From: a bacterium
GTDB lineage: Bacteria > Patescibacteriota > Saccharimonadia > Saccharimonadales > SZUA-47
Assembly: GCA_030428125.1 (NCBI GenBank)
Contig: JAUIBF010000002.1
Span: 79,910 to 143,909 of the forward strand
Direction: 5' to 3'
DNA length: 64,000 nucleotides
Numbering within the stretch: position 1 is the stretch's first letter; each line of letters opens with the position of its first letter. Both the position numbers and the translations under genes were made by a program. Below the pieces are notes generated by a model. That model was given only the letters and a program-made list of their open reading frames with translations, had not been told where the DNA came from and searched no databases. Of the stretch, positions 1 through 64,000 are shown one piece after another.

Positions 1-60
1 TATGCTTGATATAGTCAACGAAACAAATTACTTCTCCCAGAACAATTCAGACAGCTAGGT

Positions 61-657
61 TTACTTGCTGGCGTAGTATTTTCGAGAACCTAGGTAACCT
101 AGGGCCGTAATAGCTACTAGAGCAAACAGCACCACTTCCCCTGCACCGGTATTTGGAATTTCACCTTCATGGCCTGAGTTGCCACCAGTACTTTCGCCAG
201 CGACAGACGAGTCACTTGCTAGTCTGTCGGTGTTTGGTTCGTCAGTACTTGCTGCTTCATCAGATACGGTACCGTCAGAATGGTTTTCGTGAGAACTATG
301 GTCTTCTGAATCTGCACCGGACATCACCAAGTCATTTGGGTTATCCGAACTACCTTCTTCAAACGAGACTCCTCTGTCAGAACCCAGCTCATCACTGTCA
401 AAATTTGGCAGATCAACATCGTCGCTGCTGCCTTCTACTAGCGCTGTCTCGCTGTCATCTCCAGATTCAGAGTCGATAAACGTTCGATAAATCCAACGAC
501 CACCTAGAAATAAAAGAACAATAACAGCAATTGTAATAAACAAACTTAGTAACGCCATAAACCACGCCATACCCGAGCGACGCTTGTTTTGATTAGCGTA
601 ATATTCTTCTAGTTCCGCAATGGTTGTTTTGTCCTTGCGCTTAAACAGTGGTGACAT
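61..657 (-). CDS. Cell-surface protein: N-terminal membrane anchor, acidic Ser/Asp/Glu-rich region, C-terminal LPXTG-like sortase signal
   Basis: 198-aa ORF. Hydrophobic helix AWFMALLSLFITIAVIVLLFLGG lies near the N-terminus. The C-terminus is IPNTGAG, then hydrophobic VVLFALVAITALGYL, then basic tail SRKYYASK. AAGGAG sits 8 nt upstream of the ATG. Confidence 0.6.
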   Translation of the reverse strand: MSPLFKRKDKTTIAELEEYYANQNKRRSGMAWFMALLSLFITIAVIVLLFLGGRWIYRTFIDSESGDDSETALVEGSSDDVDLPNFDSDELGSDRGVSFEEGSSDNPNDLVMSGADSEDHSSHENHSDGTVSDEAASTDEPNTDRLASDSSVAGESTGGNSGHEGEIPNTGAGEVVLFALVAITALGYLGSRKYYASK

Positions 658-758
658 CTTGTTAACTCCTTGAAGATTCTTTCGCCCACCAAATCTATTG
701 ACAATATATTACGATAAAATCCATAAAATAGCAAACTTTTTAAAGAAGTGGGGAAAAA

Positions 759-1205
759 TTATTGCCAAACTCTATGAAATCTTTGAGGTACTCCTGAGGT
801 GCCTGCATATTCAACTACCTCATCTCTAGTCCCCACTAGAACTAATGGTAATTCATCATGGCGTTGTCTTTTAGGCACAAACTGTTGCCAGGTGCCGTCA
901 ATTACTAGTTCATCTTTCTGAAATTCCACGCTTATGAAATTATGGAAAAATAGACCCCTAGTTTCTATGAAATCCCTAACTCCGCTTAGCCTCCACTCTC
1001 TTTTCATTACGCGAGAGTCGATGTTTGAGCAGGCTTCTCGAACAATTGGTATTGCTGCCTGGGTGAACTGGTTACAATATGGTCTAGAGTGCATATTTCT
1101 AGTTATCATTCCAGGTTGTAGGGCAATAATCTCGTATGCTTTGCTGGCTTCAGAAGCTAAGAATTCTTTATTTTGTTCCGAAAGAAAAGTTGCTCCGTTC
1201 AACAT
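759..1205 (-). CDS. Hypothetical protein, apparently third gene of the groES-groEL transcription unit
   Basis: 148-aa ORF on the same strand, starting 5 nt after the groEL stop. No motif recognised. Confidence 0.5.
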   Translation of the reverse strand: MLNGATFLSEQNKEFLASEASKAYEIIALQPGMITRNMHSRPYCNQFTQAAIPIVREACSNIDSRVMKREWRLSGVRDFIETRGLFFHNFISVEFQKDELVIDGTWQQFVPKRQRHDELPLVLVGTRDEVVEYAGTSGVPQRFHRVWQ

Positions 1206-1210
1206 TTAAG

Positions 1211-2848
1211 TTACATCATGTTCATGCCGCCTGTGGCAGCTGCTGAACTATCTTCTTTTTTGGGAACTTCAGCAACAAGAGCACCCATCGTCATGCTTGT
1301 TCCAGCTATTGATGAGGCATTTTGAACGGCTTGTTTGGTTACTAGAACGGGATCAACAACGCCTGCCTTTTTCATATCTACTAATTTGGCTGGCTTACTT
1401 ACATCGACACCTTGACCAGCTTTGCCTGCTTTAACTTTGGGAAGCCACTCATCAGCGTTCAAACCGGAGTTCTCCATTAAGATTCTGAAAGGTTTTTCTA
1501 GCGCTCGAGCAAGCAGTTGTGCGCCAGCGTTTTCGGTCTCATCTTTGTTTGGTTTGATTTCGCTAGCCAGATTTACAAGTGTCACGCCTCCACCGGCGAC
1601 AATTCCTTCATCTAATGCTGCTTTTACTGCAGCTACAGCATCATCTACACGGTATTTCTTTTCTTCAATCTCTGTTTCCGATGCTCCACCAACTTTTATT
1701 ACGGCAACTTTTCCAGATAGTGATGCGCGTCGTTCTTTGAGTTCGCTTTTTTGGAAATCACTGGTCTGGACTTTAATGTTTTCTTCGATTTGTTGTAAGC
1801 GTTTCTTTAGGTCTATAGGATTGCCTGCGCCTTCAATGATCGTGGTGTCATCTTTAGTAACGATGACTTTTCTAGCACTTCCGACGATACTAGTGTCGGC
1901 ATTCTCAAACGAAGTTCCTAGTTCGTCAGATATTACTGTTGCGCCAGTCAATACTGCTAAATCCTCTAGGACATTCTTGCGATTATCGCCCCATTTTGGT
2001 GCTTTGACGGCCACGGTATTAAACGCACCTTTTAGCTTGTTCAAAATAAGCATTGTTAATGCTTCGCCTTCAACGTCTTCAGCAATTAAAACCAAGTCTT
2101 TTTTACCAGCTTGAGCCAGGCTCTCTAGTAGTGGAGAAATTTCAGCTATGTTGCTGATTTTCTTGTCTGTAATTACGATTGCCGGCTTGCTAAACACAGC
2201 TTCCATGCGATCACCATCAGTTACCAAGTACGGGCTGATAAACCCTTTGTCGAAAGTTGAACCTTCCACCATTTCTTTTTCTAGTTCTAGGCTTTGGCCT
2301 TCTTCGACGGTTACGACACCATCTTTGCCGACTGCATCCATTACGTCAGCGATAAGTGTTCCTATTTCAGAGCTCCCTGCGCTGATAGTTGCGACTTCAG
2401 CTATTCGTTCTTTGTTGCCAGAGATATCCTCACTGATTTTTTCCAGTTTAGAGATAACTTCGTCAGCTGCTTTTTCTAGACCTTTTCTCAGAAGCATCGG
2501 ATTATGACCAGCAGCAATCAATTTATTTGCCTCTGCCAATATGTGATAAGTCAGAACCGTTACGGTTGTTGTTCCGTCTCCCGCAACGTCGTTCATCTTG
2601 CTAGCCGCTTGTTTGATTAGTTCTGCACCCACTTTGTAGCCCAAAGTTTCGTCATCAACATCTTCGATATCTACGCCTTTAGCTACAGTTACTCCGTCGT
2701 GTGTAACCGTAGGTCCACCGTAACTTTTGCTAATCACGACATTGCGACCCTTAGGTCCCATAGTAGTTTTGACAGCTTCGTATAAAATTTGTGCACCACC
2801 CAATACTCTTCTGCGAGCATCTTCGTCATAAAAAACGCGCTTTGACAC
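1211..2848 (-). CDS. groL: Chaperonin GroEL (Cpn60)
   Basis: 545 aa with hallmark AGDGTTTVTVL and a C-terminal GGMNMM tail. GTG start is preceded by AGGAGG. Confidence 0.97.
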   Translation of the reverse strand: MSKRVFYDEDARRRVLGGAQILYEAVKTTMGPKGRNVVISKSYGGPTVTHDGVTVAKGVDIEDVDDETLGYKVGAELIKQAASKMNDVAGDGTTTVTVLTYHILAEANKLIAAGHNPMLLRKGLEKAADEVISKLEKISEDISGNKERIAEVATISAGSSEIGTLIADVMDAVGKDGVVTVEEGQSLELEKEMVEGSTFDKGFISPYLVTDGDRMEAVFSKPAIVITDKKISNIAEISPLLESLAQAGKKDLVLIAEDVEGEALTMLILNKLKGAFNTVAVKAPKWGDNRKNVLEDLAVLTGATVISDELGTSFENADTSIVGSARKVIVTKDDTTIIEGAGNPIDLKKRLQQIEENIKVQTSDFQKSELKERRASLSGKVAVIKVGGASETEIEEKKYRVDDAVAAVKAALDEGIVAGGGVTLVNLASEIKPNKDETENAGAQLLARALEKPFRILMENSGLNADEWLPKVKAGKAGQGVDVSKPAKLVDMKKAGVVDPVLVTKQAVQNASSIAGTSMTMGALVAEVPKKEDSSAAATGGMNMM

Positions 2849-2858
2849 CGTAAACCTC

Positions 2859-3128
2859 CTAGTTAACAGTAGCGTAGATATTTTCGTTCTTGATTAGCAA
2901 GAACGATTCCCCGTCTACTTTTATATCTGTATTGCTATATCCACCGTAAATAATTTTGTCGCCAACTTTTACATCACGAACGACTGGACCTATAGCCACC
3001 ACATTAGCAATTTTAGGCTTCTCTTCACTTCCGGCTGGCAAATAAAGTCCACTAGCCGTTTTGGATTGTGCTGCCTCCGCAGTCGCTACAACAAAATCAG
3101 CAAGCGGAGTAATTGGAATTTTAGACAT
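2859..3128 (-). CDS. groS: Co-chaperonin GroES (Cpn10)
   Basis: 89 aa, directly upstream of groEL. Typical GroES sequence (ITPLADFVV...GLYLP...GDKIIYGGY). Confidence 0.95.
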   Translation of the reverse strand: MSKIPITPLADFVVATAEAAQSKTASGLYLPAGSEEKPKIANVVAIGPVVRDVKVGDKIIYGGYSNTDIKVDGESFLLIKNENIYATVN

Positions 3129-3152
3129 ATCAACTCTCCCCTATAAATAATT

Positions 3153-3179
3153 CTAGCACTCATAGTACATGAGTGCTAG
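3153..3179. promoter_or_regulatory. CIRCE (HrcA operator) inverted repeat overlapping the groES promoter
   Basis: CTAGCACTC-N9-GAGTGCTAG matches the CIRCE consensus TTAGCACTC-N9-GAGTGCTAA and lies 25-51 nt upstream of the groES ATG. On the minus strand, TTGACC-18 nt-TACTAT places the -10 inside the CIRCE spacer. Confidence 0.85.
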
Positions 3180-3206
3180 TACAGTGGTCAAGGACGTCAT
3201 TGTCTA

Positions 3207-3866
3207 TTACTGAATTGAGCGTACGAAGTCAGCTGCTTGCCTGAAGTTGTGAGCGCGTGGCTGGAAGTTCCCTTTGCGATCAGGGGTTAGGGCAGTTCTT
3301 ATTACTGACGGAACTGATACATCCGGTGCTTCAGGGCTGAATTCATTTCGTATTAAAACCTCGTCACCTACCGCAATTAGTCCTATGCTAAATGCTTTAG
3401 ACAGTGCTTCTGCTGCAGGCTCTACTTTTTCGGGTGTGCAATCACTATCAAAAAGCACTCCGTCTAGTAATAAAACCCCTCCACCAATATCAGGAAAAAC
3501 ATAACCTGGGACAACTGTAACATCAGGTTTTTTCCCATTTTTTAACTTATCCTCAAGCTTATCTCTAACTTGCTTCCGTATATCATAATGAGGATTGAAG
3601 TGCTCGATCGGAGGATTTAGTAAATAGTCAGTATCTACAGCAGCTTTTATATGAACCTCTGGCTCACCTTCAGAAGACCTCGATGGTCTTTCTCGTTTCT
3701 GCCCAAGCCCTACTGCTATTGGAGCAATCCTTGCTCCAATAAAGTCATAAGTTAACACGCCACTTTCTGCTAAAGGTTCAGTTAACCAATCTGCACGTTG
3801 AATAGCAGGCACGATATCGTTGTGCCATCTGTTCATGTCATGAGTGCTGGTAACTACGTTAACCAT
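3207..3866 (-). CDS. Hypothetical protein
   Basis: ORF 3207..3872. I prefer the ATG at 3866 because TGcTAAAAT lies exactly 6 nt upstream, the leaderless pattern seen window-wide. No motif recognised. Confidence 0.55.
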   Translation of the reverse strand: MVNVVTSTHDMNRWHNDIVPAIQRADWLTEPLAESGVLTYDFIGARIAPIAVGLGQKRERPSRSSEGEPEVHIKAAVDTDYLLNPPIEHFNPHYDIRKQVRDKLEDKLKNGKKPDVTVVPGYVFPDIGGGVLLLDGVLFDSDCTPEKVEPAAEALSKAFSIGLIAVGDEVLIRNEFSPEAPDVSVPSVIRTALTPDRKGNFQPRAHNFRQAADFVRSIQ

Positions 3867-3945
3867 GAGCATATTTTAGCACATTTTGTATCATTTTGCA
3901 ACCTGTTTTTGCTTATTTAATCAGAGGTAGTAGAATGTATTCAGT

Positions 3946-4809
3946 ATGTCGAAAATAAACACCAAAGTTCTAATGAGCGGAGCCGATTTCTTCGATGATG
4001 GATTTGCTATTAATGCTCACATGGACGATCAGGTTCCAGTGGATTTGGATCGAGCCATGCGCGAACATGCCGAGATTAAAAACTGTTTTGAACAAGCAGG
4101 AATTGAAGTTGTCAAAGTCGATGCTCCAGAAATCTGCCAAGACGGTGTTTACACAGCTAACTGGGGTTTAGTGCGTGGAAACAAGGTGGTAATGAGCAAC
4201 TTGCCAAACAAACGTGAGGCAGAAGAGCCTTACGCTGAAGAAGCACTGAAAGCTCAAGGCTTGGAAATAGTAAAGCTACCCAAAGAGTATAAGTTCAGCG
4301 GTCAGGGTGATGCTCTGCCTTGCGGTAAGTACTTGTTTGTAGGAACCTCGTATAGAACAAGTGCCGAGGTTCACCCACTGCTTGCGCGTGAGTTAGGATT
4401 TGAGGTGATTGGAGTGCAAACTGTTCCACAGCTTGATGAAGAACGAAATCCAGTAACTAATCCTGTAACAGGTTGGCCCGATAGCTTTTTCTACGACCTA
4501 GATCTAGCATTAGCAGTCATTAAACCTGACTTAATCGCTTGGTGCCCTGATGCCTTCTTACCAGCCAGCCAAGAAAGAATCAGGAACATTACAGACCTAG
4601 ATAAAATCGAGGTTAGTTTGGACGAAGCAATGCACGGTTTTGCTTGCAACTTGGTGTCGACAGGTGAATCTGTGGTTATGAGCGACAAAGCACCGGAGCT
4701 AAAAAGTGCACTAGAAGCCAGAGGGATAACTGTTTATTCACCACGAGTAACAGAGCTCCTCAAAGGTGGTGGATTCATTAGGTGTACTAGCCTAACTCTT
4801 GACAATTAG
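3946..4809 (+). CDS. Amidinotransferase/DDAH-like guanidino-group-modifying enzyme
   Basis: 287 aa. C-terminal GGGFIRCTSL is typical of the catalytic Cys segment of the arginine deiminase/DDAH/amidinotransferase superfamily. The length fits DDAH-like rather than ArcA. Confidence 0.7.
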   Translation: MSKINTKVLMSGADFFDDGFAINAHMDDQVPVDLDRAMREHAEIKNCFEQAGIEVVKVDAPEICQDGVYTANWGLVRGNKVVMSNLPNKREAEEPYAEEALKAQGLEIVKLPKEYKFSGQGDALPCGKYLFVGTSYRTSAEVHPLLARELGFEVIGVQTVPQLDEERNPVTNPVTGWPDSFFYDLDLALAVIKPDLIAWCPDAFLPASQERIRNITDLDKIEVSLDEAMHGFACNLVSTGESVVMSDKAPELKSALEARGITVYSPRVTELLKGGGFIRCTSLTLDN

Positions 4810-4833
4810 CTATAAATATAGTACAATGATACT

Positions 4834-5022
4834 ATGGATAAGTACGACCCAGGAAAAGCTTTAGTAGAAGCGATTTTAAATAACGGGAGCAGCTACGAAG
4901 ACCCTGCTACAGGAGAACTCTTGCCAAATAACGTGTTGCCGTCTACAACAGCAACATCACCAGGAGAGATTTCCGTCGACCAAGTAGCTAGAGTGTATTT
5001 CGGGCCTTTTACAGAGTCTTAA
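4834..5022 (+). CDS. Small hypothetical protein (62 aa)
   Basis: TACAAT (4822-4827) lies 6 nt upstream of the ATG. The 3-prime end overlaps the convergent Mur ligase gene by 14 nt. Confidence 0.45.
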   Translation: MDKYDPGKALVEAILNNGSSYEDPATGELLPNNVLPSTTATSPGEISVDQVARVYFGPFTES

Positions 5023-6358
5023 TTATTTTTTTAGTGGTTTCGATTTCATCCCACGGGTGTTCTTCCCATGGATGTTCTGGGTCTTTTTTGCCACCTGAAC
5101 CAACAGGTCGTTCAATTGTCTTTTCATGACCTTTACCGAGCAAAATTACAGTGTCGCCCTTTTTCGCAGTTTTTAGTGCGAACTTTAGCGCATCTGTTCT
5201 GTCTAGGATTTTGAACAAATCTCTGTCTAAAGTTTTGCCAGATTTCTCGGCACCAGATGCGATTTGGTTCATGATTTCATTTCCGTCAACATCACGGTCG
5301 TCTTCCTCGGTTACTACAACAATGTCAGAGTATTTTCCGGCAATTTCACCTTGGACTGCGCGCTTTGCTTCGTCACGACGTCCTGCAGAGCCGAACAAAC
5401 TAATAAGCCTTCCCTTCACAACTGGCCGCAAGTCCATAAATAGCTTTTTGAAACTATCTGGCGTGTGAGCAAAATCAACAATAACGTCAAAATCTTGGCC
5501 CTCATCAATGCGAGTCATACGTCCTTCAACGCTATCCAATGCAGCTATCCCCTGCTCTATTTGCTTAGGTTTTAGTCCTAGAGCTACTCCGACACAAGCT
5601 ACAGCCAGGCTGTTTGCCACGTTAAAACTACCTGGAATGTTGCAGGTGATGTTTAAATCCTGACCTTTAATCGTAACTGCATATTTACTGCCTTTAGGGG
5701 TTAGTTTCAGGTTTTTAGGGTAGGCGATGTTCTTATCATCTGACTCTTCTAGGCTATAGGCCATGACGTTTTTCACGGCATCGGCAAAATATCGTGCGTT
5801 TTCATCGTCGGCGTTTACAACTCCAAGACGCAAGCCATTTTTGGTAGCATTTGCTTGCTTAAAAAGCTTTAGTTTAGCTTTGCGATAAGCCTCGAAACTA
5901 CCGTGATAATCAAGATGCTCGTGAGTTAGATTGGTCATTACCGCGATATCAACAGGAATACCCATAGTTCGGAACTGGGCCAGAGCATGGGAGGTAACCT
6001 CTAGAACAAGAATTTCCATCCCTTTGGCTTTCATTTTTTCGAGTCGATCGAAGAGCAGACCGATTGGTTGCGAAGTCATGTGGTGAATTTGTGGTTCTAA
6101 GTCGTCACCCACTCCGAATGCAACGGTGCTCATTAAGCCAGCTTTATAGCCAGCAGAAACAAGCATTTTATGCATCATAAAACAGGTGCTGGTCTTGCCG
6201 TTTGTACCCGTCACACCGATAACTTTCAGCCCCCGAGCTGGAAATTTGTGTTTAACATTTTCTGCCACCGCAACACCGTAGTGTTTGGGCAGCACTGCTT
6301 TGTTGTATAAGCTGCCTTTTAGAGCCTTCTCGGCTATATGCTTAACGGTCTGTTTCAT
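5009..6358 (-). CDS. Mur ligase family protein, MurE-like
   Basis: 449 aa with ATP-binding loop GVTGTNGKTST and the Mur ligase central and C-terminal layout. The position of the DAP-specific DNPR motif reads EEDDRD, so substrate is unassigned. Confidence 0.8.
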   Translation of the reverse strand: MKQTVKHIAEKALKGSLYNKAVLPKHYGVAVAENVKHKFPARGLKVIGVTGTNGKTSTCFMMHKMLVSAGYKAGLMSTVAFGVGDDLEPQIHHMTSQPIGLLFDRLEKMKAKGMEILVLEVTSHALAQFRTMGIPVDIAVMTNLTHEHLDYHGSFEAYRKAKLKLFKQANATKNGLRLGVVNADDENARYFADAVKNVMAYSLEESDDKNIAYPKNLKLTPKGSKYAVTIKGQDLNITCNIPGSFNVANSLAVACVGVALGLKPKQIEQGIAALDSVEGRMTRIDEGQDFDVIVDFAHTPDSFKKLFMDLRPVVKGRLISLFGSAGRRDEAKRAVQGEIAGKYSDIVVVTEEDDRDVDGNEIMNQIASGAEKSGKTLDRDLFKILDRTDALKFALKTAKKGDTVILLGKGHEKTIERPVGSGGKKDPEHPWEEHPWDEIETTKKIIKTL

Positions 6359-6404
6359 TAATAACTATATTGTACGCTAAAGGGTACTAAACACAGGCTA
6401 CTAT

Positions 6405-8390
6405 TTATTTTGCGAATGGCGAATTTGGGTTTGCACCTGTCATCCAAGCTACAACGTCTTGTTGGATTTGGGCATAGATAGCGTATTGCTCAGGGCTAAT
6501 TTGCCTATTTGTGCCAGCAGTCCATATGTTACCGTCTCGAAATTCAAGCTTTTCTAGGTTGTTGTTGGTTGCGTATTCGTTGTATAGATCTACTGTTTGA
6601 CCCGTTGCTTCAACAAACCGGTTCATGTCTAGACCTTGATCTCTTGCCCTGTCCCACGCAGTGTTTCCTTCGCCTGCCTCCATAGGTTCAGCACCTTCAT
6701 CCAATATTATGCTGTCTATTCCAAGAGATTGACTCTCTCCGTTGTCGCTGTTTGCATTGTCAGATTCAGCTTCGCTGTCAGAAGATTCATCAGCTTCTGA
6801 AGTGTCTGACTCACTAGACTCTGCGTCTTCATCTGCAGATTCTTCGTCCGCTGATTCTTCAGCTTCAGCATCTTCGCCGAACTGGTCTGCAACACCCGAT
6901 AAGTCTAGGTCGCCGTTAGTAGCTTCCCCTTCATCAGCTGGTTCTTCGTCTGCTTCAGGAGTAGTAGTGTCTGTGTCACCACCGAACTGACCAGCAATAC
7001 TTCCGAGGTTTAGATCGCTTCCATTTGATTCCGGTGTGGTGTTTTCTGTATCTGAGCCAGCGTTTTCTGCTTCAGTTACTACAGTTGCATCATTTGATTC
7101 AGCATCATCACTGCCCAAGCTGTTTACTAAGGCGCCAATTCCTACAACACTAGCCAATCCAATAATTGCTGCGGCTATTTTTTTACGTCGTGAAGTCTTT
7201 TCTCTAGAAACACTGTTTTCAGGGTCGGTTGCGATATCTAGGTTTGTGCCAGCTAACGAACCCACTCCTTCATGGATTCCCCATTTATTTCCTGAATCGA
7301 GTGGTGCACCACTATTCACAGCGTCGTTTGCTGGAGGTAGTATTATGCTATCTAATGGGTCCTCATCTGCGCCTACTGCGACTGGTGGGTTTTCAGGATC
7401 ATCAGCCCAAGTAAGAACTGTACTATCTAATTCCCCTGCTCCTATTTCATCGTCTGCAGGGTCACCGTCATTATTGATTTTATCAAGACGGGGCTCATGG
7501 GTTATAACTTCATTAATTGTGCCGTGGTAAACGTTACCACCTACACCAGTATTCTCGGTTGCAGTAAGATCTTCCTGGACTTGTCCGGTCTGTTCGTTCC
7601 AGACATCATTCATATGTGTTGCTTGTTCGACTGTTAGTTCTTTCCAGCCGTCTTCCTTTGTCCGTCCAGGAAGCACGATCGGAGTGTGATCGCCTTTTTT
7701 AAATGCTTCATCCATTGCGAGCTCTTGTTCGTATGCGTCCTCAGACATTAGTTTCTTGCGTTCATCATCTCGGAACTTCATTAATCGATCATAGTATCTG
7801 TCTAGCTCAGACTTATGTTCTCCAGAGCCGTCTCTGGATACGTCTCGTATGCTTCCGTCTCTCTCAGCATAGTCATCGTGCATACCTATGGCATCAATTT
7901 TATCGAGTAGAGTAGTGTCTACGGTCTCCATAAAATTCTTGAATGCGCTTCTCTTATACTTACTCGCTTCGTCTTCAGCAGAACCACGACCTCTCCATTC
8001 GGCCCAGGCACTTAATCTTGCAAGCTCAGTTACGCTAAGGTCGTCGGGACTTATCCTTTCACCCATTTGCTCAAGTATGCTCAAACCAGTTGTGACATCA
8101 CCAGATTTAAAAGCTTCGTCAGCCATTATTTTTAATTCTGATGCATCTTTTAGCTCATAAAGTTCAAAATCTGCAGGAGTTCCATAGCTGTAGTAGCTTT
8201 CAGCATTTTCCGTGCTAATAAAATCACCGGTAACTGGATTACGAAAAACTCCTTTCTCGTCCTGGTAAGGGTTCTGTTCCAGGTAAGCGTCCATATCTGC
8301 CTGAGCCTGTCTAAGTTCGGGATCTGCCTGAGCCTGTCTAAGTTTGGGGTTAAATGCATGTTCTACGTTAAAGAGTTCAGGTTTACTCAT
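6405..8390 (-). CDS. Large single-pass membrane protein with an extremely acidic low-complexity ectodomain
   Basis: ORF 6405..8450; I use the ATG at 8390 (MSKPELF). One TM helix (IAAAIIGLASVVGIGALV) is followed by Asp/Glu/Ser-rich repeats. A TTGACA-17-TATTAT promoter lies on the minus strand at about 8440-8467. Confidence 0.6.
   Translation of the reverse strand: MSKPELFNVEHAFNPKLRQAQADPELRQAQADMDAYLEQNPYQDEKGVFRNPVTGDFISTENAESYYSYGTPADFELYELKDASELKIMADEAFKSGDVTTGLSILEQMGERISPDDLSVTELARLSAWAEWRGRGSAEDEASKYKRSAFKNFMETVDTTLLDKIDAIGMHDDYAERDGSIRDVSRDGSGEHKSELDRYYDRLMKFRDDERKKLMSEDAYEQELAMDEAFKKGDHTPIVLPGRTKEDGWKELTVEQATHMNDVWNEQTGQVQEDLTATENTGVGGNVYHGTINEVITHEPRLDKINNDGDPADDEIGAGELDSTVLTWADDPENPPVAVGADEDPLDSIILPPANDAVNSGAPLDSGNKWGIHEGVGSLAGTNLDIATDPENSVSREKTSRRKKIAAAIIGLASVVGIGALVNSLGSDDAESNDATVVTEAENAGSDTENTTPESNGSDLNLGSIAGQFGGDTDTTTPEADEEPADEGEATNGDLDLSGVADQFGEDAEAEESADEESADEDAESSESDTSEADESSDSEAESDNANSDNGESQSLGIDSIILDEGAEPMEAGEGNTAWDRARDQGLDMNRFVEATGQTVDLYNEYATNNNLEKLEFRDGNIWTAGTNRQISPEQYAIYAQIQQDVVAWMTGANPNSPFAK
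8295..8348. repeat. Tandem 27-bp duplication inside the CDS (encodes P[KE]LRQAQAD twice)
   Basis: Units 8295-8321 and 8322-8348 differ at one position. Confidence 0.85.
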
Positions 8391-8451
8391 GATTAATAGT
8401 GTCCTATTTTGCAAATTAATTGATTGATTACAATAGCTATATAATATCAAA

Positions 8452-8495
8452 AAGCTTACGATTTGTCAATAATATTTTATTGCATACGTAAGCTT
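8452..8495. promoter_or_regulatory. Perfect 9-bp inverted repeat bracketing the -35 box of the 6405..8390 gene
   Basis: AAGCTTACG (8452-8460) pairs with CGTAAGCTT (8487-8495). The minus-strand TTGACA sits between the arms. Confidence 0.4.
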
Positions 8496-8668
8496 ATTGT
8501 TTTAGTTACTGCTGTTTGCTTCAACTTCAGGTAAATCTTCGTACTGGAGGCTGAAGGTGATTGTAGTAGTTTCTAGTTTGGTCATTTTTGTTTTTCCTAC
8601 TTAACACCACCATTATAGCAAAAATGCAACATTTTGTCAATACACCTACCCCTGTTACAATAGAGGTA

Positions 8669-9748
8669 ATGATAGTTTTGGGTATAGAGAGTAGTTGTGA
8701 CGAGACGGCAGTCGGAATTGTTAAAGATGGTGAGGAGTTACTTGCTAATGCTGTATTTAGCTCTATGGATTTACATAAAGCATACGGAGGGGTTGTTCCA
8801 GAGATTGCTGCTCGTTCGCACATAGAAAGTATTATTCCTGTTCTAACAGAAGCTTTGAAAACCGCTTTTCCATACATGCCAGAAGACGAAGCCTGGGAGC
8901 AGATTGACGCCATTGCGGTTACACACGGAGCTGGATTGGGTGGGAGCTTGCTCGTAGGAGTTATGACTGCAAAAACACTTGCTGTTACCAAAGGTAAACC
9001 ACTGTACGCAATTAATCATGTTGAAGCACATGTTTATGCTAATTTTTTAACCAAAACTTCTCTAGAAAACTACAAATTGCCGGACAAACAGCCGGAATTT
9101 CCCCTACTCTCCCTGATTGTTAGTGGGGGCCACAGCCAGTTGGTTATTTTCAGGAACCATTTTGACTACACATTGCTGGGACAGACCAGAGATGATGCCA
9201 TAGGAGAAGCTTTTGATAAAGTAGCTAAAATTATCGGACTGCCCTACCCTGGAGGCCCAAGTGTTTCTAAAGCTGCCATGAAAGGTGATCCTAATAAGTA
9301 TAAACTGCCTAAAGCAAGACTTGATAACAAGTATGAATACAGCTTCTCTGGGCCTAAAACAGCCGTTTTACGACTTGCTCAGGAAGAAATAGGTGAAGAT
9401 TTCACATTCCCATCGTTTAAGCTAGCAGAGCGCCTCTCAGAGACTCAAGTGTGCGATATCGCGGCCAGTTTTCAGAAAATAGCTGTCGAAACAGTGGTGG
9501 ACAAGACAGTTCTAGCTTTTGAGGAGTTTGAACCGAAGTCAGTAGTTATCGCAGGTGGAGTAGCAGCTAATCAGGAGTTACGCAAGCAGCTATCAGATAG
9601 AATCCCGATAGATGTTGAGTACACCGACATAAAACTCTGTACCGATAATGGAGCAATGATTGCGACTTTGGGTTGTTTTAAGGTAATGAATGAACAAGAA
9701 GTAGCCGACCCCTACTCTCTCCAGCCTCAACCAAATCTAAGTATGTAA
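8669..9748 (+). CDS. tsaD: tRNA N6-adenosine threonylcarbamoyltransferase TsaD
   Basis: N-terminus MIVLGIESSCDETAVGIV and the Kae1/TsaD family layout throughout. TGtTACAAT (8653-8661) lies 7 nt upstream of the ATG at 8669. The ORF-track TTG at 8588 is unlikely to be the start. Confidence 0.92.
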   Translation: MIVLGIESSCDETAVGIVKDGEELLANAVFSSMDLHKAYGGVVPEIAARSHIESIIPVLTEALKTAFPYMPEDEAWEQIDAIAVTHGAGLGGSLLVGVMTAKTLAVTKGKPLYAINHVEAHVYANFLTKTSLENYKLPDKQPEFPLLSLIVSGGHSQLVIFRNHFDYTLLGQTRDDAIGEAFDKVAKIIGLPYPGGPSVSKAAMKGDPNKYKLPKARLDNKYEYSFSGPKTAVLRLAQEEIGEDFTFPSFKLAERLSETQVCDIAASFQKIAVETVVDKTVLAFEEFEPKSVVIAGGVAANQELRKQLSDRIPIDVEYTDIKLCTDNGAMIATLGCFKVMNEQEVADPYSLQPQPNLSM

Positions 9749-10132
9749 CTTTTGTTCCTTATACCAAACACCTACCCCAGAGGAGTAAAAGGGCGTACCT
9801 TCATCAGGCTCGACGAACAAATAAGGCCCTACCCTACCACCATTACGTAGTGAATCTATGATGGCTTCATTGCTTCTACTAACATCCATGTCCAATACTT
9901 TCTGCACAGTTCTTTCCGGGAATGCATCAGAGACTTGTGCTCCTTCTAGCATCCTGTATCCATTTAGATGCAGCTTCACCCCCGTCATTATGGCTTGTGT
10001 AACATCAATATTAACTAGTTCGACTTCTGGGCTAAATGGGAACTCAAAAGCATCAGCAACTTCGCTAAATATAGAAATAGCTCGACCAGAGCCAAAGTCG
10101 CTACTTAGGGGGAATTGTCTTTCGCTAGGCAT
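9737..10132 (-). CDS. Hypothetical protein
   Basis: 131-aa ORF with an ATG start. Overlaps the tsaD 3-prime end by 12 nt. No motif recognised. Confidence 0.5.
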   Translation of the reverse strand: MPSERQFPLSSDFGSGRAISIFSEVADAFEFPFSPEVELVNIDVTQAIMTGVKLHLNGYRMLEGAQVSDAFPERTVQKVLDMDVSRSNEAIIDSLRNGGRVGPYLFVEPDEGTPFYSSGVGVWYKEQKLHT

Positions 10133-10432
10133 TACATATCCGGCTGGATAAACTGCCGGATAAATAGGTGGCCCAAAAGGTGGTTTTCAACTGCTCATAG
10201 CAAAATATATTAAAATAATATGACAATAGTGTCAATGTTGTTTCTGTTTATCTTCCCTGTTATGCTTAAAATGCAAAAACAAAAAGTTAGAGAACTGTTC
10301 TGATTGACACTCAGAATCGCACATTACGAACAAAAAACGAACAGGATAGATACGTTTCCTGTTTGTGAATTCAGTTAGGGCACTTAAGACCAGGGGATGA
10401 GGGCGCGTCTTCCATTGGTTTTAGTTGCTAAA

Positions 10433-10446
10433 ATTTCACGTGAAAT
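10433..10446. promoter_or_regulatory. Perfect 14-bp palindrome ATTTCACGTGAAAT
   Basis: Read directly from the sequence. It lies about 95 nt upstream of the valS ATG in a 400-bp non-coding spacer. Confidence 0.35.
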
Positions 10447-10525
10447 CCACAAAAACTAGCCAAACCGTAGTATCTGTGGTTACGCTTAGATATAAACTTG
10501 AGATTTCGTTGTTACACAACAGGGG

Positions 10526-10534
10526 TGGTACAAT
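10526..10534 (+). promoter_or_regulatory. Extended -10 promoter (TGgTACAAT) for a leaderless valS mRNA
   Basis: The hexamer ends 7 nt before the ATG at 10542, the same geometry as many other genes in the window. Confidence 0.5.
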
Positions 10535-10541
10535 ACCTGTA

Positions 10542-13094
10542 ATGCAGTTAGGGAAAACATACATACCGGCAGACTATGAGTCGGACATCTACGATCTCTG
10601 GGAAAAAAATGAAGCTTTTGCTCCAACAGGGGGTGGAGAGCCGTTTGTTATGGTTATGCCTCCACCAAACGCCAATGCGCCTCTTCACATTGGCCACGCG
10701 CTGAATTACTCAATAATGGACGTTTTAGCTCGTTATAACCGGGCTAAAGGTAGAGACGTTTTATTCCTTCCTGGTGCCGACCACGCAGGCTTTGAAACCC
10801 AAGTGGTTTATGAGAAACATCTGGCAAAAGACGGCAAGAGTCGCTTCGATTTTAGCAGGGAAGAACTGTATTCTCAGGTCTGGGATTTTGTAGATGAAAA
10901 TAAGGGTGTATTTCAATCTCAGCTACGTTCATTTGGTGCCAGTGTTGATTGGGGTAGATTCACGTTTACTCTCGATCCAAAAGTAGTAAAAACTGCTTAT
11001 GGAACATTCAAAAAACTGTGGGACGACGGGTTAGTTTACAGAGGTGAAAGACTGGTAAACTACTGCACTCAGCACCGTACAGGATTTGCCGATATCGAAG
11101 TTGTTTACGAGGACCAAAAGACTCCACTTTATTACATGAAGTATGGTCCGTTTGAGCTAGCAACAACTCGACCAGAAACCAAGTTTGGCGACACAGCCGT
11201 AGCAGTACACCCAGATGATGAAAGATACAAAAAGTACGTTGGTAAAACTATTGAAGTTGAAGGTATTGAAGGGCAATTTGAGTTGCGTGTTGTGGCTGAC
11301 GAGATGGTGGATCCAGAGTTCGGAACTGGTGTGGTAAAAATTACCCCGGCACATGATTTTAATGACTGGGAAGTTGCACAAAGGCATAATTTAGAGGCAG
11401 TTAGGGTTATTAATCATGATGGGACATTGAATCACAGAGCAGGGAAGTTTGAAGGCATGGAAGTCAAAGAAGCCCGCAAGGAAGTAGTCAAAGCCCTTAA
11501 AGAAAAAGACTTGCTCGTTAAGGTAGACGAAAATTATCAGAATAGAGTAGGGAAGTGCTACAAGTGTGGAACTGCCATTGAGCCTATGTTGCTCGATCAG
11601 TGGTTTATCAACATGAAGAAATTGGCAGAACCAGCCATTAAAACCCTTAAAGCTGGTAAAATTAACTTCTATCCAGAGTCTAAGTGTTCGGAAACTGTTC
11701 GCTATTTAGAAAATGTTCGAGACTGGAATATAAGTCGTCAGATTGCCTGGGGTATTCCTATCCCGGCATTTCAAAATATTGATGATTCGGATGATTGGAT
11801 ATTTAACGAGAACGTTGACCAGGAAATCTTAGAAATTGACGGTAAAAAATACCGGAGGGATCCGGATGTATTCGATACCTGGTTCTCTAGTGGGCAGTGG
11901 CCATTTGTAACTTTAGATTATCCAGATGGACCTGATTTCAAAAGCTATTATCCAAATACATTGATGGAAATGGGGACAGACATTTTGTACCAATGGGGAG
12001 CACGTATGATTTGTCTCGGACTGTACGTAACAGGGGAGATTCCGTTCGAAGATATCTATTTACACGGCATGGTGCGTTCAGAAGATGGACGTAAGATGAG
12101 TAAGAGCCTCGGTAACGTAATTAGTCCACACACAGTTATCGAAGAATTTGGCTCTGACGCATTAAGAATGGGGATGATCGCGGGTAGAAGTGCAGGGGAT
12201 AGTGCAGCATTCGCACCTGCCAAGGTGGTTGCCGGTAGAAACTTCTGCAACAAGTTATGGAATGTTGCCAGGTTTATCGAGAACACCCTAGCCGGTAAAG
12301 AGGTAAAACCTGAAGCTAAGGCAGTAACTCCGGCAGACCATTGGATGCTTGAACGGCTAGAAAAAACTTCAGAAGCTTTGTCGTCACATCTAGAGAACTA
12401 CAGATTGAGTGAAGCCTACGATACGGTATATCACTTTGTGTGGGATGATTTTGCCGACTGGTATATAGAAGCAAGTAAGAGCGAAGTAAATCCTGGGCTA
12501 TTAAGCTTTGGACTAGAGTCTGTATTGAAAATGGCTCATCCTTTCGCACCATTTGTAACAGAGACAATATGGCAGACTCTAACTTGGACTGGCGACAGTA
12601 TGCTGATTAACCAAGGTTGGCCAGAAAAGGTTCATTTTGATAGTAAAAAAGCCGAAGAGTTCAGTGAAATCCAAACCATAGTAGCTGAAACTAGAGCAAT
12701 TATTTCTGCTCTAAAACTTCGTAAAACCAAGTTATTTTTCACGGATGTGCCGTTTCTTCGTGACCACGCGGAACTAATATCGGGACTGGCCAAAATACAG
12801 GGTGTTCACGAAGTAGAAGACGGCAAAGGTTTACACCTGACGACTACGAACTACACCTGCTGGCTTGATGTTGACAGAGAAACAACTGAGCACTACCTAA
12901 CTAAGCTAGAAAAACAGCTGAAGAGTGCTGAGAATGCGGCAGAAGGATTTAAAAAACGCTTGGACAACGAAGCGTATGTGAAGAAAGCACCAAAAAAACT
13001 GGTTGACGAAACCAAGAAACAGCTAGAGGATAGTGAGCAACTGATAAAAAATATTGAGATCGAGATTGAAAGATTCTCAGACCACTTCGCATAA
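10542..13094 (+). CDS. valS: Valine--tRNA ligase
   Basis: Class I motifs PLHIGHALNY (HIGH) and KMSKSLGN (KMSKS), plus DTWFSSG and a C-terminal coiled coil. ATG at 10542 is preferred over the upstream TTG at 10425. Confidence 0.95.
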   Translation: MQLGKTYIPADYESDIYDLWEKNEAFAPTGGGEPFVMVMPPPNANAPLHIGHALNYSIMDVLARYNRAKGRDVLFLPGADHAGFETQVVYEKHLAKDGKSRFDFSREELYSQVWDFVDENKGVFQSQLRSFGASVDWGRFTFTLDPKVVKTAYGTFKKLWDDGLVYRGERLVNYCTQHRTGFADIEVVYEDQKTPLYYMKYGPFELATTRPETKFGDTAVAVHPDDERYKKYVGKTIEVEGIEGQFELRVVADEMVDPEFGTGVVKITPAHDFNDWEVAQRHNLEAVRVINHDGTLNHRAGKFEGMEVKEARKEVVKALKEKDLLVKVDENYQNRVGKCYKCGTAIEPMLLDQWFINMKKLAEPAIKTLKAGKINFYPESKCSETVRYLENVRDWNISRQIAWGIPIPAFQNIDDSDDWIFNENVDQEILEIDGKKYRRDPDVFDTWFSSGQWPFVTLDYPDGPDFKSYYPNTLMEMGTDILYQWGARMICLGLYVTGEIPFEDIYLHGMVRSEDGRKMSKSLGNVISPHTVIEEFGSDALRMGMIAGRSAGDSAAFAPAKVVAGRNFCNKLWNVARFIENTLAGKEVKPEAKAVTPADHWMLERLEKTSEALSSHLENYRLSEAYDTVYHFVWDDFADWYIEASKSEVNPGLLSFGLESVLKMAHPFAPFVTETIWQTLTWTGDSMLINQGWPEKVHFDSKKAEEFSEIQTIVAETRAIISALKLRKTKLFFTDVPFLRDHAELISGLAKIQGVHEVEDGKGLHLTTTNYTCWLDVDRETTEHYLTKLEKQLKSAENAAEGFKKRLDNEAYVKKAPKKLVDETKKQLEDSEQLIKNIEIEIERFSDHFA

Positions 13095-13100
13095 ATTAAC

Positions 13101-13952
13101 TTAATATTCGAGGGATTTTTTGATTTTGGCTACTGATTCATGTGGTCGATAGTCATCGAACCACATTACTTTCCAGCCCATTCTTTCAGCAGCCATAAGG
13201 TTAGTTCTACTATCATCTACAAATAAGATTTCGTTTGCATTTACACTAGCTTTATTTTCAGCGATTTCATAAATTTCTGGCTCCGGCTTAATAGTGTGAA
13301 CTTGAGAAGAGTCGATTATTGCATCGTATTTTAAATCAGGGATTTTACCGAGCTTAATCATTTCATCGATGAACCCAGGCATAATGTTGGAAAGCAGACC
13401 AACCTTGTAATGCTGTGACGCCCACTGTAGCAACTCGTGAGTCTCGCTGATAACTTCAATAGCATCTAAATAGTATTCCTTGAAGCCCATTTCTGGCAAT
13501 GCAAAGCGATGCGCCAATTTGCTATTGAACTCGTCCATAGTTATTTCGCCACGGCAAACAGCATCATTATAGTGCCAGAACGTAGATTCGATAACATCAC
13601 TAGGAACAGACGTGTCATGCGCAATACGTGTAAAAGCACCCTGGAAAAAGCGAACCAAGCAGCCGTTTATGTCCAGGTATAAGAACTTTATTCCATTTTT
13701 GCTAGTCTTTTTCTCTAGAGATACGGAATTAGTATCGACAACCGCGCCCAATAAGTTGTCCATACTAATCCCTAGAACGCCTGCTATTTTAGCTACTGTG
13801 AAAACAGACGGAGTTTTAATGGCTCCACGTTCTATTTTGGCCAGGGTAGAGTAAGACAACTCTGCCTGATTGCAGAGCTGTTGTTGAGTTAATCCAGCAC
13901 TTTGCCTAGCTTGCTGGATTGATTTACCCAGTTGTTTCGAGTCCTCACCCAT
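13101..13952 (-). CDS. Fusion protein: XRE-family HTH domain + HAD-superfamily hydrolase domain
   Basis: The N-terminus LTQQQLCNQAELSYSTLAKIERG is an XRE-type HTH. The C-terminal half has HAD features (YLDINGCL ... LSN ... FVDDS). TGgTATTAT lies 8 nt upstream of the ATG at 13952. Confidence 0.75.
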   Translation of the reverse strand: MGEDSKQLGKSIQQARQSAGLTQQQLCNQAELSYSTLAKIERGAIKTPSVFTVAKIAGVLGISMDNLLGAVVDTNSVSLEKKTSKNGIKFLYLDINGCLVRFFQGAFTRIAHDTSVPSDVIESTFWHYNDAVCRGEITMDEFNSKLAHRFALPEMGFKEYYLDAIEVISETHELLQWASQHYKVGLLSNIMPGFIDEMIKLGKIPDLKYDAIIDSSQVHTIKPEPEIYEIAENKASVNANEILFVDDSRTNLMAAERMGWKVMWFDDYRPHESVAKIKKSLEY

Positions 13953-14013
13953 GTAACCTAATAATACCAATGATTCAAAAGATTTGCGAGAAAAATAGTA
14001 CTAAAAGGCTAGT

Positions 14014-14190
14014 TTATCCAAATAGTGTCCACAGCACCGTAAGGGTAATTAAAAAAGAGATTATCCCAGCAAATACTGCTGGAGCTGCTTGCTTTTTGAA
14101 GTCCCCAGCACCTCGGTATGAGGTCTTTCGGTAGACAAAGATTGCGACCCCTACTCCTACAAAAAATGCGATGAATGTATTACTGGCCAC
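14014..14190 (-). CDS. Possible 58-aa two-helix membrane protein (below the ORF-track cutoff)
   Basis: Manual translation gives MASNTFIAFFVGVGVAIFVYRKTSYRGAGDFKKQAAPAVFAGIISFLITLTVLWTLFG. Its GTG start overlaps the HIT gene stop (TAGTG), suggesting translational coupling. Confidence 0.35.
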   Translation of the reverse strand: MASNTFIAFFVGVGVAIFVYRKTSYRGAGDFKKQAAPAVFAGIISFLITLTVLWTLFG

Positions 14191-14588
14191 TATAAATTAC
14201 TCCTTATTTTCTCTGCTATCTGCGCTAGTTGCTCGTGATTTGGGTCAGTCTTCGGTTGTGATGCGCGAAATTCGTCACCACTGTCAATAGGGCAGACTAC
14301 AGCGTGAGCATGAGGAACATCAAATCCTTCGATTCTAACGCCGATTTTTTTCTTTTCTGGGAAAGTTTTACGGAGTGCAACCATAAGTTTTTTAATTGAA
14401 ACCATCATTGCATTGCTTGTTTCGTCAGGCAAATCTTCAAAATTATCAATCTCTTCTTTGGCTACGACTACCAACATTCCATCCTGAAGTGGAAATATAT
14501 CCATAAATGCAAAAGTTAATTCGTCTTCGTAGACTTTGTGGCAGGGGATATCGCCATTAATGATCTTAGTAAATATACTCGGTTCCAT
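14190..14588 (-). CDS. HIT-family (histidine triad) nucleotide hydrolase
   Basis: Histidine triad VPHAHAVV and a HinT-like N-terminus FTKIINGDIPCHKVYEDE. TATAAT lies 7 nt upstream of the ATG at 14588. Confidence 0.85.
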   Translation of the reverse strand: MEPSIFTKIINGDIPCHKVYEDELTFAFMDIFPLQDGMLVVVAKEEIDNFEDLPDETSNAMMVSIKKLMVALRKTFPEKKKIGVRIEGFDVPHAHAVVCPIDSGDEFRASQPKTDPNHEQLAQIAEKIRSNL

Positions 14589-14635
14589 TAGCACAATTAT
14601 AGCTTGTTTCTAAGATTTCTTGCTATGATTTATCT

Positions 14636-14836
14636 ATGAATAAATATACGCAACCTTTGCGAGTCGTAACTGCATTACTGGCTGTTTTCACGGCAGGGTT
14701 ACTAGTTCTTTGGGTTCTAGGAGCGACTGATGATGAACAGACAAAAGATTTCATTATTAAAGTAGCTCTAGTTTCAGTTATCGCGATGGTGTTGTCTACC
14801 GTTTTACAGCTACTATCAGGTTCTGATAAAAAGTAG
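14636..14836 (+). CDS. Small membrane protein (66 aa, two hydrophobic helices)
   Basis: TGcTATGAT (14621-14629) lies 6 nt upstream of the ATG. Preferred over the overlapping antisense 72-aa ORF. Confidence 0.55.
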   Translation: MNKYTQPLRVVTALLAVFTAGLLVLWVLGATDDEQTKDFIIKVALVSVIAMVLSTVLQLLSGSDKK

Positions 14837-14837
14837 T

Positions 14838-15173
14838 TCAATATATAACAATTCCGATAAACACTAGCCCATACAGTACAGTTCCTATCAGGTAGGTAGC
14901 TATTATTGGCTTGGAGCTATGTACCAATCCGTAAATTAGCATAGTAATACCCCAAAGAGTGAAAACAGCCCACGTGATAATAGACAAGCCCTCGGTAGTT
15001 TTGTTGCCATATATTTTTATAACCTGAGGCAGTACCGAAAAAGACATAGCTATACCCAAAAACGATACCCAACTGTCCAACGCTCGTACAAAAAGTTTGT
15101 TTGACGGAAAAGGCTTAAGTTTTTTTGAGTTCACACGTTTTCTTATATGCTTGTGGTAAAGTGGGTGAGACAC
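14838..15173 (-). CDS. PQ-loop / SemiSWEET-like three-helix transporter
   Basis: PQ motif in FSVLPQVIKIYGNKTTEGLSI followed by two more hydrophobic helices. GTG start with a TAATAA(T) box 6-7 nt upstream. Confidence 0.65.
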   Translation of the reverse strand: MSHPLYHKHIRKRVNSKKLKPFPSNKLFVRALDSWVSFLGIAMSFSVLPQVIKIYGNKTTEGLSIITWAVFTLWGITMLIYGLVHSSKPIIATYLIGTVLYGLVFIGIVIY

Positions 15174-15406
15174 ATACCCATTATTACACGAAAAAGCTTA
15201 TGCCTGAAATCAAACAACACTAGTAAAAAAGTTAAAAAAATGATACAATTACCCCTGTTGCGTCGACGTGTGATGGTAAGTAAGACATGCTCACAACAAA
15301 ACAAGTTTGCTTGCGAGCAGTAGCTAACTTAACAAGCCGTCTCCTTTCAAAATTCCAAACAGCTAAAAGCTTGGTTTGAAATTTTGGTAAAGCAACCCTA
15401 GCTTTT

Positions 15407-15483
15407 TAGGAAAAAGGGCAGACGGAACAGACGATTTATTCGGCTGTCCCTCTCGTTGAGAAAAAACGTAGTTTTGTCTCAAA
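15407..15483 (+). promoter_or_regulatory. Conserved intergenic element, copy A (ATTTATT-loop hairpin + GAGAAAAAACGTAGTTTTGTCTC core)
   Basis: Clearly similar over about 77 nt to 35368-35443, and the core is shared with 61270-61300. The core holds the -10-like TAGTTT (15469-74) 12 nt before the tRNA. It can also fold as a 10-bp hairpin with a GTA loop. Confidence 0.5.
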
Positions 15484-15486
15484 CTT

Positions 15487-15563
15487 GCACCCGTAGCTCA
15501 GCTGGATAGAGCGTCTGTTTGCGGTACAGGAGGTCGTGTGTTCGAATCACGCCGGGTGTACCA
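15487..15563 (+). tRNA. tRNA-Arg, anticodon GCG (manual fold), CCA encoded
   Basis: Full cloverleaf folded by hand: acceptor GCACCCG/CGGGTGT, D arm GCTC/GAGC with A20, anticodon stem TCTGT/ACAGG, loop TTGCGGT, T arm GTGTG-TTCGAAT-CACGC. The 5-prime half closely resembles the E. coli tRNA-Arg(ACG) sequence as I recall it. Confidence 0.9.
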
Positions 15564-15572
15564 TTGAAAGAG

Positions 15573-15594
15573 CCGACCAACCGGTCGGTTTTTT
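15573..15594 (+). terminator. Rho-independent terminator after tRNA-Arg
   Basis: CCGACC-AACC-GGTCGG followed by TTTTTT. Confidence 0.8.
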
Positions 15595-15610
15595 CATGTA
15601 TACTTTTTTC

Positions 15611-16143
15611 ATGAGTGAGCTTAAGCAAATAATCGGGGACTATACCACTTTTTTGAATGACATATTAAGTCGTGTGTCGGAAGAAGGTTTTGATTTTGCT
15701 GACTTTGTTCAGGTTGACCACATGTGTTACCGAACAACTTCTTTGAAAATTACGATAAAAAGAAAGCCGAGTTAGAGTCTGTCGCGAAATTAGTAGGCGA
15801 GTCTATGGTTAACGAGCGGCCAATTTCAACTTTTAGACTTAACGACCCTGTCATGCACTCACCCTGGAGGATAGATGCCATCGAGCTCCCAGCCCCGAAG
15901 ACAGGCAGTGAACATCAAGAGGGACTAGAGCATATCGAATTTGTTTTATTTGACGAAATTCCTGCCTTCTTAAATAAATACGCGGGAAAACCTTTCGAGA
16001 TGCGCGCTGCTGATAGAGGCATTAACCCAGAGATTGGCCTCCAGCTAGATAATCTATCTGTAAAATTCCATCTATTAAACTTGCCTACTGTCGTCTACCT
16101 TGAGAATAAACTTGGTATAGACGAAATTAAGGATGGGCAATAG
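15611..16143 (+). pseudogene. VOC-fold (YecM-like) protein interrupted by a single-nucleotide frameshift
   Basis: Two overlapping ORFs (15536..15775 and 15724..16143) read as one protein, ...VDHMCYRTTS|xENYDKKKAELE..., if one base is added near 15748-15752 (CTTCTTTG). Confidence 0.6.
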
Positions 16144-16197
16144 CCAGCCTTTGAAGTTCGATTTTTATCAGTCTTTTTTTATGCCATAATGTTTTGC

Positions 16198-16728
16198 ATG
16201 AAGATTCATGTAGGCAGTAAAAACCCAACTAAAATAGCTGGGGTAGAGAACGTAGTTAAACAGAGCGAGATGTTTAAAGACGCAAAAGTAGTTGGGGTAG
16301 ATGCCAGTGTGGAAGAATTTGGTCATCCTAAAACGCTTGATGATACTATTCAAGGCGCTAAGGACAGGGCTCTAGCAGTACATAGTGGAGCCGATTACAG
16401 TGTAGGACTAGAGAGTGGTTTATTTACATCAAACGACACAAAATCCGGATATTTAGAAACTACAGTTTGCGCGATATATGATGGAAATGACTTTCACATA
16501 GGTATGGGGCCGTCTTTTGAATGGCCGAAGAAAATGATAGAACTGATTTTGGATGGACAGGATGGTAGCCAAGCATTTAAATCGCTCGGCCTAACAGAGC
16601 ACGAAAAAGTAGGCACAAAAGAAGGCGGAATTCATGTTCTGTCGTTTGGTAAGGTTAATCGAACTAATCTGAACGAGCTTGCTTTTGCAATGGCTCTGAT
16701 TCAGTTAGAGAATCCTGATCACTACTAG
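16198..16728 (+). CDS. Inosine/xanthosine triphosphatase, YjjX-like (DUF84)
   Basis: MKIHVGSKNPTKIAGV ... VGVDASVEEFGHPKTLDDTIQGAKDRA ... VGLESGLF matches my recollection of the YjjX family pattern. Confidence 0.75.
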   Translation: MKIHVGSKNPTKIAGVENVVKQSEMFKDAKVVGVDASVEEFGHPKTLDDTIQGAKDRALAVHSGADYSVGLESGLFTSNDTKSGYLETTVCAIYDGNDFHIGMGPSFEWPKKMIELILDGQDGSQAFKSLGLTEHEKVGTKEGGIHVLSFGKVNRTNLNELAFAMALIQLENPDHY

Positions 16729-17788
16729 GAGGGTCGTTGCTTTCTCTATCAGATTTATCAGATAAATCTTTATTCTTGTTTCGAGTCAAGGCCAAGTAAA
16801 TAATGATTGCAAAACCAATTGTAGCTAAGGTAGCTGCGATATAGTACTGCTGGTTTGAAATACTCTCGCTAGCCTCGTTAGCTACCGGCAGAACAACAAT
16901 ATTTTCTATTGAGTCTTGTTCAAAGTTTAAGAAATCAGTAACGCCTCTTGAAACAATGCCCGTAACCGCTACAGTAAGCGATGCAATAAGATATATAGTT
17001 GCAACCTTACCTAAGCCTTTACGAGTGTTTTCGCTGAGAAGTATGACACCAATCGTTAAAACAATTGATGCAACTATCGAAACCCACAACATAGTTTTTG
17101 CACGCTGGTACCATTCCTGAACATCAGTGTCCTGCAAGGCCTCTCTTAGGCTTTTAGTTTCTCCATTTTCACCTTCCACAGTCAAACTTTCAGCCGATAT
17201 TATAGGATTTGGGATAAAGTCTTCATTGTTTATGAATTCTTCACGTATTTCTTCCAGCTTTTCGTCTATACCGACCTCAGGGTTACAAGGGATGCTGAAG
17301 GGATTGAAATCATTTCGGAATTCAAATAATTGTGTTTGAGAGCAAGATGGCAGCGTTTCCAAACGAATACTCGCTTCTTCTACTATGTTTTCTGCTAGAG
17401 CTAACTTCTCGGATGTAAAGTCCACGACAAACTCAAGTACAGGCGCGTCACCCTCGAGCCAGTTGTAGGCACCATCCATAATTTTTTCTACAGCGTTTTG
17501 TAGAACTTCTCCGGAGAATGCTTTAGATGCTGCACGTCTAATAATTTCACTGTCCACATCAAAACCATTCTCCATAAGACCATCTGACTCAGGTGCTTTA
17601 TTGTCTATCAATTCTTCTATAGCGTGATCGATCACCTTGTCGTAGGTGTTACTGTCTACAAACCATTGCTTTACTTCCTGACGGTTAGCAACAGTGTTAT
17701 TAATCGTAATAAAAATTGCCGCAATCAGCAGAACATTTATAAGCAAGAAGCCAGTAATTACCAGAAATATTTTCCTGGCGATTCTCAT
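16664..17788 (-). CDS. Membrane protein (N-terminal anchor, large ectodomain, three C-terminal helices, acidic tail)
   Basis: 374-aa ORF. The 3-prime end overlaps the convergent YjjX-like gene by 65 nt. Confidence 0.6.
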   Translation of the reverse strand: MRIARKIFLVITGFLLINVLLIAAIFITINNTVANRQEVKQWFVDSNTYDKVIDHAIEELIDNKAPESDGLMENGFDVDSEIIRRAASKAFSGEVLQNAVEKIMDGAYNWLEGDAPVLEFVVDFTSEKLALAENIVEEASIRLETLPSCSQTQLFEFRNDFNPFSIPCNPEVGIDEKLEEIREEFINNEDFIPNPIISAESLTVEGENGETKSLREALQDTDVQEWYQRAKTMLWVSIVASIVLTIGVILLSENTRKGLGKVATIYLIASLTVAVTGIVSRGVTDFLNFEQDSIENIVVLPVANEASESISNQQYYIAATLATIGFAIIIYLALTRNKNKDLSDKSDRESNDPPSSDQDSLTESEPLQKQARSD

Positions 17789-17791
17789 AGC

Positions 17792-18376
17792 CTAAAATCG
17801 AACTCTCTTAGAGAACTTATCTATTGGGTCTAATTCACGGTCTTCGTGGGGGAGGAAATTAGATAAGACTTCGATTATTTTCTCTTCGTCTTCTGGTGAA
17901 AAATAAATAATTACAGCCGGTGCAAATCTTTTTAAAGGTTTTAACCAAATACTGTCAATTGCTCCTTCTTCAACAACAGAAAACGAGCGGAATTGAGCGT
18001 AACTAAAGGTCTTGTCTCCGGCTTTAACGCCGTTTTCGTCAACAGAATATTGTTTAGTTTCTGGTTTGCGACCTGCGAAGACAGCAACTGAAATAATAGC
18101 CAGAAAAACTACCACTGTAGCTAGAATGTCTCTTGTAATCAAGAATACCAAGGCAGTTAATGCTAGGCCGCCACCGATCAAGGCCAGGTACCATCTAGAA
18201 TCTTTTTCATGTTCCACGTATTCTGACGCGGACCATTGTACGCTTGGTAAATTTGTTGATTGCTGTTGAGGCGCGTTTCCGAGGTCGTCGCCAGCATGCT
18301 CAGGTGATTCTGTCGCACCTCCGGCACTATAGGTCCAGTTAGCATCAGTTTTGGAGTCTTTGGCCTCATCATCCAT
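17792..18376 (-). CDS. Membrane protein, hypothetical
   Basis: 194 aa with two central hydrophobic helices. TGaTACAAT lies 7 nt upstream of the ATG at 18376. Confidence 0.6.
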   Translation of the reverse strand: MDDEAKDSKTDANWTYSAGGATESPEHAGDDLGNAPQQQSTNLPSVQWSASEYVEHEKDSRWYLALIGGGLALTALVFLITRDILATVVVFLAIISVAVFAGRKPETKQYSVDENGVKAGDKTFSYAQFRSFSVVEEGAIDSIWLKPLKRFAPAVIIYFSPEDEEKIIEVLSNFLPHEDRELDPIDKFSKRVRF

Positions 18377-18474
18377 AAGCAGTATTGTATCACTTAATCT
18401 ATTTTAGAGCCTCTAACACTTTAAATATAACCTGTTTTGCTGTACAATTCATTGGACAAATCTCTGCAATTGAT

Positions 18475-18567
18475 GGAGAGGTACCCAAGTGGCTGAAGGG
18501 GACGGTTTGCTAAATCGTTAGTGGGGCGAAAGCTCCAGCGAGGGTTCGAATCCCTCTCTCTCCGCCA
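18475..18567 (+). tRNA. tRNA-Ser (anticodon GCT), CCA encoded
   Basis: Class II tRNA with a long variable arm. Anticodon stem ACGGT/ATCGT, loop TTGCTAA, T arm GAGGG-TTCGAAT-CCCTC. Confidence 0.92.
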
Positions 18568-18593
18568 TCATCTGGAAGATTTGTACAACACCT

Positions 18594-18683
<90 letters not shown>

Positions 18684-18693
18684 AAATTAAAAT

Positions 18694-18714
18694 CCCACCG
18701 AATGGTGGGTTTTT
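18694..18714 (+). terminator. Rho-independent terminator after the tRNA-Ser pair
   Basis: CCCACC-GAAT-GGTGGG followed by TTTTT. Confidence 0.8.
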
Positions 18715-18746
18715 AATTTTAACGAGAGATGTGTGGAGATTCGAAC

Positions 18747-18805
18747 GGGAATGCCAGTGGCATTCCCCGGACCCTTGCCCGAAGATGTGCCTTGAATGGC
18801 ACATC
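18747..18805 (+). other. Two strong adjacent hairpins in non-coding DNA
   Basis: GGGAATGCC-AGT-GGCATTCCC (18747-18767) and GATGTGCC-TTGAAT-GGCACATC (18784-18805). Confidence 0.5.
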
Positions 18806-18828
18806 GAGTGGTAACATTAGCAAAAGTA

Positions 18829-18923
18829 ATTTTCTTTTGCTGTTAGGCGAATCCTATGACCATCCCACCCAGATTTCTTTTGCTGCCTGAGCGAATCCCA
18901 TCGGAAGTTGGCCATCCCACCCT
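18829..18923 (+). repeat. Imperfect tandem repeat, each unit ending in CCATCCCACCC (resembles the tRNA-Ser 3-prime end)
   Basis: Unit 1 is about 18829-18870 and unit 2 is 18871-18923. Both contain TTTCTTTTGCTG...GCGAATCC...CATCCCACCC. Confidence 0.6.
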
Positions 18924-18962
18924 CTTTTGTGTGCGTGGTTGTTTTTCAGCTACAATACTCCA

Positions 18963-19163
18963 ATGCCAAGACATAAAAAACATCGTCATGTATACGACCG
19001 AGCGCTGAAATCCATTGCAGACATGACTACCTTTGAAAAAGTAGTGACTGTTGTCGGCTCAATCGAGCCAATAACTTCAATACCTCAAGTTGTTTTGGTT
19101 TATAGATTACAATCGGCAGATGAGCTATCCTTATTTTCAACTAGTTCATTTAAGATATACTAG
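18963..19163 (+). pseudogene. Truncated paralog of the PQ-loop/SemiSWEET gene (first helix and PQ motif only)
   Basis: 67 aa: MPRHKKHRH...ITSIPQVVLVYRLQSADELSLFS then stop. It parallels HKHIRKR...LPQVIKIYGNKTTEGLSI of 14838..15173. TACAAT lies 6 nt upstream of the ATG. Confidence 0.4.
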
Positions 19164-19183
19164 ATGTAAATAGGAGGAGAGAC

Positions 19184-20104
19184 ATGGGGCTAGTTATCTT
19201 TATAGTAGTAATTGCGATATTAATGCTTTTCGGATTCTTTACGGTTTCGCAGCAGACTGCAGCGATTGTAGAGAGGTTTGGTAAGTTCAAAAGGGTTGCT
19301 ACAGCTGGTTTAAGCTGGAGAATTCCACTCATTGATAGGATTGCTGGACGAATTAGCTTGCGTGTCAGACAACTAGATGTTCGTGTTGAAACTAAGACCA
19401 AAGACAACGTATTTGTGTTTGTTATCGTCAGTGTTCAGTACTACGTTATCCCAGAAAAAATCGTCGATGCCTTTTATAAACTCCAAAACACAGAAGGGCA
19501 GATCACTAGTTACGTTTACGATGTTGTTCGTGCACGAGTACCAAACATTACTCTCGATAACGTTTTTGAGACAAAAGACGACATCGCTCAAGCAGTAAAA
19601 GTTGAACTAGAAGCGATAATGGATGATTTTGGTTACGGTATCGTTAAAGCACTCGTAACTGACATAGACCCGGATGCCAAAGTTAAAGCTAGCATGAATG
19701 AGATTAATGCCTCACAGCGACTTCGTGTAGCAGCGGTTGAGCAAGCCGAAGCTGACAAGATTCGTGTCGTTAAGGCAGCAGAAGCTGAAGCTGAAAGTAA
19801 AGCTCTGCAAGGAAAAGGTATTGCCGACCAGCGAACTGCGATTGTAGATGGACTTCGTGAAAGCGTCACAGAATTTCAGAGTGGTGTAGAAGGTACTAGT
19901 GCACAGGACGTAATGAATCTTGTATTAATGACTCAGTATTTCGACACGCTTAAAGATGTGGGGCTTAGTTCAAATAGCAACACCATCATGATTCCGCACA
20001 GCCCGTCGGGAATGAATGACATATCAGAGCAACTTCGTAACGCTATGATTACAGCTAATGAAGTAACTAAAAAACAGCACAAGAAACCACAACAAGGAGT
20101 TTAA
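19184..20104 (+). CDS. SPFH/Band 7 (stomatin/prohibitin-like) membrane protein
   Basis: N-terminal TM helix, then FTVSQQTAAIVERFGKFKRVATAGLSWRIPLIDR, typical of SPFH proteins. AGGAGG RBS. Confidence 0.85.
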   Translation: MGLVIFIVVIAILMLFGFFTVSQQTAAIVERFGKFKRVATAGLSWRIPLIDRIAGRISLRVRQLDVRVETKTKDNVFVFVIVSVQYYVIPEKIVDAFYKLQNTEGQITSYVYDVVRARVPNITLDNVFETKDDIAQAVKVELEAIMDDFGYGIVKALVTDIDPDAKVKASMNEINASQRLRVAAVEQAEADKIRVVKAAEAEAESKALQGKGIADQRTAIVDGLRESVTEFQSGVEGTSAQDVMNLVLMTQYFDTLKDVGLSSNSNTIMIPHSPSGMNDISEQLRNAMITANEVTKKQHKKPQQGV

Positions 20105-20872
20105 ATGTTAGTAGAAGCTTTAATATTCTCGTTTGCCTTTAACCTGGTGGGGTTTTTGTTAGGCTATAGTTTTCGTTCTGATAAATTTACAGATATTTCA
20201 TATGCACTAACGTTTTCTGCGATAGCGTTATTTGGATTCTTGAGTTCAGATAAAACACCCGTTCAGTGGATTGTGACGGCTGTAATTTTACTTTGGGCTT
20301 ACCGAATAGGTAGCTATTTGTTTAAGCGAATTAATTTCATGGGTCGGGATAAGCGATTTGATGAAATGCGTGATGACTTCGTAAAGTTCGGAGGCTTTTG
20401 GTTGTTACAGGCAGTTACAGTCTGGCTTGTGATGTTTCCACCAAGCCTACTTTATGGTGTAGAATCTAGCACAAACGTGACTGCATTGACTCTCGTAGGC
20501 GCAGGTATCTCAGTATTCGGAATTTTATTCGAAGGTATCGCTGATTTGCAGAAGTTCAAGTTTATCTCAGACCCGAATAACAAAGGTAAGTGGATAAGCT
20601 CTGGTTTATGGAAGTATTCTCGTCATCCGAACTACTTCGGCGAAATCATGATGTGGATTGGCATCTACCTGATTTGTATCGAGTGGCTAACTAAAACCGA
20701 AGTGTACCTTGCAGCAATTGGTCCGGCTAGCATAATTTTTATGCTGTTGTTTGTTAGTGGGGTGCCACTTTTAGAAAAGAGCGCAGACAGAAAGTGGGGA
20801 AATAAAAAAGAATACAGAAACTATCGTGACCGAACTTCTATATTAATCCCAATGCCTCCAAAGAAAGGATAA
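20105..20872 (+). CDS. DUF1295 / steroid 5-alpha-reductase-like polytopic membrane protein
   Basis: YSRHPNYFGEIMMWIGIYL motif in a multi-TM protein. The start abuts the previous stop. Confidence 0.75.
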   Translation: MLVEALIFSFAFNLVGFLLGYSFRSDKFTDISYALTFSAIALFGFLSSDKTPVQWIVTAVILLWAYRIGSYLFKRINFMGRDKRFDEMRDDFVKFGGFWLLQAVTVWLVMFPPSLLYGVESSTNVTALTLVGAGISVFGILFEGIADLQKFKFISDPNNKGKWISSGLWKYSRHPNYFGEIMMWIGIYLICIEWLTKTEVYLAAIGPASIIFMLLFVSGVPLLEKSADRKWGNKKEYRNYRDRTSILIPMPPKKG

Positions 20873-20878
20873 ATCCAA

Positions 20879-21322
20879 ATGAACATGTTTAAGCCAGTAG
20901 GTGCTAAATCAGACGATGAATACATCGCCATGCTCACAGAAGACCGACGAGAAATTATAGAAACTCTAGATAAACTTATAAAAGATACCGTACCAGGACT
21001 GGAACGCTGGTTTGCCTACAACATGCTAGGTTACGGAGAGTTTCAGTACACCGACTACAAAGGAAATCCTGGTAAATGGCCAGTTATAGCTCTTGCCAGT
21101 CAGAAAAACTATGTAAGCTTATATGTATGCGCCGTAGACAGTAAAGACGACAAGCAATATATTGCAGAAAAGTATGAAAAAGAGTTAGGCAAAGTCAGCG
21201 TTGGTAAGAGCTGTATTAGGTTTAAAAAGCTCGACGACCTAAATCTAGAAGTTGTGAAAAAAGCACTCAAAGAAGCCGAAAAAACCCCAGGACTAGTCGG
21301 TGCCAAAAAAGACAAGAAATAG
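20879..21322 (+). CDS. DUF1801 (YdhG-like) domain protein
   Basis: 147 aa. The pattern DEYIAML...REIIETLDKLIKDTVPGLE...YGEF...YVSLYV resembles DUF1801. Confidence 0.6.
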   Translation: MNMFKPVGAKSDDEYIAMLTEDRREIIETLDKLIKDTVPGLERWFAYNMLGYGEFQYTDYKGNPGKWPVIALASQKNYVSLYVCAVDSKDDKQYIAEKYEKELGKVSVGKSCIRFKKLDDLNLEVVKKALKEAEKTPGLVGAKKDKK

Positions 21323-21872
21323 ATGTGCATGGGTCGGTGATGACCCAATATACATCAAATATCATGATGAAGAATGGGGCGTTCCGGTTCGTGATGATAA
21401 AAAGCAGTTTGAATTCCTAACCCTTGAAAGTGCACAAGCAGGATTAAGTTGGATAACAATTCTGAAAAGACGAGATGGTTATAGGCGAGTTTTCAGAGAT
21501 TTTGATGTCAGTAAAGTTGCTGCTTTCACAGAAGCAGATATTCAAGATGCCCTGCTAGACCCGGGGATAATTAGAAATAAACTTAAGGTTCATGCAGTAG
21601 TAAAGAACTCTAAAGTTTTTATAGAAATACAGAAAGAGTTCGGAACATTCTCAGAATATATTTGGTCATTTGTAGGTGGTAAAACCAAAGTAAACGAATG
21701 GAAAAACAGGGAAGAGGTACCCGCAACTTCTGTCGAATCTGACGTCTTAAGCAAAGATTTAAAGAAACGTGGGATGTCTTTTGTCGGTAGCACTATAATT
21801 TATGCTCACATGCAGGCAACTGGCCTAGTAAACGATCATACAACAGACTGTTTCAGATACACTGACTCTTAA
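21300..21872 (+). CDS. tag: DNA-3-methyladenine glycosylase I
   Basis: RCAWVGDDPIYIKYHDEEWGVPVRDDKKQFEFLTLESAQAGLSWITILKRR aligns with my recollection of E. coli Tag. GTG start overlaps the upstream gene by 23 nt. Confidence 0.9.
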   Translation: MPKKTRNRCAWVGDDPIYIKYHDEEWGVPVRDDKKQFEFLTLESAQAGLSWITILKRRDGYRRVFRDFDVSKVAAFTEADIQDALLDPGIIRNKLKVHAVVKNSKVFIEIQKEFGTFSEYIWSFVGGKTKVNEWKNREEVPATSVESDVLSKDLKKRGMSFVGSTIIYAHMQATGLVNDHTTDCFRYTDS

Positions 21873-21891
21873 AGTACAATTAAGTGTATCT

Positions 21892-22539
21892 ATGGAGAAG
21901 CAACCAGCTACGGTTATATTTGATTTTGACGGCACACTTGCCAACAGTTTGGAGCTAATTTTCAAACTATACAATGAGCATGCTGAACAGTTTGGTTATT
22001 TACCTTTGAAAGCCGAAGAATTCCCAGAACTTAGACGTATGGGCTACAAAAAAGCTATGCGAGCTAAGAAAGTTAAAGTCCGTATGATACCGAAGATGGT
22101 GTTAACCATGAGCAAGGAAATGCGACAACGTATGGATGAGGTGGAGCCATATGCTGGGATTATTGAAGTTATAAAATCCTTACAAGCAAACGGCTTCTCA
22201 GTGGGAGTGCTTACTTCTAATCAGGCACCATTAGTTAAAGAGTTTTTGAACCATCATGCCTTTCCGGAGCTTGATTTTATCGTTTCTGAAAAGACATTGT
22301 TTGGTAAGGATAAAGCTCTGAAGAAAATCCTAAAGCGATTTCAACTAACCAAAGACCAAGTACTATATGTTGGAGATGAACCCAGGGATGTTACGGCTTG
22401 CCACAAAGTCGGGATACCAGTTGTAGGTGTGGCATGGGGCTTTGCTGGCAAAGAAGGTTTTGAAAACGAACCACCAGATGTATTAGTAGAATCTCCAGAA
22501 GAGCTATTGAACACCGTTATCAAACTTTCTCAGGAATGA
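21892..22539 (+). CDS. HAD-superfamily hydrolase (phosphoglycolate phosphatase-like)
   Basis: Motif I VIFDFDGTLANS and motif IV YVGDEPRDV. Confidence 0.8.
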   Translation: MEKQPATVIFDFDGTLANSLELIFKLYNEHAEQFGYLPLKAEEFPELRRMGYKKAMRAKKVKVRMIPKMVLTMSKEMRQRMDEVEPYAGIIEVIKSLQANGFSVGVLTSNQAPLVKEFLNHHAFPELDFIVSEKTLFGKDKALKKILKRFQLTKDQVLYVGDEPRDVTACHKVGIPVVGVAWGFAGKEGFENEPPDVLVESPEELLNTVIKLSQE

Positions 22540-22979
22540 TGGTACGGATGACCTGCGTTAATCGTGTGGGCTCTGTAAATTTGTTCAGTTAATATTATTC
22601 GAACAATTTGGTGAGGAAAAACTAGCTTTGATAGTGAAACGACGTAGTCAGCTCTATCGAACACATCTTTTGAGACTCCGTACGAACCTCCGACAATGAA
22701 ACATAAATCCACACCTGGTGCGATGAAGTTTTCTGAAAATTGTTCAGAGCTAAATTGCTTGCCAGTTTCGTCCAACAGTACGACTTTACATCTGGCAGGA
22801 ATAGCCTTCAGTATTTTCTCAGCTTCATTGTGCATACTAGTAGTTAAGTCACCCACACCATGCTTGATAAACATCCAGTTTACTTGCACGGAGTGGGGAA
22901 GGCGAGTTTCATAAGTAGTAATTAAATCAGAGATAGCCGGGCGCGGTTTACTACCGACAGAAACGATTTGTATATTCAT
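22530..22979 (-). CDS. rlmH: 23S rRNA (pseudouridine1915-N3)-methyltransferase RlmH
   Basis: 149 aa, SPOUT family. C-terminal LSKLVFPHQIVRIILTEQIYRAHTINAGHPYH. Confidence 0.9.
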   Translation of the reverse strand: MNIQIVSVGSKPRPAISDLITTYETRLPHSVQVNWMFIKHGVGDLTTSMHNEAEKILKAIPARCKVVLLDETGKQFSSEQFSENFIAPGVDLCFIVGGSYGVSKDVFDRADYVVSLSKLVFPHQIVRIILTEQIYRAHTINAGHPYHHS

Positions 22980-23010
22980 GCAACTATTTTAACAGATTAA
23001 ACTACGTCAC

Positions 23011-23041
23011 AATTAGCACTCCCATCATGGTATTGCTAATT
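23011..23041. promoter_or_regulatory. CIRCE-like inverted repeat AATTAGCA-N15-TGCTAATT
   Basis: The left half TTAGCACTC equals the CIRCE consensus. The right half TATTGCTAA matches 7 of 9 positions. It lies in the divergent spacer between rlmH and the 23122 gene. Confidence 0.4.
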
Positions 23042-23121
23042 TAAAACAAGTCGTGTATTATACATCGGCTAAGGTTAATTCAGACCAAGCCGAATAACCT
23101 AAATATTAGGAGGGTTACAAT

Positions 23122-23562
23122 ATGTATTCAGCAGCAGTTAACGCTCACATCCGAGAATTGATTGAACAAGTCATGGAATATCGAGATCAAGGACAGTGGC
23201 AAAAACTAGAGCAGTTATTTACAGAAACACCTTATATAGACGAGGAAGTTTTCAACAAGGAAAAGCCAGGCATCAAGCCGGCAGCTAACGTTACCTATGG
23301 ATGGCGCAGGATGATTCGCGACTTGTACTACAGTGCCCGTCACACATTAGGTGCAATGAATATCGAACGAACTGGTAAGAAGGAAGTAAGCGCAGAATCA
23401 GAGATTGAGGCGCGGTACTACACCCTTAAAGACGGTCAAAGACATGTCTTTAAGATGAACGGTGTGTATGAATATCAGTTCAAGAAAGTAGCTGGTCGAT
23501 GGAAGATAGACAGTCTTCGTCTGAAAGTTAAAGACCAGTCATTCGCACCAGTCGGTGCTTAA
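23122..23562 (+). CDS. SnoaL-like / NTF2-fold protein (tentative)
   Basis: 146 aa. The size and pattern (…W…LFTE…, C-terminal GRWKI) resemble NTF2-like proteins. AGGAGG RBS. Confidence 0.45.
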   Translation: MYSAAVNAHIRELIEQVMEYRDQGQWQKLEQLFTETPYIDEEVFNKEKPGIKPAANVTYGWRRMIRDLYYSARHTLGAMNIERTGKKEVSAESEIEARYYTLKDGQRHVFKMNGVYEYQFKKVAGRWKIDSLRLKVKDQSFAPVGA

Positions 23563-23582
23563 ATCGTAATAAACGATTAACT

Positions 23583-23681
23583 AAAAACAAATCTCCCCAA
23601 GCTTACACCACCTTAGGTTATCTAAGCATCCCTTTATTTGCCTGGGTGGTGTGAACTCGGACCTTACGAGATTTGTTTTTT
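23583..23681 (+). terminator. Nested 99-nt stem structure ending in a T-run (complex terminator or small structured RNA)
   Basis: Perfect 13-bp outer stem AAAAACAAATCTC/GAGATTTGTTTTT encloses an 8-bp stem ACACCACC/GGTGGTGT. That in turn encloses the hairpin CTTAG-GTTAT-CTAAG. Confidence 0.5.
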
Positions 23682-23709
23682 GCTTATGTTTAAACGTAGA
23701 ATATAACGA

Positions 23710-24381
23710 ATGAACATACTAGTTGTTACAGCACATGATGATCCGCAGGCGTTTGTTGCAGCGTTGCACAATACTGCTCTTGGTGTGCTGGAGAGAGCTG
23801 AGCACAAGGTTGAAGTCACTGAACTTTATGCACAGAACTTTAATCCGATAGCTTCTGATATTGATTTTGAAGTTAAATCCGTATCACATGCAAATTACAT
23901 GTTTGAACAACAGAGAACTGTAAATACTGGTGGAAATTTTAGCCCAGATATTAAAACTGAAATGGATAAAATATCTCGAGCAGATTTAATTATTATTCAT
24001 TTCCCACTATGGTGGGGGAATATGCCGGCGGTACTTAAAGGTTGGTTTGATAGGGTATTTGCTATGGGATTTGCTTGGGGTGCCGAAAACCGTTACAGAA
24101 ATGGATTATTAAGAGGCAAAAGAGCCTTAGTGACGGTAACAACTGGTGACCCAATGTCTTACTACACCTCGGAGGGTATGCATAAGGCTTCGGTCGAACA
24201 ACATTTGTACGGATTACTACACGGGACGCTTGCTTTTTGTGGCATGGATGTCTTGAAGCCAGTAATTATTGCAAATACCACTGCTGCAAGCAGAGATGAA
24301 CTAGAAGTTGGCACCAAAAGGTATCAAGAGTTCTTAGGTTCTGTGGATACTAATACTACCTATATCTATAAACATTCTTAG
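23710..24381 (+). CDS. Flavodoxin-fold NAD(P)H dehydrogenase (quinone)-like protein
   Basis: MNILVVTAHDDPQAFV... and IIHFPLWWGNMPAVLKGWFDRV are typical of the NQO/Flavodoxin_2 family. CGTAGAAT box lies 7 nt upstream of the ATG. Confidence 0.75.
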   Translation: MNILVVTAHDDPQAFVAALHNTALGVLERAEHKVEVTELYAQNFNPIASDIDFEVKSVSHANYMFEQQRTVNTGGNFSPDIKTEMDKISRADLIIIHFPLWWGNMPAVLKGWFDRVFAMGFAWGAENRYRNGLLRGKRALVTVTTGDPMSYYTSEGMHKASVEQHLYGLLHGTLAFCGMDVLKPVIIANTTAASRDELEVGTKRYQEFLGSVDTNTTYIYKHS

Positions 24382-24932
24382 AGTGGGCTGTCTTGCAGTC
24401 TAAGTAGCCAGGCAAACACATTAATTACAGGGTGCAGTATCAACCCTAAGAACAAAACAAACAAATAATTCGATAATGGCAAAGTGAAGAAGGGTAGTGA
24501 AATCAACATAGCGCCAATTATGTAGTCAGACTGATCAAAAAAGAACCAGTTATGACCAGGTTTTATCCCAACTTGTCTTTTAAAGAAACTTTTTACAGCA
24601 TCACCAACAATAGCTCCAAATCCTAAGACAGAACCTATATAAACTGCCTCAATTGAGCCGTAGTCAACAGGCAGAAGGTTAGTGCTTGGCCAGCTAAAAA
24701 GCTCGAATATAACTAATTGAAATACACCGATTAACGTACCCATCAGTACTCCTGCTAGTAGCCCTCGTACAGTTTTGTGGCTGCCTAAAATACGTTTGCC
24801 TCTAAATTTTTTATGAGCGTCGAGTGGTTGAGTAAATTTTTTCAGAACCGGAACATTATTGGCTAGAACGGGTGCTGTGTTAGCAAGTCCAGCAGGCAAA
24901 AAGAGCCAAATTAATGCTAGCAGTTCAGTCAT
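24378..24932 (-). CDS. CDP-archaeol synthase-like (CarS/DUF46) membrane cytidylyltransferase
   Basis: LPAGLANTAPVL...PLD...GKRILGSHKTVRGLLAGVLMG and GDAVKSFFKRQVGIKPG...FDQSDY match my recollection of the DUF46/CarS pattern. 4-nt overlap with the PHP gene. Confidence 0.75.
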   Translation of the reverse strand: MTELLALIWLFLPAGLANTAPVLANNVPVLKKFTQPLDAHKKFRGKRILGSHKTVRGLLAGVLMGTLIGVFQLVIFELFSWPSTNLLPVDYGSIEAVYIGSVLGFGAIVGDAVKSFFKRQVGIKPGHNWFFFDQSDYIIGAMLISLPFFTLPLSNYLFVLFLGLILHPVINVFAWLLRLQDSPL

Positions 24933-25582
24933 CTCTGTCCCCTTAGTGAGTTCTTAAACCTGTTGAATTTAGGTAGCGCTAAGGTCCAGAGTGGTGGTTT
25001 TCTGCTTACTAACTTTGCATTTTGTAGCATTGCTACCAAATTATTTACGGTTGGTAGCTCATCGACTATTGTGTAGGTCCTCCCTAAACCTGCTACTCCG
25101 TGTGCATCGCTGCTGGCTGCTTTTTCGCAGCCGTTTGTTTCGGCCCATTCAAGTGCTTGCTTACTAAAGTTTTGGAATACGGCTCTACCGTTACGAACCT
25201 CTACAATATCGATTTCATCGCGAAGTGCAAGCATTAGTTCGGCCTGCAAGCCTTTCCTAACGGTTTCAAAAGGATGAGGCACATACACCAAACCACCCTG
25301 ACTTTTAATAGCGTCAACTGTGTTTTGCGCATTCATCCCAGGTTTAACAGCCTTGCTTAAAAACAGCCCGATAATTTCACCTTGAGAGGTAGTAATTTCT
25401 TGGCCGACAATAATGTTTTCAGGACCTAGAGCTTTCTGTAACCCTAACGCAAAATCTATTCGATCATGATCTGTGATTGCTATGCAGTCTAGTACCTCAT
25501 TTTGCAAAACTTTAGCATACTGTTCGGGGGTAATTCCTCCGTCCCTGGAGGCCTCAGAGTGAGTATGCAAATCTATTTTCAC
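24929..25582 (-). CDS. PHP-domain metal-dependent phosphoesterase
   Basis: MKIDLHTHSEASRDG ... ITDHD ... PHP ... SDAHG, the PHP His/Asp motifs. Confidence 0.8.
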   Translation of the reverse strand: MKIDLHTHSEASRDGGITPEQYAKVLQNEVLDCIAITDHDRIDFALGLQKALGPENIIVGQEITTSQGEIIGLFLSKAVKPGMNAQNTVDAIKSQGGLVYVPHPFETVRKGLQAELMLALRDEIDIVEVRNGRAVFQNFSKQALEWAETNGCEKAASSDAHGVAGLGRTYTIVDELPTVNNLVAMLQNAKLVSRKPPLWTLALPKFNRFKNSLRGQR

Positions 25583-26229
25583 TTTTTGGATTTCTTCTTT
25601 AAGTTTTTTTGATCAATTGCGTAAAGTTCTTTAGTAACGACCAAAAATCGCAGGGCAACGGTAACCAAGTTTGCTGCAACGAGAAGTGGTATTAGTAGCT
25701 CCAAAATTCCAAATAACAAACCGACGATTATGATCACCATTCTTATTTCGTAGCTGGCAATTCCGACTGAGAAGATTCTGTTTAACTTTTGTGGGTCAGT
25801 TTTGCTTCCTGAAACTGCCATTTCACCTTTAGCTTTGGTGTAACTAACAAGAATTGAAGAGCCACAAAGTGCCACAATCATCCAAAGCATATCGCTTTCA
25901 AAATGCTTGAATCCGTAGACTGCTAGTGCGCTATATACAATAACTTCTTTGATTCGGTCACTGACCGCGTCAAAGAACATCCCAGAAAGGGTAGCAGAAT
26001 TTTGATACCTCGCTAGCGCACCGTCTAGAGCATCCATCAATCCAAAAACAGCTAACAATACAGCAGCTAGAACGGGTCTGCAAGACACCAAAGCCCAAGC
26101 CACAGGGATGTGCCCTAACAATGACAGAGTTGTAATATGAGCTGGTTTAATTTTGCCTTTTGTCCAATAGTCTAAAAATCCTGCGACGTGGTACATCGCT
26201 GATTTCACAAACGCCACGATTTTATCCAT
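25579..26229 (-). CDS. CDP-alcohol phosphatidyltransferase
   Basis: Signature DALDGALARYQNSATLSGMFFDAVSDRIKE (D-G-x2-A-R-x8-G-x3-D-x3-D). The ATG at 26229 has TATACT 7 nt upstream. The ORF-track start at 26334 is unlikely. Confidence 0.85.
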   Translation of the reverse strand: MDKIVAFVKSAMYHVAGFLDYWTKGKIKPAHITTLSLLGHIPVAWALVSCRPVLAAVLLAVFGLMDALDGALARYQNSATLSGMFFDAVSDRIKEVIVYSALAVYGFKHFESDMLWMIVALCGSSILVSYTKAKGEMAVSGSKTDPQKLNRIFSVGIASYEIRMVIIIVGLLFGILELLIPLLVAANLVTVALRFLVVTKELYAIDQKNLKKKSKK

Positions 26230-26289
26230 ATGTATTAGTATACGACGTCCTGTGCTAAAAACTAAAAGTCGGTGTATACTGTAACAGAT

Positions 26290-27969
26290 ATGAAAGACGA
26301 TGTTATCGAAGCAATTGCTGGTGTTTGCAAGCAATTATTTGATTCAGATGTAGCCATTGAAATCGAAAGACCGGATGAGCAGTTCGGTGATTGGGCTTGT
26401 AATGTGGCTATGCGACTCGCTAAACCTCTAGGTGAAAACCCAAGAAATATCGCACAAAGCGTCGCTGAGAAATTAAATGAATCTGAGATGTTTGAAAGTG
26501 TTGGTGTAGCAGGTCCAGGTTTTATTAACATGACCTTGGCAGATAATGTATTACTTGAATCTTTGGATGCCAAACAGGCTGAGCCATTAAACGGACTAAA
26601 GGTTTTAGTAGAATATTCCGACCCTAATCCATTCAAGCCACTTCACGCAGGACACTTATACACCACCTTAGTTGGAGATGTGATTGCTAGATTAGTCGAA
26701 AACGCTGGAGCAAAGACGATTAGGCTTAACTATGGGGGAGATGTCGGACTTCATGTAGCTAAAAGTATGTGGGCAATCGTAGAGTATCTTCAGGGTGAAT
26801 TGCCAGAAAAACTTAACGAAATCCCAGAAGACAGCAGGGCAGAATGGCTCGGCGAGCGTTATGTAGAGGGCAACAATGCCTACGAAGAAAACGAAACAGC
26901 TCGAGCAGAAATAGTTGAAACCAACAAGGCTATCTACAAGGTTCAAGCCGAATGCGACCGCGAAACAGGCTTTGCTAAAATTTACTGGACCTGTAGAGAA
27001 TGGAGCTACAGTTACTTCAAGGAACTTTATAATCAACTAGAAGTTCACGAGTTCGATCGATTTATACCAGAAAGCGAAGTAACACAAACTGGAATCGATA
27101 CTGTTCAAAAACAACTGCAAACAGGTGTTTATGAGCAAAGTGATGGTGCAGTGATATTCGACGGCGAAAAGTTCGGACTCCACAAGCGTGTATTTTTAAA
27201 CTCCGAAGGTTTGCCAACTTATGAGACCAAAGACGTGGGTTTGAGTCTTACCAAGTGGCGCGACTATAAATTTGATGAATCAGTTATCATCACCGCAAAC
27301 GAGCAAGCTCAATATATGGAAGTTGTCATTAAGTCTATAGAGCAGTTTGAGCCAGAACCTGCAGAGAAGACTCGGCACATAACGCACGGTGTTCTAAAGA
27401 TGTCAGGTGGAGTAAAGATGAGCTCCCGAAAAGGAAACGTGCTACTTGCAATGGACATGCTTGAAGCGGCACGTAAGGCCGGCATGCAAAGTGGTTCAGC
27501 TAAAGATGAGGCCACTGTGCTAGCAGCATTGAAGTATGCGATGGTTAAAAACCGCATCGGTGGAGACGTGGTTTACGACCCAGAAGAGTCCGTTGCAATG
27601 GAAGGAAACTCCGGGCCATATCTTCAGTATGCTCATGCAAGAGCTTGCTCGATTTTGGGTAAGGCAAAGAATGCACCAAACAATGAATTTCTAATGCATG
27701 ACTATAAGCTCAATGAGAGCGAAAGGTCTTTGGTTCGAATTCTGTCACAATTCAATGAAGTTATCGAGCAATCCACAGTCGAGCTAGCACCTCATCATAT
27801 ATGCACATATCTATTTGAACTAGCGCAGAACTTCAATAGGTTTTACGAAAAGAACAAAGTTATTGGAACCGAACAAGAGAGTCCAAGAATCTCACTCGTC
27901 GGGCATTACAAGGTAACGCTTGAAAAAGGACTAAGCCTACTAGGCATTACTGCTCCGGAATCTATGTAA
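26290..27969 (+). CDS. argS: Arginine--tRNA ligase
   Basis: About 560 aa. SDPNPFKPLHAGHL (HIGH region), an MSSRKG (KMSKS-like) motif and a DALR-type anticodon-binding C-terminus. Confidence 0.95.
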   Translation: MKDDVIEAIAGVCKQLFDSDVAIEIERPDEQFGDWACNVAMRLAKPLGENPRNIAQSVAEKLNESEMFESVGVAGPGFINMTLADNVLLESLDAKQAEPLNGLKVLVEYSDPNPFKPLHAGHLYTTLVGDVIARLVENAGAKTIRLNYGGDVGLHVAKSMWAIVEYLQGELPEKLNEIPEDSRAEWLGERYVEGNNAYEENETARAEIVETNKAIYKVQAECDRETGFAKIYWTCREWSYSYFKELYNQLEVHEFDRFIPESEVTQTGIDTVQKQLQTGVYEQSDGAVIFDGEKFGLHKRVFLNSEGLPTYETKDVGLSLTKWRDYKFDESVIITANEQAQYMEVVIKSIEQFEPEPAEKTRHITHGVLKMSGGVKMSSRKGNVLLAMDMLEAARKAGMQSGSAKDEATVLAALKYAMVKNRIGGDVVYDPEESVAMEGNSGPYLQYAHARACSILGKAKNAPNNEFLMHDYKLNESERSLVRILSQFNEVIEQSTVELAPHHICTYLFELAQNFNRFYEKNKVIGTEQESPRISLVGHYKVTLEKGLSLLGITAPESM

Positions 27970-28029
27970 TAAACACTTGTGCTTATCTAGTCAATCAGGC
28001 ACAATATATTGTAAATGGTGGAAATCTAA

Positions 28030-29565
28030 ATGAGCAAAAACGTATTACTTTTGTATCCAAATCAGCTTTTTGCTGTCGATACACTTCCAAAAGAAGTCGA
28101 TAGGATAGTGCTAGTCGAGGACCCAATGTTCTTTGGTACAGATGAAAATTACCAGCAGTATATGCATAAGCAGAAGTTAGTTTTGCACCGAGCAAGTATG
28201 CGTCGATACGTAGAAGAAGTGCTTTGGCCAGCAGGTTACGAAGTCGATTATGCTGAGTTCCGTCACTTTAAAAATTCTAGTGACATTGTTAACTTCGTTT
28301 CGCACACAGACCAAGTCTACTACTTTGATCTTGTCGATGATGTATTGCAGCGTCGTTTAGATTCAGCACTTAATTCTCTAACTAGCAAACCTCAATCAAC
28401 CCGGCTGGAATCACCCAACTTTTACCTGACACGTGATGAGCTAAAAGTTTTCTTTAGTGATAAGAAAAAGTCAGCATTTAGTAATTTCTACCTCTGGCAG
28501 CGTGAACGATTCAATATTTTGATGAACAAAGACACCTACAGGCCTTTAGGTGGTAAGCTCAGTTTTGAGGCGGAATCACATAAAAGGCTGCCCAAGACAA
28601 AAAAGCTTCCTTCGTTTCAAATTTATGGTTCTAATAAATTTGTTGATGAAGCTAAAAAATACGTTGAAGATAATTTCGGAGACAATCCAGGTGATGTTGA
28701 AGATTTTCCTTGGCCTACTAACCACCAGGAGGCAGATACTTGGTTTGCAGAATTCCTAAGTCATCGATTAGCAGATTTTGGTCCTTACGATGATGCTCTA
28801 GATGGGCAAGCTCCGTGGCTTTATCACAGCGCACTATCTACCTGTCTGAATATTGGCCTGCTCAATCCAATTGCCGTTGTTCAGCAAGCAGTTGATTACC
28901 ATGAAAAAAATCCAGTACCTATGGCAAGTATTGAAGGATTCGTTAGGCAAGTGGTAGGCTGGCGAGAGTACATGAGAGGTGTTTATATAAACAAACACGC
29001 TGAACTAAGAAGTTCTAATACGTTTGGTCATAATCGTCGATTGACAAACGATTGGTACTACGGAACAACAGGCATACCACCAGTGGACGACATCATTAAA
29101 AAACTTCACGATCGAGGATACGCCCATAACAACGAGCGTTTAATGGTTCTCGGAAACATAATGTTCCTATGCGATTTCCATCCAAACGAGGTGTATCGTT
29201 GGTTTATGGAAATGTTTGTCGACAGCTATGATTGGATAACTGCACCAAATGTTTACGGAATGAGCCAATGGTCAGATGGTGGTAGCTTAGTGTCAAAACC
29301 GTTCATAAGTTCTAGTAATTATATTCTTAAAATGAGTCACTATGAAAAAGGTGACTGGTGCGATGTTTGGGACGGATTATATTACAGATTTATTGATAAA
29401 AACCGCGAAAGATTTGCCAAGCATCCTCAAATGAAACTCGCTGTTCATCAGCTTGATAAAATGAGTGAACACAGAAGGAGAATCATTTCTTATAGAGCAG
29501 AAGATTTCCTGAAAGATAAAACTCAAAATTCAGTAAATTCTACAGCGCTAGCTAGTTCGCAGTAG
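28030..29565 (+). CDS. Cryptochrome/photolyase-family protein, COG3046/FeS-BCP ((6-4) photolyase-like) type
   Basis: The N-terminus LLLYPNQLF...RIVLVEDPMFF...HKQKLVLHRASMR and C-terminal GDWCDVWDGLYYRFI resemble my recollection of the PhrB/CryB-like family. Confidence 0.7.
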   Translation: MSKNVLLLYPNQLFAVDTLPKEVDRIVLVEDPMFFGTDENYQQYMHKQKLVLHRASMRRYVEEVLWPAGYEVDYAEFRHFKNSSDIVNFVSHTDQVYYFDLVDDVLQRRLDSALNSLTSKPQSTRLESPNFYLTRDELKVFFSDKKKSAFSNFYLWQRERFNILMNKDTYRPLGGKLSFEAESHKRLPKTKKLPSFQIYGSNKFVDEAKKYVEDNFGDNPGDVEDFPWPTNHQEADTWFAEFLSHRLADFGPYDDALDGQAPWLYHSALSTCLNIGLLNPIAVVQQAVDYHEKNPVPMASIEGFVRQVVGWREYMRGVYINKHAELRSSNTFGHNRRLTNDWYYGTTGIPPVDDIIKKLHDRGYAHNNERLMVLGNIMFLCDFHPNEVYRWFMEMFVDSYDWITAPNVYGMSQWSDGGSLVSKPFISSSNYILKMSHYEKGDWCDVWDGLYYRFIDKNRERFAKHPQMKLAVHQLDKMSEHRRRIISYRAEDFLKDKTQNSVNSTALASSQ

Positions 29566-29597
29566 GCGTATACTGTTGTTTATAAAAGGGGAAATTA

Positions 29598-30806
29598 ATG
29601 CTTAAAACTGCACAAGAAGCTATTGTTGAAGCTGGCAAAAGTCTAGGGCTAACGGACGATAAACTGGCAAGATTCTTAAAGCCACAACATGTTCTTAAAC
29701 ATACAATCGAACTTAATAGTGGTAAAAAATTAAAAGCATATAGAATTGAACACAATAATTCACGTGGTCCGTACAAAGGTGGAATCAGATTTCATCCTGA
29801 TGTAGATCTAGACGAAGTTCAGGCATTGGCCACTCTTATGAGTATAAAAACCGCGGTCGCCAATATACCAATGGGTGGGGGGAAAGGCGGGGTAGAGGTA
29901 AACCCCAGGGAACTCAGTGAATTAGAGCTAGAAGAAATTTCACGGAAGTTCGTTCAGGCATTCGTTGATAATTTAGGTCCTCAAAAAGATGTACCAGCCC
30001 CAGATGTTAATACAAATGCGCAGATTATGGACTGGATGGTAGACGAGTATAGCAAGTTGACGGGCGATAGAACGAAGGCCAGTTTTACCGGAAAGAGTCT
30101 TGAAAACGGAGGCAGTAAGGGACGAGAAGCAGCAACTGGCTACGGTGGGTATATGGTTCTAGATACAATTTTTAGTTCAAGCATGAAAGAATCTGGGCAG
30201 ATAAAATTAGCAGTACAAGGGTTTGGGAATGTTGGATCTAACTTTGCGATTAAAAGCTTAGAGAACCATCCGGAGTGGAAACTCGTTGCCGTTAGTGATT
30301 CCAGTGCAACTATTGTTAATGAGTCAGGTTTTGATGTTAATGAGTTGATAGAATATAAAAAAGCTAAAGGACGATTCAAGGATTATAAAACAGACGACGT
30401 TAAAGTCATAGCTACCGAAAAAATCATCGAAGAAGACGCTGATGTTTTAGTCCTGGCAGCGTTGGATGGGGCAGTCGATGAGTCTAATTATGAATCCGTT
30501 AAAGCAACAACAATCCTAGAACTAGCAAACGGACCAGTTACCGGAGAAGCAGAGAAAAAACTAACCGAAAAAAATATAAATGTGATTCCTGATGTGCTTG
30601 CTAACTCAGGTGGAGTTATAGTTAGCTACTTAGAGTGGAGGCAGAACCTATCAGGGGAGCAGTGGTCGCTAGACGAAGTTAATAATAAACTAAACAGTAT
30701 TATACGTAGTGCATCTGAGGGGGTTTTTAGCCTGTCTAAAAAACATAGTATTAGCTTGAAACAAGCAGCATTTCGTATAGCACTTGAAAGGTTAAATGTT
30801 GCTTAA
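29598..30806 (+). CDS. gdh: Glutamate dehydrogenase (Glu/Leu/Phe/Val dehydrogenase family)
   Basis: GPYKGGIRFHPDVDLDEVQALATLMSIKTAVANIPMGGGKGG and a GFGNVG dinucleotide fold. Confidence 0.92.
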   Translation: MLKTAQEAIVEAGKSLGLTDDKLARFLKPQHVLKHTIELNSGKKLKAYRIEHNNSRGPYKGGIRFHPDVDLDEVQALATLMSIKTAVANIPMGGGKGGVEVNPRELSELELEEISRKFVQAFVDNLGPQKDVPAPDVNTNAQIMDWMVDEYSKLTGDRTKASFTGKSLENGGSKGREAATGYGGYMVLDTIFSSSMKESGQIKLAVQGFGNVGSNFAIKSLENHPEWKLVAVSDSSATIVNESGFDVNELIEYKKAKGRFKDYKTDDVKVIATEKIIEEDADVLVLAALDGAVDESNYESVKATTILELANGPVTGEAEKKLTEKNINVIPDVLANSGGVIVSYLEWRQNLSGEQWSLDEVNNKLNSIIRSASEGVFSLSKKHSISLKQAAFRIALERLNVA

Positions 30807-30847
30807 AGCAAGCTCTAAAGAGTACATTAAGTTAAAGGAGGGTATTT

Positions 30848-31174
30848 ATGTCGTTTATAAAAGACTTTAGTAATTTTGTTAGGGAGCAAGGTGTTGTTGG
30901 GCTGGCTGTCGGTTTAGCTATTGGTTTACAGGCTAGTGGAGCAGTGTCAGCAATCGTGGATAACTTCATCGATCCATTAGTGGGTCTGCTGTTAAATGGA
31001 ACAGACTTATCAAGCATCTCTACTACTATCACAAGGGGAGGCGAAGAGTTGGTTTTTGGTTGGGGTACAATTCTAAATGCTTTGATCACTCTAGTAGCAA
31101 CAGCATTTGTAATATTCTTTGTAGTTGACAAATCAGGCCTGACGAAGCTAGACAAAAAGAAAGGGGACAAATAG
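30848..31174 (+). CDS. mscL: Large-conductance mechanosensitive channel
   Basis: 108 aa. FVREQGVVGLAVGLAIGLQASGAVSAIVDNFIDPLVG. AAGGAGG RBS. Confidence 0.9.
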   Translation: MSFIKDFSNFVREQGVVGLAVGLAIGLQASGAVSAIVDNFIDPLVGLLLNGTDLSSISTTITRGGEELVFGWGTILNALITLVATAFVIFFVVDKSGLTKLDKKKGDK

Positions 31175-31175
31175 A

Positions 31176-31568
31176 GTGCCCAAGCAGATTAACGAAAATC
31201 TATCAGATGACCAGAAGAGAGTGTTGCTAGAAAAGGGTACCGAAGCTCCAGGAACTGGTAAGTACCTAAGCCATAATGAAGACGGTACTTATTCATGTGC
31301 AAATTGCGGGGCAAAGCTATTTGAGAGTGATTCTAAATATGACTCCAAAACTCCTGGGCTGATTGGTTGGCCTAGTTTTGATAAGTCTATTGATGGAGCA
31401 GTTGAACAAATACCAGATAGTAGTTTAGGTATGGAAAGAACCGAGATAGTATGCACTAACTGTGAAGCTCATTTAGGTCATGTGTTCGATGCAGATGACG
31501 CACCAAGCGGCAAGCATTATTGCATAAATTCTGTGTGCTTGGACTTTACTAGCAAAGACAAAAACTAG
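31176..31568 (+). CDS. msrB: Peptide-methionine (R)-S-oxide reductase
   Basis: Two CxxC pairs (CANCG, CTNCE), GWPSF, HLGHVF and the catalytic YCINS. GTG start. Confidence 0.92.
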   Translation: MPKQINENLSDDQKRVLLEKGTEAPGTGKYLSHNEDGTYSCANCGAKLFESDSKYDSKTPGLIGWPSFDKSIDGAVEQIPDSSLGMERTEIVCTNCEAHLGHVFDADDAPSGKHYCINSVCLDFTSKDKN

Positions 31569-31623
31569 AAACTACTGGCAAAATACTTCATAATAGGGGG
31601 TGTAATCGGAGGAGCGAAGTCCT

Positions 31624-31998
31624 ATGTATACCGTGACTACCAAAGATAACATCTCCTTTATATTAGAAGGAACTGAACCGATACTCGCTTTTCGTGCAAA
31701 GATTTCTGTAGATAAAAAAGACATTGTTTCACTTAAATGGCATGAGAAATTTAATGATTGGCCAGATATGCAAGTCAGAATGCCAGGTAGCTATTTGCCG
31801 TCATGGATAATGGCCGGCAGCTATTGGAACGATGAAGGATGGGATTTTGTTTTAGCAAAGAAGCCAAAAGGGCTTACCCAAAGATTACTATTTGACGTGT
31901 TGGTTATCGAAACTACTAAAGACAAATACCGCAGAATAATATTGCGCATGGATAAAGATAAAGCAAAACCTATCTTGCAGTGGTGGAAAGAAAAGTAA
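31624..31998 (+). CDS. Hypothetical protein
   Basis: 124-aa ORF with a GGAGGAG RBS. No motif recognised. Confidence 0.5.
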   Translation: MYTVTTKDNISFILEGTEPILAFRAKISVDKKDIVSLKWHEKFNDWPDMQVRMPGSYLPSWIMAGSYWNDEGWDFVLAKKPKGLTQRLLFDVLVIETTKDKYRRIILRMDKDKAKPILQWWKEK

Positions 31999-32022
31999 AC
32001 ACTGTATACTGTGAATTAGAAT

Positions 32023-32583
32023 ATGGCGAAAGAAAAATTTATACCAAGCAAGTTTTTGTGGCTAGATTTAGAAATGACGGGATTAGTCCCTGAGAAAGAC
32101 GTTATCTTAGAAGTCGCTGCTGACATCACAGGTACAGATCTGGAAACTCTTGAGGGTTACGAGTCTTTAGTTAAACAAGAAAAAGATGTGGTCCTTGCTA
32201 GAATGCAGGAAAACCCTTGGTGGCAAGATTTCCCTGAAAATCGCGATGATTTTATTAAAGGTCTGGATAGTGCAAAACCTCTAGCAGAGGTTGAAAAAAA
32301 GTTAATTGAGCTAGTCGAGAAACATTTCGGTAACGAACCTGCAGTTTTAGCTGGAAACTCAATTCAGAGCGATAGAGCTTTTATAAAGCAATGGATGCCT
32401 GAACTAGAACTTAAACTTCATTACAGAATGCTGGATGTAACTTCTTGGAAGATGGTAATGGAGAGTATGTATAACGTTTCATTTGAAAAACCAGAAGTAC
32501 ACAGAGCATACGAGGATATCCAGGCAAGTATCGCCGAACTTCAATACTATTTAGAATGGTTTAAAAACAATGAAGAGTCATAA
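32023..32583 (+). CDS. orn: Oligoribonuclease (DEDDh 3-prime to 5-prime exonuclease)
   Basis: LWLDLEMTGL (Exo I), AGNSIQSDRAFI (Exo II) and HRAYEDI (Exo III). Confidence 0.85.
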   Translation: MAKEKFIPSKFLWLDLEMTGLVPEKDVILEVAADITGTDLETLEGYESLVKQEKDVVLARMQENPWWQDFPENRDDFIKGLDSAKPLAEVEKKLIELVEKHFGNEPAVLAGNSIQSDRAFIKQWMPELELKLHYRMLDVTSWKMVMESMYNVSFEKPEVHRAYEDIQASIAELQYYLEWFKNNEES

Positions 32584-32932
32584 AGAAGTAGAAGAATTCA
32601 TACTGTCTATGCCTAATGCAAAACTCGATTATCCTTTTGGAGAAGATGTGGCCGTCTATAAAGTTCCAGTTAGCAAGGAAGAAAAAATGTTTGCACTGAT
32701 GCCAGAGAAAACAACACCAGTTCGATTAAGTTTAAAGTGCGACCCTAAACTTGCAGCATTGCTTCGAGAAAAATACGAATCAGTATTAGAGGGTTATCAT
32801 TTGAACAAAAAACATTGGAACACAGTGCTTTTGACTGGGCAGCTAGAAGATCAAGAAATCAAAGATTTAATTGTTCACAGCTACAATTTAGTAACAGGTC
32901 TTCCTGGACACGTTCCTGAAATTACTCGGTAG
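32570..32932 (+). CDS. MmcQ/YjbR-family protein
   Basis: YPFGEDVAVYKV...KMFALM...LSLKCDP...YHLNKKHWNTV matches my recollection of the YjbR family pattern. Confidence 0.7.
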   Translation: MKSHKEVEEFILSMPNAKLDYPFGEDVAVYKVPVSKEEKMFALMPEKTTPVRLSLKCDPKLAALLREKYESVLEGYHLNKKHWNTVLLTGQLEDQEIKDLIVHSYNLVTGLPGHVPEITR

Positions 32933-33515
32933 CTACTTTACCATCGTAGACAATAATATTCGTTGCTGCTGTATTTAGAGTTTTTTCACGACCTGGGGTT
33001 GTAGTAGCGTTAATCGCACTATTTAATGCTGATTTATATGCTGTAGTTTCCTGTTCTATATATTTCAGTAAGGTCGTATCGTATTGGTCGGCAACTTTAG
33101 ACTCTTCAAGGGCTTTATCTACTGAGCCATCCCTATGTGCCCTTACTTTTAGGGGTTCTATTTCGTAGCCAATTTGTGTTAGGTAACTACGTATTTCTCT
33201 GTAGTCTGATTTCATGATGGAGTTTAAGGTTGCAATCTTGGTCTTTATCGTCTGGCTATCCGAGCCGCTGATACCTATCTCTGAAATTCTAGATATTTCT
33301 AATTGTCTGGCCATTAAATCAACCAGGTCATCGTTGTTTGTCTTACCTAGAGAACTGATTATATTGAAGCCGACAATAACAACAATTAGCACAACTGAAA
33401 CAAACAACACGGATACTATTATTTTGCTTTTAGAGTTTCGCAAGAAAGACGGTCCACCCGATTTTTTAGGGTTGTCCATTATAAAGTCGTATTGGTTTTG
33501 TTGTTGAGGTGGCAT
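32922..33515 (-). CDS. Membrane-anchored hypothetical protein
   Basis: ORF 32922..33569. The ATG at 33515 has TGtTAAAAT 7 nt upstream. There is a single N-terminal TM helix. Confidence 0.55.
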   Translation of the reverse strand: MPPQQQNQYDFIMDNPKKSGGPSFLRNSKSKIIVSVLFVSVVLIVVIVGFNIISSLGKTNNDDLVDLMARQLEISRISEIGISGSDSQTIKTKIATLNSIMKSDYREIRSYLTQIGYEIEPLKVRAHRDGSVDKALEESKVADQYDTTLLKYIEQETTAYKSALNSAINATTTPGREKTLNTAATNIIVYDGKVATE

Positions 33516-33609
33516 AAGCATTATTTTAACACTGATTAGAGTAAATACGCACATGCTTGCTAAGCTCAAACTTCTACTAGATACTAATAGACAAAGGATA
33601 TAATTTTAA

Positions 33610-35334
33610 ATGGATGCCGTCACCGAGGTTAAGAGCCGGATAAACATAGAGGACATTGTTTCTGAGTATGTACAGCTTAAACGTGCAGGTAGAAATTTCA
33701 AAGGCTTAAGTCCGTTTACTAATGAAAAAACACCCAGTTTTATCGTTAGTCCAGAAAAACAAATTTGGCATGACTTCTCCAGTGGTAAGGGTGGAGATGT
33801 TATTTCGTTTATTCAAGAGGTTGAAGGTCTAGATTTTAAAGGCTCACTTGAGCTGCTTGCTCGCAAAGCTGGGGTTGATCTAAGTAGCTTTAGCAGTGGT
33901 AAACCAGGGGATAGTAAGCAAAAAGACAGGCTGTACAAATTAGTCGAATTAGCAGTTGGCTATTATCAGCAGCAACTAACTAAAAACGAACAACCTCTAA
34001 AATATTTAAGACAAATTAGAGGTTACGAAAAGCAAACGCTGATTGATTTTAAGTTTGGATATTCGCCAAACGGATCAAATAATCTTGGTAAATATCTAGC
34101 AAGCAAAGGTTATACAGACGATGAAATGATTAAAGCGGGTGTTTGCGTGAAGCGGGGGGGCGAAATAGTTGATATGTTCCGTGATAGGTTGATGATTCCT
34201 TTGTCCGATACTCAGGGTAGACCAGTTGGCTTTACGGCGCGTTTACTAAAGAAAAACGATAATGCACCAAAGTATATAAACACCCCAGCAACAATTCTAT
34301 ATGACAAAGGTCGGCAACTATTTGGGTTCTCAACGGCTAAAGAATATATCCGCAAAAGTGGGTATGCAGTAGTCGTTGAAGGGAACTTGGATGTTGTAGC
34401 CAGCTGGCAGGCCGGGGTTAAGCAGGTTGTAGCTTCGGCAGGGACTGCACTTACGACCTATCACTTAAAAACACTGCAAAGATTTACTGGTGATGTGAGA
34501 TTAGCATTTGATGATGATAGGGCAGGACAAGAAGCAGCCGAGCGAACAATTCCACTTGCTCAAGAACTAGGAATCGAACTTAGTTTTATAAAAATTCCAT
34601 CAGGAAAAGACCCCGATGAGTTAATCAAACAAGATGTAGCAGAGTGGCAAAAGACCGTAGATTCACCTATATATATGATTGATTGGCTGATAGACAAGGC
34701 AGCCGGCGAAGTCGACCTAACTACTGCGCCAGGAAAAAGACAATTTACTTCCCGTGTACTCAATATCGTTAAACATATTAAAGATGAGGTAGAGGTTGAA
34801 CACTACATTAGAGTCATCGCCGAAAAGACTAAGACCTCAATCGAATCAGTGAACAAAAAATTTGCAAGCGACAGCAAACAAACTACTGTTAGGTTGAAAA
34901 AACCGAAAATTGAAAAAACAAACGCGCCTGAAGACGCCGAGCAAATAATCAGAGAACAGCATTTCTTAGCAATAATTAAAGAGGTATCCGACCTACGAAA
35001 AGTTCTAGAGTTGCTGCCCAAAGAGATGTTTTCTGAACAAGCCCAACAATTTTTAGAGGATACTGATTCGATGCAAGAGGTGAAAGACACGAGCGAATAT
35101 GGTAAGATGTTAACACTTCTATTTGAGGAAAGCTATCAGCATACTGAACACGAGGAGCTTGAGTATCAAATCAAGCAACTCACGAACAGACTGGTCGAAT
35201 TTTATACAAGACAAGCAAAAAACAACATCTTAAACGAACTCGAAAAAGCAGACGAACACGAGGAGAAACACTTATTAACTCAGGTTAATGAGCTTGAATT
35301 GCTAAAGAAAAAAGTTCAGTCCGCACTAAAGTAA
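33610..35334 (+). CDS. dnaG: DNA primase DnaG (zinc-ligand-less N-terminal domain)
   Basis: N-terminal NFKGLSPFTNEKTPSFIVSPEKQIWHDFSSGKGGDVISF aligns to the CHC2 zinc ribbon. The TOPRIM region reads VVVEGNLDVV...AFDDDRAGQEA. Confidence 0.92.
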   Translation: MDAVTEVKSRINIEDIVSEYVQLKRAGRNFKGLSPFTNEKTPSFIVSPEKQIWHDFSSGKGGDVISFIQEVEGLDFKGSLELLARKAGVDLSSFSSGKPGDSKQKDRLYKLVELAVGYYQQQLTKNEQPLKYLRQIRGYEKQTLIDFKFGYSPNGSNNLGKYLASKGYTDDEMIKAGVCVKRGGEIVDMFRDRLMIPLSDTQGRPVGFTARLLKKNDNAPKYINTPATILYDKGRQLFGFSTAKEYIRKSGYAVVVEGNLDVVASWQAGVKQVVASAGTALTTYHLKTLQRFTGDVRLAFDDDRAGQEAAERTIPLAQELGIELSFIKIPSGKDPDELIKQDVAEWQKTVDSPIYMIDWLIDKAAGEVDLTTAPGKRQFTSRVLNIVKHIKDEVEVEHYIRVIAEKTKTSIESVNKKFASDSKQTTVRLKKPKIEKTNAPEDAEQIIREQHFLAIIKEVSDLRKVLELLPKEMFSEQAQQFLEDTDSMQEVKDTSEYGKMLTLLFEESYQHTEHEELEYQIKQLTNRLVEFYTRQAKNNILNELEKADEHEEKHLLTQVNELELLKKKVQSALK

Positions 35335-35367
35335 ATTAACGCCGAGAAAGGAGAGACTTCGCAGCTC

Positions 35368-35443
35368 TAGGGAAAAGAGCAACCAGAGCACCGGATTTAT
35401 TCCGTGCCCTGCGTGTCGAGAAAAACCGTAGGTTTGTCTTGAA
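35368..35443 (+). promoter_or_regulatory. Conserved intergenic element, copy B (fills the dnaG-rpoD spacer)
   Basis: Aligns with 15407-15483. The core is GAGAAAAACCGTAGGTTTGTCTT. An A-T pair in copy A is replaced by C-G here, a compensatory change. Confidence 0.5.
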
Positions 35444-36584
35444 TAGCGAAGCGAAAAATATTTTGCCAAAAAAGAAAGTTGAAGAACCAATAGACTTAGA
35501 AAAACGAGCAGCTGAATTGCTCGAAAAAGCTAAAAAACAGGGAAAGATTGACCAAAAAGACATCAACGAGGCCATTCCTGATAAACCAGAAAATATCGAT
35601 GCACTAGACGGGTTGTATGAGGAGCTTGCTGAGGCAAACATTACTATTACAGCAAAAGATGCTAGTGGGAAAACTCTTAGTGATGAGTGGGCTGGTGATT
35701 CGGATGACGATGAAGAAGTTGAGCCAGAAAAAGATACTCGTTACCTAGACGATGTTGCTGATGACTCAGTGCGACTATACTTGCGAGAAATTGGTAAAAT
35801 TCCACTTCTAACAGCGGAAGAAGAGCTAGCTCTAGCTAAAAAAGTTGTCGCTGGTGATAAACGAGCCAAGGACAAGATGGCAGAAGCAAACATGCGTTTG
35901 GTCGTTTCTATTGCTAAGAGATATGTAGGTCGTGGGTTAGACCTGCTTGATTTGATTCAAGAAGGAAACACAGGTCTTCTCCGTGCTGTTGAAAAGTTTG
36001 ATCCGGACAAAGGTTTCAAATTCTCGACTTACGCTACATGGTGGATTAGGCAAGCGATTACACGTGCAATCGCTGACCAGGCTAGAACTATTCGTATTCC
36101 GGTGCACATGGTTGAGACAATTAACAAACTGCTTCGTACTCAACGTCGACTAACTCAAGACCTAAACCGTGAACCAACCAATGAAGAAATTGCTGAGGCA
36201 ATGGAACTAGACGTTGAAAAAGTTGAGCACATCATGAAGATTAAGCAGGACATTAGCTCTCTAGATGCTAGTGTTCGTGATGATGAAGAAGATTCAGTGT
36301 TAGGTGATTTCATCGAAGACGAAGATACAGTAACACCTGAAGAATCAGCAACTGGACAACTACTTAAAGAGCAGGTTAAAGGATTACTTGGCAGTCTTTC
36401 TGAACGTGAACAAAAAATATTACGGCTTAGATTTGGTCTAGAAGACGGCAAGAACCACACTCTAGAAGAAGTTGGGCAGGAATTTTCTGTTACACGTGAA
36501 CGTATTCGTCAAATCGAAGCTAAGGCGCTTGCTAAGCTCAAAAAACACAAGGACTCAAAGAAATTAATGGATTACCTAAAGTAG
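35439..36584 (+). CDS. rpoD: RNA polymerase primary sigma factor (sigma-70)
   Basis: Regions 2-4 are recognisable: [40 protein letters not shown] and [24 protein letters not shown]. The start is uncertain (TTG 35439 or TTG 35463) because there is no in-frame ATG early in the ORF. Confidence 0.93.
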
Positions 36585-36591
36585 GCTAACT

Positions 36592-37194
36592 GTGAAAATA
36601 GTTGGAGTAAGCGGCAGAGACAGAAGCGGGAAAGACACAATCGCTGAGTACCTAATTGAAAAAGGCTATTTTGGTTATTCGTTAGGTGATGCTGTGCGCA
36701 GACACTCTATGACTCGTCACAAAGACAAAGAGGATCCTATTTCTGTTCGTAACATGACCGAAACTTCTAACTGGCTCCGTACGACCTATGGTCCTGACGT
36801 GGTACTAAAGCAAGCTTTAGAAGAGTACGAAAAGGCTCTCGAAAACGGTAAAGTGTATAAAGGCATTGTAGTTTATAGCGTTAGGGCACCTATTGAAGTT
36901 GATTTTATTTTAGATAACGACGGTGTGATGGTCTGGATAGAATCATCCGACGAAACACGTTATCGTCGCAAAATTGCAAACATGCGTGAAGGTGAAGCGA
37001 AAGTCACGATTGAAGAGATGTTAAGCCAGGAAGCTTTGCAAACTAGCCCACAAGCAGACAAACCTAGAGAAGTCCAAATGGATCTTCAGTATGTTCAGTC
37101 TAAAGCCACTGTGGTCATAGAAAATAATAGCGATGATATAGAGCAGTTTTTTCAGAAAGCAGCAGATCAACTTAGCAATAAATTGGAGCTGTGA
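36592..37194 (+). CDS. P-loop nucleotide kinase-like protein (dNMP kinase-like, tentative)
   Basis: Walker A-like GVSGRDRSGKDT and a length of 200 aa. GTG start. Confidence 0.5.
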   Translation: MKIVGVSGRDRSGKDTIAEYLIEKGYFGYSLGDAVRRHSMTRHKDKEDPISVRNMTETSNWLRTTYGPDVVLKQALEEYEKALENGKVYKGIVVYSVRAPIEVDFILDNDGVMVWIESSDETRYRRKIANMREGEAKVTIEEMLSQEALQTSPQADKPREVQMDLQYVQSKATVVIENNSDDIEQFFQKAADQLSNKLEL

Positions 37195-38294
37195 TGAGCG
37201 CTAAAACTACTCAGAATGATAAATTTGTAAGTAGCTTAAAAGACTATAAACAAATAATTGATTTAGAGATTGATAAGTATTGTGAACAAGCGTTGACCGA
37301 TACACACGAGCAGTTCGGTGAGTATTCCCAGGAAGCAGTAAAGGTATTTTGTGAAATTCTGAAGCGTGGCGGTAAACGAATGCGCGGGATTCTGGCTATA
37401 AATTCCTATAGAATGTTTGGTGGCAAAAATCCGAAAGTTGAAGCCAAAGCAGCTCTTGCAATCGAGATGCTCCATGCCTACATTTTGATGGCAGACGACA
37501 TTCAGGATCGCTCTGACACAAGACGAAATGGTCCGACAGCACACGTAATGCTAGCTGACTATCACAAAGAAAATCACTTACGTGATGATTCAGATCATTT
37601 CGGAACAAGCATTGCTATTAACGGGTTCTTGTTTGGTGCTCATAGTGCGCTAAATATTTTAGCTGATTTAGATGTACTACCTAAACTGCGACTTGAAGCA
37701 ATAAAAAACGTTAATAACTTCTTTATTTCAACAGCACATGGTCAGACGGTAGATATTTTTAATGAAGTGATAGAAGAAGCATCTGAGCAGGATGTTGACA
37801 AAGTTATGACCTGGAAAACTGCATACTATAGCTTTATGAATCCGCTTCAGCTCGGAGCAATTTTAGCTGGCGCAAAACGAAACGACTTAGAAAAGCTGGA
37901 AGATTATTCACTTAGTGCCGGAAGAGTATTTCAGATAACCGACGACATTCTCGGTGTGTTCGGTAAGGACGAAGTTACAGGTAAAAGTTCACTGGATGAC
38001 ATTAAAGAAGGGAAGCGAACGCTTCTAACCGTAAAAGCAATTGAACTTGCCCCTAAAGCTGATGCTTACTACTTAGAACAAATGCTAGGAAATAAAAAAT
38101 TGACAGCCAATCAATTCAAAAGATGCAAAGAAATAATTGAATCATCAGGCGCTCTAGCTTATGCTCAACGTCAAGCAAAAAACTCTGTTGTTGATGCGCT
38201 TAACTCCTTAGATAAGCCAAACAAATCTTGGGGTAAACTAGAATTAGATTTCCTAGAATCGCTAGTCAAGACTTTGCCAAGTAGGGTAAGTTAA
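37194..38294 (+). CDS. Trans-polyprenyl diphosphate synthase (FPP/GGPP synthase family)
   Basis: First Asp-rich motif LMADDIQD and second FQITDDILG. The ATG overlaps the previous stop (TGATG). Confidence 0.85.
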   Translation: MSAKTTQNDKFVSSLKDYKQIIDLEIDKYCEQALTDTHEQFGEYSQEAVKVFCEILKRGGKRMRGILAINSYRMFGGKNPKVEAKAALAIEMLHAYILMADDIQDRSDTRRNGPTAHVMLADYHKENHLRDDSDHFGTSIAINGFLFGAHSALNILADLDVLPKLRLEAIKNVNNFFISTAHGQTVDIFNEVIEEASEQDVDKVMTWKTAYYSFMNPLQLGAILAGAKRNDLEKLEDYSLSAGRVFQITDDILGVFGKDEVTGKSSLDDIKEGKRTLLTVKAIELAPKADAYYLEQMLGNKKLTANQFKRCKEIIESSGALAYAQRQAKNSVVDALNSLDKPNKSWGKLELDFLESLVKTLPSRVS

Positions 38295-38326
38295 TTTACA
38301 AAAATACAAAATAGTTATAAAATATA

Positions 38327-38340
38327 TCCATAAATATGGA
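38327..38340. promoter_or_regulatory. Inverted repeat TCCATA-AA-TATGGA just upstream of the 38350 gene
   Basis: Read directly from the sequence. It lies between an AT-rich -10-like TATAAAAT and the ATG. Confidence 0.3.
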
Positions 38341-38349
38341 ACTTAGTTC

Positions 38350-39510
38350 ATGAACGTTGTAGATTTAGGAAATAGAGAAAGTCTGGAAACTTATAGAGCA
38401 GGTGTAGTCGAGGCATTACCGCAGATATTGGGTGATGTTGGGTTCGCCGAACAAGCTAGGTTGGTAGAGCAAGGTAGAGTTAATGACTTTCTGACCTGGT
38501 ATACGGGCTCCGTCGCAATTGAAGGACATGGCGCTACGGCTAACGCAATCGGTTTAACGCCTGAGCAAACATCTAAATTTAACGCTCATGCTATCGAACA
38601 CAGATTGATGGGTCCGGTAGATTTATGGACTCCAGATGATGATATACCAACGGGGCAGAATGTAGGCGATATAAAACTATATGACCCATTCCCGGAGATC
38701 GATAAGCTAATACCCGAGGCATACCAAGCAGGTAGAAGTTTCGTAGTCGGTGCTTTGTTTAGAGGCATGGTCGGAAGAATTGATTCAGCTGTGGAACTTG
38801 CAAGACGAAACGAGAGATTTAATAGTGGGATAGGATATGAATTTGTGATGCTTTCTGGTCAAAGAGAGCCATTGGCTGGAGATTTAGGTGGTGAAGTGTA
38901 CAAAGAATTTTTCCCTCAAACAACCGGTGATGTGGAACAATATTTAGAACTTTTGAAAGACGAGCCTACAATGGCTACTGCAATTTTCGCAAAACACTTA
39001 GAGTTTGTTGGTGAACCTGAAGTCGTATACGATGAAAATCCTGATTCACCTGAAATGAGCCATCCAGACTTAGGTCCTCGAACATGGATAAAGAAATCTT
39101 ACACAGCCACACTAGACGGAAAACCAGTAACTCTTACAGTGATGAATGCAAAGGCAGTACCTCCAGCAGGGCAGATGAACCGTTCGGGCTGGAAACCAAA
39201 CGCTTCTGATGCACTTTCTGACTGGATTGAACACACAGATCCAGAAACACTAAACCAAGTAGCTGTTTACAACATATCCTATGCTCATATGCTTCGAATT
39301 GCAGCAGCGCTACACAAAGCCGGCCATGATGTGGACAGCAGACTAGCAAGCGCAATCCCTGTAGGGAATATGCCGTTAGAATCAACTTGGTACGGTGTCA
39401 ACAGAAATGGCCATATGAATGGCGGGACGTTAGGGTTTAAAGAAATAGTCCCAGTAGTGATGAATGTTAATGAGCTGGTCGGAAGAGATAAGAACGATTT
39501 AAGCGTCTAG
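38350..39510 (+). CDS. Hypothetical protein (386 aa)
   Basis: Long ORF with no motif recognised. Convergent with the ATPase operon. Confidence 0.55.
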   Translation: MNVVDLGNRESLETYRAGVVEALPQILGDVGFAEQARLVEQGRVNDFLTWYTGSVAIEGHGATANAIGLTPEQTSKFNAHAIEHRLMGPVDLWTPDDDIPTGQNVGDIKLYDPFPEIDKLIPEAYQAGRSFVVGALFRGMVGRIDSAVELARRNERFNSGIGYEFVMLSGQREPLAGDLGGEVYKEFFPQTTGDVEQYLELLKDEPTMATAIFAKHLEFVGEPEVVYDENPDSPEMSHPDLGPRTWIKKSYTATLDGKPVTLTVMNAKAVPPAGQMNRSGWKPNASDALSDWIEHTDPETLNQVAVYNISYAHMLRIAAALHKAGHDVDSRLASAIPVGNMPLESTWYGVNRNGHMNGGTLGFKEIVPVVMNVNELVGRDKNDLSV

Positions 39511-39577
39511 AAATTAACAAAATAGTTAAAAAATCTAGGACAAGCTACGAGCCACTGAGCATCTAGACGAAACGTTT

Positions 39578-40270
39578 CTAGTTGCTTAAGATCCATTGCT
39601 TCACGAGCTTTTCCCACTTGCGGTATTCAGCTTCTTCGAACTGCATGTTACCGATACAGAAACGCTTATCCATTATTTGTGAACAGAACATACAATCACT
39701 TAAGTTTTTGCTGTCTTTGATGAACATAGAGTTTGTAATATTCCCAGACCATGAAACCTGGAAGCTCTTTGTGACTTTGTTGCTGTCGTCAACTCGCAAG
39801 GAATAAATACAAGTGTTAGATCTTTGGATAGCGGCAGAGTACTCGCAGAAAAGGCTAGTTTCGCTGAACAAAACATTCTTAGAATCGTGGATATCTATAC
39901 ACTGGTATATGTTTTGCGAGCCATATATCGCATCACTTTTGGCAACGTTTAATGAATTAATTGTACGTTCTGCTGCAGTATAGTTTACCTCTTGCCAGAT
40001 ACGCATAATGTCTTCAATTGAATTGATTGGTTGGGTAGGGCGCATCATGTCGTTACCTCTCTCGATGATCCCCTGGAAGTTCAAGAATTTATTTCCCGAT
40101 GCATTTTGTACCCATGTAGGTTTGCCGGTTACGGAATCGATAACTTCTGATGTTGTCCTGATATCGAACGCAAACTTATCTTTAAACTGGTCTAGTGAAT
40201 AGGGATTCTGTAAGCCAAAGATTTGTCCGATTATGGTGTCTGCTATCTGTTTTGCTATGTTATCGTCCAT
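39578..40270 (-). CDS. Hypothetical Cys-rich protein with short periodic [DG]S-x-N repeats (beta-solenoid-like?)
   Basis: 230 aa. The C-terminal half repeats GSQNIYQC / DSKNVLFS / RSNTCIYS / DSNKVTKS / SGNITNSM / DSKNLSDC. It starts 9 nt after the ATPase gene. Confidence 0.55.
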   Translation of the reverse strand: MDDNIAKQIADTIIGQIFGLQNPYSLDQFKDKFAFDIRTTSEVIDSVTGKPTWVQNASGNKFLNFQGIIERGNDMMRPTQPINSIEDIMRIWQEVNYTAAERTINSLNVAKSDAIYGSQNIYQCIDIHDSKNVLFSETSLFCEYSAAIQRSNTCIYSLRVDDSNKVTKSFQVSWSGNITNSMFIKDSKNLSDCMFCSQIMDKRFCIGNMQFEEAEYRKWEKLVKQWILSN

Positions 40271-40279
40271 GTTCTTCTC

Positions 40280-42523
40280 CTATTCTACACTGGTTTTGGT
40301 TGATTCTTGTTTCATTAATGAGGATAAATCCGGCATGCCTCGGTCAACTACAGGAACGCCACTCATCGCAAATCTTAAGACGGTTGGTGCTAGTATTGTG
40401 GCATCAACTGGACTATGGCCAATTTTGCTTTGAGACGAAGACTCTATATTGGTGTTTCCTGTGCCTTCGCCAGGAAGCAGTTCGGTACGTTCGTCTGATC
40501 TAAATGCTTCTGGATGAGCCTCTTGTAAAAGTTGTGACACGTCTTTGTTGGTATATTCATTTTCGATGTCTACTGGTTGCACAGAAAAATCAGGTGGTTT
40601 CTGGATCTGAGTGGTTATAGCGCTTTCGGCACGATCAAAGAAGTCATCAATTGCGATTGGTGCTGACTCTTCAAATGGTTTCAGTTCCTCAGGACTAACT
40701 TTTTGGGCTTCCATAGGTTTCCTGGAAGCCTGGTAATCTTCAGAAACAGGTCGGTAACCGTTCAGCGCATCGTATGAAATATCTACGGTCTTTGCTTTAA
40801 AACTAGGTAAAATTTTACCGCCAGCAGAAATCCGTACAATACATTCTCGTGGATGTAGTTCGGTCAAGAATCGTGCTTTTAAGACTTCTTCTTTTACGCC
40901 TTTTTCTTTGGACTCCACAGCAATTTCTTTAGGGATTTCCATAGTTAAATTACCGACTAGTTGAGTTGCGTCTTCTTCAGAAACACGGAAACAGTAATAG
41001 TTACTTACGTTGGCGAATATAGCATCAGACAAACCTTTTTCTACCTGAGTAAAGTATTGTTGGGTGAGAATTACGAACAGATTGTATTTGCGAGCTTCAG
41101 ATAATATTGAAGCTAGAGCAGGGGTCTGCACAACCGAAACCTCGTCGATAAATAACAATACTTTTTGATTGAAGGCTTTAGACTGTGCGAGCAGGAATAT
41201 CTGCTGTATTAGAAGTCCGGCAACTGTTTTTACCACTTTTTCGCCCATAGAGACTTTATTAAGTGAGAATACTGTTAGGAAATTTTCATTAATGCTTTTC
41301 TGTAAAGACAAACCACCTTCTGCGAGGAAAGTTGGTTGCAGTTCCATTTCATCAACGATTGAAATAATAGGTAACAAGCCTTTTTCGTAGTGTGCTGTTC
41401 GAATTTCGTTAAAGTCTGTACCGAAGAAATGAATTATATTGTTTGGTACATGTCCATCAACATGGTCCAAAATTTGTTGACGCAGTTCCGTTTCTATTAA
41501 AAATCTCTTTAGATTACCCATCGACATATTTTTTGCCGTGAATAAGACAAACAGTGTCATTCGTAAAACTCGCTCAACTTGTGAGTTCCAGCTTACGCCA
41601 ATCAATGACTTCATCAATGTCGTCGTTAATTCAGTTGCACCCGTTACGTCAGCTTCGGCACCGGCAAATAACTCAGCACTGTCGCTCCCGAAATCTACTA
41701 GCTGCATACTGCCACCTGCACTAGAATTTTGTAGATCAGTTGCCAGGTTAGCATGTGGGTCAACAACTACTATCCGGTAGTTGTTATTGGTCGGCATTTT
41801 GTGTATTCGGTCGATAAATAACTCAATGAACTTAGACTTACCGGAACCTGATGCACCAACAATCATGGAATGTTTATCAAATTCAAAGTTACCCAAGTTT
41901 AGATAGTAGGGCTTTGTAAGGTAGGGGAAAGTGTTAACCTCTAAAATACTATTATGACTTTCCGGTGACATCCACTTCAGAGATTTTTCAATATTCAGAT
42001 ACTTTGGGACTTCACTTCGAATAATATTTGAAGCAGAAGAGAAATCCACTGCGAATAAATGAGAAGGGAACGAAGCTGCAGTTTTCTTGGCAACCACAGG
42101 TTGACCAGCTGCATCGTTAAAATAAAAGCTTAAACTAACCTGGTCGTATTTATCGGTTAGCCAGCGAGTTTCGCAGATAAAATGCTCTAACTTAATATTC
42201 TTTTTAGTAGACATTTTTTCTTGCAAGTTAAGTAAATTACCACCACTTGGCAGGGTGAAGAAGCCCTGTTTGCCAGGGTTTTCCGGAGTAGCTATTTCTT
42301 CTGCTTCAACGGGTTGTAAGGTGCAAAAATCATTTGCGCTTGAGAGCGAAGATAAATCTTTCTCCGACTCAATAAAATAGCGCATGTGATTATCATGTAA
42401 TGTGATGTGATAACGAATTTTCTTAAGCAGGCCACTATTGCTAGCTATAGATTTATTGAAGGCAGCAAAAGCTTCTTTTGTTATTTCATCTTTGTTTATG
42501 AATAGCTCAAATACGTAGCTCAT
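40280..42523 (-). CDS. FtsK/HerA/TraB-VirB4-superfamily P-loop ATPase (747 aa)
   Basis: Walker A HSMIVGASGSGKSKF, Walker B VLLFIDEVSVV, and SEARKYNLFVILTQQ, the arginine/TQ segment typical of this superfamily. It has no TM helix, an unrecognised N-terminal 220 aa and a disordered C-terminal 160 aa. Confidence 0.75.
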   Translation of the reverse strand: MSYVFELFINKDEITKEAFAAFNKSIASNSGLLKKIRYHITLHDNHMRYFIESEKDLSSLSSANDFCTLQPVEAEEIATPENPGKQGFFTLPSGGNLLNLQEKMSTKKNIKLEHFICETRWLTDKYDQVSLSFYFNDAAGQPVVAKKTAASFPSHLFAVDFSSASNIIRSEVPKYLNIEKSLKWMSPESHNSILEVNTFPYLTKPYYLNLGNFEFDKHSMIVGASGSGKSKFIELFIDRIHKMPTNNNYRIVVVDPHANLATDLQNSSAGGSMQLVDFGSDSAELFAGAEADVTGATELTTTLMKSLIGVSWNSQVERVLRMTLFVLFTAKNMSMGNLKRFLIETELRQQILDHVDGHVPNNIIHFFGTDFNEIRTAHYEKGLLPIISIVDEMELQPTFLAEGGLSLQKSINENFLTVFSLNKVSMGEKVVKTVAGLLIQQIFLLAQSKAFNQKVLLFIDEVSVVQTPALASILSEARKYNLFVILTQQYFTQVEKGLSDAIFANVSNYYCFRVSEEDATQLVGNLTMEIPKEIAVESKEKGVKEEVLKARFLTELHPRECIVRISAGGKILPSFKAKTVDISYDALNGYRPVSEDYQASRKPMEAQKVSPEELKPFEESAPIAIDDFFDRAESAITTQIQKPPDFSVQPVDIENEYTNKDVSQLLQEAHPEAFRSDERTELLPGEGTGNTNIESSSQSKIGHSPVDATILAPTVLRFAMSGVPVVDRGMPDLSSLMKQESTKTSVE

Positions 42524-42531
42524 CTTTAAGT

Positions 42532-43308
42532 TTATTGTACTTCTAATGAAGTCTTTCTGCTAGCTTCTGTGCCGGCTTTAACTAAACCAAAGATTTGCTT
42601 TATAGACTCTGCAATCTGTGGGCTGTCGATAATCATACCAATCGCTTCTTCGCCGAAAGAAATAATACTAACTTTGTTGCCGTAGGCTGCGATCTCTACC
42701 GGGGCAGTGTAATCATCCACTCCAATTTGAGTACGGACCAGGTTAAATTCGGAGTCCAGTTTTTTGTTCCACGCATCAGTGTCTTCGCTGCCATTTAGGA
42801 CATGGGTTTTTATTCCTAGTTGTGCTCGCTTTTTCTTGTAGGCAATATAGTAATCGGTAGAAAGTAGGTCTTGATCGTGCAGGGAACGGAACAAGTAGAT
42901 GTCCTTACAGGTACGCAAGGTGTCATTGTATATTTCTTTAATTTCGTTAATGCCTTGGTAAAACTTAATGCCTGGTTGGTCTGAAAACGTCTGGAAATAC
43001 TTGAGCATCATTGGCATAGATGCTTGCACTTTTCGTTCTTGCTCGAGTGCTTCACCGCGTTTTTTTGCGGCCAATCTCTCTAGAGCTACCGGGTTCTCTG
43101 GGTAGTAAGTTAATTTTTTTCTGACTTCTTTTTCTTTGGCTAGCCCCATAGTGGTTAGTTGGTCCAATACTGCATATGCGTTGGTGCGCTTAATTTTGAG
43201 CTTCTCTACTAATTCCGGTGGGGTAAGCGATCCAGATTTAATAAGGGTAATATAAGCACTCGCTTGAGTGTCATTAAGTCCTATCTTGGTTAGGGTAGCC
43301 TTATCCAT
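42532..43308 (-). CDS. TrmB-like winged-helix transcriptional regulator
   Basis: The N-terminus LTKIGLNDTQASAYITLIKSGSLTPPELVEKLKIKRTNAYAVLDQLTTMGLA is a TrmB-type wHTH. 258 aa total, as in TrmB-family proteins. Confidence 0.7.
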   Translation of the reverse strand: MDKATLTKIGLNDTQASAYITLIKSGSLTPPELVEKLKIKRTNAYAVLDQLTTMGLAKEKEVRKKLTYYPENPVALERLAAKKRGEALEQERKVQASMPMMLKYFQTFSDQPGIKFYQGINEIKEIYNDTLRTCKDIYLFRSLHDQDLLSTDYYIAYKKKRAQLGIKTHVLNGSEDTDAWNKKLDSEFNLVRTQIGVDDYTAPVEIAAYGNKVSIISFGEEAIGMIIDSPQIAESIKQIFGLVKAGTEASRKTSLEVQ

Positions 43309-43314
43309 GTAATA

Positions 43315-43343
43315 AAAATATCAGAAAAATATATATTTGTCAA
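43315..43343 (-). promoter_or_regulatory. Promoter of the TrmB-like/ATPase operon (TTGACA-17-TATTTT, 6 nt to the ATG)
   Basis: Read on the minus strand. The -35 box lies inside the inverted repeat TTTGTCA-N9-TGACAAA (43336-43358). Confidence 0.55.
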
Positions 43344-43456
43344 TAAAAAAATGACAAAATGCCAATAATAAAAACAGATAAAGCACACCAATAAGACATC
43401 GTATAATTGACAAAAATATAGATTTAATTTATTGTTTATATCCAAAGGAGTTTTTG

Positions 43457-43867
43457 ATGAGTGCAAGAGAAGTAAAGATACCTCCATTTATGGAAGAAGG
43501 CTCGTTAGCTGGAGGTCTGCATGCCTTAAGTGTTAAGCCAGAACCAAGTATATTGCCAGCGCCTGAAAGTGATGTGCCCGTAATAAATAGCTTGTTAGAC
43601 AGGAAGGGTAGACCAATAGGAACTTTTGATAGAGCGATGGCAGCCCATGTTTGTAATCAAGATGCATTTTATGGGGCGCCTACGGCCGAGGCGGTAGCAA
43701 TTGACCATATAATTGATCAAACATGCAAAGTTGAAGGATTAGATGATTGGGGGCGACTTGGTAGAGTAAGTGTACTCGGTTTTACTACTTTAGCAGCACT
43801 TCGGCCAGAGGAAGGCATGCGAGAAGCCCAAGAGTTCCTAGACCGCCCGATTACTTCTAGTACGTGA
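43457..43867 (+). CDS. Hypothetical protein
   Basis: 136 aa from the ATG at 43457, with AAGGAG 6 nt upstream. No motif recognised. Confidence 0.5.
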   Translation: MSAREVKIPPFMEEGSLAGGLHALSVKPEPSILPAPESDVPVINSLLDRKGRPIGTFDRAMAAHVCNQDAFYGAPTAEAVAIDHIIDQTCKVEGLDDWGRLGRVSVLGFTTLAALRPEEGMREAQEFLDRPITSST

Positions 43868-43895
43868 CCATGGAGGCTGCGTGGCAGACTCGAAC
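43868..43895 (-). other. tRNA 3-prime-end-like fragment
   Basis: The minus strand reads GTTCGAGTCTGCCACGCAGCCTCCA: T-loop-like TTCGAGT, acceptor-like CGCAGCC, then T and CCA. No matching 5-prime half lies upstream, and the T-stem spacing is off by one nt. Confidence 0.3.
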
Positions 43896-43978
43896 GTTTT
43901 TTAGTGCAGTCAAAGTGTTGTTCATAGTTCGTAGTGTAGCATATGCTTATCTGATAGGTTTAAGGTTATACTGAGTGT

Positions 43979-44083
43979 ATGGCTGAGAGGAAAAAGTTAG
44001 CGATCATTGATCCCAGTAGTAAGCCAGAGGCTATTACAGGACAGGTGGTAAGTAGATTACGGGGACCTTATGTCAGAGCGTAA
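43979..44083 (+). CDS. 34-codon upstream ORF whose first 11 residues mimic the PolA N-terminus
   Basis: MAERKKLAIID... compares with PolA MSERKKLAIID.... TATACT (43967-72) lies 6 nt upstream of its ATG. Its TAA (44081-83) overlaps the polA ATG (44070) in another frame. Confidence 0.4.
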   Translation: MAERKKLAIIDPSSKPEAITGQVVSRLRGPYVRA

Positions 44084-46697
44084 AAAACTGGCCATAATAG
44101 ATGGGAAGTCGGTGTTTTACCGTGGTTATTATGCGATGCCAAACCTGAGTACAAAAGATGGAACACCAACTGGTGGTGTTTACGGATTTTGTGCTATGGC
44201 ACTAGAGCTAATAAAGAAACTTGAACCGGACTACGTCTGCGTTGCCTGGGATAAACCTAAAACCAACATTCGTAAGCGACTGGCTATATATCCAGACTAT
44301 AAAGCAGGGCGCAAGCCAGCTCCACCAGATTTTTATGCGCAGATTCCAATTCTTCACGAGGTATTGGAGGCCTTCAATTGGCCGTTATATGAATTCGATG
44401 ATTACGAGGCAGACGACATCATGCATACCATGGCAAAGAAGGCAGAGAAGTCTAATCTAGAAACCATGCTAATAACTTCAGATATGGATGCGCTGCAGAG
44501 TATCGATGAACATACACATATGTATGCACTCAAGAAAGGCCTAACGAATATACAGAAGTTTGACCCAAAAACGTTTGAAGATAAGTATGGTATTAGCGTT
44601 GACCAATTTTTGGACTCTAAGGCATTAAAGGGCGATGGTTCTGATAATATTCCGGGAGTTCCAGGAGTTGGGGAAAAGGGCGCTAGCCAACTACTGCAAG
44701 AGTACGACACTCTTGATGGGGTCTATGAAAACCTGGCGTTAATTAAAGCTAGCCTGGCTAAAAAGCTCGAAGATGGCAAAGACTCTGCCTATATGAGTCG
44801 TGAAGTTGCACGGTTGTTCGACGATGCTCCAGTGGGATTAGACCTTGAACAAATGGATGTAAATAAACTAGATACTGCTAAGTTAGCGGCCATACTAAAG
44901 CGACTAGAATTTAGAAGTTTACTGCGTAATCTGCCGGAGGGAATGCAGAATGTGGATGCGGAAAACATTGCACCAGCAAGTTCAGATTTTGATCTACACA
45001 TACCAAAAGTTGTTCAGGTTAATTCAGCAAAAGATTTAGATAATATTAAGCTCGAAGGTGACGTAGTATTGCATGCTCGAAGTGCAGGGAAACACGGCAA
45101 AGATCCTAAGCTAGTTTTGCTCTCGGACGAACAAACCTGTTACGTGATTGATGCAAGTAAAAAACTCGATATCCCTAAAGTTTTAGTAGGTATTTCATCT
45201 GTTTCTGGATATGATCTGAAGAATTCATTCAAGGTTTTATTGGAGCTCGGTGTAGAAAAACTTCCAGTAGTTACTCACGATGTCTTGGTTGGTGCATACA
45301 TAATTAATGCACTGCGTCGTGACCAGTCTTTAAGTGAACTATCAAGTAGTGATTTAGGCTATGAAACTGAACTAGACAGTCTAGATGACGAGGAAGTAGC
45401 TTCTAAAGCCGGAGAGATTGTCGCTGTTATTCGTGCACTGGGAGTCATGCAAGGTGAACAAATGAGTGAAGTTACGTCGCTCATCAAAATGGCAGAGACT
45501 GTAGATTGGCCGGTGATTCCGATACTTGCACGGATGGAACGAGCTGGAATGAAGCTAAATCCGAAGTTCTTCTCAGACTTGTCTGAGCAGTTGGCGGACC
45601 AAATTAGCGATATTGAACAAACCATCTATGGTCATGCTGACCAAGAATTTAATATCTCTAGCCCATCACAATTGTCAGAGGTACTTTTTGAAAAACTAAA
45701 TCTGCCCACTGAAGTTAGTAAAAAAGGAAAGGCCGGGCATTATTCTACCGCCGTAGGAGTGTTGGAGAAGCTAAAAAACATGCATCCGATTATTGAGTGC
45801 ATCGAACAGTATCGTGAGTATACCAAGTTAAAAAGCACGTACGTGGATCCTTTGCCGAAAATGGTTGATGAAAACGACCGACTGCATAGTACTTTGAATA
45901 TGACTATTGCACCGACCGGCAGATTGTCTAGTGTTGATCCAAACTTACAAAACATACCCGTTAGAACAGAACTAGGACGTAAGATTCGCGAAGGATTTAT
46001 TGCCGAGAAGGGTAACGTATTAATTAGCGCAGACTATAGTCAATTTGAGCTGCGTATCGCGGCTGCGATGAGTGAAGACCAAGATATGATTAAAGCCTTT
46101 AATGAAAATCGTGATATTCATACAGAAACAGCCGCATTGATTCAGGGTGTTCCAGCAGAGCAAGTAACCAAAGATATGCGATATGCCGCAAAGGCTGTGA
46201 ACTTTGGAATCTTGTACGGGCAGGGCGTGCATGGTCTGTCGGAAGGTACAGGCATTAGCTATAAAGAAGCAAAAGACTTCATAGAAAAATACTTCGAAGT
46301 GCGTCCAAAACTAAAGGGGATGATTGAGCAATTCCGAGCTGATGCCAAAGACAAAGGATATGTTGAAACCGTCATGGGGCGCAGACGTCCAACGCCTGAT
46401 GTGCAGAGCAGTAACTTCATGGTTCGTGAAGGTGCATATCGCGCAGCGATTAACATGCCGATTCAAGGCTCTGCTGCAGACCTCACTAAGATGGCCATGA
46501 CAGCGGTTGAAGATAGACTGCCAGAAGGTGCTTTCGAGATAATGCAGATCCATGACAGCATTATGGTTGAATGTCGTGAGGTGGACGCGGACAAAGTTAG
46601 CAAAATGATGGTAGAAGTCATGGAGAGTATCAAGCCAGACCTAGGCGTGAACCTGAAAGTCGATGTGTCAGTCGGCAAAACTTGGGGCGAGCTGTAG
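44070..46697 (+). CDS. polA: DNA polymerase I
   Basis: 875 aa. 5-prime nuclease GDGSDNIPGVPGVGEKGA, motif A DYSQFELRIAA, motif B RYAAKAVNFGILYG, motif C QIHDSIMVE. Confidence 0.95.
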   Translation: MSERKKLAIIDGKSVFYRGYYAMPNLSTKDGTPTGGVYGFCAMALELIKKLEPDYVCVAWDKPKTNIRKRLAIYPDYKAGRKPAPPDFYAQIPILHEVLEAFNWPLYEFDDYEADDIMHTMAKKAEKSNLETMLITSDMDALQSIDEHTHMYALKKGLTNIQKFDPKTFEDKYGISVDQFLDSKALKGDGSDNIPGVPGVGEKGASQLLQEYDTLDGVYENLALIKASLAKKLEDGKDSAYMSREVARLFDDAPVGLDLEQMDVNKLDTAKLAAILKRLEFRSLLRNLPEGMQNVDAENIAPASSDFDLHIPKVVQVNSAKDLDNIKLEGDVVLHARSAGKHGKDPKLVLLSDEQTCYVIDASKKLDIPKVLVGISSVSGYDLKNSFKVLLELGVEKLPVVTHDVLVGAYIINALRRDQSLSELSSSDLGYETELDSLDDEEVASKAGEIVAVIRALGVMQGEQMSEVTSLIKMAETVDWPVIPILARMERAGMKLNPKFFSDLSEQLADQISDIEQTIYGHADQEFNISSPSQLSEVLFEKLNLPTEVSKKGKAGHYSTAVGVLEKLKNMHPIIECIEQYREYTKLKSTYVDPLPKMVDENDRLHSTLNMTIAPTGRLSSVDPNLQNIPVRTELGRKIREGFIAEKGNVLISADYSQFELRIAAAMSEDQDMIKAFNENRDIHTETAALIQGVPAEQVTKDMRYAAKAVNFGILYGQGVHGLSEGTGISYKEAKDFIEKYFEVRPKLKGMIEQFRADAKDKGYVETVMGRRRPTPDVQSSNFMVREGAYRAAINMPIQGSAADLTKMAMTAVEDRLPEGAFEIMQIHDSIMVECREVDADKVSKMMVEVMESIKPDLGVNLKVDVSVGKTWGEL

Positions 46698-46825
46698 TGC
46701 ACAGTGATGATAAAGCCCGGGAAGCGAGTCTAGCTAAAGACGATTATGCTGATGGTGACAGTTGGGTCGTTCAGCTGAAAGATTTCCAAGCTAAATATAG
46801 TTATGGACGAACTAAAAAAGCTTAA
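46697..46825 (+). CDS. Possible 42-aa ORF coupled to the polA stop
   Basis: The GTG overlaps the polA TAG (TAGTG). Manual translation gives MHSDDKAREASLAKDDYADGDSWVVQLKDFQAKYSYGRTKKA. There is no other support. Confidence 0.25.
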   Translation: MHSDDKAREASLAKDDYADGDSWVVQLKDFQAKYSYGRTKKA

Positions 46826-46833
46826 GGATACAT

Positions 46834-47367
46834 ATGAAAATATACTTTGTAAGACACGGACAAAGTGAAGCGAACGAAGCGGGTATAGTTGCAGATAGTT
46901 CACCAAAACTAACGCTAAAGGGTATCGAGCAGGCAGAGAGAACAGGTCGTGAACTAAAAGATATGAACATAGCCAAAGTAGTGAGCTCAACATACGTTCG
47001 TGCTCAGCAAACTGCCGAAATAATCGCAGGTGAGATCGGGTTGGGTCTAAAGGACATCGAGCTACTGGAAGAACTGAAAGAACGAGGGATGGGAGAATGT
47101 GAGGGGAAGCCAAAAGATTTAGATAATGCATCGTTCTTTACGTTTGATACTGAAAGGGGATTTGAAGCACAGGCCGATTTAATCGAACGGCTAGTAAAGG
47201 CACTTGAAGTTATTATGCAGAAGTTCGGAAGCGAGAACATAGTGGTAGTTGGGCATGCGGTATCGGGATATTACTTTCAGCAAGTCATAAAAGGTTATAG
47301 GAAATTCTCAGATTTTGAGGATTATAAGCATATGAAAAATGCGGATTATATTGAGATAGAGATATGA
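46834..47367 (+). CDS. Histidine phosphatase (phosphoglycerate mutase-like) family protein
   Basis: MKIYFVRHGQSEANE (RHG motif) and a later GHA. Confidence 0.85.
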   Translation: MKIYFVRHGQSEANEAGIVADSSPKLTLKGIEQAERTGRELKDMNIAKVVSSTYVRAQQTAEIIAGEIGLGLKDIELLEELKERGMGECEGKPKDLDNASFFTFDTERGFEAQADLIERLVKALEVIMQKFGSENIVVVGHAVSGYYFQQVIKGYRKFSDFEDYKHMKNADYIEIEI

Positions 47368-47849
47368 AAATGCCGGAGAAAGAACTGCTGAAATCCATTA
47401 GACACATGGCACTGAGTACCGTTAATGAAGACGGAACCCCACACAACACACCACTGTTTTTAATCTACAACGAAGATCTAACGCAACTTTATTGGGGTTC
47501 GCATCCTAGCTCGTTGCACTCAAAAAATATTCACAGAACTGGCCAGGGATATGTAGTTGTGTTCGATAGCAAGGTTTGGGGACAGGGAGGATTATATCTG
47601 ACGATAAAAAATGCACATATGGTCACAGAGGATGAACTTCCGGAAGCTTTAAGGGTGCACAATAATGCACGTAAACGCTGGGGTAAAGATCCGCTTGAAA
47701 CTAGTTATTATCAGGAACCAAATCCTCAGAAAATGTATGTCGGCGATATAGATAAAATCGAAGTTTATAATGTTGTTCGAGACAAAGATGGACTAGTATG
47801 CGAAGAGACTAGAAAACAAATTGGTCCAAAGGATTTATTATATGGGTAA
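47364..47849 (+). CDS. Pyridoxamine 5-prime-phosphate oxidase-like FMN-binding split-barrel protein
   Basis: The pattern MALSTVNEDGTPHNTPLF...LYWGSHPSSLHSKNI resembles the PNPOx-like family. Confidence 0.6.
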   Translation: MKMPEKELLKSIRHMALSTVNEDGTPHNTPLFLIYNEDLTQLYWGSHPSSLHSKNIHRTGQGYVVVFDSKVWGQGGLYLTIKNAHMVTEDELPEALRVHNNARKRWGKDPLETSYYQEPNPQKMYVGDIDKIEVYNVVRDKDGLVCEETRKQIGPKDLLYG

Positions 47850-48153
47850 ACTGGTTAGGGATAAAATTCCCGAGATAATAAAGCAGGATGGGAAAGAGCC
47901 TATTGTTAGGCTTCTAAATAATGAAGAATATCTTTTAGAACTAAAAAGAAAACTACTAGAAGAATCAGCTGAATTTGTAAAAGCTACTGACCTAACTAGT
48001 ATGAAGGAGGAGCTCGCAGACGTCCTAGAAGTTATCCAGGCAACGATTGTAGCAATCGGCTTCGACTTACAAGAGATACAAAGAATCCAACTGTCAAAGC
48101 AAAAGGACAGAGGTGGATTTAAAGAGCAGATTTATTGGGAAGGAAATAAATGA
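47842..48153 (+). CDS. MazG-like nucleoside triphosphate pyrophosphohydrolase (small all-alpha type)
   Basis: MGKLVRDKIPEII...LLEESAEF...EELADVLEVIQA (EExxE/D motifs). Confidence 0.7.
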   Translation: MGKLVRDKIPEIIKQDGKEPIVRLLNNEEYLLELKRKLLEESAEFVKATDLTSMKEELADVLEVIQATIVAIGFDLQEIQRIQLSKQKDRGGFKEQIYWEGNK

Positions 48154-48722
48154 TTAAGGCAATAATTTTTGATTGTTTTGGGGTTGTTTATTCAGATGAA
48201 TTCGGATTGGTTTATGAGCATTTTGGTGGCGACTTGGAAAAAGACGCAGAGTTTATTGAAGGCACATTCTTTAGAGCTAGCAAAGGACAAATAGAAAGTG
48301 GTATTCCAGAAATCGCAGAAAGATTAGGAATAACTCCTGAAGATTGGCGAAGCTACCAAGATAATATTCGAGGTTTTAATGAGGACTTGCTTGTGTATAT
48401 TAAGGAACTTAAAAAGTCATACAAGATAGGCATGCTATCCAATATCGGTAAGCGCGGACTGGCGAAGAATATGGATTATTCAGTGCTTGAAGATCACTTT
48501 GATTCAATTGTTGAGTCTGCAAAAATCGGGTTTGCAAAGCCTGAGGCTAGGGCGTATGAAGTAGCTGCAGAACGATTGGGAGTTAGACTCGATGAATGTG
48601 TGTTTACTGATGACAGGCCTACATATATCGATGGCGCTACTGCAGTTGGGATGAAAGCAATTTTGTTCGAAAAAACTAAGCAATTTATTGCTGATTTAGA
48701 AAAACTACTAAGCTCTGAATAA
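48150..48722 (+). CDS. HAD-superfamily hydrolase
   Basis: MIKAIIFDCFGVV (motif I), LSN, FTDD. Paralog of 51681..52265. Confidence 0.8.
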   Translation: MIKAIIFDCFGVVYSDEFGLVYEHFGGDLEKDAEFIEGTFFRASKGQIESGIPEIAERLGITPEDWRSYQDNIRGFNEDLLVYIKELKKSYKIGMLSNIGKRGLAKNMDYSVLEDHFDSIVESAKIGFAKPEARAYEVAAERLGVRLDECVFTDDRPTYIDGATAVGMKAILFEKTKQFIADLEKLLSSE

Positions 48723-48779
48723 AATCTTTGTATTTACACCTGGGAATCGTATAATTAGCTAATAAATTAGGAGACAAAA

Positions 48780-49028
48780 ATGACACCAAACCATTCTACT
48801 GCTATGGACCTTGATCCAATAGTTAGAGATAGAAATGTACTTACTAGAACAGCTTTAGTCGCAGCACTTGCGCTCGCAGTCGTTATGCCAAGTCAAAAGG
48901 CTGACGCTGCTATACCTGAAGAAGACCAGGTTACTCGCGGAGTAGTATTTACGTCATCGGGAACACTAACTTGTCCAGATATAGAAGGGTTAATCAGAGC
49001 TGACCAGCAACGTACTTTAATCGCTTAA
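48780..49028 (+). CDS. Small secreted protein/peptide precursor (82 aa)
   Basis: Signal-peptide-like LTRTALVAALALAVVMPSQKADA followed by about 38 residues. GGAG RBS. Confidence 0.45.
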   Translation: MTPNHSTAMDLDPIVRDRNVLTRTALVAALALAVVMPSQKADAAIPEEDQVTRGVVFTSSGTLTCPDIEGLIRADQQRTLIA

Positions 49029-49132
49029 ACTGTGCGCAATTTTACAGACAAAATTCATTGTCTGTGAGAGTATACTGACACAAACACACATACTCTTTTA
49101 TCAAGTTTTGGGGATGCTTAGGGGGTAGTGCA

Positions 49133-49441
49133 ATGAGCGGCGCTGCAGTTTTAGACGCAGGGACGGATGGTTCTGGAGCAGGACCACCTCCTGAGGTTGG
49201 TGAACGTACACCAGATGGATTTGGTGATGGGGGTGATTGGGAACAATGGTTGCGCCAGTTCGATCCAGAATTAGCAGAGTTATTAACTGTTGAGCGGGTT
49301 AAAGATGTAGGTAGAGGAGTGACGTCTATCGTAGAGGCCGAAATCCCGCTAGCAGCAGGTCATGTCGCTGCCTCTGCCTACGTTACGCCGACACATCCGG
49401 GTATCAGACAAGTTGCACCTGGATTCTATATTCTGAATTAG
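49133..49441 (+). CDS. Hypothetical Gly/Pro/Asp-rich protein (102 aa)
   Basis: ORF with a GGGGG RBS-like tract. The first 60 nt are 36/60 G+C by hand count. Confidence 0.45.
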   Translation: MSGAAVLDAGTDGSGAGPPPEVGERTPDGFGDGGDWEQWLRQFDPELAELLTVERVKDVGRGVTSIVEAEIPLAAGHVAASAYVTPTHPGIRQVAPGFYILN

Positions 49442-50526
49442 GCGCCCATAATTTTGGCTGATATTTTGCCTATGGGATGAGATGGATCTCTGATAACTGC
49501 GCCAATTTCGCTAGATTCAATTTTAGGTGCAAGAGGTATTCCAACATATTTAGCGAAAAGCATATTTAGGCCTTCTGCCACTGCTCCATTGTCGAACCGA
49601 TCAAACACGTTACTTTCACTGAAAACTGTATCTAACCATCTCCGGAATCTTTCAAATTCTGCCCATTGCTCGCCTAGCATTTCGTCACCATATCCTTTGG
49701 CGCGGATGTTTAAGACGGCATCATCGACATCTCTTCTATCACGCGTACGTTCTACGAGTGGCCTCGTCATAGTCCTACCTAAATGTACGACAGGGGCATC
49801 AGTAGGTATTCGTATTTCATCGTAGCCTGGTATGTCTACAATACAAGTCCATAAATCATGTCTTGGGTATTCTAGATATTGTCCTGTAGTGGCAAAAAGT
49901 TCCTCATATCCAGAGTCGGCATCATACTCTGTTCGGGTTGCGTAGTGCCACGGACGAAATTTTCCGAACTGTTCTTCGAAGAAGAACTGCGAAACCTCAG
50001 GCCCCAGAGGGAAGCCAATCTCGTTAGCACGTTCGTTGAGTAGCTTTTGCATTTTGGCTTGTCGTTCGCCTTTAATGCTTCCTTCTCCGTCTAATGCGCT
50101 ACCTTCTCTTGCATACTCTGCATCGGCATCAACAACTTCACCGTCTACCCATAGTTTGTATATCCGAAAATCTAAGTCTACACGTGTGCCTTCACCTGGT
50201 CGGTATAATGTAGATTTTGCTATCGTGTCTGATTTTGGATTTGTTACAACATATTCTCTAGCAGCAGGATCAAACTCTGTATCTGGGTCCTTCAAAGCCT
50301 TCTTAGCCAAACCTCCAGATGATACATATTCTTCTATTCCACAAGCTTCCATAATTCCAGGAACTACCTGGTAAAAAGGTACTAAACTTTGCTCCATGCC
50401 CCCTTCCGGTATACGTGCAATTCGTGCCTCACGGCTACGGCTAGCCCAAGCTTTATATAAAAGTGCTGCCCCGGCTGCAACACCTACTGTTGCGCCAGCT
50501 CCTCTTTCTAAACTTTCTAGTGACAT
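49438..50526 (-). CDS. Hypothetical protein (362 aa)
   Basis: Long ORF with a Gly/Ala-rich N-terminal hydrophobic segment. No motif recognised. Its stop overlaps the stop of 49133..49441 (TTAG). Confidence 0.55.
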   Translation of the reverse strand: MSLESLERGAGATVGVAAGAALLYKAWASRSREARIARIPEGGMEQSLVPFYQVVPGIMEACGIEEYVSSGGLAKKALKDPDTEFDPAAREYVVTNPKSDTIAKSTLYRPGEGTRVDLDFRIYKLWVDGEVVDADAEYAREGSALDGEGSIKGERQAKMQKLLNERANEIGFPLGPEVSQFFFEEQFGKFRPWHYATRTEYDADSGYEELFATTGQYLEYPRHDLWTCIVDIPGYDEIRIPTDAPVVHLGRTMTRPLVERTRDRRDVDDAVLNIRAKGYGDEMLGEQWAEFERFRRWLDTVFSESNVFDRFDNGAVAEGLNMLFAKYVGIPLAPKIESSEIGAVIRDPSHPIGKISAKIMGA

Positions 50527-50609
50527 AATTTTCTCCTACGTTAGGGTAATTATCGACAAAATATTGATAAACAGCAAGCATGAGAACTATTAAATGCTAA
50601 ACTAACTGC

Positions 50610-51008
50610 ATGAAGAAGTTTTACGTAGGTGTTAAGGGTATAATTCACGACTACAACAAAGGTTTTTTGGTCCTAAAGGCCACCAAAGGCCACTGGGACA
50701 CGCCTGGGGGTCGAATGGACGAAGGGGAGGACTTCGATACAGCTCTTGCTAGAGAGCTATCAGAGGAGCTTCCAGGGTCAGATCTAAAGTCTATAGAGGG
50801 CTTAGAGGGAGTTTTTCGACTACCTAAAGACATAGATGGAGATATAAGTTTGGTATTAGTCTACTTCTTAATAACAGCGAAGTTGCCAGAAGAGTTGCAG
50901 CTCAGTGAAGAGCACGAATCCTACGTATGGGTTAAAAAGGTTGAAGAGATACCAGATGGATTAAATCAAGAAGTTAAACGCATATTAGAACGCCATCTAA
51001 AAGCATAA
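50610..51008 (+). CDS. NUDIX hydrolase
   Basis: Nudix box GGRMDEGEDFDTALARELSEELPG. TGcTAAACT lies 6 nt upstream of the ATG. Confidence 0.85.
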   Translation: MKKFYVGVKGIIHDYNKGFLVLKATKGHWDTPGGRMDEGEDFDTALARELSEELPGSDLKSIEGLEGVFRLPKDIDGDISLVLVYFLITAKLPEELQLSEEHESYVWVKKVEEIPDGLNQEVKRILERHLKA

Positions 51009-51014
51009 ATAGTA

Positions 51015-51044
51015 TTGACAAAATAGTGAAAAACATGCTATAAT
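51015..51044 (+). promoter_or_regulatory. Consensus promoter TTGACA-18-TGcTATAAT
   Basis: Read directly from the sequence, 9 nt upstream of the ATG at 51054. Near-identical to the promoter at 55486-55515. Confidence 0.65.
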
Positions 51045-51053
51045 ATAAGCATT

Positions 51054-51653
51054 ATGGAGTTTGCATCAAAACTACGTTGGTTTTTGGTCATCATAGCTGT
51101 AGTACTGTTTATGGTACTAATCGGCTGGGGACTGTTTTCTATTGCCAGAAGCTTATTTGATAGTGGTTCAGGGAATAGCAATAATTCAACAGGTCAAAGT
51201 CAGATAATCGACGAAGAGGTGAGACTTACCTCACAAGCTAGCTATATTCTAACAGGTAGAGTTGTAGCGAACTCCGAACAAAGATCTTATCAAATTGACG
51301 TATCAAGCAGTGTGGTTAGCATGACAGTTTATGGTTCTTATGGGCAAAAAGTTATTCGTGAAAAAAGCTACACAAACACGCCTGAAGCCTACAGTGCGTT
51401 TCTAGCATCAATCGATAACCTAGGAGTAGAAAATCGGTTAAACGGGACAAACACCGAAGATGATTTTGCAGAAGAAGGCAAGTGCCCAGGTGGCTATACA
51501 TACGTCGTAGAGTTGGATAATGCTATCAGACGATGGACAACCAGCTGTAGTGATATCCCAGGAACAGCTGGATTTAACATGAACTCAGTTAAGACTCTTT
51601 TCCAACGACAAGTTCCAGACTTTAGAGAACTAGTAGACGATATAGATTTCTAA
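51054..51653 (+). CDS. Membrane-anchored extracytoplasmic hypothetical protein
   Basis: 199 aa with an N-terminal TM helix LRWFLVIIAVVLFMVLIGWGLF. Confidence 0.55.
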   Translation: MEFASKLRWFLVIIAVVLFMVLIGWGLFSIARSLFDSGSGNSNNSTGQSQIIDEEVRLTSQASYILTGRVVANSEQRSYQIDVSSSVVSMTVYGSYGQKVIREKSYTNTPEAYSAFLASIDNLGVENRLNGTNTEDDFAEEGKCPGGYTYVVELDNAIRRWTTSCSDIPGTAGFNMNSVKTLFQRQVPDFRELVDDIDF

Positions 51654-51680
51654 CAGTTCTTCTTTGCTACACTGTAGATG

Positions 51681-52265
51681 ATGATAAAAGCTATATTATT
51701 CGATTGCTTTGGGGTTTTGGTAACTAGTTCTTACGAGCCATTTAAATCAAAGTACCTGCATAACGATCCTGAATTAATTGAAAAGTTCATGGCTGTAGAA
51801 AATCGCTCAAGTAGGGGCGAGATTAGTTTGGAGCAAGCCGAAAAAGAGTTCGCTGAACTGGCAGGTATTTCTTTCCATGAAGCAGCAGACATCTTGACTG
51901 ATAACCCGAGAAACCCGATATTGCTTCGTTATATTGAGCAGGAGTTGAAGGATAAATATAAGATTACAATGCTCTCAAATGTTGCCGATGATAGGGTAGA
52001 GGATCTATTTTTAAAAGAAGATATTGAGATGTTCGACGATATGGTTTTGAGCTTTCAGGTAGGACTGGCTAAACCCGATTCAAAAATATTTGAACTGGCA
52101 GCCGAAAGATTAGGTTTGAGCCCTGAAGAGTGTGTATTTGTAGATGACAGTCAAGGATATTGTATGGGTGCAGAAGCAGTTGGTATGAAGTCAGTATGCT
52201 ATCACAATTTTGGGCAGATGCGAAAACAACTCGAACATATTCTAACCACTAATTTGGATAAATAG
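51681..52265 (+). CDS. HAD-superfamily hydrolase
   Basis: MIKAILFDCFGVL, LSN, FVDDS. TGcTACACT lies 7 nt upstream of the second ATG (51681). Confidence 0.8.
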   Translation: MIKAILFDCFGVLVTSSYEPFKSKYLHNDPELIEKFMAVENRSSRGEISLEQAEKEFAELAGISFHEAADILTDNPRNPILLRYIEQELKDKYKITMLSNVADDRVEDLFLKEDIEMFDDMVLSFQVGLAKPDSKIFELAAERLGLSPEECVFVDDSQGYCMGAEAVGMKSVCYHNFGQMRKQLEHILTTNLDK

Positions 52266-52481
52266 TTTTTTGTCTAAATTACACTCAACTGTGATCTGAG
52301 GTAATTCCATACGCAGGATTGTAGCTAGTGGAGCATTAGGGACCGTAACGGTGTAGCCAAATTGCGATGCACTAACATGTACTTTAACTCCGTGATTATT
52401 CTCGACATATTCTCGCAGAGCCTTCATTTGTGTAGGTTCTTGCGGATGCTTGTCCTTCATTAAGTCTGCTATTGAATCCAT
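52242..52481 (-). CDS. Small hypothetical protein (79 aa; possibly DUF721/DciA-like)
   Basis: Abuts the MFS gene stop. The pattern YTVTVPNAPLATILRMELPQI is weakly reminiscent of DUF721. This is a low-confidence functional guess. Confidence 0.4.
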   Translation of the reverse strand: MDSIADLMKDKHPQEPTQMKALREYVENNHGVKVHVSASQFGYTVTVPNAPLATILRMELPQITVECNLDKKLFIQISG

Positions 52482-53656
52482 CAGTTTTTAATTCCGCTAG
52501 CTCTAATTGCAAGATAGCCCATAAATATCCCCATGAGCACAAAGCTAACCACAGGCTGAAAGGCTAAAAGAACCAGTCCTATTACTAAACGTATAAATAT
52601 ACTTCCCGTTAATTCCGATGTTGCGTAGATAGGCTGGACCCTTTCTTCCTCGAGTGTGTTTAATTTTTCGTACAGATACATTTCGCGGGCAGGTTCAAGG
52701 AACGCTGTGCTAAACGACGCCATAACCAAGAAAAGCAAACTTATTATAGATGTAGGGCCTAACACAGCAAAAATCAACATAACAAAAGCTATAAATGCGT
52801 ATGCAATCGTGAAGGGAAGACGGTACTTAAACCTGTCCACTACTTTGTAGGTTCTGAATTCTAGTAAAAATAACGGCATCTGAGTAATAGTTAGAAGAAG
52901 TCCGATCTCTGCGGTATCTAGACCGCTATCCTTTAAGAAAACCGTCAGAAAAACAAAAATAAAAACCCAGTACATGTCGACGCCACCTCCCAGTAAGTAC
53001 GCATCACGCAAACGTTTCTGGCTCATATAATGACGTATATTTTTGACGATATCAGAATCTATATTATGACGTTTTTTTTCGCGAACAGGAATTGTTTGCA
53101 TTACCATAATTAATGTTGAGAGCAGAGCAACTGATCCCCCGATAATATAAAGTATGGAGAAGGAGTATCTATCAATAATTAAAGTTGCTAAAAACGGAGC
53201 TATCATCCACGAAAAGTTAACCAGAGAACCCGCAAGAGCGACGTTTTGCCTATACACTTTCTTTGAAGGAGAGTCATCTCTGAATAAGATACTATAGGCG
53301 CTAATAAATGCTGATAATAGTAACCTGCCTATTAAGTACAAAAACAGTGCAAAGACAGCGTGTTTCACTTGCCCAAATACGAATATCGACAAAGCAAAAC
53401 AAAAAGTTGATCCGATCAAAATCTTCCCTAGATTAACGGTTTCAAGTAAAGCAGGAAGCCACAGCGCAAATAGCAGGTTAATTATCATCACAACTGCGGT
53501 TGCTACACCAATTGCTCCGGCACTCATTCCTAGATCATGTAGATATAGAGAAACTGTAGCAACAATAACTGCGGCACCTACAGTAGTAAGCAGCCTGACA
53601 AGAATCAGTTCCTGGGGTGCATTTAGATGTGTGTGGCCTTTTACAAACTTCCGCAT
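52481..53656 (-). CDS. Polytopic membrane transporter, MFS-like
   Basis: About 391 aa with about 12 hydrophobic helices. TATACT lies 7 nt upstream of the ATG at 53656. Confidence 0.65.
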   Translation of the reverse strand: MRKFVKGHTHLNAPQELILVRLLTTVGAAVIVATVSLYLHDLGMSAGAIGVATAVVMIINLLFALWLPALLETVNLGKILIGSTFCFALSIFVFGQVKHAVFALFLYLIGRLLLSAFISAYSILFRDDSPSKKVYRQNVALAGSLVNFSWMIAPFLATLIIDRYSFSILYIIGGSVALLSTLIMVMQTIPVREKKRHNIDSDIVKNIRHYMSQKRLRDAYLLGGGVDMYWVFIFVFLTVFLKDSGLDTAEIGLLLTITQMPLFLLEFRTYKVVDRFKYRLPFTIAYAFIAFVMLIFAVLGPTSIISLLFLVMASFSTAFLEPAREMYLYEKLNTLEEERVQPIYATSELTGSIFIRLVIGLVLLAFQPVVSFVLMGIFMGYLAIRASGIKN

Positions 53657-53717
53657 CATCTACAGTATACCCATATTCTTTTGGAAAAAATCAAACATAA
53701 GCTATTATTCATTCAAG

Positions 53718-54608
53718 ATGCCAAATGCTTCCAATATAGAACTATTAACTGATAGATATGGAGGAACATTTGATGGAGTTGACTTTAACGTAAGCGCCTT
53801 TAGGTCTGCAGACAATGACAGCCCTCAAAATGTAGTACTTTACCGTGGAGGCTTGCTAGACATCAGAACCTCTAGTCTAGTAGAACTAGCCAAAAGAACA
53901 GTTATAGAGTCTGAAGGTGAAATTGTTGCAGGCGCAATCAGAACAGAAAGGCCTCTGATGCCTCATGATGCAATTGCTGCTGCTATGCAAGCTCGCGAGC
54001 AAAGAGCGCGTAGCGCGGGAGGTGCGTTGTTGCAAACGGAGAGGTTTTATCAGGGTGCTGAAAATATTGTGGTTGCTGGCCAATCACAAGGGGGAGTATC
54101 TGCAGTCGACGGGATTTTGAGAGCAACTAATCATAAGGGTAATAATCAGCACGACAAGGACATAAATATTCGTGCTTTAACTATTGATACGCCTGGAGTT
54201 TATGGCCAGCTAGATACATCTGTTGTTCCTGGGCTGGTGAAACTGGGCCTGCACTGCTTACCAGACCTATTCAGGATGGGTAATGTACAGCGCAGCAGAA
54301 TGATATGGGATACCGTGAAGAGAGGGTATTCTCCCTACGAGGCAATGTTTGTGCTCGGTGAGATAGCATATTTGAGTACAATTGATTTGCGTCCTGAACT
54401 TGAGCAGCTTGATGATGCCGGAATCGACAGGCGACATGCTTGGCATTCGCTCGATGTTGTCCCAGGTGCTGCGGAGGCATGTGATAGAAGTGTAGTTTTC
54501 GATGGAGGTCACCTGCAATCTCTTCATGGTAAAGGTGCAGACGAGATGGCAAAATATGTCGTTAGCTTATTTGGTGATCCGTCACCTAAACTTTCTCTCG
54601 TTGTCTAA
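53718..54608 (+). CDS. Putative alpha/beta-hydrolase-fold protein
   Basis: GxSxG-type elbow VVAGQSQGG and a late GGH. The ATG at 53718 is preferred over the upstream ORF-track start. Confidence 0.45.
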   Translation: MPNASNIELLTDRYGGTFDGVDFNVSAFRSADNDSPQNVVLYRGGLLDIRTSSLVELAKRTVIESEGEIVAGAIRTERPLMPHDAIAAAMQAREQRARSAGGALLQTERFYQGAENIVVAGQSQGGVSAVDGILRATNHKGNNQHDKDINIRALTIDTPGVYGQLDTSVVPGLVKLGLHCLPDLFRMGNVQRSRMIWDTVKRGYSPYEAMFVLGEIAYLSTIDLRPELEQLDDAGIDRRHAWHSLDVVPGAAEACDRSVVFDGGHLQSLHGKGADEMAKYVVSLFGDPSPKLSLVV

Positions 54609-54622
54609 GCTACAATAGACGT

Positions 54623-55489
54623 ATGCCAGAGTTGCCAGAAGTAGAAACCGTTCGAACAGGTTTAGAGAAGTTAATAGTCGGAAAGAGCATTGAAAACATT
54701 ACTCACGACTGGGAAAAATCTTTTCCGAACGATCCAGCAAGTGTTAGCCAATTTGCCATTGGCTCTAGGATAACTGCTGCTAAAAGACGCGCCAAAGTTT
54801 TGTTAATCGAACTTTCTAGTAACTATACGCTAATGACTCATTTGAAAATGACTGGGCAGTTAGTCTATGTCGGCAATGAGCGTTTTGGAGCAGGTCATCC
54901 CAATGATTCATTGATAAACAAATTGCCAGATAAAAGTACACGAGTAACAATAAAATTTACAGACGGAAGTAACCTTTTCTTCAATGATCAGCGTAAGTTT
55001 GGCTGGATGAAGTTGTTGCCAAACGAACTGGTTTCCGAGGAGCCATTTATGCAAAAAGTAGGCCCTGAACCTCTGGAAATTGAGTTTACGGATAAAATAT
55101 TTGTTCAACGTGTGCGAAGGCGAAAAAACAGCAATATAAAGGCTGTTTTATTAGACCAAACGGTCCTAGCAGGCGTAGGAAATATATATGCAGATGAAAG
55201 CTTGTGGAGTGCGAAAATCCACCCGGCAACGATAGTTAAAGATATGAGTGACAAGCAGCTAAAACTACTACATCATGAACTGCTTGCTGTACTTAAACTT
55301 TCGATTGAAAAAGGTGGCAGTACAGATAGAAATTACGTAAACGCAGAGGGTAAAAAAGGAAGTTACATTGATTTCGCAAAAGTCTTTAGAAGAGAAGGAA
55401 AACCGTGTAGCAGATGTGGTGCAACAATAGAAAAAACTAGAGTTGCTGGCCGCGGCACCCACCTCTGTCCAACTTGTCAAAAACATTGA
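54623..55489 (+). CDS. mutM: Formamidopyrimidine-DNA glycosylase
   Basis: MPELPEVETVR N-terminus, an H2TH region and a C-terminal zinc finger CSRCG...CPTCQ. TACAAT lies 6 nt upstream of the ATG. Confidence 0.92.
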   Translation: MPELPEVETVRTGLEKLIVGKSIENITHDWEKSFPNDPASVSQFAIGSRITAAKRRAKVLLIELSSNYTLMTHLKMTGQLVYVGNERFGAGHPNDSLINKLPDKSTRVTIKFTDGSNLFFNDQRKFGWMKLLPNELVSEEPFMQKVGPEPLEIEFTDKIFVQRVRRRKNSNIKAVLLDQTVLAGVGNIYADESLWSAKIHPATIVKDMSDKQLKLLHHELLAVLKLSIEKGGSTDRNYVNAEGKKGSYIDFAKVFRREGKPCSRCGATIEKTRVAGRGTHLCPTCQKH

Positions 55490-55515
55490 CAAAATAGCTA
55501 AAACTGTGCTATAAT
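55486..55515 (+). promoter_or_regulatory. Consensus promoter TTGACA-18-TGcTATAAT, 7 nt from the ATG
   Basis: Read directly from the sequence. The -35 box overlaps the mutM stop codon. Confidence 0.65.
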
Positions 55516-55522
55516 ATGTTTT

Positions 55523-56680
55523 ATGGCAATTAATAATCAGCCTACTCCTAATCACCAACCACGAATACCTCGTTCTTTGGGTGTATTGATGGCAACTGTT
55601 GCTCTATCTGCTTGTGCAACAGGCCCGAGAGGTCAGCTAACAGATGAAACGATTCCTCCTAACGAAATTTCTTTTGATGCTGACTATTTGAAAGAATTGA
55701 ATGAAAGTTCTGGTATGCCTGGCGATGAACAAATGGTAGAGCAGGAGCAAGTTGATTCCGCTGGTCCCGAGTATACAGCTTATCTAGAAAGTGCTGAGAG
55801 AAATAACGAGTTGCGTGGATTTATAAAGGATCAGGCTGCCCAGTTGTATGAACTGGCAGGTAACCTCGACGAGCTTAGTATCAGTGGTTACGAGTCGGAA
55901 TTTGAGGGTTCACTAAACTCGATAGTCTTTGAGGGAGACTTAGGGTCGAATCGGTACACCTTCATTATTTACGGCGAAGAATCTGATTCAGAAGCATACG
56001 AGACAGATCAAGGTGACATAGCAATGGACCCATCAGAGATATTTATTATGGCTTCCGATGCAGAAACATCAGAGCTAAGATGGCACACATCAATAATTAG
56101 TGATCACTATCCTGGCAACGACTACAAAACAGGCTATACAATTATCGATCACGATTCAGATGACGAAGAAGTCAGGTTTGTAAGTAGGTATGCGAGCCAA
56201 AGTGGCATAGTTCGGACCAATCTTTCACACGATGGTGAACCCGTTAGCGCTGAGAATGAAACGGCTTTAGTACCGGAAGATTTAATGCGTGTTGATAACA
56301 GAACAGCAGGTATCATACAAGACACAATCCTTAGGTTTGAGGATGTATTAGAAAATGAACGTGCAATGGAGAGCGACCTAGAAGGTCAACTTGGCGGACA
56401 AGTTAGTCCGGGGCCTGGTTTTGATGAAGGTGACGACAGAACACACGAAGGACCAAGTGGCGCCGGTGAGGAAACCCCGATTGTGACAGGAACAGTTCCT
56501 AGGCCTACGGTAATTAACGGAACCCTAGTAGTTCCTACTACAATAGCTGAGCAAGACGACAGTGGTGAAGAGGCTACGAGTCCCAGAAAAGGTGGACCTG
56601 TCAATAAAGGTGGAAGTGCTGGCGAGCCTGCTCCTAAAGGTGGGCCGACACCATCAAATACTTTAGCCGAAACTAAATAA
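55523..56680 (+). CDS. Acidic lipoprotein, hypothetical
   Basis: Lipobox in LMATVALSACATG. Asp/Glu-rich with a Gly/Pro-rich C-terminus. Confidence 0.65.
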   Translation: MAINNQPTPNHQPRIPRSLGVLMATVALSACATGPRGQLTDETIPPNEISFDADYLKELNESSGMPGDEQMVEQEQVDSAGPEYTAYLESAERNNELRGFIKDQAAQLYELAGNLDELSISGYESEFEGSLNSIVFEGDLGSNRYTFIIYGEESDSEAYETDQGDIAMDPSEIFIMASDAETSELRWHTSIISDHYPGNDYKTGYTIIDHDSDDEEVRFVSRYASQSGIVRTNLSHDGEPVSAENETALVPEDLMRVDNRTAGIIQDTILRFEDVLENERAMESDLEGQLGGQVSPGPGFDEGDDRTHEGPSGAGEETPIVTGTVPRPTVINGTLVVPTTIAEQDDSGEEATSPRKGGPVNKGGSAGEPAPKGGPTPSNTLAETK

Positions 56681-56738
56681 GCAGTTGTATAAATAACTTC
56701 TTATAACCGGATTGTTTACTGCTAGAATAAGTTTACTT

Positions 56739-57665
56739 ATGAAGGTAGTTTTGAGCGGTAGCAATGACCATTTAATACATGAGGAACTACTTTCCATTGT
56801 TAAGAAATTCAATGAAAAACATGCAGGGTCAATCGAGCGTTTTGATGGTGCAGAATTAACTTCTAGCGACCCTGTGCTTGATGCTGTGCGAAGTATTTCA
56901 TTCTTGGACCCAAGAAAACTAGTTGTCGTCAGTAACTTTGCAGAATCTAAAGAGTTACTAGACAAGAGCGAAGCTATAGTAGAGCAGACAGCTGACTCCA
57001 CAGACCTAATAATTATGGGTAAATTTGATAAACGTTCTGTCGCCTATAAATACTTAAAGAAAAATACCGACTTTAGGGCTTTTGAAGACTTAAGTTTAGC
57101 TGAGTTAAGTAAGTGGGCAATAGACTACACGGGCGAACAGGGTGGATTGATTCAATATGAAGCAGCTTCGTATTTGGTCGAGCAAATTGGTACCAATCAA
57201 TACCGTTTAAAAAATGAGCTTGATAAATTAATTGCGACTGAACGTGATATCGACAGAGATTTGATTGATGAGCTGGTTGAGCCAACTGCGCAAAGCAAAG
57301 TATTTGCACTTCTGGACGCGGTATTTAATGGACGGTCCAAACAAGCCTGGTCACTATACAGAGATCAGCGCGCACAGGGTGAGGAGCCGTACAAAATACT
57401 GGCAATGATTGTTTGGCAGCTGCAGCAGCTTACCCTAGCTGTTTATGCGCCGCAGAAAACGAAAGATACTTTAGTTAGTGCTGGGATGTCACCTTATTCT
57501 GCAGGCAAGAACTTGCAGATGGCAGGTAAGATATCGCCCAAGAACCTAAGATATTACATAGATCAGCTTGCGAAAATTGATACGCAATCAAAAACAAACG
57601 CCAACATTGAGTCGGCGCTTGCGGTTTATATCGCTGACGTAGCCAGCATTCAGGCTACTTCTTAG
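56739..57665 (+). CDS. holA: DNA polymerase III subunit delta
   Basis: About 308 aa. The C-terminal-domain pattern VFALLDAVFNGRSKQAWSLYRDQRAQGEEPYKILAMIVWQLQQL is typical of HolA. Confidence 0.8.
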   Translation: MKVVLSGSNDHLIHEELLSIVKKFNEKHAGSIERFDGAELTSSDPVLDAVRSISFLDPRKLVVVSNFAESKELLDKSEAIVEQTADSTDLIIMGKFDKRSVAYKYLKKNTDFRAFEDLSLAELSKWAIDYTGEQGGLIQYEAASYLVEQIGTNQYRLKNELDKLIATERDIDRDLIDELVEPTAQSKVFALLDAVFNGRSKQAWSLYRDQRAQGEEPYKILAMIVWQLQQLTLAVYAPQKTKDTLVSAGMSPYSAGKNLQMAGKISPKNLRYYIDQLAKIDTQSKTNANIESALAVYIADVASIQATS

Positions 57666-58041
57666 AAGTTTTCTTTGCTGGTGCCTTTTTAGCAGCAGGC
57701 TTCTTAGCTGGAGCTTTCTTTGCAGCAGGTTTCTTGGCAGGTGCGGCTTTTTTAGCGGCAGTCTTCTTTGAGCCTGGCTTAGTTGTGCCAGCAGCTTTGC
57801 TAGCAGAATTCAGCTGACTTTTCTTACGGGCTGCTTTGCTCTTGCTGATAACACCTTTTTTATAAGCAGTATCGATAGCAGAGTAGGCTTCTGACTGTTC
57901 CTCGGTAGAGTCTTTTTTAGAAGTTACTTTTGCTTGGAAAGCCTTGATGCTTTCACGCATAGTTCGCTTAGTTTTTGCATTAGCGACGCTAGCTTTAGAG
58001 CTTGAGCGCACGCGTTTTTTAGCTGATTTAATAATCGGCAT
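57655..58041 (-). CDS. rpsT: 30S ribosomal protein S20 with a Lys/Ala/Pro-rich C-terminal extension
   Basis: MPIIKSAKKRVRSS... is S20-like. The last ~45 aa contain PAKK/AAKK-type repeats. AGGAGA RBS. Confidence 0.9.
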   Translation of the reverse strand: MPIIKSAKKRVRSSSKASVANAKTKRTMRESIKAFQAKVTSKKDSTEEQSEAYSAIDTAYKKGVISKSKAARKKSQLNSASKAAGTTKPGSKKTAAKKAAPAKKPAAKKAPAKKPAAKKAPAKKTSKK

Positions 58042-58123
58042 AGTTTTTACAGTTCTCCTAGTTGATTATTCGTTAGATTAATATTTGTAATCTTATCTGT
58101 AACTATACTAAAATTTGGCCCAT

Positions 58124-58154
58124 TTGTAAACAGAGTAGGTAAAAGTGTTTACAA
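58124..58154. promoter_or_regulatory. Perfect 9-bp inverted repeat TTGTAAACA-N13-TGTTTACAA in the rpsT/58209 divergent spacer
   Basis: Read directly from the sequence. Confidence 0.35.
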
Positions 58155-58208
58155 TAAAATAAAGCTTATGGTACTATTTGACTGTATCTATACCAAAAAA
58201 TAAAAAGT

Positions 58209-60122
58209 ATGAACAATCAGCAAAAACAACAGGTAGTAGAACAAGTTAAATCAGCCAATAACGTATTGGTTACAGTTAGCTCTAACCCAACAGTTGATGA
58301 ATTATCAGCGTCTGTCGGGTTAACCTTAGCTTTGAATAAACTAGGAAAGCACGCGACCACTGTTTTTAGTGGTGTCGTTCCTTCTACTATTGAGTTCCTG
58401 CAGCCGGAACAGACTATTGAAACAACAACAGATAGTTTGCGTGATTTTATAATTGCACTAGATAAGTCAAAAGCTGACAAACTGCGCTACAAAGTCGAAG
58501 ACGATGTAGTTAGAATTTTCATCACACCGTATAAAACGACAATTACAGATAAGGATTTACAATTTTCGCACGGCGATTTCAACGTTGACGTTGTCATAGC
58601 TATTGGCGTTACGCGTCGTGAAGATCTAGACAGAGCAGTTACGGCTCATGGGCGAATTTTGCACGATGCAACAGTGGTTTCAATTACTCGAGACGTCAAC
58701 AGCGAATTAGGGTCTCTCAACTGGCAAGAACCACAAGCAAGTTCTTTGTGTGAAATGGTAGGTTCGATGACACTTGAAGTTCAGCAAGATGTGCTAGATG
58801 GTCAGATGGCTACTGCATTCTTGACAGGTATTATTGCAGAAACTGACAGATTTCGAAACGAAAAAACTACACCTATCGCACTATCACTAAGCTCTCAACT
58901 TATGAGCTCTGGTGCTAACCAGCAGTTAATTGCAGACAAGCTTGAAGAACCGGCACCACCTCCTATGCCTATCCATAAGCGAGGTGAAGATGGAAAGCTG
59001 ATGGATGAGGTTTCAAACGATGGTACATTAAGCATTGGTCATAACGAAGAAGTTGATATACCAAACGACGAAGAGCAAGTCGACAAAATTCATATTGACG
59101 AGCACGGTAACCTAGGTCCCCATCCGGAGGATCAACAAGGATTAAAATTATCGCATGAAGATGTGAACGATGACTATTTAAATCACAAAGACGACAGGCC
59201 TGCTGGAGATATGGATTTTTCTAATTCGGATCAGCACGATGAACCAAACAGACCTGCTGGCAATGAACCTGATCATGTTGAATCGAAAGGTGGAGAACAA
59301 ACACTACATCACGAGAAAAAAGTCATTGTACCTCCATCTGAGGAGGGCAAACCTAGGACAGATAAACCATTTGATTTGAATGCTGCAATACAAGCTGCAA
59401 ATGACGAAGGTATTCCCGTTGAAGCTGCACCAACAGACGAAGAGCCAAAAGAACCTGAGCCGGGATTACCTGAGCTTCCTGAACCTGTCGAGCCACCACA
59501 GATTATCCAAGATCATTCAGGACCAATGCTAACTGAAGACCCCACAGACAAAGATCAAGGGCTCGACCCAGTAGACAGTTCTGACATGGATTCAGAAGCA
59601 CCGTCAGGTGCTCCACCTCCTCCACTAAGTGAGGCTGCAGAGCATGAGATGCCCGACATGCCAATGTCTTCGCAGTCCACTGTGCCAGCAGAAACAGTTG
59701 TACCTAGCCCCGAACCTTCTGTCGACGCCTCAGAGTCAAAAACTTCAGCAGCAACTTCTTCGTCAAAAACAGGAGACCAAACACTAACAGATCTAGAGAA
59801 AGCTGTAGACAGTCCCCATTTGCCGCCATCTTCCGTTGTTGATGATGCGCGAGATGCGGTAGCCAAGGCAGCCGATTCAAAAGAACCATTATTCCCTAGG
59901 CCTAAAGAAAACGTAGGTGCAAGTAATGTTGATTTACAAAAAGTAGCAGAAGAAGTAGCTAGCGCTGAACCTGAACAAGCTCCAGCTCCTGCTGAAGACA
60001 AAGCACCTGAAGTGACTGACCCAACAGCTCCACCCCCAGTACCTCCACCAATGACGACACCTCAGTTCTTTGACGCTGACGGAAACAATCAGAACCCTTT
60101 CCTGAACCCTAACGGACAATAG
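58209..60122 (+). CDS. Degenerate DHH-family (NrnA-like) N-terminal domain protein with a ~400-aa Pro/Glu/Asp-rich disordered tail
   Basis: Residues 1-240 resemble an NrnA DHH domain (NVLVTVSSNPTVDELSAS..., LTGIIAETDRF), but the DHH residues read AIGVT. Its position upstream of truB-rpsO-pnp matches the nrnA position I recall from Actinobacteria. Confidence 0.6.
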   Translation: MNNQQKQQVVEQVKSANNVLVTVSSNPTVDELSASVGLTLALNKLGKHATTVFSGVVPSTIEFLQPEQTIETTTDSLRDFIIALDKSKADKLRYKVEDDVVRIFITPYKTTITDKDLQFSHGDFNVDVVIAIGVTRREDLDRAVTAHGRILHDATVVSITRDVNSELGSLNWQEPQASSLCEMVGSMTLEVQQDVLDGQMATAFLTGIIAETDRFRNEKTTPIALSLSSQLMSSGANQQLIADKLEEPAPPPMPIHKRGEDGKLMDEVSNDGTLSIGHNEEVDIPNDEEQVDKIHIDEHGNLGPHPEDQQGLKLSHEDVNDDYLNHKDDRPAGDMDFSNSDQHDEPNRPAGNEPDHVESKGGEQTLHHEKKVIVPPSEEGKPRTDKPFDLNAAIQAANDEGIPVEAAPTDEEPKEPEPGLPELPEPVEPPQIIQDHSGPMLTEDPTDKDQGLDPVDSSDMDSEAPSGAPPPPLSEAAEHEMPDMPMSSQSTVPAETVVPSPEPSVDASESKTSAATSSSKTGDQTLTDLEKAVDSPHLPPSSVVDDARDAVAKAADSKEPLFPRPKENVGASNVDLQKVAEEVASAEPEQAPAPAEDKAPEVTDPTAPPPVPPPMTTPQFFDADGNNQNPFLNPNGQ

Positions 60123-60142
60123 ACGTTATACTAGCCAGCAGG

Positions 60143-60835
60143 ATGGCGAAGTACAACGGACTGCTATTAATGGATAAGCCGCAAGGCTGGACAAGCTTTG
60201 ATGTAGTTAATTATGTGCGCAAAATGGTTGCCGAACTGGAAGAAAAGAAGCCTAAGAACACAAAAGTTGGTCATACCGGTACACTAGACCCTCAAGCAAC
60301 AGGCTTACTAGTGCTATGTGTGGGTTCATATACCAAAAAAGTTCCAGAATTAATCAAACAAGATAAAACATACGAAGTTGAGCTGACTTTAGGCAAGGTA
60401 AGCACAACAGGCGATTCCGAAGGTGAAATTACGGGGGTATCTGACAAAGTGCCGTCCAAGAAAGATGTGGCAGGTGTTATCAGTGGATTCGTAGGTGAAA
60501 TTGAACAGACTCCGCCTGCCTACAGTGCCATTAAGGTTAACGGTAAGCGTGCTTATGAACTAGCCAGAGCCGGCAAAGAAGTTAAGTTAGAGCCTAGGAT
60601 TGTGACTATTAACTCCATAAACGATGTCGAATATGAATACCCTAAAGTAACTTTTACTGCCGACGTCGGAAGCGGTACTTATATTCGCTCACTCGCGGAA
60701 GACATAGGAGAGAAACTGGGTACAGGTGCTTACATGAGTGCTTTAAGAAGAACTAAAGTTGGCGATAAATCTATCGACGATGCCATAGACCCTAAAAAGC
60801 TCACCTCAGAATTCTTACAAAAAACACTTGTCTAA
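60143..60835 (+). CDS. truB: tRNA pseudouridine(55) synthase
   Basis: GHTGTLDPQATGLLVLCVG catalytic motif. 230 aa with no PUA domain. Confidence 0.92.
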   Translation: MAKYNGLLLMDKPQGWTSFDVVNYVRKMVAELEEKKPKNTKVGHTGTLDPQATGLLVLCVGSYTKKVPELIKQDKTYEVELTLGKVSTTGDSEGEITGVSDKVPSKKDVAGVISGFVGEIEQTPPAYSAIKVNGKRAYELARAGKEVKLEPRIVTINSINDVEYEYPKVTFTADVGSGTYIRSLAEDIGEKLGTGAYMSALRRTKVGDKSIDDAIDPKKLTSEFLQKTLV

Positions 60836-60867
60836 TAGGGGTGAGCGTGATATAGTAGGTATCAAGA

Positions 60868-61131
60868 ATGACAGAAACGAAGAGTACTAGCGCAAAGAAA
60901 AGCGCAAGTTCAAACGCGAGCGATACTGGATCTACAAGTGCACAAATCGTGTCACTAACTGCTAGAATTAACGAACTTACTGACCACTTAAAAGAGAATA
61001 AAAAAGACCACATGGCACGTCGCGGATTGTTAGTATTGGTTGGACGACGTAAAAGACTTCTTAAGTACCTAGCAAGCAAAGATAGCCAAGCTTACCTAGC
61101 GCTCATTAAAAAACTCGGCCTTCGCCGATAA
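60868..61131 (+). CDS. rpsO: 30S ribosomal protein S15
   Basis: [39 protein letters not shown]. Confidence 0.93.
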
Positions 61132-61269
61132 TATTCGTTTACTAATTCTTAATTAACAATTTGATTTTTTAAAGTCGCGCTCACTGAAAGTAATTATTGG
61201 CGAGTGGGATCATAAAAAATAAGCCCGGACGGTTTATCAGTTAGGGGATAGAGCACAGTTTGTAACATC

Positions 61270-61300
61270 CATGAACAAAAAAACGTAGTTTTGTCTCATG
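61270..61300 (+). promoter_or_regulatory. Conserved core element, copy C (AAAAAAACGTAGTTTTGTCTC) upstream of or at the pnp start
   Basis: Shares the core of the 15407 and 35368 elements. TAGTTT (61286-91) lies 6 nt upstream of the ATG at 61298. Flanking CATGA/TCATG can extend a hairpin. Confidence 0.45.
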
Positions 61301-63502
61301 ATTGTGCAATCTGAACCCTGTACCCAAACTATAAAAATGTATGTCCGGGAGAAATGGAAAAATAATATGTCTCAAATAATTAACCCAATGGGTAAAGACA
61401 TTTTAAGAGTGTCCACAGAGCTTTGTGGACAGGAACTAACACTAGAAGTTAACCGTGTTGGTTTCCGTAGCAGTGCATCAGTAATGGTCAGCTACGGAGA
61501 CACAGTGGTTCTAGGAACTGCTCAAGTTAGCAACAGGTCTGTTAACTTAGATTACTTCCCCTTAAGCATCGATTACGAAGAAAAGATGTACGCAGCAGGA
61601 AAAATCAGCGGCTCACGATTCATTAAAAGAGAAGGCCGCCCGTCAGAAGAAGCTATCTTGATTGGTAGAATTATTGACCGACCAATTCGACCGCTGTGGC
61701 CAAAAGGCTACCGTGCGGAAATTCAGGGTATCGCCACAGTTCTTAGTACTGACCCAGCTTTCCGACCTGACATGATTGCTATGATTGCTGTTTCTAGCGC
61801 TTTGATGCTAACTGGTGCCCCATACGAAGGCCCTGTGGCTGGTTTGCGTGTTGGCATGACCGAATCAGGTGAGTACAAAGCTTTCATGAGTGCCGATGAG
61901 TACGATGAGAGCAAGCTAGACCTAGTTGTAGCCGGTACAGAAAACGGTGTGATGATGGTTGAAGCTGCTGCAAATGAAGCAACCGAAGAAGAAGTATTGG
62001 AAGCAATTGCATGGGCACAAGAAGCTATGCAACCTGCCGTAAAACTCCAGAAAGAATTAGCCGAAAAGGTTGGCGTAACAGCTCAGGAATACGAGCTAAT
62101 CAAACCAAACGAAGAAATTATGAGCTCGGTTGCTACTTGGTGTGAAGGTAAACTTGGTGCCAAACTGCGCAAAGACTACCCAGAACGAAATGCAATGATT
62201 GATGACATCCGCGAGGAAATGCACGCGCATTTCGAGAAGGAAGTTGGCGAAGAAGAGTACGCAGAAGTTAAGCACGAGTACTCAGAAGCTTTCCAGTTAG
62301 CAGTTCACGCTGACTCTAGGAAAGGTATTGTTGAAGAGCAAGTCCGACCAGACGGCCGTAAAATGACCGAAATCCGTCCATTATCTAGTGAAACTGGATT
62401 CTTGCCACGAGCCCACGGTTCAAGCATCTTCACTCGTGGTGTTACACAAGGAATGAACATCGTTACTCTAGCTCCATTGAGCTTTTCACAGATTGTGGAC
62501 ACCATGGAACGAGAAGGTGAACGACGTTACATGCATCACTACAATGCTCCAGGTTGGACCGTTGGTGAAGTTAAGCGATTAGGTTCTCCTGGACGTCGAG
62601 AAATCGGCCACGGCTACCTAGCAGAACGTGCTTTGAAGCCAATGCTTCCAGACGAAGCAGAATTTCCATATGCCATAAGAAGCGTCACAGAAATCATGAG
62701 CCAGAATGGTTCAACATCTATGGCGGCAACTTGTTCTAGCTGCTTAGCACTTATGGACGCAGGTGTTCCACTGAAGAGAATGGTTAGCGGTATCGCAATG
62801 GGCTTGATGCTTGATGGTGATAAGCCATTTGTATTGAGTGACATTGCAGACGCAGAAGACTTCGCTGGTGATATGGACTTCAAGGTTACTGGTACTTCTG
62901 AAGGTATAACAGCTCTACAGATGGATATGAAAGTTCACGGACTGCCGACAGAAATCTTGGCTAAAGCTTTGATGCAGGGTAGGGAAGGACGAGCAGAAAT
63001 ACTAGCTCACATGGAATCAGTGATTAACACGCCTAAGGATATAAGTCCTTATGCGCCACGTGTTGAATCTATCCAGATTAACCCTGATAAGATTCGTGAA
63101 ATCATCGGTAAAGGCGGTGAAACAATCCAGAGAATTACTGGTGATACAGGTACCGAAATTGATATTAAGGATGACGGTACAGTAATGATTGCTAGCCCAG
63201 ATAAGGCAAAGATTGATGCAGCTATGCAAATGATTAAAGACATCGTGGCTGAGCCTGAAGTCGGGCTGATTTACCACGACAAGCCAGTTGTGTCTGTCAT
63301 GGACTTCGGAGCATTCGTACAGATTCTGCCTGGTAAAGACGGTTTAGTTCATGTAAGTGAACTATCAGAAGAACGAGTAGAAAAAGTATCTGATGTAGTT
63401 TCAGAAGGCGACAAAGTAACAGTTAAACTTGTCGCAATTGATGACAGAGGTCGTCTGCAGTTGAGTATGAAGGCTGCTAAGCGCGAACTCGAAGGTAAGT
63501 AA
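61298..63502 (+). CDS. pnp: Polyribonucleotide nucleotidyltransferase (PNPase)
   Basis: Two RNase PH-like domains plus KH and S1 domains (DFGAFVQILPGKDGLVHVSEL). The start is either the leaderless-pattern ATG at 61298 or the internal ATG at 61367 (MSQIINPMGKD), which fits my recollection of homolog N-termini better. Confidence 0.95.
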   Translation: MIVQSEPCTQTIKMYVREKWKNNMSQIINPMGKDILRVSTELCGQELTLEVNRVGFRSSASVMVSYGDTVVLGTAQVSNRSVNLDYFPLSIDYEEKMYAAGKISGSRFIKREGRPSEEAILIGRIIDRPIRPLWPKGYRAEIQGIATVLSTDPAFRPDMIAMIAVSSALMLTGAPYEGPVAGLRVGMTESGEYKAFMSADEYDESKLDLVVAGTENGVMMVEAAANEATEEEVLEAIAWAQEAMQPAVKLQKELAEKVGVTAQEYELIKPNEEIMSSVATWCEGKLGAKLRKDYPERNAMIDDIREEMHAHFEKEVGEEEYAEVKHEYSEAFQLAVHADSRKGIVEEQVRPDGRKMTEIRPLSSETGFLPRAHGSSIFTRGVTQGMNIVTLAPLSFSQIVDTMEREGERRYMHHYNAPGWTVGEVKRLGSPGRREIGHGYLAERALKPMLPDEAEFPYAIRSVTEIMSQNGSTSMAATCSSCLALMDAGVPLKRMVSGIAMGLMLDGDKPFVLSDIADAEDFAGDMDFKVTGTSEGITALQMDMKVHGLPTEILAKALMQGREGRAEILAHMESVINTPKDISPYAPRVESIQINPDKIREIIGKGGETIQRITGDTGTEIDIKDDGTVMIASPDKAKIDAAMQMIKDIVAEPEVGLIYHDKPVVSVMDFGAFVQILPGKDGLVHVSELSEERVEKVSDVVSEGDKVTVKLVAIDDRGRLQLSMKAAKRELEGK

Positions 63503-63520
63503 ATTAAAAAGGAGAGTGGG

Positions 63521-63760
63521 ATGCCAAAGAAGACGGTCAAAAAACAAGACAATAGTGCTCTAATCAATCTAGGTTTTGGGTTGTTGGCGCTAGGTGTTTG
63601 TTACGGATTCGGCTCCTGGGCGATTGATAGTGGCAGTTTATGGCACTACGCATTCGCCTTCGCATCCTTCTACTTCGCAGTGCACTATTTGAAATTGGCT
63701 ATTAAGGGATGGTTAAAAACTAATGGCAAAAGCAAAGCAACTGGAAGAGCTAAAAGCTAA
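63521..63760 (+). CDS. Small membrane protein (79 aa)
   Basis: GGAGAG RBS and two hydrophobic helices. Confidence 0.5.
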   Translation: MPKKTVKKQDNSALINLGFGLLALGVCYGFGSWAIDSGSLWHYAFAFASFYFAVHYLKLAIKGWLKTNGKSKATGRAKS

Positions 63761-64000
63761 GATTATCGAAGACAAGGTGACGCCGGAGCTAGCCGAGCAG
63801 GCTGCTCAGTTAGTGTTTGGTGATGGAAGCCCTGATGCAGAAATAGTCTTTATTGGTGAAGCTCCTGGTAAGAACGAAGATTTGAAAGGCGTGCCGTTCG
63901 TAGGGGCAGCCGGGAAATTCCTAGATGAGATGTTAGATTCAGCTAATCTTCAGAGAAAGGATGTATACATAACGAATATCGTAAAATACCGACCACCAAA
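63723..64000 (+). CDS. Uracil-DNA glycosylase, family 4 (5-prime partial, runs off the window)
   Basis: Manual translation gives MAKAKQLEELKAKI...LVFGDGSPDAEIVFIGEAPGKNEDLKGVPFVGAAGKFLDEML, with the GEAPG motif. It is absent from the ORF track because there is no stop in the window. Confidence 0.8.
   Translation, partial: MAKAKQLEELKAKIIEDKVTPELAEQAAQLVFGDGSPDAEIVFIGEAPGKNEDLKGVPFVGAAGKFLDEMLDSANLQRKDVYITNIVKYRPP

What the first reader, a model, noticed from the sequence alone, without database searches (positions are those of the whole stretch)
15407..15483. Conserved ~80-nt intergenic element upstream of tRNA-Arg, rpoD and (core only) pnp, with a covarying hairpin overlapping a -10-like CGTAGnTT box
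Copy A (15407-15483) and copy B (35368-35443, essentially the whole dnaG-rpoD spacer) align over about 77 nt. Roughly two-thirds or more of positions are identical by eye.

Both contain a hairpin with an identical ATTTATT loop, followed by GAGAAAAA(A/C)CGTAG(T/G)TTTGTCT. Copy C (61270-61300, rpsO-pnp spacer) shares only the core, AAAAAAACGTAGTTTTGTCTC.

The core can fold as a 10-bp stem with a GTA loop. Between A and B, an A-T pair becomes C-G, and a terminal G-C becomes G-T. Both changes are consistent with a conserved RNA structure.

The same core contains TAG(T/G)TT, a TAnnnT -10 candidate placed 12 nt before the tRNA, 4 nt before the rpoD TTG and 6 nt before the ATG at 61298. Related CGTAG-type boxes precede 23710, lie in the valS spacer (10471) and lie upstream of polA (43940).

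The three contexts are classic RNA-processing or autoregulation junctions in other bacteria. The element could therefore be a shared growth-related promoter, an endonuclease processing hairpin, or both.
Basis: partly seen in the sequence, partly recalled or inferred. Interest (0 to 1): 0.55.

Follow-up and report, generated by a model that had tools for sequence, protein, structure and literature searches.

The report
Structured insertion element of Saccharibacteria RNAs
The repeat upstream of tRNA-Arg, rpoD and pnp is real, but it is not a promoter: it is a ~75-base self-folding module, found almost only in Saccharibacteria and undescribed in Rfam or the searched literature, that has been inserted into already transcribed non-coding RNA (tRNA leaders, gene spacers and, in other genomes, 23S rRNA).

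Summary
The 19-mer core occurs exactly three times (chance 0.12). Copies A and B share 55 of 77 aligned positions. Copy C is a degenerate full copy, not core only.

A covariance model built from 73 copies in other genomes defines the element:
- a purine tail, AGGGAAAAGAGCA;
- a variable covarying hairpin (P2/P3);
- a conserved hairpin P1 (xTGAGA-A-AAACC GUA GGUUU-G-UCUCAx).

In this structure 92.8% of cells are paired, against 34-45% in slid controls. No Rfam family matches.

About 100 of the 119 genome loci that carry the core also carry the full element. These are Candidatus Saccharibacteria, or Peribacteria with a shorter form.

The -10 reading fails. The "TAGnTT" box lies in a loop and stem whose sequence is replaced in other copies while pairing is kept. 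The tRNA-Arg locus has its own conserved extended -10 promoter upstream.

The element is an insertion:
- Six relatives with 85-95% identical RpoD have a 10-34 nt dnaG-rpoD spacer without it.
- One relative has the tRNA-Arg promoter abutting the tRNA.
- In oral TM7 the element sits in helix 25 of 23S rRNA, the classic intervening-sequence site.

Best reading: an IVS-like or structured-repeat element that is co-transcribed and probably trimmed away. Cleavage and mobility are inferred, not shown.

The parts
15408..15482 (+). Copy A, the complete element in the leader of pre-tRNA-Arg(GCG)
   Evidence: cmsearch gives 75.2 bits, E 1.4e-17. The fold is tail + P2/P3 + P1.
15408..15420 (+). Copy A purine tail AGGAAAAAGGGCA (5-A variant)
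   Evidence: The tail is conserved at 1-2 bits per position across the family, and conservation starts sharply at this A. Its A-run length matches the P1 A/T-run length.
15421..15454 (+). Copy A P2/P3 hairpin (loop ATTTATT)
   Evidence: These pairs covary in the family: for example, columns 18-47 show CG 46, GC 12, AU 10.
15456..15482 (+). Copy A P1 hairpin TTGAGA-A-AAAAC GTA GTTTT-G-TCTCAA, with a conserved A.G mismatch (15462.15476)
15241..15259 (+). Extended -10 promoter-like block TGaTACAAT + TACCCCTGTT, the likely promoter of the tRNA-Arg unit
   Evidence: The block is conserved in L041 and L047 upstream of the element, and in L232 directly before the tRNA with no element. No start-site mapping is available.
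15487..15563 (+). tRNA-Arg(GCG), which starts 4 nt after P1
   Evidence: ARAGORN and Rfam.
15565..15596 (+). Canonical intrinsic terminator of the tRNA-Arg unit
   Evidence: A 14-pair stem followed by a T run.
35369..35442 (+). Copy B, the complete element inserted in the dnaG-rpoD spacer
   Evidence: 94.1 bits, E 2e-22. It is absent from the 10-34 nt spacers of six syntenic relatives and present in the relative with 97% identical RpoD.
35369..35381 (+). Copy B tail AGGGAAAAGAGCA (4-A consensus type)
35382..35414 (+). Copy B P2/P3 hairpin
   Evidence: Compensatory differences from the L231 orthologue are seen.
35416..35442 (+). Copy B P1 hairpin TCGAGA-A-AAACC GTA GGTTT-G-TCTTGA (G35418.T35440 wobble)
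35347..35353 (+). AAAGGAG, the probable ancestral rpoD Shine-Dalgarno, now separated from the start codon by the element
   Evidence: In relatives without the element, AAAGGAG lies 7-9 nt before the rpoD start.
35357..35362 (+). CTTCGC, complementary to GCGAAG at 35447-35452; an optional closing helix around copy B
   Evidence: With its flanks the element folds as a closed three-way junction, -37.9 kcal/mol, z -3.4. Such flank pairing is not general: 12 of 111 copies have z below -2.
35446..35452 (+). GCGAAGC motif 4 nt after P1
   Evidence: It recurs after many copies that lie next to ORFs.
35463..36584 (+). rpoD, with its probable real start at TTG 35463
   Evidence: Gene call in the Logan record, alignment with the ATG of L025, and Pfam Sigma70 regions 1.1-4.
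61243..61300 (+). Copy C, a degenerate copy without P2/P3 in the rpsO-pnp spacer, about 67 nt before the pnp start (ATG 61367)
   Evidence: 25.8 bits, E 6e-5, aligned over the whole model. S15 and PNPase are confirmed by Pfam.

Best explanation
**What it is**
Copy A is one of three copies in this window of a roughly 75-nt self-folding module. The module is specific to Candidatus Saccharibacteria, and a shorter form occurs in Peribacteria and Peregrinibacteria. Its parts, from 5' to 3', are:
- a conserved purine tail, AGGGAAAAGAGCA;
- a variable hairpin that keeps its pairing through compensatory changes (P2/P3);
- a conserved hairpin P1, with an invariant A.G mismatch.

**Where it sits**
It is not a promoter. 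It is a piece of sequence that has been inserted into non-coding stretches that are already transcribed:
- here, the leader of pre-tRNA-Arg, downstream of that gene's own promoter;
- the dnaG-rpoD spacer, between the old ribosome-binding site and the start codon;
- the rpsO-pnp spacer;
- in other genomes, helix 25 of 23S rRNA.

**How it most likely works**
It most likely behaves like an rRNA intervening sequence or a structured intergenic repeat. It is copied into new sites and transcribed with the host RNA. It folds on itself, so it does not disturb its host. It is then removed or left behind by ordinary RNA processing: RNase P at the tRNA 5' end, and RNase III-type cleavage where longer stems form.

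**Shown**
- the family and its fold;
- its taxonomic range;
- presence/absence at the same site in close relatives;
- its position downstream of independent promoters.

**Inferred**
- that it is cleaved out;
- how it spreads;
- that the tail contacts P1 (a triple helix or an alternative pairing).
For: **Family and fold**
- The core is enriched in CPR. Of 119 genome loci with the 19-mer, about 89 are labelled Saccharibacteria, Saccharimonadia, TM7 or Patescibacteria, 12 are Peribacteria or Peregrinibacteria, 9 more carry the element under other or no labels, and 9 are bare chance matches.
- On 73 copies, 92.8% of cells are paired, against 34-45% when partners are slid.
- There are 233 double-change cells, against 24-59 in the slid controls.
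- 0 of 500 shuffles reach the observed covariation score.
- No Rfam family matches, even at E up to 10.

**Insertion polymorphism**
- The dnaG-rpoD spacer is 10-34 nt and lacks the element in six syntenic relatives with 85-95% identical RpoD. There are no model hits above noise in their 140 kb.
- The relative with 97% identical RpoD has the element at the same site.
- The tRNA-Arg(GCG) site is empty in L232. The same promoter block is present in L232, L041, L047 and the window.
- Only 2 hits occur across all 80 retrieved ribosomal-protein loci (31 from close relatives), although L019 and L030 carry three each.

**Transcribed in sense**
- 30 Saccharibacteria copies lie 3-11 nt upstream of a co-oriented tRNA, against one copy with the opposite arrangement.
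- Canonical -10 boxes lie upstream of these copies at variable distance.
- In L065, L075 and L085 the element lies in sense inside 23S rRNA at helix 25. It is closed by CCGGGAT/ATCCCGG and folds into a long stem (-61.6 kcal/mol, z -6.6).
- PMC11270868 reports that 64 of 66 rRNA insertions in Saccharibacteria are short and intron-less. It also finds that short non-intron insertions across CPR cluster at two known IVS sites and are probably RNase III-cleaved IVS.

**Tail-P1 link**
- The tail A-run equals the P1 T-run plus 1 in the 77 consensus copies and in 16 of about 21 variants.
- Different matched types occur within one genome: window A versus B, L096, L031, L036, L017, L103.
Against: - No transcript or cleavage data exist. 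P1 and P2/P3 in the window copies are 13 bp or shorter, less than a typical RNase III substrate.
- No terminal inverted repeats or target-site duplications were found, and flank pairing is not general. No mobilising enzyme was identified.
- The near-invariant tail and P1 across two phyla, and the recurrence before the same genes in different species (tRNA-Arg x3, tRNA-Met x7, rpsR x3, ssb x3), would also fit a host function.
- Strand evidence is mixed. G.U outnumbers A.C 42:17 in the covarying pairs (14:2 even in convergent contexts). However, a conserved A.C at columns 20/45 (50 of 73) would be G.U on the other strand, and the antisense minimum free energy is lower in 79 of 118 copies.
- Next to protein genes the orientation is nearly 1:1 (40 co-oriented, 34 convergent), so many copies are not in any leader.
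Confidence: 0.45

Rival explanations
1. The element is a host-beneficial cis-acting RNA. It is a conserved leader or spacer module that binds a conserved factor, or forms an exonuclease-blocking 5' structure through a tail-P1 triple helix. It marks or stabilises the 5' ends of highly expressed RNAs: tRNAs, ribosomal-protein, chaperone, ssb, rpoD and pnp transcripts.
For: - The tail and P1 are very strongly conserved across two phyla.
- 30 of about 105 Saccharibacteria copies precede tRNAs, which make up only a few percent of genes.
- Co-oriented protein genes are mostly housekeeping or translation genes: rpsG, rplD, rplB, rplP, rpsQ, rplN, rpsR, ssb, groEL, dnaK, hrcA, efp, trmD, rpoD, pnp (identities assigned by eye from N-termini).
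- The same genes recur in different species.
- Tail and P1 covary.
Against: - Close relatives express the same genes without it.
- About a third of copies face convergent genes or lie antisense between co-directional genes.
- The orthologous rpoD copy in the 97% relative has a decayed P1 core, with 5 of 19 core positions changed.
- There is no terminator or sequestered ribosome-binding site of the kind an expression platform would need.
Confidence: 0.25
2. The element acts at the DNA level. It is a REP/RAYT-like or IS200/IS605-like (PATE) or MITE-like repeat that folds as single-stranded DNA and is mobilised by a transposase. Any RNA structure is incidental.
For: - Presence is patchy among close relatives.
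- It occurs in both orientations next to protein genes.
- Discrete hairpin subfamilies are shared between genomes.
- Another unrelated structured repeat fills spacers in L139.
- The d(GCGAAGC) motif, known from my own knowledge as an unusually stable DNA mini-hairpin, often follows the element.
- A GTAG tetranucleotide lies in the core. REPs carry a conserved GTAG (my knowledge).
Against: - No terminal inverted repeats or target-site duplications were seen.
- Orientation is not tied to GC skew: 48 loci positive, 46 negative.
- Orientation relative to tRNAs is 30:1, and the copy in rRNA is in sense. That points to a constraint set by transcription.
- G.U pairs are tolerated on one strand.
- No Y1 transposase was looked for or found.
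Confidence: 0.15
3. The functional strand is the opposite one. Read in antisense, the element is two hairpins followed by UGCUCUUUUCCCU. That would be an intrinsic terminator or a 3'-end element whose pyrimidine tail could form U.A-U and C+.G-C triples with the first hairpin.
For: - In most Peribacteria copies, including three next to tRNAs, and in 35 Saccharibacteria copies, the P1 side abuts the 3' end of an opposite-strand gene or tRNA.
- The antisense fold is more stable in 79 of 118 copies.
- The conserved A.C at columns 20/45 becomes G.U in antisense.
- In L071 a perfect TATAAT for the next gene follows the antisense tail.
Against: - 70 Saccharibacteria copies, including all three in this window, lie upstream of co-oriented genes, where an antisense terminator has no transcript to act on.
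- In antisense intercistronic copies the next start codon is only 3-33 nt away, so termination would silence that gene.
- The simple terminator scan does not flag the element, whereas the real terminator after tRNA-Arg has a clean T run.
- The G.U:A.C ratio is 14:2 in favour of the sense strand even in convergent contexts.
Confidence: 0.1
4. The element is a shared promoter whose -10 box is TAG(T/G)TT.
For: - It sits immediately upstream of tRNA and gene starts.
- TAnnnT is present in the consensus.
- In copies with GTCTTATAAG or GTCTTATATT, the pair ATGAGA-18-TATAnn reaches 9 of 12 in the simple scan.
Against: - The box is replaced in other copies while the helix is kept.
- Hairpin insertions of variable length lie between the conserved blocks.
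- Independent canonical promoters lie upstream.
- No promoter-like site is found within the window copies.
- One third of copies point into convergent genes.
- Helices that would lie upstream of the supposed start site show compensatory evolution.
Confidence: 0.04

Closest known systems
23S rRNA intervening sequences (IVS; helix 25 and helix 45 insertions excised by RNase III)
   Same: - It is a short (about 75-135 nt), ORF-less, self-folding insertion that is sporadic among close relatives.
- One subfamily sits exactly at helix 25 of 23S rRNA in oral TM7 and folds into a long closing stem.
- CPR and Saccharibacteria rRNA genes are reported to carry such short non-intron insertions (PMC11270868).
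   Different: - Most copies are outside rRNA: in tRNA leaders, operon spacers and gene ends.
- The sequence is conserved across a phylum and has a single-stranded purine tail.
- Excision and rRNA fragmentation have not been shown.
- The window copies have stems of 13 bp or less.
Structured dispersed intergenic repeats (REP/BIME; Correia, ERIC, BOX and RUP-type MITEs)
   Same: - It is a multi-copy, intergenic, hairpin-forming repeat.
- It is co-transcribed with neighbouring genes.
- It shows presence/absence polymorphism.
- It occurs in both orientations next to protein genes.
   Different: - No terminal inverted repeats or target duplications were found.
- It is conserved at the phylum level rather than the species level.
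- Its orientation is strict in front of tRNAs (30:1).
- It has three helices with compensatory evolution.
Cis-regulatory leader RNAs (riboswitch or protein-binding leaders; Rfam Cis-reg families such as lysM-TM7)
   Same: - It is a conserved, covarying fold of 75-80 nt, located 5' of genes in several copies per genome.
- It is lineage-restricted.
   Different: - No Rfam family matches.
- It precedes tRNAs.
- It has no expression platform.
- Close relatives lack it at the same genes.
- Many copies are not in a leader.
Intramolecular triple helices (H-DNA mirror repeats; ENE/MALAT1-type RNA triplexes)
   Same: - The tail (G(m+1) A(n) GAG) is the mirror image of the purine strand of P1 (GAG A(n+1) C(m)).
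- The two change together. In Peribacteria, GGGAAAAGAGAG pairs with GAGAGAAAAACC.
   Different: - This is purely an inference from sequence.
- On the sense strand it would be a purine-motif triplex, which is rare in RNA.
- A direct-repeat reading, in which the tail competes with the P1 5' strand for the 3' strand, fits the same data.

Membership tests
Sigma-70 promoter | A -35 and a -10 hexamer 16-18 bp apart | tested here: not met
   No promoter-like site lies within copies A, B or C. A pair (ATGAGA-18-TATATT) was flagged in L031, which has the GTCTTAT variant.
Sigma-70 promoter | Conservation of the -10 hexamer sequence itself | tested here: not met
   TAGGTT is replaced in L019, L030, L036, L096, L031, L072 and L017, while the helix is kept.
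Sigma-70 promoter | Transcripts initiate 5-9 nt downstream of the -10 box | not testable with these tools
   No transcript data are available. Independent promoters lie upstream.
Structured RNA family with conserved secondary structure | Compensatory base changes that maintain the helices, above controls | tested here: met
   - 14 of 22 pairs show double changes.
- 233 double-change cells are seen, against 24-59 in slid controls.
- 0 of 500 shuffles reach the observed score.
Structured RNA family with conserved secondary structure | A single functional strand (G.U tolerated, A.C not) | tested here: inconclusive
   G.U:A.C is 42:17 in favour of the sense strand. A conserved A.C at columns 20/45 and lower antisense minimum free energy point the other way.
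Any Rfam 15 family | A score at or above the family's gathering threshold | tested here: not met
   Only tRNAs pass in the window. Nothing overlaps the element meaningfully at E up to 10.
23S rRNA intervening sequence (IVS) | Insertion at the apex of helix 25 or helix 45 of 23S rRNA | tested here: met
   This is met for the L065, L075 and L085 copies only. There the element lies between the ...CAAGGAGTCGGAGCC and TGACGGCGTGCTTTTTGTAG... segments, which I matched by eye to E. coli 23S positions around 530-600. The window copies are not in rRNA.
23S rRNA intervening sequence (IVS) | A long closing stem that RNase III can use as substrate | tested here: inconclusive
   The L065 insertion folds into a stem of more than 20 bp, z -6.6. 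The window copies have stems of 13 bp or less. Copy B has an optional 6-bp closing helix.
23S rRNA intervening sequence (IVS) | Excision from the mature RNA without re-ligation | not testable with these tools
   This needs RNA data.
MITE | Terminal inverted repeats and target-site duplication | tested here: not met
   The ends are AGGGAAAAG... and ...GTCTCAT. Flank-to-flank pairing is no better than shuffles overall (p 0.2). No duplication is seen at the two empty/filled site pairs.
MITE / mobile repeat | Presence/absence at orthologous sites in close relatives | tested here: met
   This holds at the rpoD site, the tRNA-Arg site and the ribosomal-protein spacers.
REP / RAYT system | Association with a Y1 (RAYT) transposase gene | not tested
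   No search for RAYT genes was made.
Intrinsic terminator (opposite strand) | A GC-rich hairpin followed at once by a U run, located 3' of a gene on that strand | tested here: not met
   This is not met for the window copies, which all lie 5' of co-oriented genes. The simple scan does not flag the element. The context does fit in Peribacteria and in 35 Saccharibacteria copies.
Riboswitch / attenuator leader | An expression platform (a terminator or a sequestered ribosome-binding site) coupled to the aptamer | tested here: not met
   Conservation stops 3 nt after P1. No terminator follows, and 30 copies precede tRNAs.

The most novel reading that the evidence does not exclude
The element is an autonomous RNA fold in which the 5' purine tail docks on hairpin P1, forming a triple helix or knot-like structure. 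It would be used as a portable processing or exonuclease-stop signal, and it would spread by a still unknown mechanism, possibly coupled to transcription or mediated by RNA. Its targets would be transcribed non-coding RNA specifically: pre-tRNA leaders, operon spacers and 23S helix 25. If so, it would link the unexplained short rRNA insertions of CPR bacteria to a genome-wide mobile RNA module.
Probability: 0.15. Interest if true: 0.85.

Novelty: new variant of a known kind. Interest (0 to 1): 0.6.

Why it matters
Saccharibacteria and other CPR bacteria have tiny genomes yet carry many unexplained short insertions in their rRNA genes. This family shows that at least one such insertion type is not confined to rRNA. 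The same 75-nt fold also sits in tRNA leaders, and even between the ribosome-binding site and the start codon of the essential rpoD gene. It comes and goes between relatives whose RpoD proteins are 95-97% identical.

That makes three questions directly testable in the Saccharibacteria strains that can now be transformed:
- how these insertions spread;
- how they are tolerated or removed;
- whether the cell has put them to use.

For genome annotation, the element explains over-long spacers. It also flags mis-called starts: the NCBI rpoD start lies inside the hairpin.

Tried and rejected
- **Rfam.** Searches at gathering and at E up to 10 on copies A and B and on a Peribacteria copy found nothing.
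- **Literature.**
  - A full-text search for the core and tail sequences found nothing relevant.
  - Searches for Saccharibacteria motifs, promoters and start sites described no such element.
  - The lysM-TM7 motif of Weinberg 2017 is different.
- **TM7x promoter cassettes** (Cell 2023, Table S4) do not contain the element.
- **Viral contigs.** 23 hits to the 19-mer were found. All but one (L218) are coding-sequence or chance matches, so the element is not phage-borne.
- **A promoter at a fixed distance upstream of the element.**
  - There is no information content from -60 to -7.
  - TAnnnT positions show no peak.
- **A -10 box just downstream of P1.** Conservation ends at +3.
- **Orientation set by replication.** GC skew on the element strand is positive in 48 loci and negative in 46.
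- **A general closing helix or terminal inverted repeat from the flanks.** Pairing is no better than shuffles.
- **A regular feature of ribosomal-protein operons.** Only 2 hits were found in 80 loci.
- **Hammerhead-like GAUGAG core and a boxA-like antisense tail (UGCUCUUU).** I considered both from memory. I dropped them because no Rfam model hits, and because the antisense orientation does not fit leaders.
These are chance pentamers.
- **Naming the window organism from the loci.** This failed, as the best DNA identities were only 66-86% over short segments. Named RpoD and YecM homologues place it in Saccharibacteria / Saccharimonadia.
Full report

Yes. The 19-mer AAAAAMCGTAGKTTTGTCT occurs exactly three times in the window, at 15461, 35421 and 61278, all on the + strand. 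With up to 3 mismatches allowed the chance expectation is 0.12, and no shuffle reached 3.

Copies A and B align without difficulty. In the family alignment they share 55 of 77 columns. Both have a hairpin with loop ATTTATT, followed by GAGAAAAA(A/C)CGTAG(T/G)TTTGTCT.

- A-T in A versus C-G in B;
- G-C in A versus G.T in B.

Gene identities were confirmed by Pfam: DnaG, RpoD, S15, PNPase and ValS.

Four corrections:
- Copy C is a degenerate complete copy (61243-61304, 25.8 bits, E 6e-5). It has a recognisable tail AGGGGATAGAGCA but no middle hairpin.
- The rpoD start is probably TTG 35463, not the TTG at 35439 inside the stem.
- The pnp start is ATG 61367, not 61298.
- The other "CGTAG boxes" are just one of 84 occurrences of that pentamer, and they do not score with the model.

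**2. What is it? A family, not a local repeat.**

I scanned one genome per species for the core, leaving its two variable positions free.
- about 89 are labelled Saccharibacteria, Saccharimonadia, TM7 or Patescibacteria;
- 12 are labelled Peribacteria or Peregrinibacteria;
- 9 more carry the full element under other or no labels (probably mis-binned);
- 9 are bare chance matches without flanks.

RpoD and YecM homologues of the window proteins are named Candidatus Saccharibacteria or Saccharimonadia, so the window belongs to that phylum.

Outside the core that was used for the search, the flanks are also conserved. The consensus is aGGGAAAAGAGCAG-CCCGAg-[variable hairpin]-cCCGGCGCG-aTGAGA-AAAACCGTAGGTTTG-TCTCAt.

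Conservation begins sharply at the A before GGG and ends 3 nt after GTCT. The unit therefore has crisp ends and is about 75 nt long.

**3. Structure.**

RNAalifold and a hand-extended structure on 73 copies give three helices: P2, P3 and P1. The counts are:
- 92.8% of cells are paired, against 34-45% when the 3' partners are slid.
- 233 cells have changes on both sides, against 24-59 in the slid controls.
- 0 of 500 shuffles reach the observed covariation score.
- Individual pairs switch freely. Columns 18-47 show CG 46, GC 12, AU 10. Columns 21-44 show GC 42, CG 18, AU 6.

P1 carries an invariant A.G mismatch, in 73 of 73 copies.

A covariance model (R1) run with filters off finds only the three copies in the window. 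In the loci it finds about 20 further copies that lack the exact core. These are the informative ones.
- The apical loop and inner helix of P1 are not invariant. Variants include GTCA and GTGA loops, ACCCA-GAA-TGGGT, CCGC-GTTA-GCGG and insertions of 30-50 nt. The helix is kept in every case.
- In Peribacteria the middle hairpin is missing. The tail then abuts P1 directly: AGGGAAAAGAGAG-CCCAT-GAGAGAAAAACC....

A module that tolerates a hairpin of 0, 30 or 50 nt between its two conserved blocks works as a folded single strand, not as duplex DNA.

No Rfam family matches at any threshold. Neither the sequence nor the motif turned up in the literature held here.

**4. A link between the tail and P1.**

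The tail reads G(m+1) A(n) GAG. The purine strand of P1 reads GAG A(n+1) C(m). The two change together:
- GGGAAAAGAG goes with GAGAAAAACC/GGTTT (77 copies);
- GGAAAAAGAG goes with GAGAAAAAAC/GTTTT (12 copies, including window A);
- GGGAAGAG goes with GAGAAACCC/GGGT (3 copies);
- GGAAAGAG goes with GAGAAAACC.../..GGTT;
- in Peribacteria, GGGAAAAGAGAG goes with GAGAGAAAAACC.

About 16 of 21 variant copies obey the rule. Different matched types coexist in one genome: window A versus B, and L017, L031, L036, L096 and L103.

The independent events are few, roughly four, and subfamilies are inherited as units. This is therefore suggestive, not proof.

Two physical readings fit equally well:
- a mirror-repeat triple helix (purine motif on the sense strand, or U.A-U / C+.G-C on the antisense strand);
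- a tail that mimics the P1 5' strand and can pair with the P1 3' strand (7 of 8 positions pair, with two G.U pairs and the same A.G mismatch).

I could not separate them.

**5. Not a promoter.**

Four lines of evidence argue against it.
- The supposed -10 box is replaced in other copies.
- Saccharibacteria promoters are canonical. The TM7x tuf promoter used for heterologous expression is TTTACA-17-TATAAT and contains no element (PMC10633639 Table S4).
- For copy A itself, an extended -10 block, TGaTACAAT followed by TACCCCTGTT (15241-15259), is conserved upstream of tRNA-Arg(GCG) in the window, L041 and L047. It lies about 158, 18 and about 90 nt before the element. In L232 the same block (TGATAGCAT-ACCCCTGTTAATGT) runs straight into the tRNA with no element. 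So the tRNA has its own promoter, and the element lies inside the leader transcript.
- No -10-like signal sits at a fixed distance upstream of the element or downstream of P1. The simple promoter scan finds nothing in the window copies.

**6. It is an insertion.**

I fetched the dnaG-rpoD junction from syntenic relatives.
- Six relatives with 85-95% identical RpoD have spacers of only 10-34 nt, most containing a Shine-Dalgarno sequence. They lack the element, and their 140 kb contains no model hit above noise.
- The relative with 97% identical RpoD (L231, GCA_041618555.1) has the element at the same place with the same flanks.

In the window the old AAAGGAG (35347-35353) now lies upstream of the element. 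About 100 nt were therefore inserted between the ribosome-binding site and the start codon of an essential gene.

The L231 copy has compensatory differences in P2/P3 but a decayed P1 core (5 of 19 positions changed). This shows weak constraint at this locus.

Ribosomal-protein clusters tell the same story:
- L019 and L030 carry three copies each.
- L120 has no spacers at all.
- L139 has one copy plus four copies of an unrelated ~110-nt repeat.
- All 80 retrieved loci together, 31 of them from close relatives, gave 2 hits.

**7. Contexts.**

I classified 135 model hits using simple ORF calls and ARAGORN.
- In Saccharibacteria, 30 copies lie 3-11 nt upstream of a co-oriented tRNA. One copy has the opposite arrangement.
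- Next to protein genes the orientation is nearly even: 40 co-oriented and 34 convergent. Seventeen copies lie antisense between two co-directional genes.
- The convergent neighbours are real genes: FtsH, MurA, MraY, MurJ, SSB, NrdR and others (identified by eye from the translations).
- Co-oriented neighbours include rpsG, rplD, rplB, rplP, rpsQ, rplN, rpsR, ssb, groEL, dnaK, hrcA, efp and trmD, besides rpoD and pnp (by eye).
- In most Peribacteria copies, including three next to tRNAs, the P1 side faces the 3' end of an opposite-strand gene or tRNA.

Orientation is not tied to GC skew.

Strand evidence is mixed:
- In the covarying pairs, G.U outnumbers A.C 42:17 on the sense strand. The ratio is 14:2 even in convergent contexts.
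- However, a conserved A.C at columns 20/45 would be G.U in antisense.
- Antisense folds are slightly more stable.

**8. The rRNA connection.**

In three MAGs of oral TM7 (L065, L075, L085) the element lies in sense inside the 23S rRNA gene. It sits between segments that I matched by eye to E. coli positions around 530 and 560, which is helix 25, the classic site of RNase III-excised intervening sequences.
- The insertion is closed by CCGGGAT/ATCCCGG.
- It folds into a long stem (-61.6 kcal/mol, z -6.6) in which an extra 5' arm pairs with the P1 3' strand.

A 2024 survey states two things (PMC11270868):
- 64 of 66 rRNA insertions in Saccharibacteria are short and intron-less.
- Short non-intron insertions across CPR cluster at two known IVS sites and are probably IVS.

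It does not describe this family or its copies outside rRNA. A second context (L003, L010) has an antisense copy inside another 23S insertion, upstream of an ORF.

**9. Most likely mechanism.**

Putting this together, the element is best described as an IVS-like structured insertion. It lands in transcribed non-coding positions, is co-transcribed, folds on itself and is tolerated. It is probably trimmed off by host nucleases. At tRNAs, RNase P would release it together with the leader.

Copy B with its flanks folds as a closed three-way junction (z -3.4). That would bring the old Shine-Dalgarno closer to the start codon, which may be why the insertion is tolerated there. This last point is inference.

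What is shown:
- the family and its fold;
- its taxonomic range;
- the empty and filled sites;
- the independent upstream promoters.

What is inferred:
- cleavage;
- the way it spreads;
- the tail-P1 contact.

I put 0.45 on this reading. The rivals are:
- 0.25: a host-beneficial leader or processing RNA. This is favoured by the extreme conservation, the tRNA bias and the recurrence at the same genes. It is disfavoured by the empty sites and the convergent copies.
- 0.15: a DNA-level REP- or MITE-like repeat.
- 0.10: an antisense terminator or 3'-end element. This fits Peribacteria and a third of the Saccharibacteria copies, but none of the window copies.
- 0.04: a promoter.

**10. Novelty and verdict.**

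The thing is real, structured and phylum-wide. It is absent from Rfam and from the literature I could search. In behaviour it resembles known kinds (rRNA intervening sequences and structured intergenic repeats), but several features together are new:
- its distribution across tRNA leaders, mRNA spacers and 23S helix 25;
- its strict orientation before tRNAs;
- the tail-hairpin covariation.

I rate it a new variant of a known kind, with interest 0.6. The processing-hairpin half remains open.

Noticed in passing
L139:7215-7329, 9886-10000, 10415-10532, 11209-11323: A different ~110-nt structured repeat (GTAAAATGCTACAGCATTTTAGGAGTGAGGAGATAGGAGTGCG...GACTGAAAGGAGC) fills four spacers of a Saccharibacteria ribosomal-protein cluster. 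It supplies the Shine-Dalgarno of the next gene. A close relative (L120) has no spacers at all.
   Followed up: partly
window:15241-15259; L232:5947-5968; L233:9846-9865; L015, L086, L059 upstream regions: Saccharibacteria tRNA genes share a promoter layout: a good or extended -10, then 4-6 nt, then CTGTT. When no element is inserted, the tRNA begins only about 13-14 nt after the -10.
   Followed up: partly
window:35446-35452 and many loci (e.g. L008, L048, L064, L092, L095, L139): The motif GCGAAGC or GGCGAAGCC follows P1 by 3-8 nt in many copies next to ORFs. It also opens the Peribacteria version. In a few copies it pairs with an upstream GCTTCGC (window B, L092, L095).
   Followed up: partly
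L065:3889-3979 (also L075, L085): The element lies in sense inside the 23S rRNA gene of oral TM7 (HOT-348, UBA1103) at helix 25, within a ~135-nt insertion closed by CCGGGAT/ATCCCGG.
   Followed up: yes
L003:499-578; L010:3054-3169: A copy lies antisense to 23S rRNA inside another rRNA insertion. It sits about 100 nt upstream of an ORF of about 426 aa (MERARHVIKS...), whose identity was not determined.
   Followed up: no
window:35439-35463: The NCBI copy of this RpoD (P0001, 381 aa) starts at TTG 35439, inside hairpin P1. Another gene call and the L025 orthologue favour TTG 35463.
   Followed up: partly
window:15611-16143: YecM-family homologues are 177 aa, but the mechanical ORF starts at GTG 15724 (139 aa). 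The real start is probably the ATG near 15611, just after the tRNA-Arg terminator.
   Followed up: no
window:1-9000: GC skew and gene orientation both change sign near 8 kb (the cumulative skew minimum). No dnaA was seen there: a Mur ligase lies at 5009-6358 and TsaD at 8588-9748. This could be an origin or terminus, or just a strand switch.
   Followed up: partly
L218:947-988 (IMG/VR contig); L046:4206-4254: One minimal, Peribacteria-like copy lies on a 19-kb viral contig. Another lies on a contig binned as Aenigmatarchaeota. Either could be real transfer or mis-binning.
   Followed up: no
L113:5167-5566: Three copies lie within 400 nt: a sense copy, then tRNA-Leu, then an antisense copy abutting the tRNA 3' end, then a sense copy, then tRNA-Val. 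This is the only Saccharibacteria case of an antisense copy directly behind a tRNA.
   Followed up: partly
window:15565-15596: A textbook intrinsic terminator (14-pair stem plus a T run) follows tRNA-Arg. This shows that the organism uses canonical terminators.
   Followed up: yes

Follow-up and report, generated by a model that had tools for sequence, protein, structure and literature searches.

A Three-Gene Operon of a Saccharibacterium That May Form the Core of an Inositol Phospholipid Head-Group Pathway

Here, we report three translationally coupled genes from a Saccharibacterium (Patescibacteria), a tiny episymbiont, that, on balance, we take to be the core of an inositol phospholipid head-group pathway in a lipid-scavenging bacterium. 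A CarS-like cytidylyltransferase would use CTP to convert a phosphatidic-acid-type lipid, most probably diacyl and host-derived, to a CDP-lipid and PPi; in related genomes, that lipid may come from an adjacent DAGK_cat/YegS-type lipid kinase. A CDP-alcohol phosphatidyltransferase would join the CDP-lipid to L-myo-inositol-1-phosphate, releasing CMP, and a PHP-family phosphoesterase would convert the resulting phosphatidylinositol phosphate (PIP) to phosphatidylinositol (PI) by removing the inositol phosphate group. We infer all substrates and products, the diacyl lipid, and the use of CarS in place of CdsA, and we propose that the novelty lies in the enzyme set, with CarS where CdsA is expected and a PHP protein as the phosphatase. 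The three-step scheme of a first-pass annotation is supported; its description as self-contained was overstated, since the 64-kb window (the whole stretch of DNA that was analyzed) holds no MIPS, lipid kinase, acyltransferase (as the annotation had noted), or second transferase.

Gene 1 (25579 to 26229, minus strand; 216 amino acids [aa]; ATG start at 26229) encodes the class I transferase, gene 2 (24929 to 25582, minus strand; 217 aa; GTG start) encodes the small metal-dependent PHP phosphoesterase, and gene 3 (24378 to 24932, minus strand; 184 aa; ATG start) encodes the CarS-like (DUF46) membrane cytidylyltransferase. The ORF listing and the raw sequence bear out the annotated 4-nt overlaps between these minus-strand genes. 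The gene 1 stop codon and gene 2 start codon share exactly 4 nt (GTGA, 25579 to 25582, minus strand; ...AAG-TGA/GTG-AAA at 25582-25579), as do the gene 2 stop codon and gene 3 start codon (ATGA, 24929 to 24932, minus strand; ...AGA-TGA/ATG-ACT at 24932-24929), and AAGGGGA, a Shine-Dalgarno-like stretch, lies just 5′ of the overlap at the gene 3 start. The longest ORF of gene 1 begins at a TTG (26334) but overlaps argS (26272 to 27969, plus strand), which is divergent from the operon and shares with it a 42-bp intergenic gap (26230 to 26271). An independent gene call on the identical public contig agrees with the boundaries of all three genes. TATACT lies at 26242-26237 (minus strand), ending 7 nt before the gene 1 ATG. 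Consensus scans for promoters and terminators yielded no more sites in the operon region than in shuffled sequence, so that we only infer the placement of the operon promoter in the argS-side gap. Overlaps of 4 nt, taken alone, are frequent in compact genomes; it is the conservation of the trio across loci that shows selection on its arrangement.

The gene 3 protein is CarS type and not CdsA type, as first annotated. It matches the CarS-like family PF01864 (E value, 1.4e-29; 103.8 bits, gathering threshold of 22) over model positions 5 to 173 of 175, against 31.5 bits for PF01148, and scores 134.9 bits with the NCBIfam CarS equivalog (NF003114), 13 bits under the cutoff of 148, against 18.7 bits for CdsA. 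A PROSITE-style CdsA signature matched neither the window nor any of 164 loci (1.45 Mb searched). The sole solved relative is ApCarS (5GUF; E value, 8e-14; residues 4 to 183). The protein is of the integral membrane type, with hydrophobic segments, and it keeps D38, K53, G110-D111, S115-F116-x-K118-R119, and D133-Q-x-D136, catalytic residues of the cytoplasmic loops that are invariant or nearly so among 78 archaeal and bacterial homologues. Phylogenetic placement supported a Patescibacteria clade and did not support a donor lineage; the neighbor-joining tree was star-like, and we therefore make no claim of horizontal transfer. The closest archaeal CarS sequences, in a biased sample, were those of DPANN archaea. 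Archaeal CarS favors DGGGP over phosphatidate, and an E. coli cdsA mutant was not rescued by AfCarS (PMC9385802); a diacyl substrate for gene 3 is thus an assumption.

Gene 1 matches CDP-OH_P_transf (PF01066; E value, 1.7e-12) with an intact CAPT motif (D66-x2-D69-G70-x2-A73-R74-x8-G83-x3-D87-x3-D91). Its two top-scoring NCBIfam families, though below their equivalog cutoffs, are AIP synthase (AIPS; 97.9 bits, cutoff of 180) and PIP synthase (PIPS; 66.9 bits, cutoff of 170); DIPP synthase scores 46.6 bits, and the PgsA models score 24.1 and 17.7 bits. By these best-scoring families, the enzyme appears to be of the inositol-phosphate-acceptor (PIP/AIP-synthase-like) type. The nearest solved structures are the PIP synthases of M. 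tuberculosis, M. kansasii, and R. salmoninarum (Renibacterium); gene 1 is only distantly related to actinobacterial PIP synthases (E value, about 1e-6). The acceptor phosphate is bound by arginines R155/R195 in MtPIPS and R153/R191 in RsPIPS. Gene 1 has R163 and R194, each kept in 23 of 28 subfamily members (82%), and R194 aligns with RsPIPS R191. An insertion falls where the first acceptor arginine would align; HMMER pairs R151 (K148-L-N-R151) with the RxxR, while subfamily conservation favors R163.

Gene order was compared across 80 genome loci with a CarS homologue, 54 of them bacterial. The operon is conserved, with the same-strand trio recurring in 11 loci (L002, L004, L010, L011, L012, L027, L046, L060, L082, L083, and L167). 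In 26 of the 80 loci, PHP is the gene directly upstream of CarS, and 23 of these 26 also carry an AIPS-like transferase; among the 54 PHP-free loci, just 5 carry it (Fisher P = 3e-12, uncorrected for phylogeny). Those five (L003, L036, L049, L059, and L069), in which the transferase and CarS occur but PHP does not, count against our preferred reading. Neither PHP nor the AIPS-like transferase is present in 49 CarS loci. The presence of PHP goes with that of the inositol-type transferase and not with that of CarS. MIPS (PF01658; E value, 2.5e-35) adjoins the cluster in five Patescibacteria loci: it is side by side with the transferase in L009, L017, L020, and L022 and beside CarS in L034, where the transferase is off the contig end. 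A DAGK_cat/YegS lipid kinase joins the cluster in six bacterial loci; in L013, L014, L016, L017, and L018, PHP and CarS flank a DAGK_cat+YegS_C kinase. The NCBIfam scores, the linkage to MIPS and lipid kinase, and the tracking of the transferase by PHP, together with the CarS-type scores of gene 3, give comparative support to each element of the annotated head-group pathway.

Phosphatidylglycerol is the usual anionic lipid of bacteria, and it would be the product if the transferase made PGP and PHP then dephosphorylated it. The lack of MIPS in the window and the sub-cutoff NCBIfam scores throughout would suit this assignment. Glycerol-3-phosphate is likewise phosphorylated, so that the conserved arginines do not discriminate, and the sole archaeal locus with PHP beside CarS (L045) has PgsA-like neighboring transferases. 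We nevertheless consider a glycerol head group unlikely, given the AIPS, PIPS, and DIPPS scores against those of the PgsA models, top PDB relatives that all use inositol phosphate, and MIPS adjacent in the five related loci and in Conexibacter. PgsA-like transferases also form a separate cluster, which co-occurs with an AIPS-like gene in L036 and L069 (L167 has a second transferase), and they rarely meet PHP: PHP and a PgsA-like transferase coincide in a single locus, 1 of the 27 PgsA-like loci.

The gene 2 protein passes the gathering thresholds of the PHP family models (PF02811/PF13263), with PHP at 28.7 bits (E value, 2e-06; threshold of 26.4) and PHP_C at 29.4 bits (E value, 5.8e-07; threshold of 21.3). 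Its candidate metal ligands (H6, H8, D14, H39, E62, H103, D159, and H161) are invariant among 41 homologues, and its AF2 model (pLDDT, 94.6) matches PHP structures in Foldseek (E value, 1e-11), the nearest solved folds being uncharacterized PHPs, RNase AM, and pAp phosphatases. The fold carries no substrate information, and neither Foldseek nor sequence searches assigned a substrate; the nearest characterized relatives act on nucleotides or RNA. The protein shows no homology to PgpA and no transmembrane segment. A C-terminal amphipathic membrane-anchor helix was considered and dropped, as the hydrophobic moment of the tail was not among the top segments. From its gene associations, PHP is a credible candidate for the PIP phosphatase.

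PHP could have a different task. It could be an inositol monophosphatase supplying a PI synthase of the eukaryotic kind, a pyrophosphatase drawing the CarS reaction forward, or a housekeeping enzyme of the RNase AM/pAp-phosphatase type that just happens to be encoded in the operon. We judge this fairly unlikely. The closest characterized relatives are indeed RNase AM and 3′,5′-bisphosphate nucleotidases, no gene pair is more tightly adjacent than PHP and the CarS that follows it, and homologues occur in unrelated contexts (e.g., beside UbiA/PMT_2 or metG). However, the nucleotidase and RNase models match only the N-terminal ~50 residues of PHP (34 to 35 bits against cutoffs of 375 to 400), and the presence of PHP follows the inositol-type transferase and not CarS, as the 49 loci with CarS and neither partner indicate. 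Some PHP homologues also lie in MIPS/PIPS clusters lacking CarS, which argues against a CarS-coupled pyrophosphatase.

The PHP domains of these CarS-free clusters are 32 to 37% identical to the window PHP over the full length. Conexibacter woesei (CP001854.1; cluster within 818,416 to 836,338) has, in order, PAP2_3, a PIP-synthase-like CDP-OH transferase (AIPS, 142.6 bits; PIPS, 142 bits), MIPS, and a GT4::PHP fusion. The fusion is also found in about 17 high-GC metagenome loci, with MIPS upstream in 10 and directly adjacent in 9. L119 holds MIPS, two PatA-like acyltransferases, PHP, and a CDP-OH transferase, and in L134 PHP is followed directly by a CDP-OH transferase. NCBIfam could not separate PimA-like from MshA-like for the Conexibacter GT4 domain, and the fusion could belong to an MshA/MshA2-type soluble glycosyl-inositol-phosphate route. 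For GT4::PHP, a phosphatase acting on an inositol-phosphate moiety is backed more firmly than a lipid PIP phosphatase.

A soluble inositol phosphodiester (di-myo-inositol phosphate or glycero-phospho-inositol), and not a membrane lipid, is hardly likely as the product of the operon. The DIPP synthase model does score on the transferase, and the DIPP route likewise ends in dephosphorylation. Such a route requires a soluble inositol-phosphate cytidylyltransferase, which is absent; the CarS homologue is an integral membrane protein, and the cluster has a linked lipid kinase.

It is also very unlikely, in our view, that the CarS-like enzyme keeps an archaeal-type substrate, leading to an isoprenoid (archaetidylinositol-like) inositol lipid, scavenged or self-made, or to polyprenyl phosphate activation. 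Less probable still is that its isoprenoid preference yields archaetidylinositol-like or other CDP-activated isoprenoid lipids with PHP as an AIP/PIP phosphatase common to DPANN. The clear CarS type of gene 3, close below the equivalog cutoff, its DPANN relatives among the sampled archaea, and the archaeal AIP synthase as best model of the transferase are consistent with an archaeal-type substrate, as is the trans-polyprenyl synthase in the window. That gene, annotated 11 kb from the operon, is real (37191 to 38294) and lies with rpoD and a kinase; it has no synteny with the cluster, so it is unlinked to the operon and was rejected as part of the system. The conserved cluster includes no prenyl-lipid gene, and GGGPS, DGGGPS, and G1P dehydrogenase were found neither in the window nor within ~6 kb of the 54 bacterial loci. 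The kinases linked to the cluster belong to the DAGK_cat/YegS lipid-kinase type. Actinobacteria have diacyl lipids, PI among them, which speaks against an isoprenoid lipid here. Cultivated Saccharibacteria grow on Actinobacteria (PMC10633639).

The inositol phospholipid pathway that we favor resembles several known systems in part. In the archaetidylinositol route, CarS and AIP synthase are followed by an AIP phosphatase that is yet to be identified (Morii 2009; Jain 2014; review, PMC9385802). The operon shares its PF01864 CarS, its inositol-phosphate-type transferase, and its three steps with a phosphorylated intermediate; unlike that route, it has a bacterial host with no ether-lipid genes detected nearby, its two lipid enzymes are sub-equivalog, its CarS falls in a large Patescibacteria clade, and the gene for a specific candidate phosphatase, PHP, lies between those of the two lipid enzymes. 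The actinobacterial PI route runs from Ino1 (MIPS) through PgsA1 (PIP synthase) to an unidentified PIP phosphatase (PMC4634129). Here, PIP synthases are the nearest solved relatives, MIPS is linked in related genomes, and the product is probably PI; in contrast, actinobacterial CDP-diacylglycerol comes from CdsA and not a CarS-type enzyme, the operon transferase is distant, and its pathway would probably start from scavenged lipid.

The phosphatidylglycerol route (CdsA, PgsA, PgpA/B/C) likewise combines CTP activation, transfer to a phosphorylated alcohol, and dephosphorylation, but with another head group and with enzymes that are nonhomologous or distantly homologous at all three steps. The COG0613-type PHPs (RNase AM/TrpH and the 3′,5′-nucleotide bisphosphatases Cv1693 and Bad1165) share the PHP fold and the candidate metal-ligand set. 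They are ~16 to 25% identical to the window PHP and longer (about 280 to 290 aa against 217 aa), and the latter differs further in its conserved C-terminal tail, P-x-x-N-R-x-K-K, and in being encoded among lipid/inositol genes. To our knowledge, BT_1525 (PgpA-like) is the sole characterized PIP/AIP phosphatase. It belongs to the Bacteroides thetaiotaomicron cluster BT_1522-BT_1526, which encodes PIP synthase, PIP phosphatase, MIPS, and a PAP2-type IPC synthase (PMC9246714), a parts list equal to that of the Conexibacter cluster; the Bacteroides phosphatase is not a PHP protein, and the cluster is without a cytidylyltransferase.

Our full-text literature search for Saccharibacteria/Patescibacteria/CPR found no paper on the operon or on a PHP-type PIP phosphatase, and neither CarS nor lipids are mentioned in Coleman 2019 or in the Cell 2023 Tn-seq paper. 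The one near match is Starr 2018, which predicted PI/PIM on the basis of KEGG; PI from scavenged phosphatidate has been predicted for a soil Saccharibacterium (PMC6031116).

Patescibacteria lack lipid synthesis and are believed to reuse lipids of foreign origin (PMC11665869, PMC7242380), and how they build membranes is an acknowledged gap. The operon and its relatives sketch a testable salvage route of lipid kinase, CarS-type activation, PIP synthase, and phosphatase. For the prokaryotic PIP phosphatase, which outside Bacteroides was called unidentified in 2015 and 2022 (PMC4634129, PMC9385802), the PHP protein is a specific candidate. The same PHP module is present in cultured Conexibacter woesei, and the idea is therefore testable without epibiont cultivation. 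CarS in a bacterial phospholipid pathway, if true, would bear on the strictness of the archaeal CarS/bacterial CdsA divide; an isoprenoid product, if true, would mean that Patescibacteria naturally cross the lipid divide between bacteria and archaea.

The operon consists of three minus-strand genes encoding a CDP-alcohol phosphatidyltransferase (gene 1; 25579-26229, 216 aa; Pfam CDP-OH_P_transf, 1.7e-12), a PHP phosphoesterase (gene 2; 24929-25582, 217 aa, GTG start; Pfam PHP and PHP_C), and a CarS-like cytidylyltransferase (gene 3; 24378-24932, 184 aa; Pfam CarS-like PF01864, 1.4e-29). Both 4-base overlaps noted in the first-pass annotation were exact (GTGA and ATGA; ORF listing and raw sequence), and an independent annotation of an identical public contig also starts gene 1 at the ATG at 26229. 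A 42-bp gap (26230-26271) separates the operon from a divergent argS; the operon mRNA may be leaderless or carry a very short leader, because a TATACT box ends 7 nt ahead of the first ATG. A Flavodoxin_2 gene converges on the operon, and its stop codon overlaps that of CarS (24378-24381), leaving no space for a terminator. GC content was ~41%, and records of close homologues carried names such as Candidatus Saccharimonadales and Patescibacteria group.

Pfam scans and the annotation of compared locus L001 showed only housekeeping genes among the window's other large open reading frames, with no myo-inositol-1-phosphate synthase (MIPS), lipid kinase, CdsA, or second CDP-alcohol transferase; the acyltransferases PlsC and PlsY were likewise absent, as originally reported. 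The trans-polyprenyl synthase first noted 11 kb away is real (37191-38294; PF00348, 3.5e-54; located after rpoD and a small kinase) but has no conserved arrangement with the operon. Elsewhere in the window, a 747-aa TrwB/TraG-like type IV coupling protein beside a TrmB-family regulator (40280-43308) may belong to the type IV secretion or conjugation-like apparatus of Patescibacteria. Large open reading frames of 360-680 aa at 6405-8450, 16664-17788, 38350-39510, 49438-50526, 55523-56680, and 58209-60122 had no Pfam match at E <= 1e-3.

Gene 3 was CarS type rather than CdsA type (NCBIfam CarS equivalog, 134.9 bits, below the cut-off of 148; CdsA, 18.7 bits), as first recognized. Its sole solved relative was Aeropyrum CarS (5GUF; 8e-14, residues 4-183), and it retained every residue that does not vary among 78 homologues from archaea and bacteria (D38, K53, G110-D111, S115-F-x-K118-R119, and D133-Q-x-D136). 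A CdsA-signature search of 1.45 Mb (the window and 164 loci) gave no match. Gene 1 carried the complete CDP-alcohol phosphotransferase signature (D66-x2-D69-G70-x2-A73-R74-x8-G83-x3-D87-x3-D91) and ranked highest against archaetidylinositol-phosphate (AIP) synthase (97.9 bits), followed by phosphatidylinositol phosphate (PIP) synthase (66.9), DIPP synthase (46.6), and PgsA (24.1). Its closest solved structures were the PIP synthases of M. tuberculosis, M. kansasii, and R. salmoninarum, in which two arginines bind the acceptor phosphate (PMC4634129). R194 aligned with the second arginine (conserved in 82% of the subfamily). An insertion in gene 1 makes the first ambiguous: pairwise alignment gives R151, and conservation (82%) points to R163. 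Both lipid enzymes missed NCBIfam equivalog thresholds and were therefore filed as CarS-like and PIP/AIP-synthase-like only.

Candidate metal ligands of gene 2 (H6, H8, D14, H39, E62, H103, D159, and H161) were invariant in 41 homologues, and its AlphaFold model (pLDDT 94.6) matched PHP structures; no transmembrane segment was found in the protein. The fold does not tell the substrate, because the nearest structures were uncharacterized proteins, RNase AM, and pAp phosphatases at 16-25% identity.

Neighbourhoods were compared by tblastn and clustering of adjacent open reading frames at 80 loci with a CarS homologue (one genome per species; 54 bacterial and 26 archaeal). PHP lay immediately upstream of CarS in 26 of the 80 (25 Patescibacteria type, 1 Nanoarchaeota), adjoined in 23 of these 26 by an AIPS-like (gene 1-type) transferase, which shares their strand, as gene 1 does, in 8 (L002, L004, L010, L011, L012, L027, L046, and L060) and is divergent in the other 15. 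The same-strand arrangement also occurred in L082, L083, and L167, found outside the 80-locus set. An AIPS-like transferase was present at 5/54 loci without PHP (Fisher p = 3e-12, with no correction for shared ancestry), and PHP at 1 of the 27 where a different, PgsA-like transferase accompanied CarS; from these counts, PHP tracks the inositol-type transferase rather than CarS. Related Patescibacteria clusters contained MIPS (L009, L017, L020, L022, and L034; Pfam) and, between PHP and CarS, a DAGK_cat+YegS_C lipid kinase (L013, L014, L016, L017, and L018; Pfam and NCBIfam lipid-kinase families), which would supply both missing inputs of the proposed pathway, inositol-1-phosphate and a phosphatidic-acid-type lipid.

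Several further features of these loci were recorded. An open reading frame of ~320 aa without Pfam match just upstream of CarS (L007 and L030, both 5043-6005, between PHP and CarS; L006, 5064-6008, without PHP) occupies the slot of the lipid kinase in other genomes and may encode a kinase that takes its place without being homologous. Genes of GH130 (the beta-mannoside phosphorylase family), each coding for ~645 aa with an extension N-terminal to the GH130 domain, follow the MIPS-containing cluster version as tandem pairs (L009, 3089-6867; L014, 1751-5563; L017, 6536-10376) or singly (L020, 9835-11787; L022, 9299-10861), a hint that the inositol lipids are mannosylated or that mannosides are salvaged. 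In L167 (Saccharimonadales DATIIT010000020.1, 5712-8189), the next gene after the trio is a second CDP-alcohol transferase, encoded on the other strand, and a weak DAGK_cat gene lies ~2 kb upstream. This layout would fit a CarS that supplies two or more head-group enzymes. DPANN-type archaeal loci (L054, 3350-6531; L025, L028, L058, and L066) combine CarS with DUF212 (divergent PAP2), phosphatidylserine-decarboxylase-like, and PgsA-like genes, and one has a DAGK_cat kinase, suggesting that lipid-scavenging archaea have a head-group/salvage cassette of a parallel kind. Patescibacteria-type clusters with CarS also appeared in MAG records labelled Gammaproteobacteria (L013, L019, L020, L036, L037, L042, L059, and L069), Sulfotelmatobacter (L014), Acidiferrales (L017), and Pseudomonadales (L035); these labels look unreliable, or the contigs misbinned.

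A metagenome scan seeded with PHP sequences only returned 80 loci. In ~17 high-GC loci, a protein of ~630-650 aa joined a GT4 glycosyltransferase at its N terminus to PHP at its C terminus, a fusion that belongs to Solirubrobacterales and Conexibacter; MIPS lay upstream in 10 (directly adjacent in 9), preceded by an AIPS-like transferase wherever the contig extended far enough. Cultured Conexibacter woesei (L165; CP001854.1 818416-836338, genes 5254-9923) has the order PAP2_3, CDP-OH_P_transf (AIPS 142.6/PIPS 142 bits), Inos-1-P_synth, GT4::PHP. This cluster, with its IPC-synthase-like PAP2_3, is conserved and widespread in both groups (also L100, L106, L124, L131, L139, L140, L141, L152, L154, and L158). 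L119 (1352-7894) joins MIPS, two Lip_A_acyltrans (PatA-like) genes, PHP, and a CDP-alcohol transferase, recalling the mycobacterial pgsA1-patA-pimA region, and in L134 PHP is directly followed by a CDP-alcohol transferase. These PHP domains aligned full length with gene 2 at 32-37% identity, and CarS was found in none of these clusters, which speaks against a role for PHP as a pyrophosphatase or any other CarS-specific helper. In the mycothiol pathway, the MshA/MshA2 pair acts on a soluble glycosyl-inositol-phosphate; by analogy, GT4::PHP beside MIPS could be such a pair; NCBIfam models did not separate PimA-like from MshA-like for its GT4 part. The fusion thus backs a phosphatase on substituted inositol phosphate more securely than a lipid PIP phosphatase; in the window, the lipid reading is natural because gene 2 is translationally coupled to a membrane PIP-synthase-like enzyme. 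Separately, low-GC contigs (L085, 5177-7592; L087, 4945-6654; L091, 3437-6663) place PHP homologues beside a UbiA-family prenyltransferase, with PMT_2 glycosyltransferase, LPG_synthase_TM, GT2, and DegT genes, where a lipid-linked phospho-sugar might need dephosphorylation.

From these enzyme identities and gene linkages we infer all substrates: the CarS-like enzyme would convert CTP and a phosphatidic-acid-type lipid to CDP-lipid, the transferase would combine this with L-myo-inositol-1-phosphate to give PIP, and PHP would dephosphorylate PIP to phosphatidylinositol (PI). Comparative genomics thus supports the three-step head-group pathway first proposed, and we hold the full reading, with PI as product, with moderate confidence. 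A diacyl backbone is favoured because Patescibacteria, which lack lipid synthesis, are thought to reuse neighbours' lipids (PMC11665869, PMC7242380), because the linked kinases are of DAG-kinase/YegS lipid-kinase type, and because no ether-lipid genes were seen within ~6 kb of any of the 54 bacterial CarS loci; counting against it, archaeal CarS disfavours phosphatidate and a cdsA mutant is not complemented by AfCarS (PMC9385802).

The three-step logic is shared with the archaeal route (CarS then AIP synthase) and the actinobacterial route (Ino1 then PgsA1), whose phosphatases have been described as unidentified (PMC4634129, PMC9385802), and with a Bacteroides cluster using a PgpA-like PIP phosphatase (PMC9246714). 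The operon differs from all three by its combination of a bacterial CarS-type activator with, as proposed, PHP at the phosphatase step. Synthesis of PI and PIM from scavenged phosphatidate was predicted from KEGG annotation of a soil Saccharibacterium (Starr et al. 2018, PMC6031116); in the literature covered, which leaves out most subscription journals, no paper was found on this operon, CarS in Patescibacteria, or a PHP-type PIP phosphatase. The operon is real, and comparative genomics points to a known pathway in modified form, with non-canonical enzymes at two steps; a role in lipid salvage is plausible.
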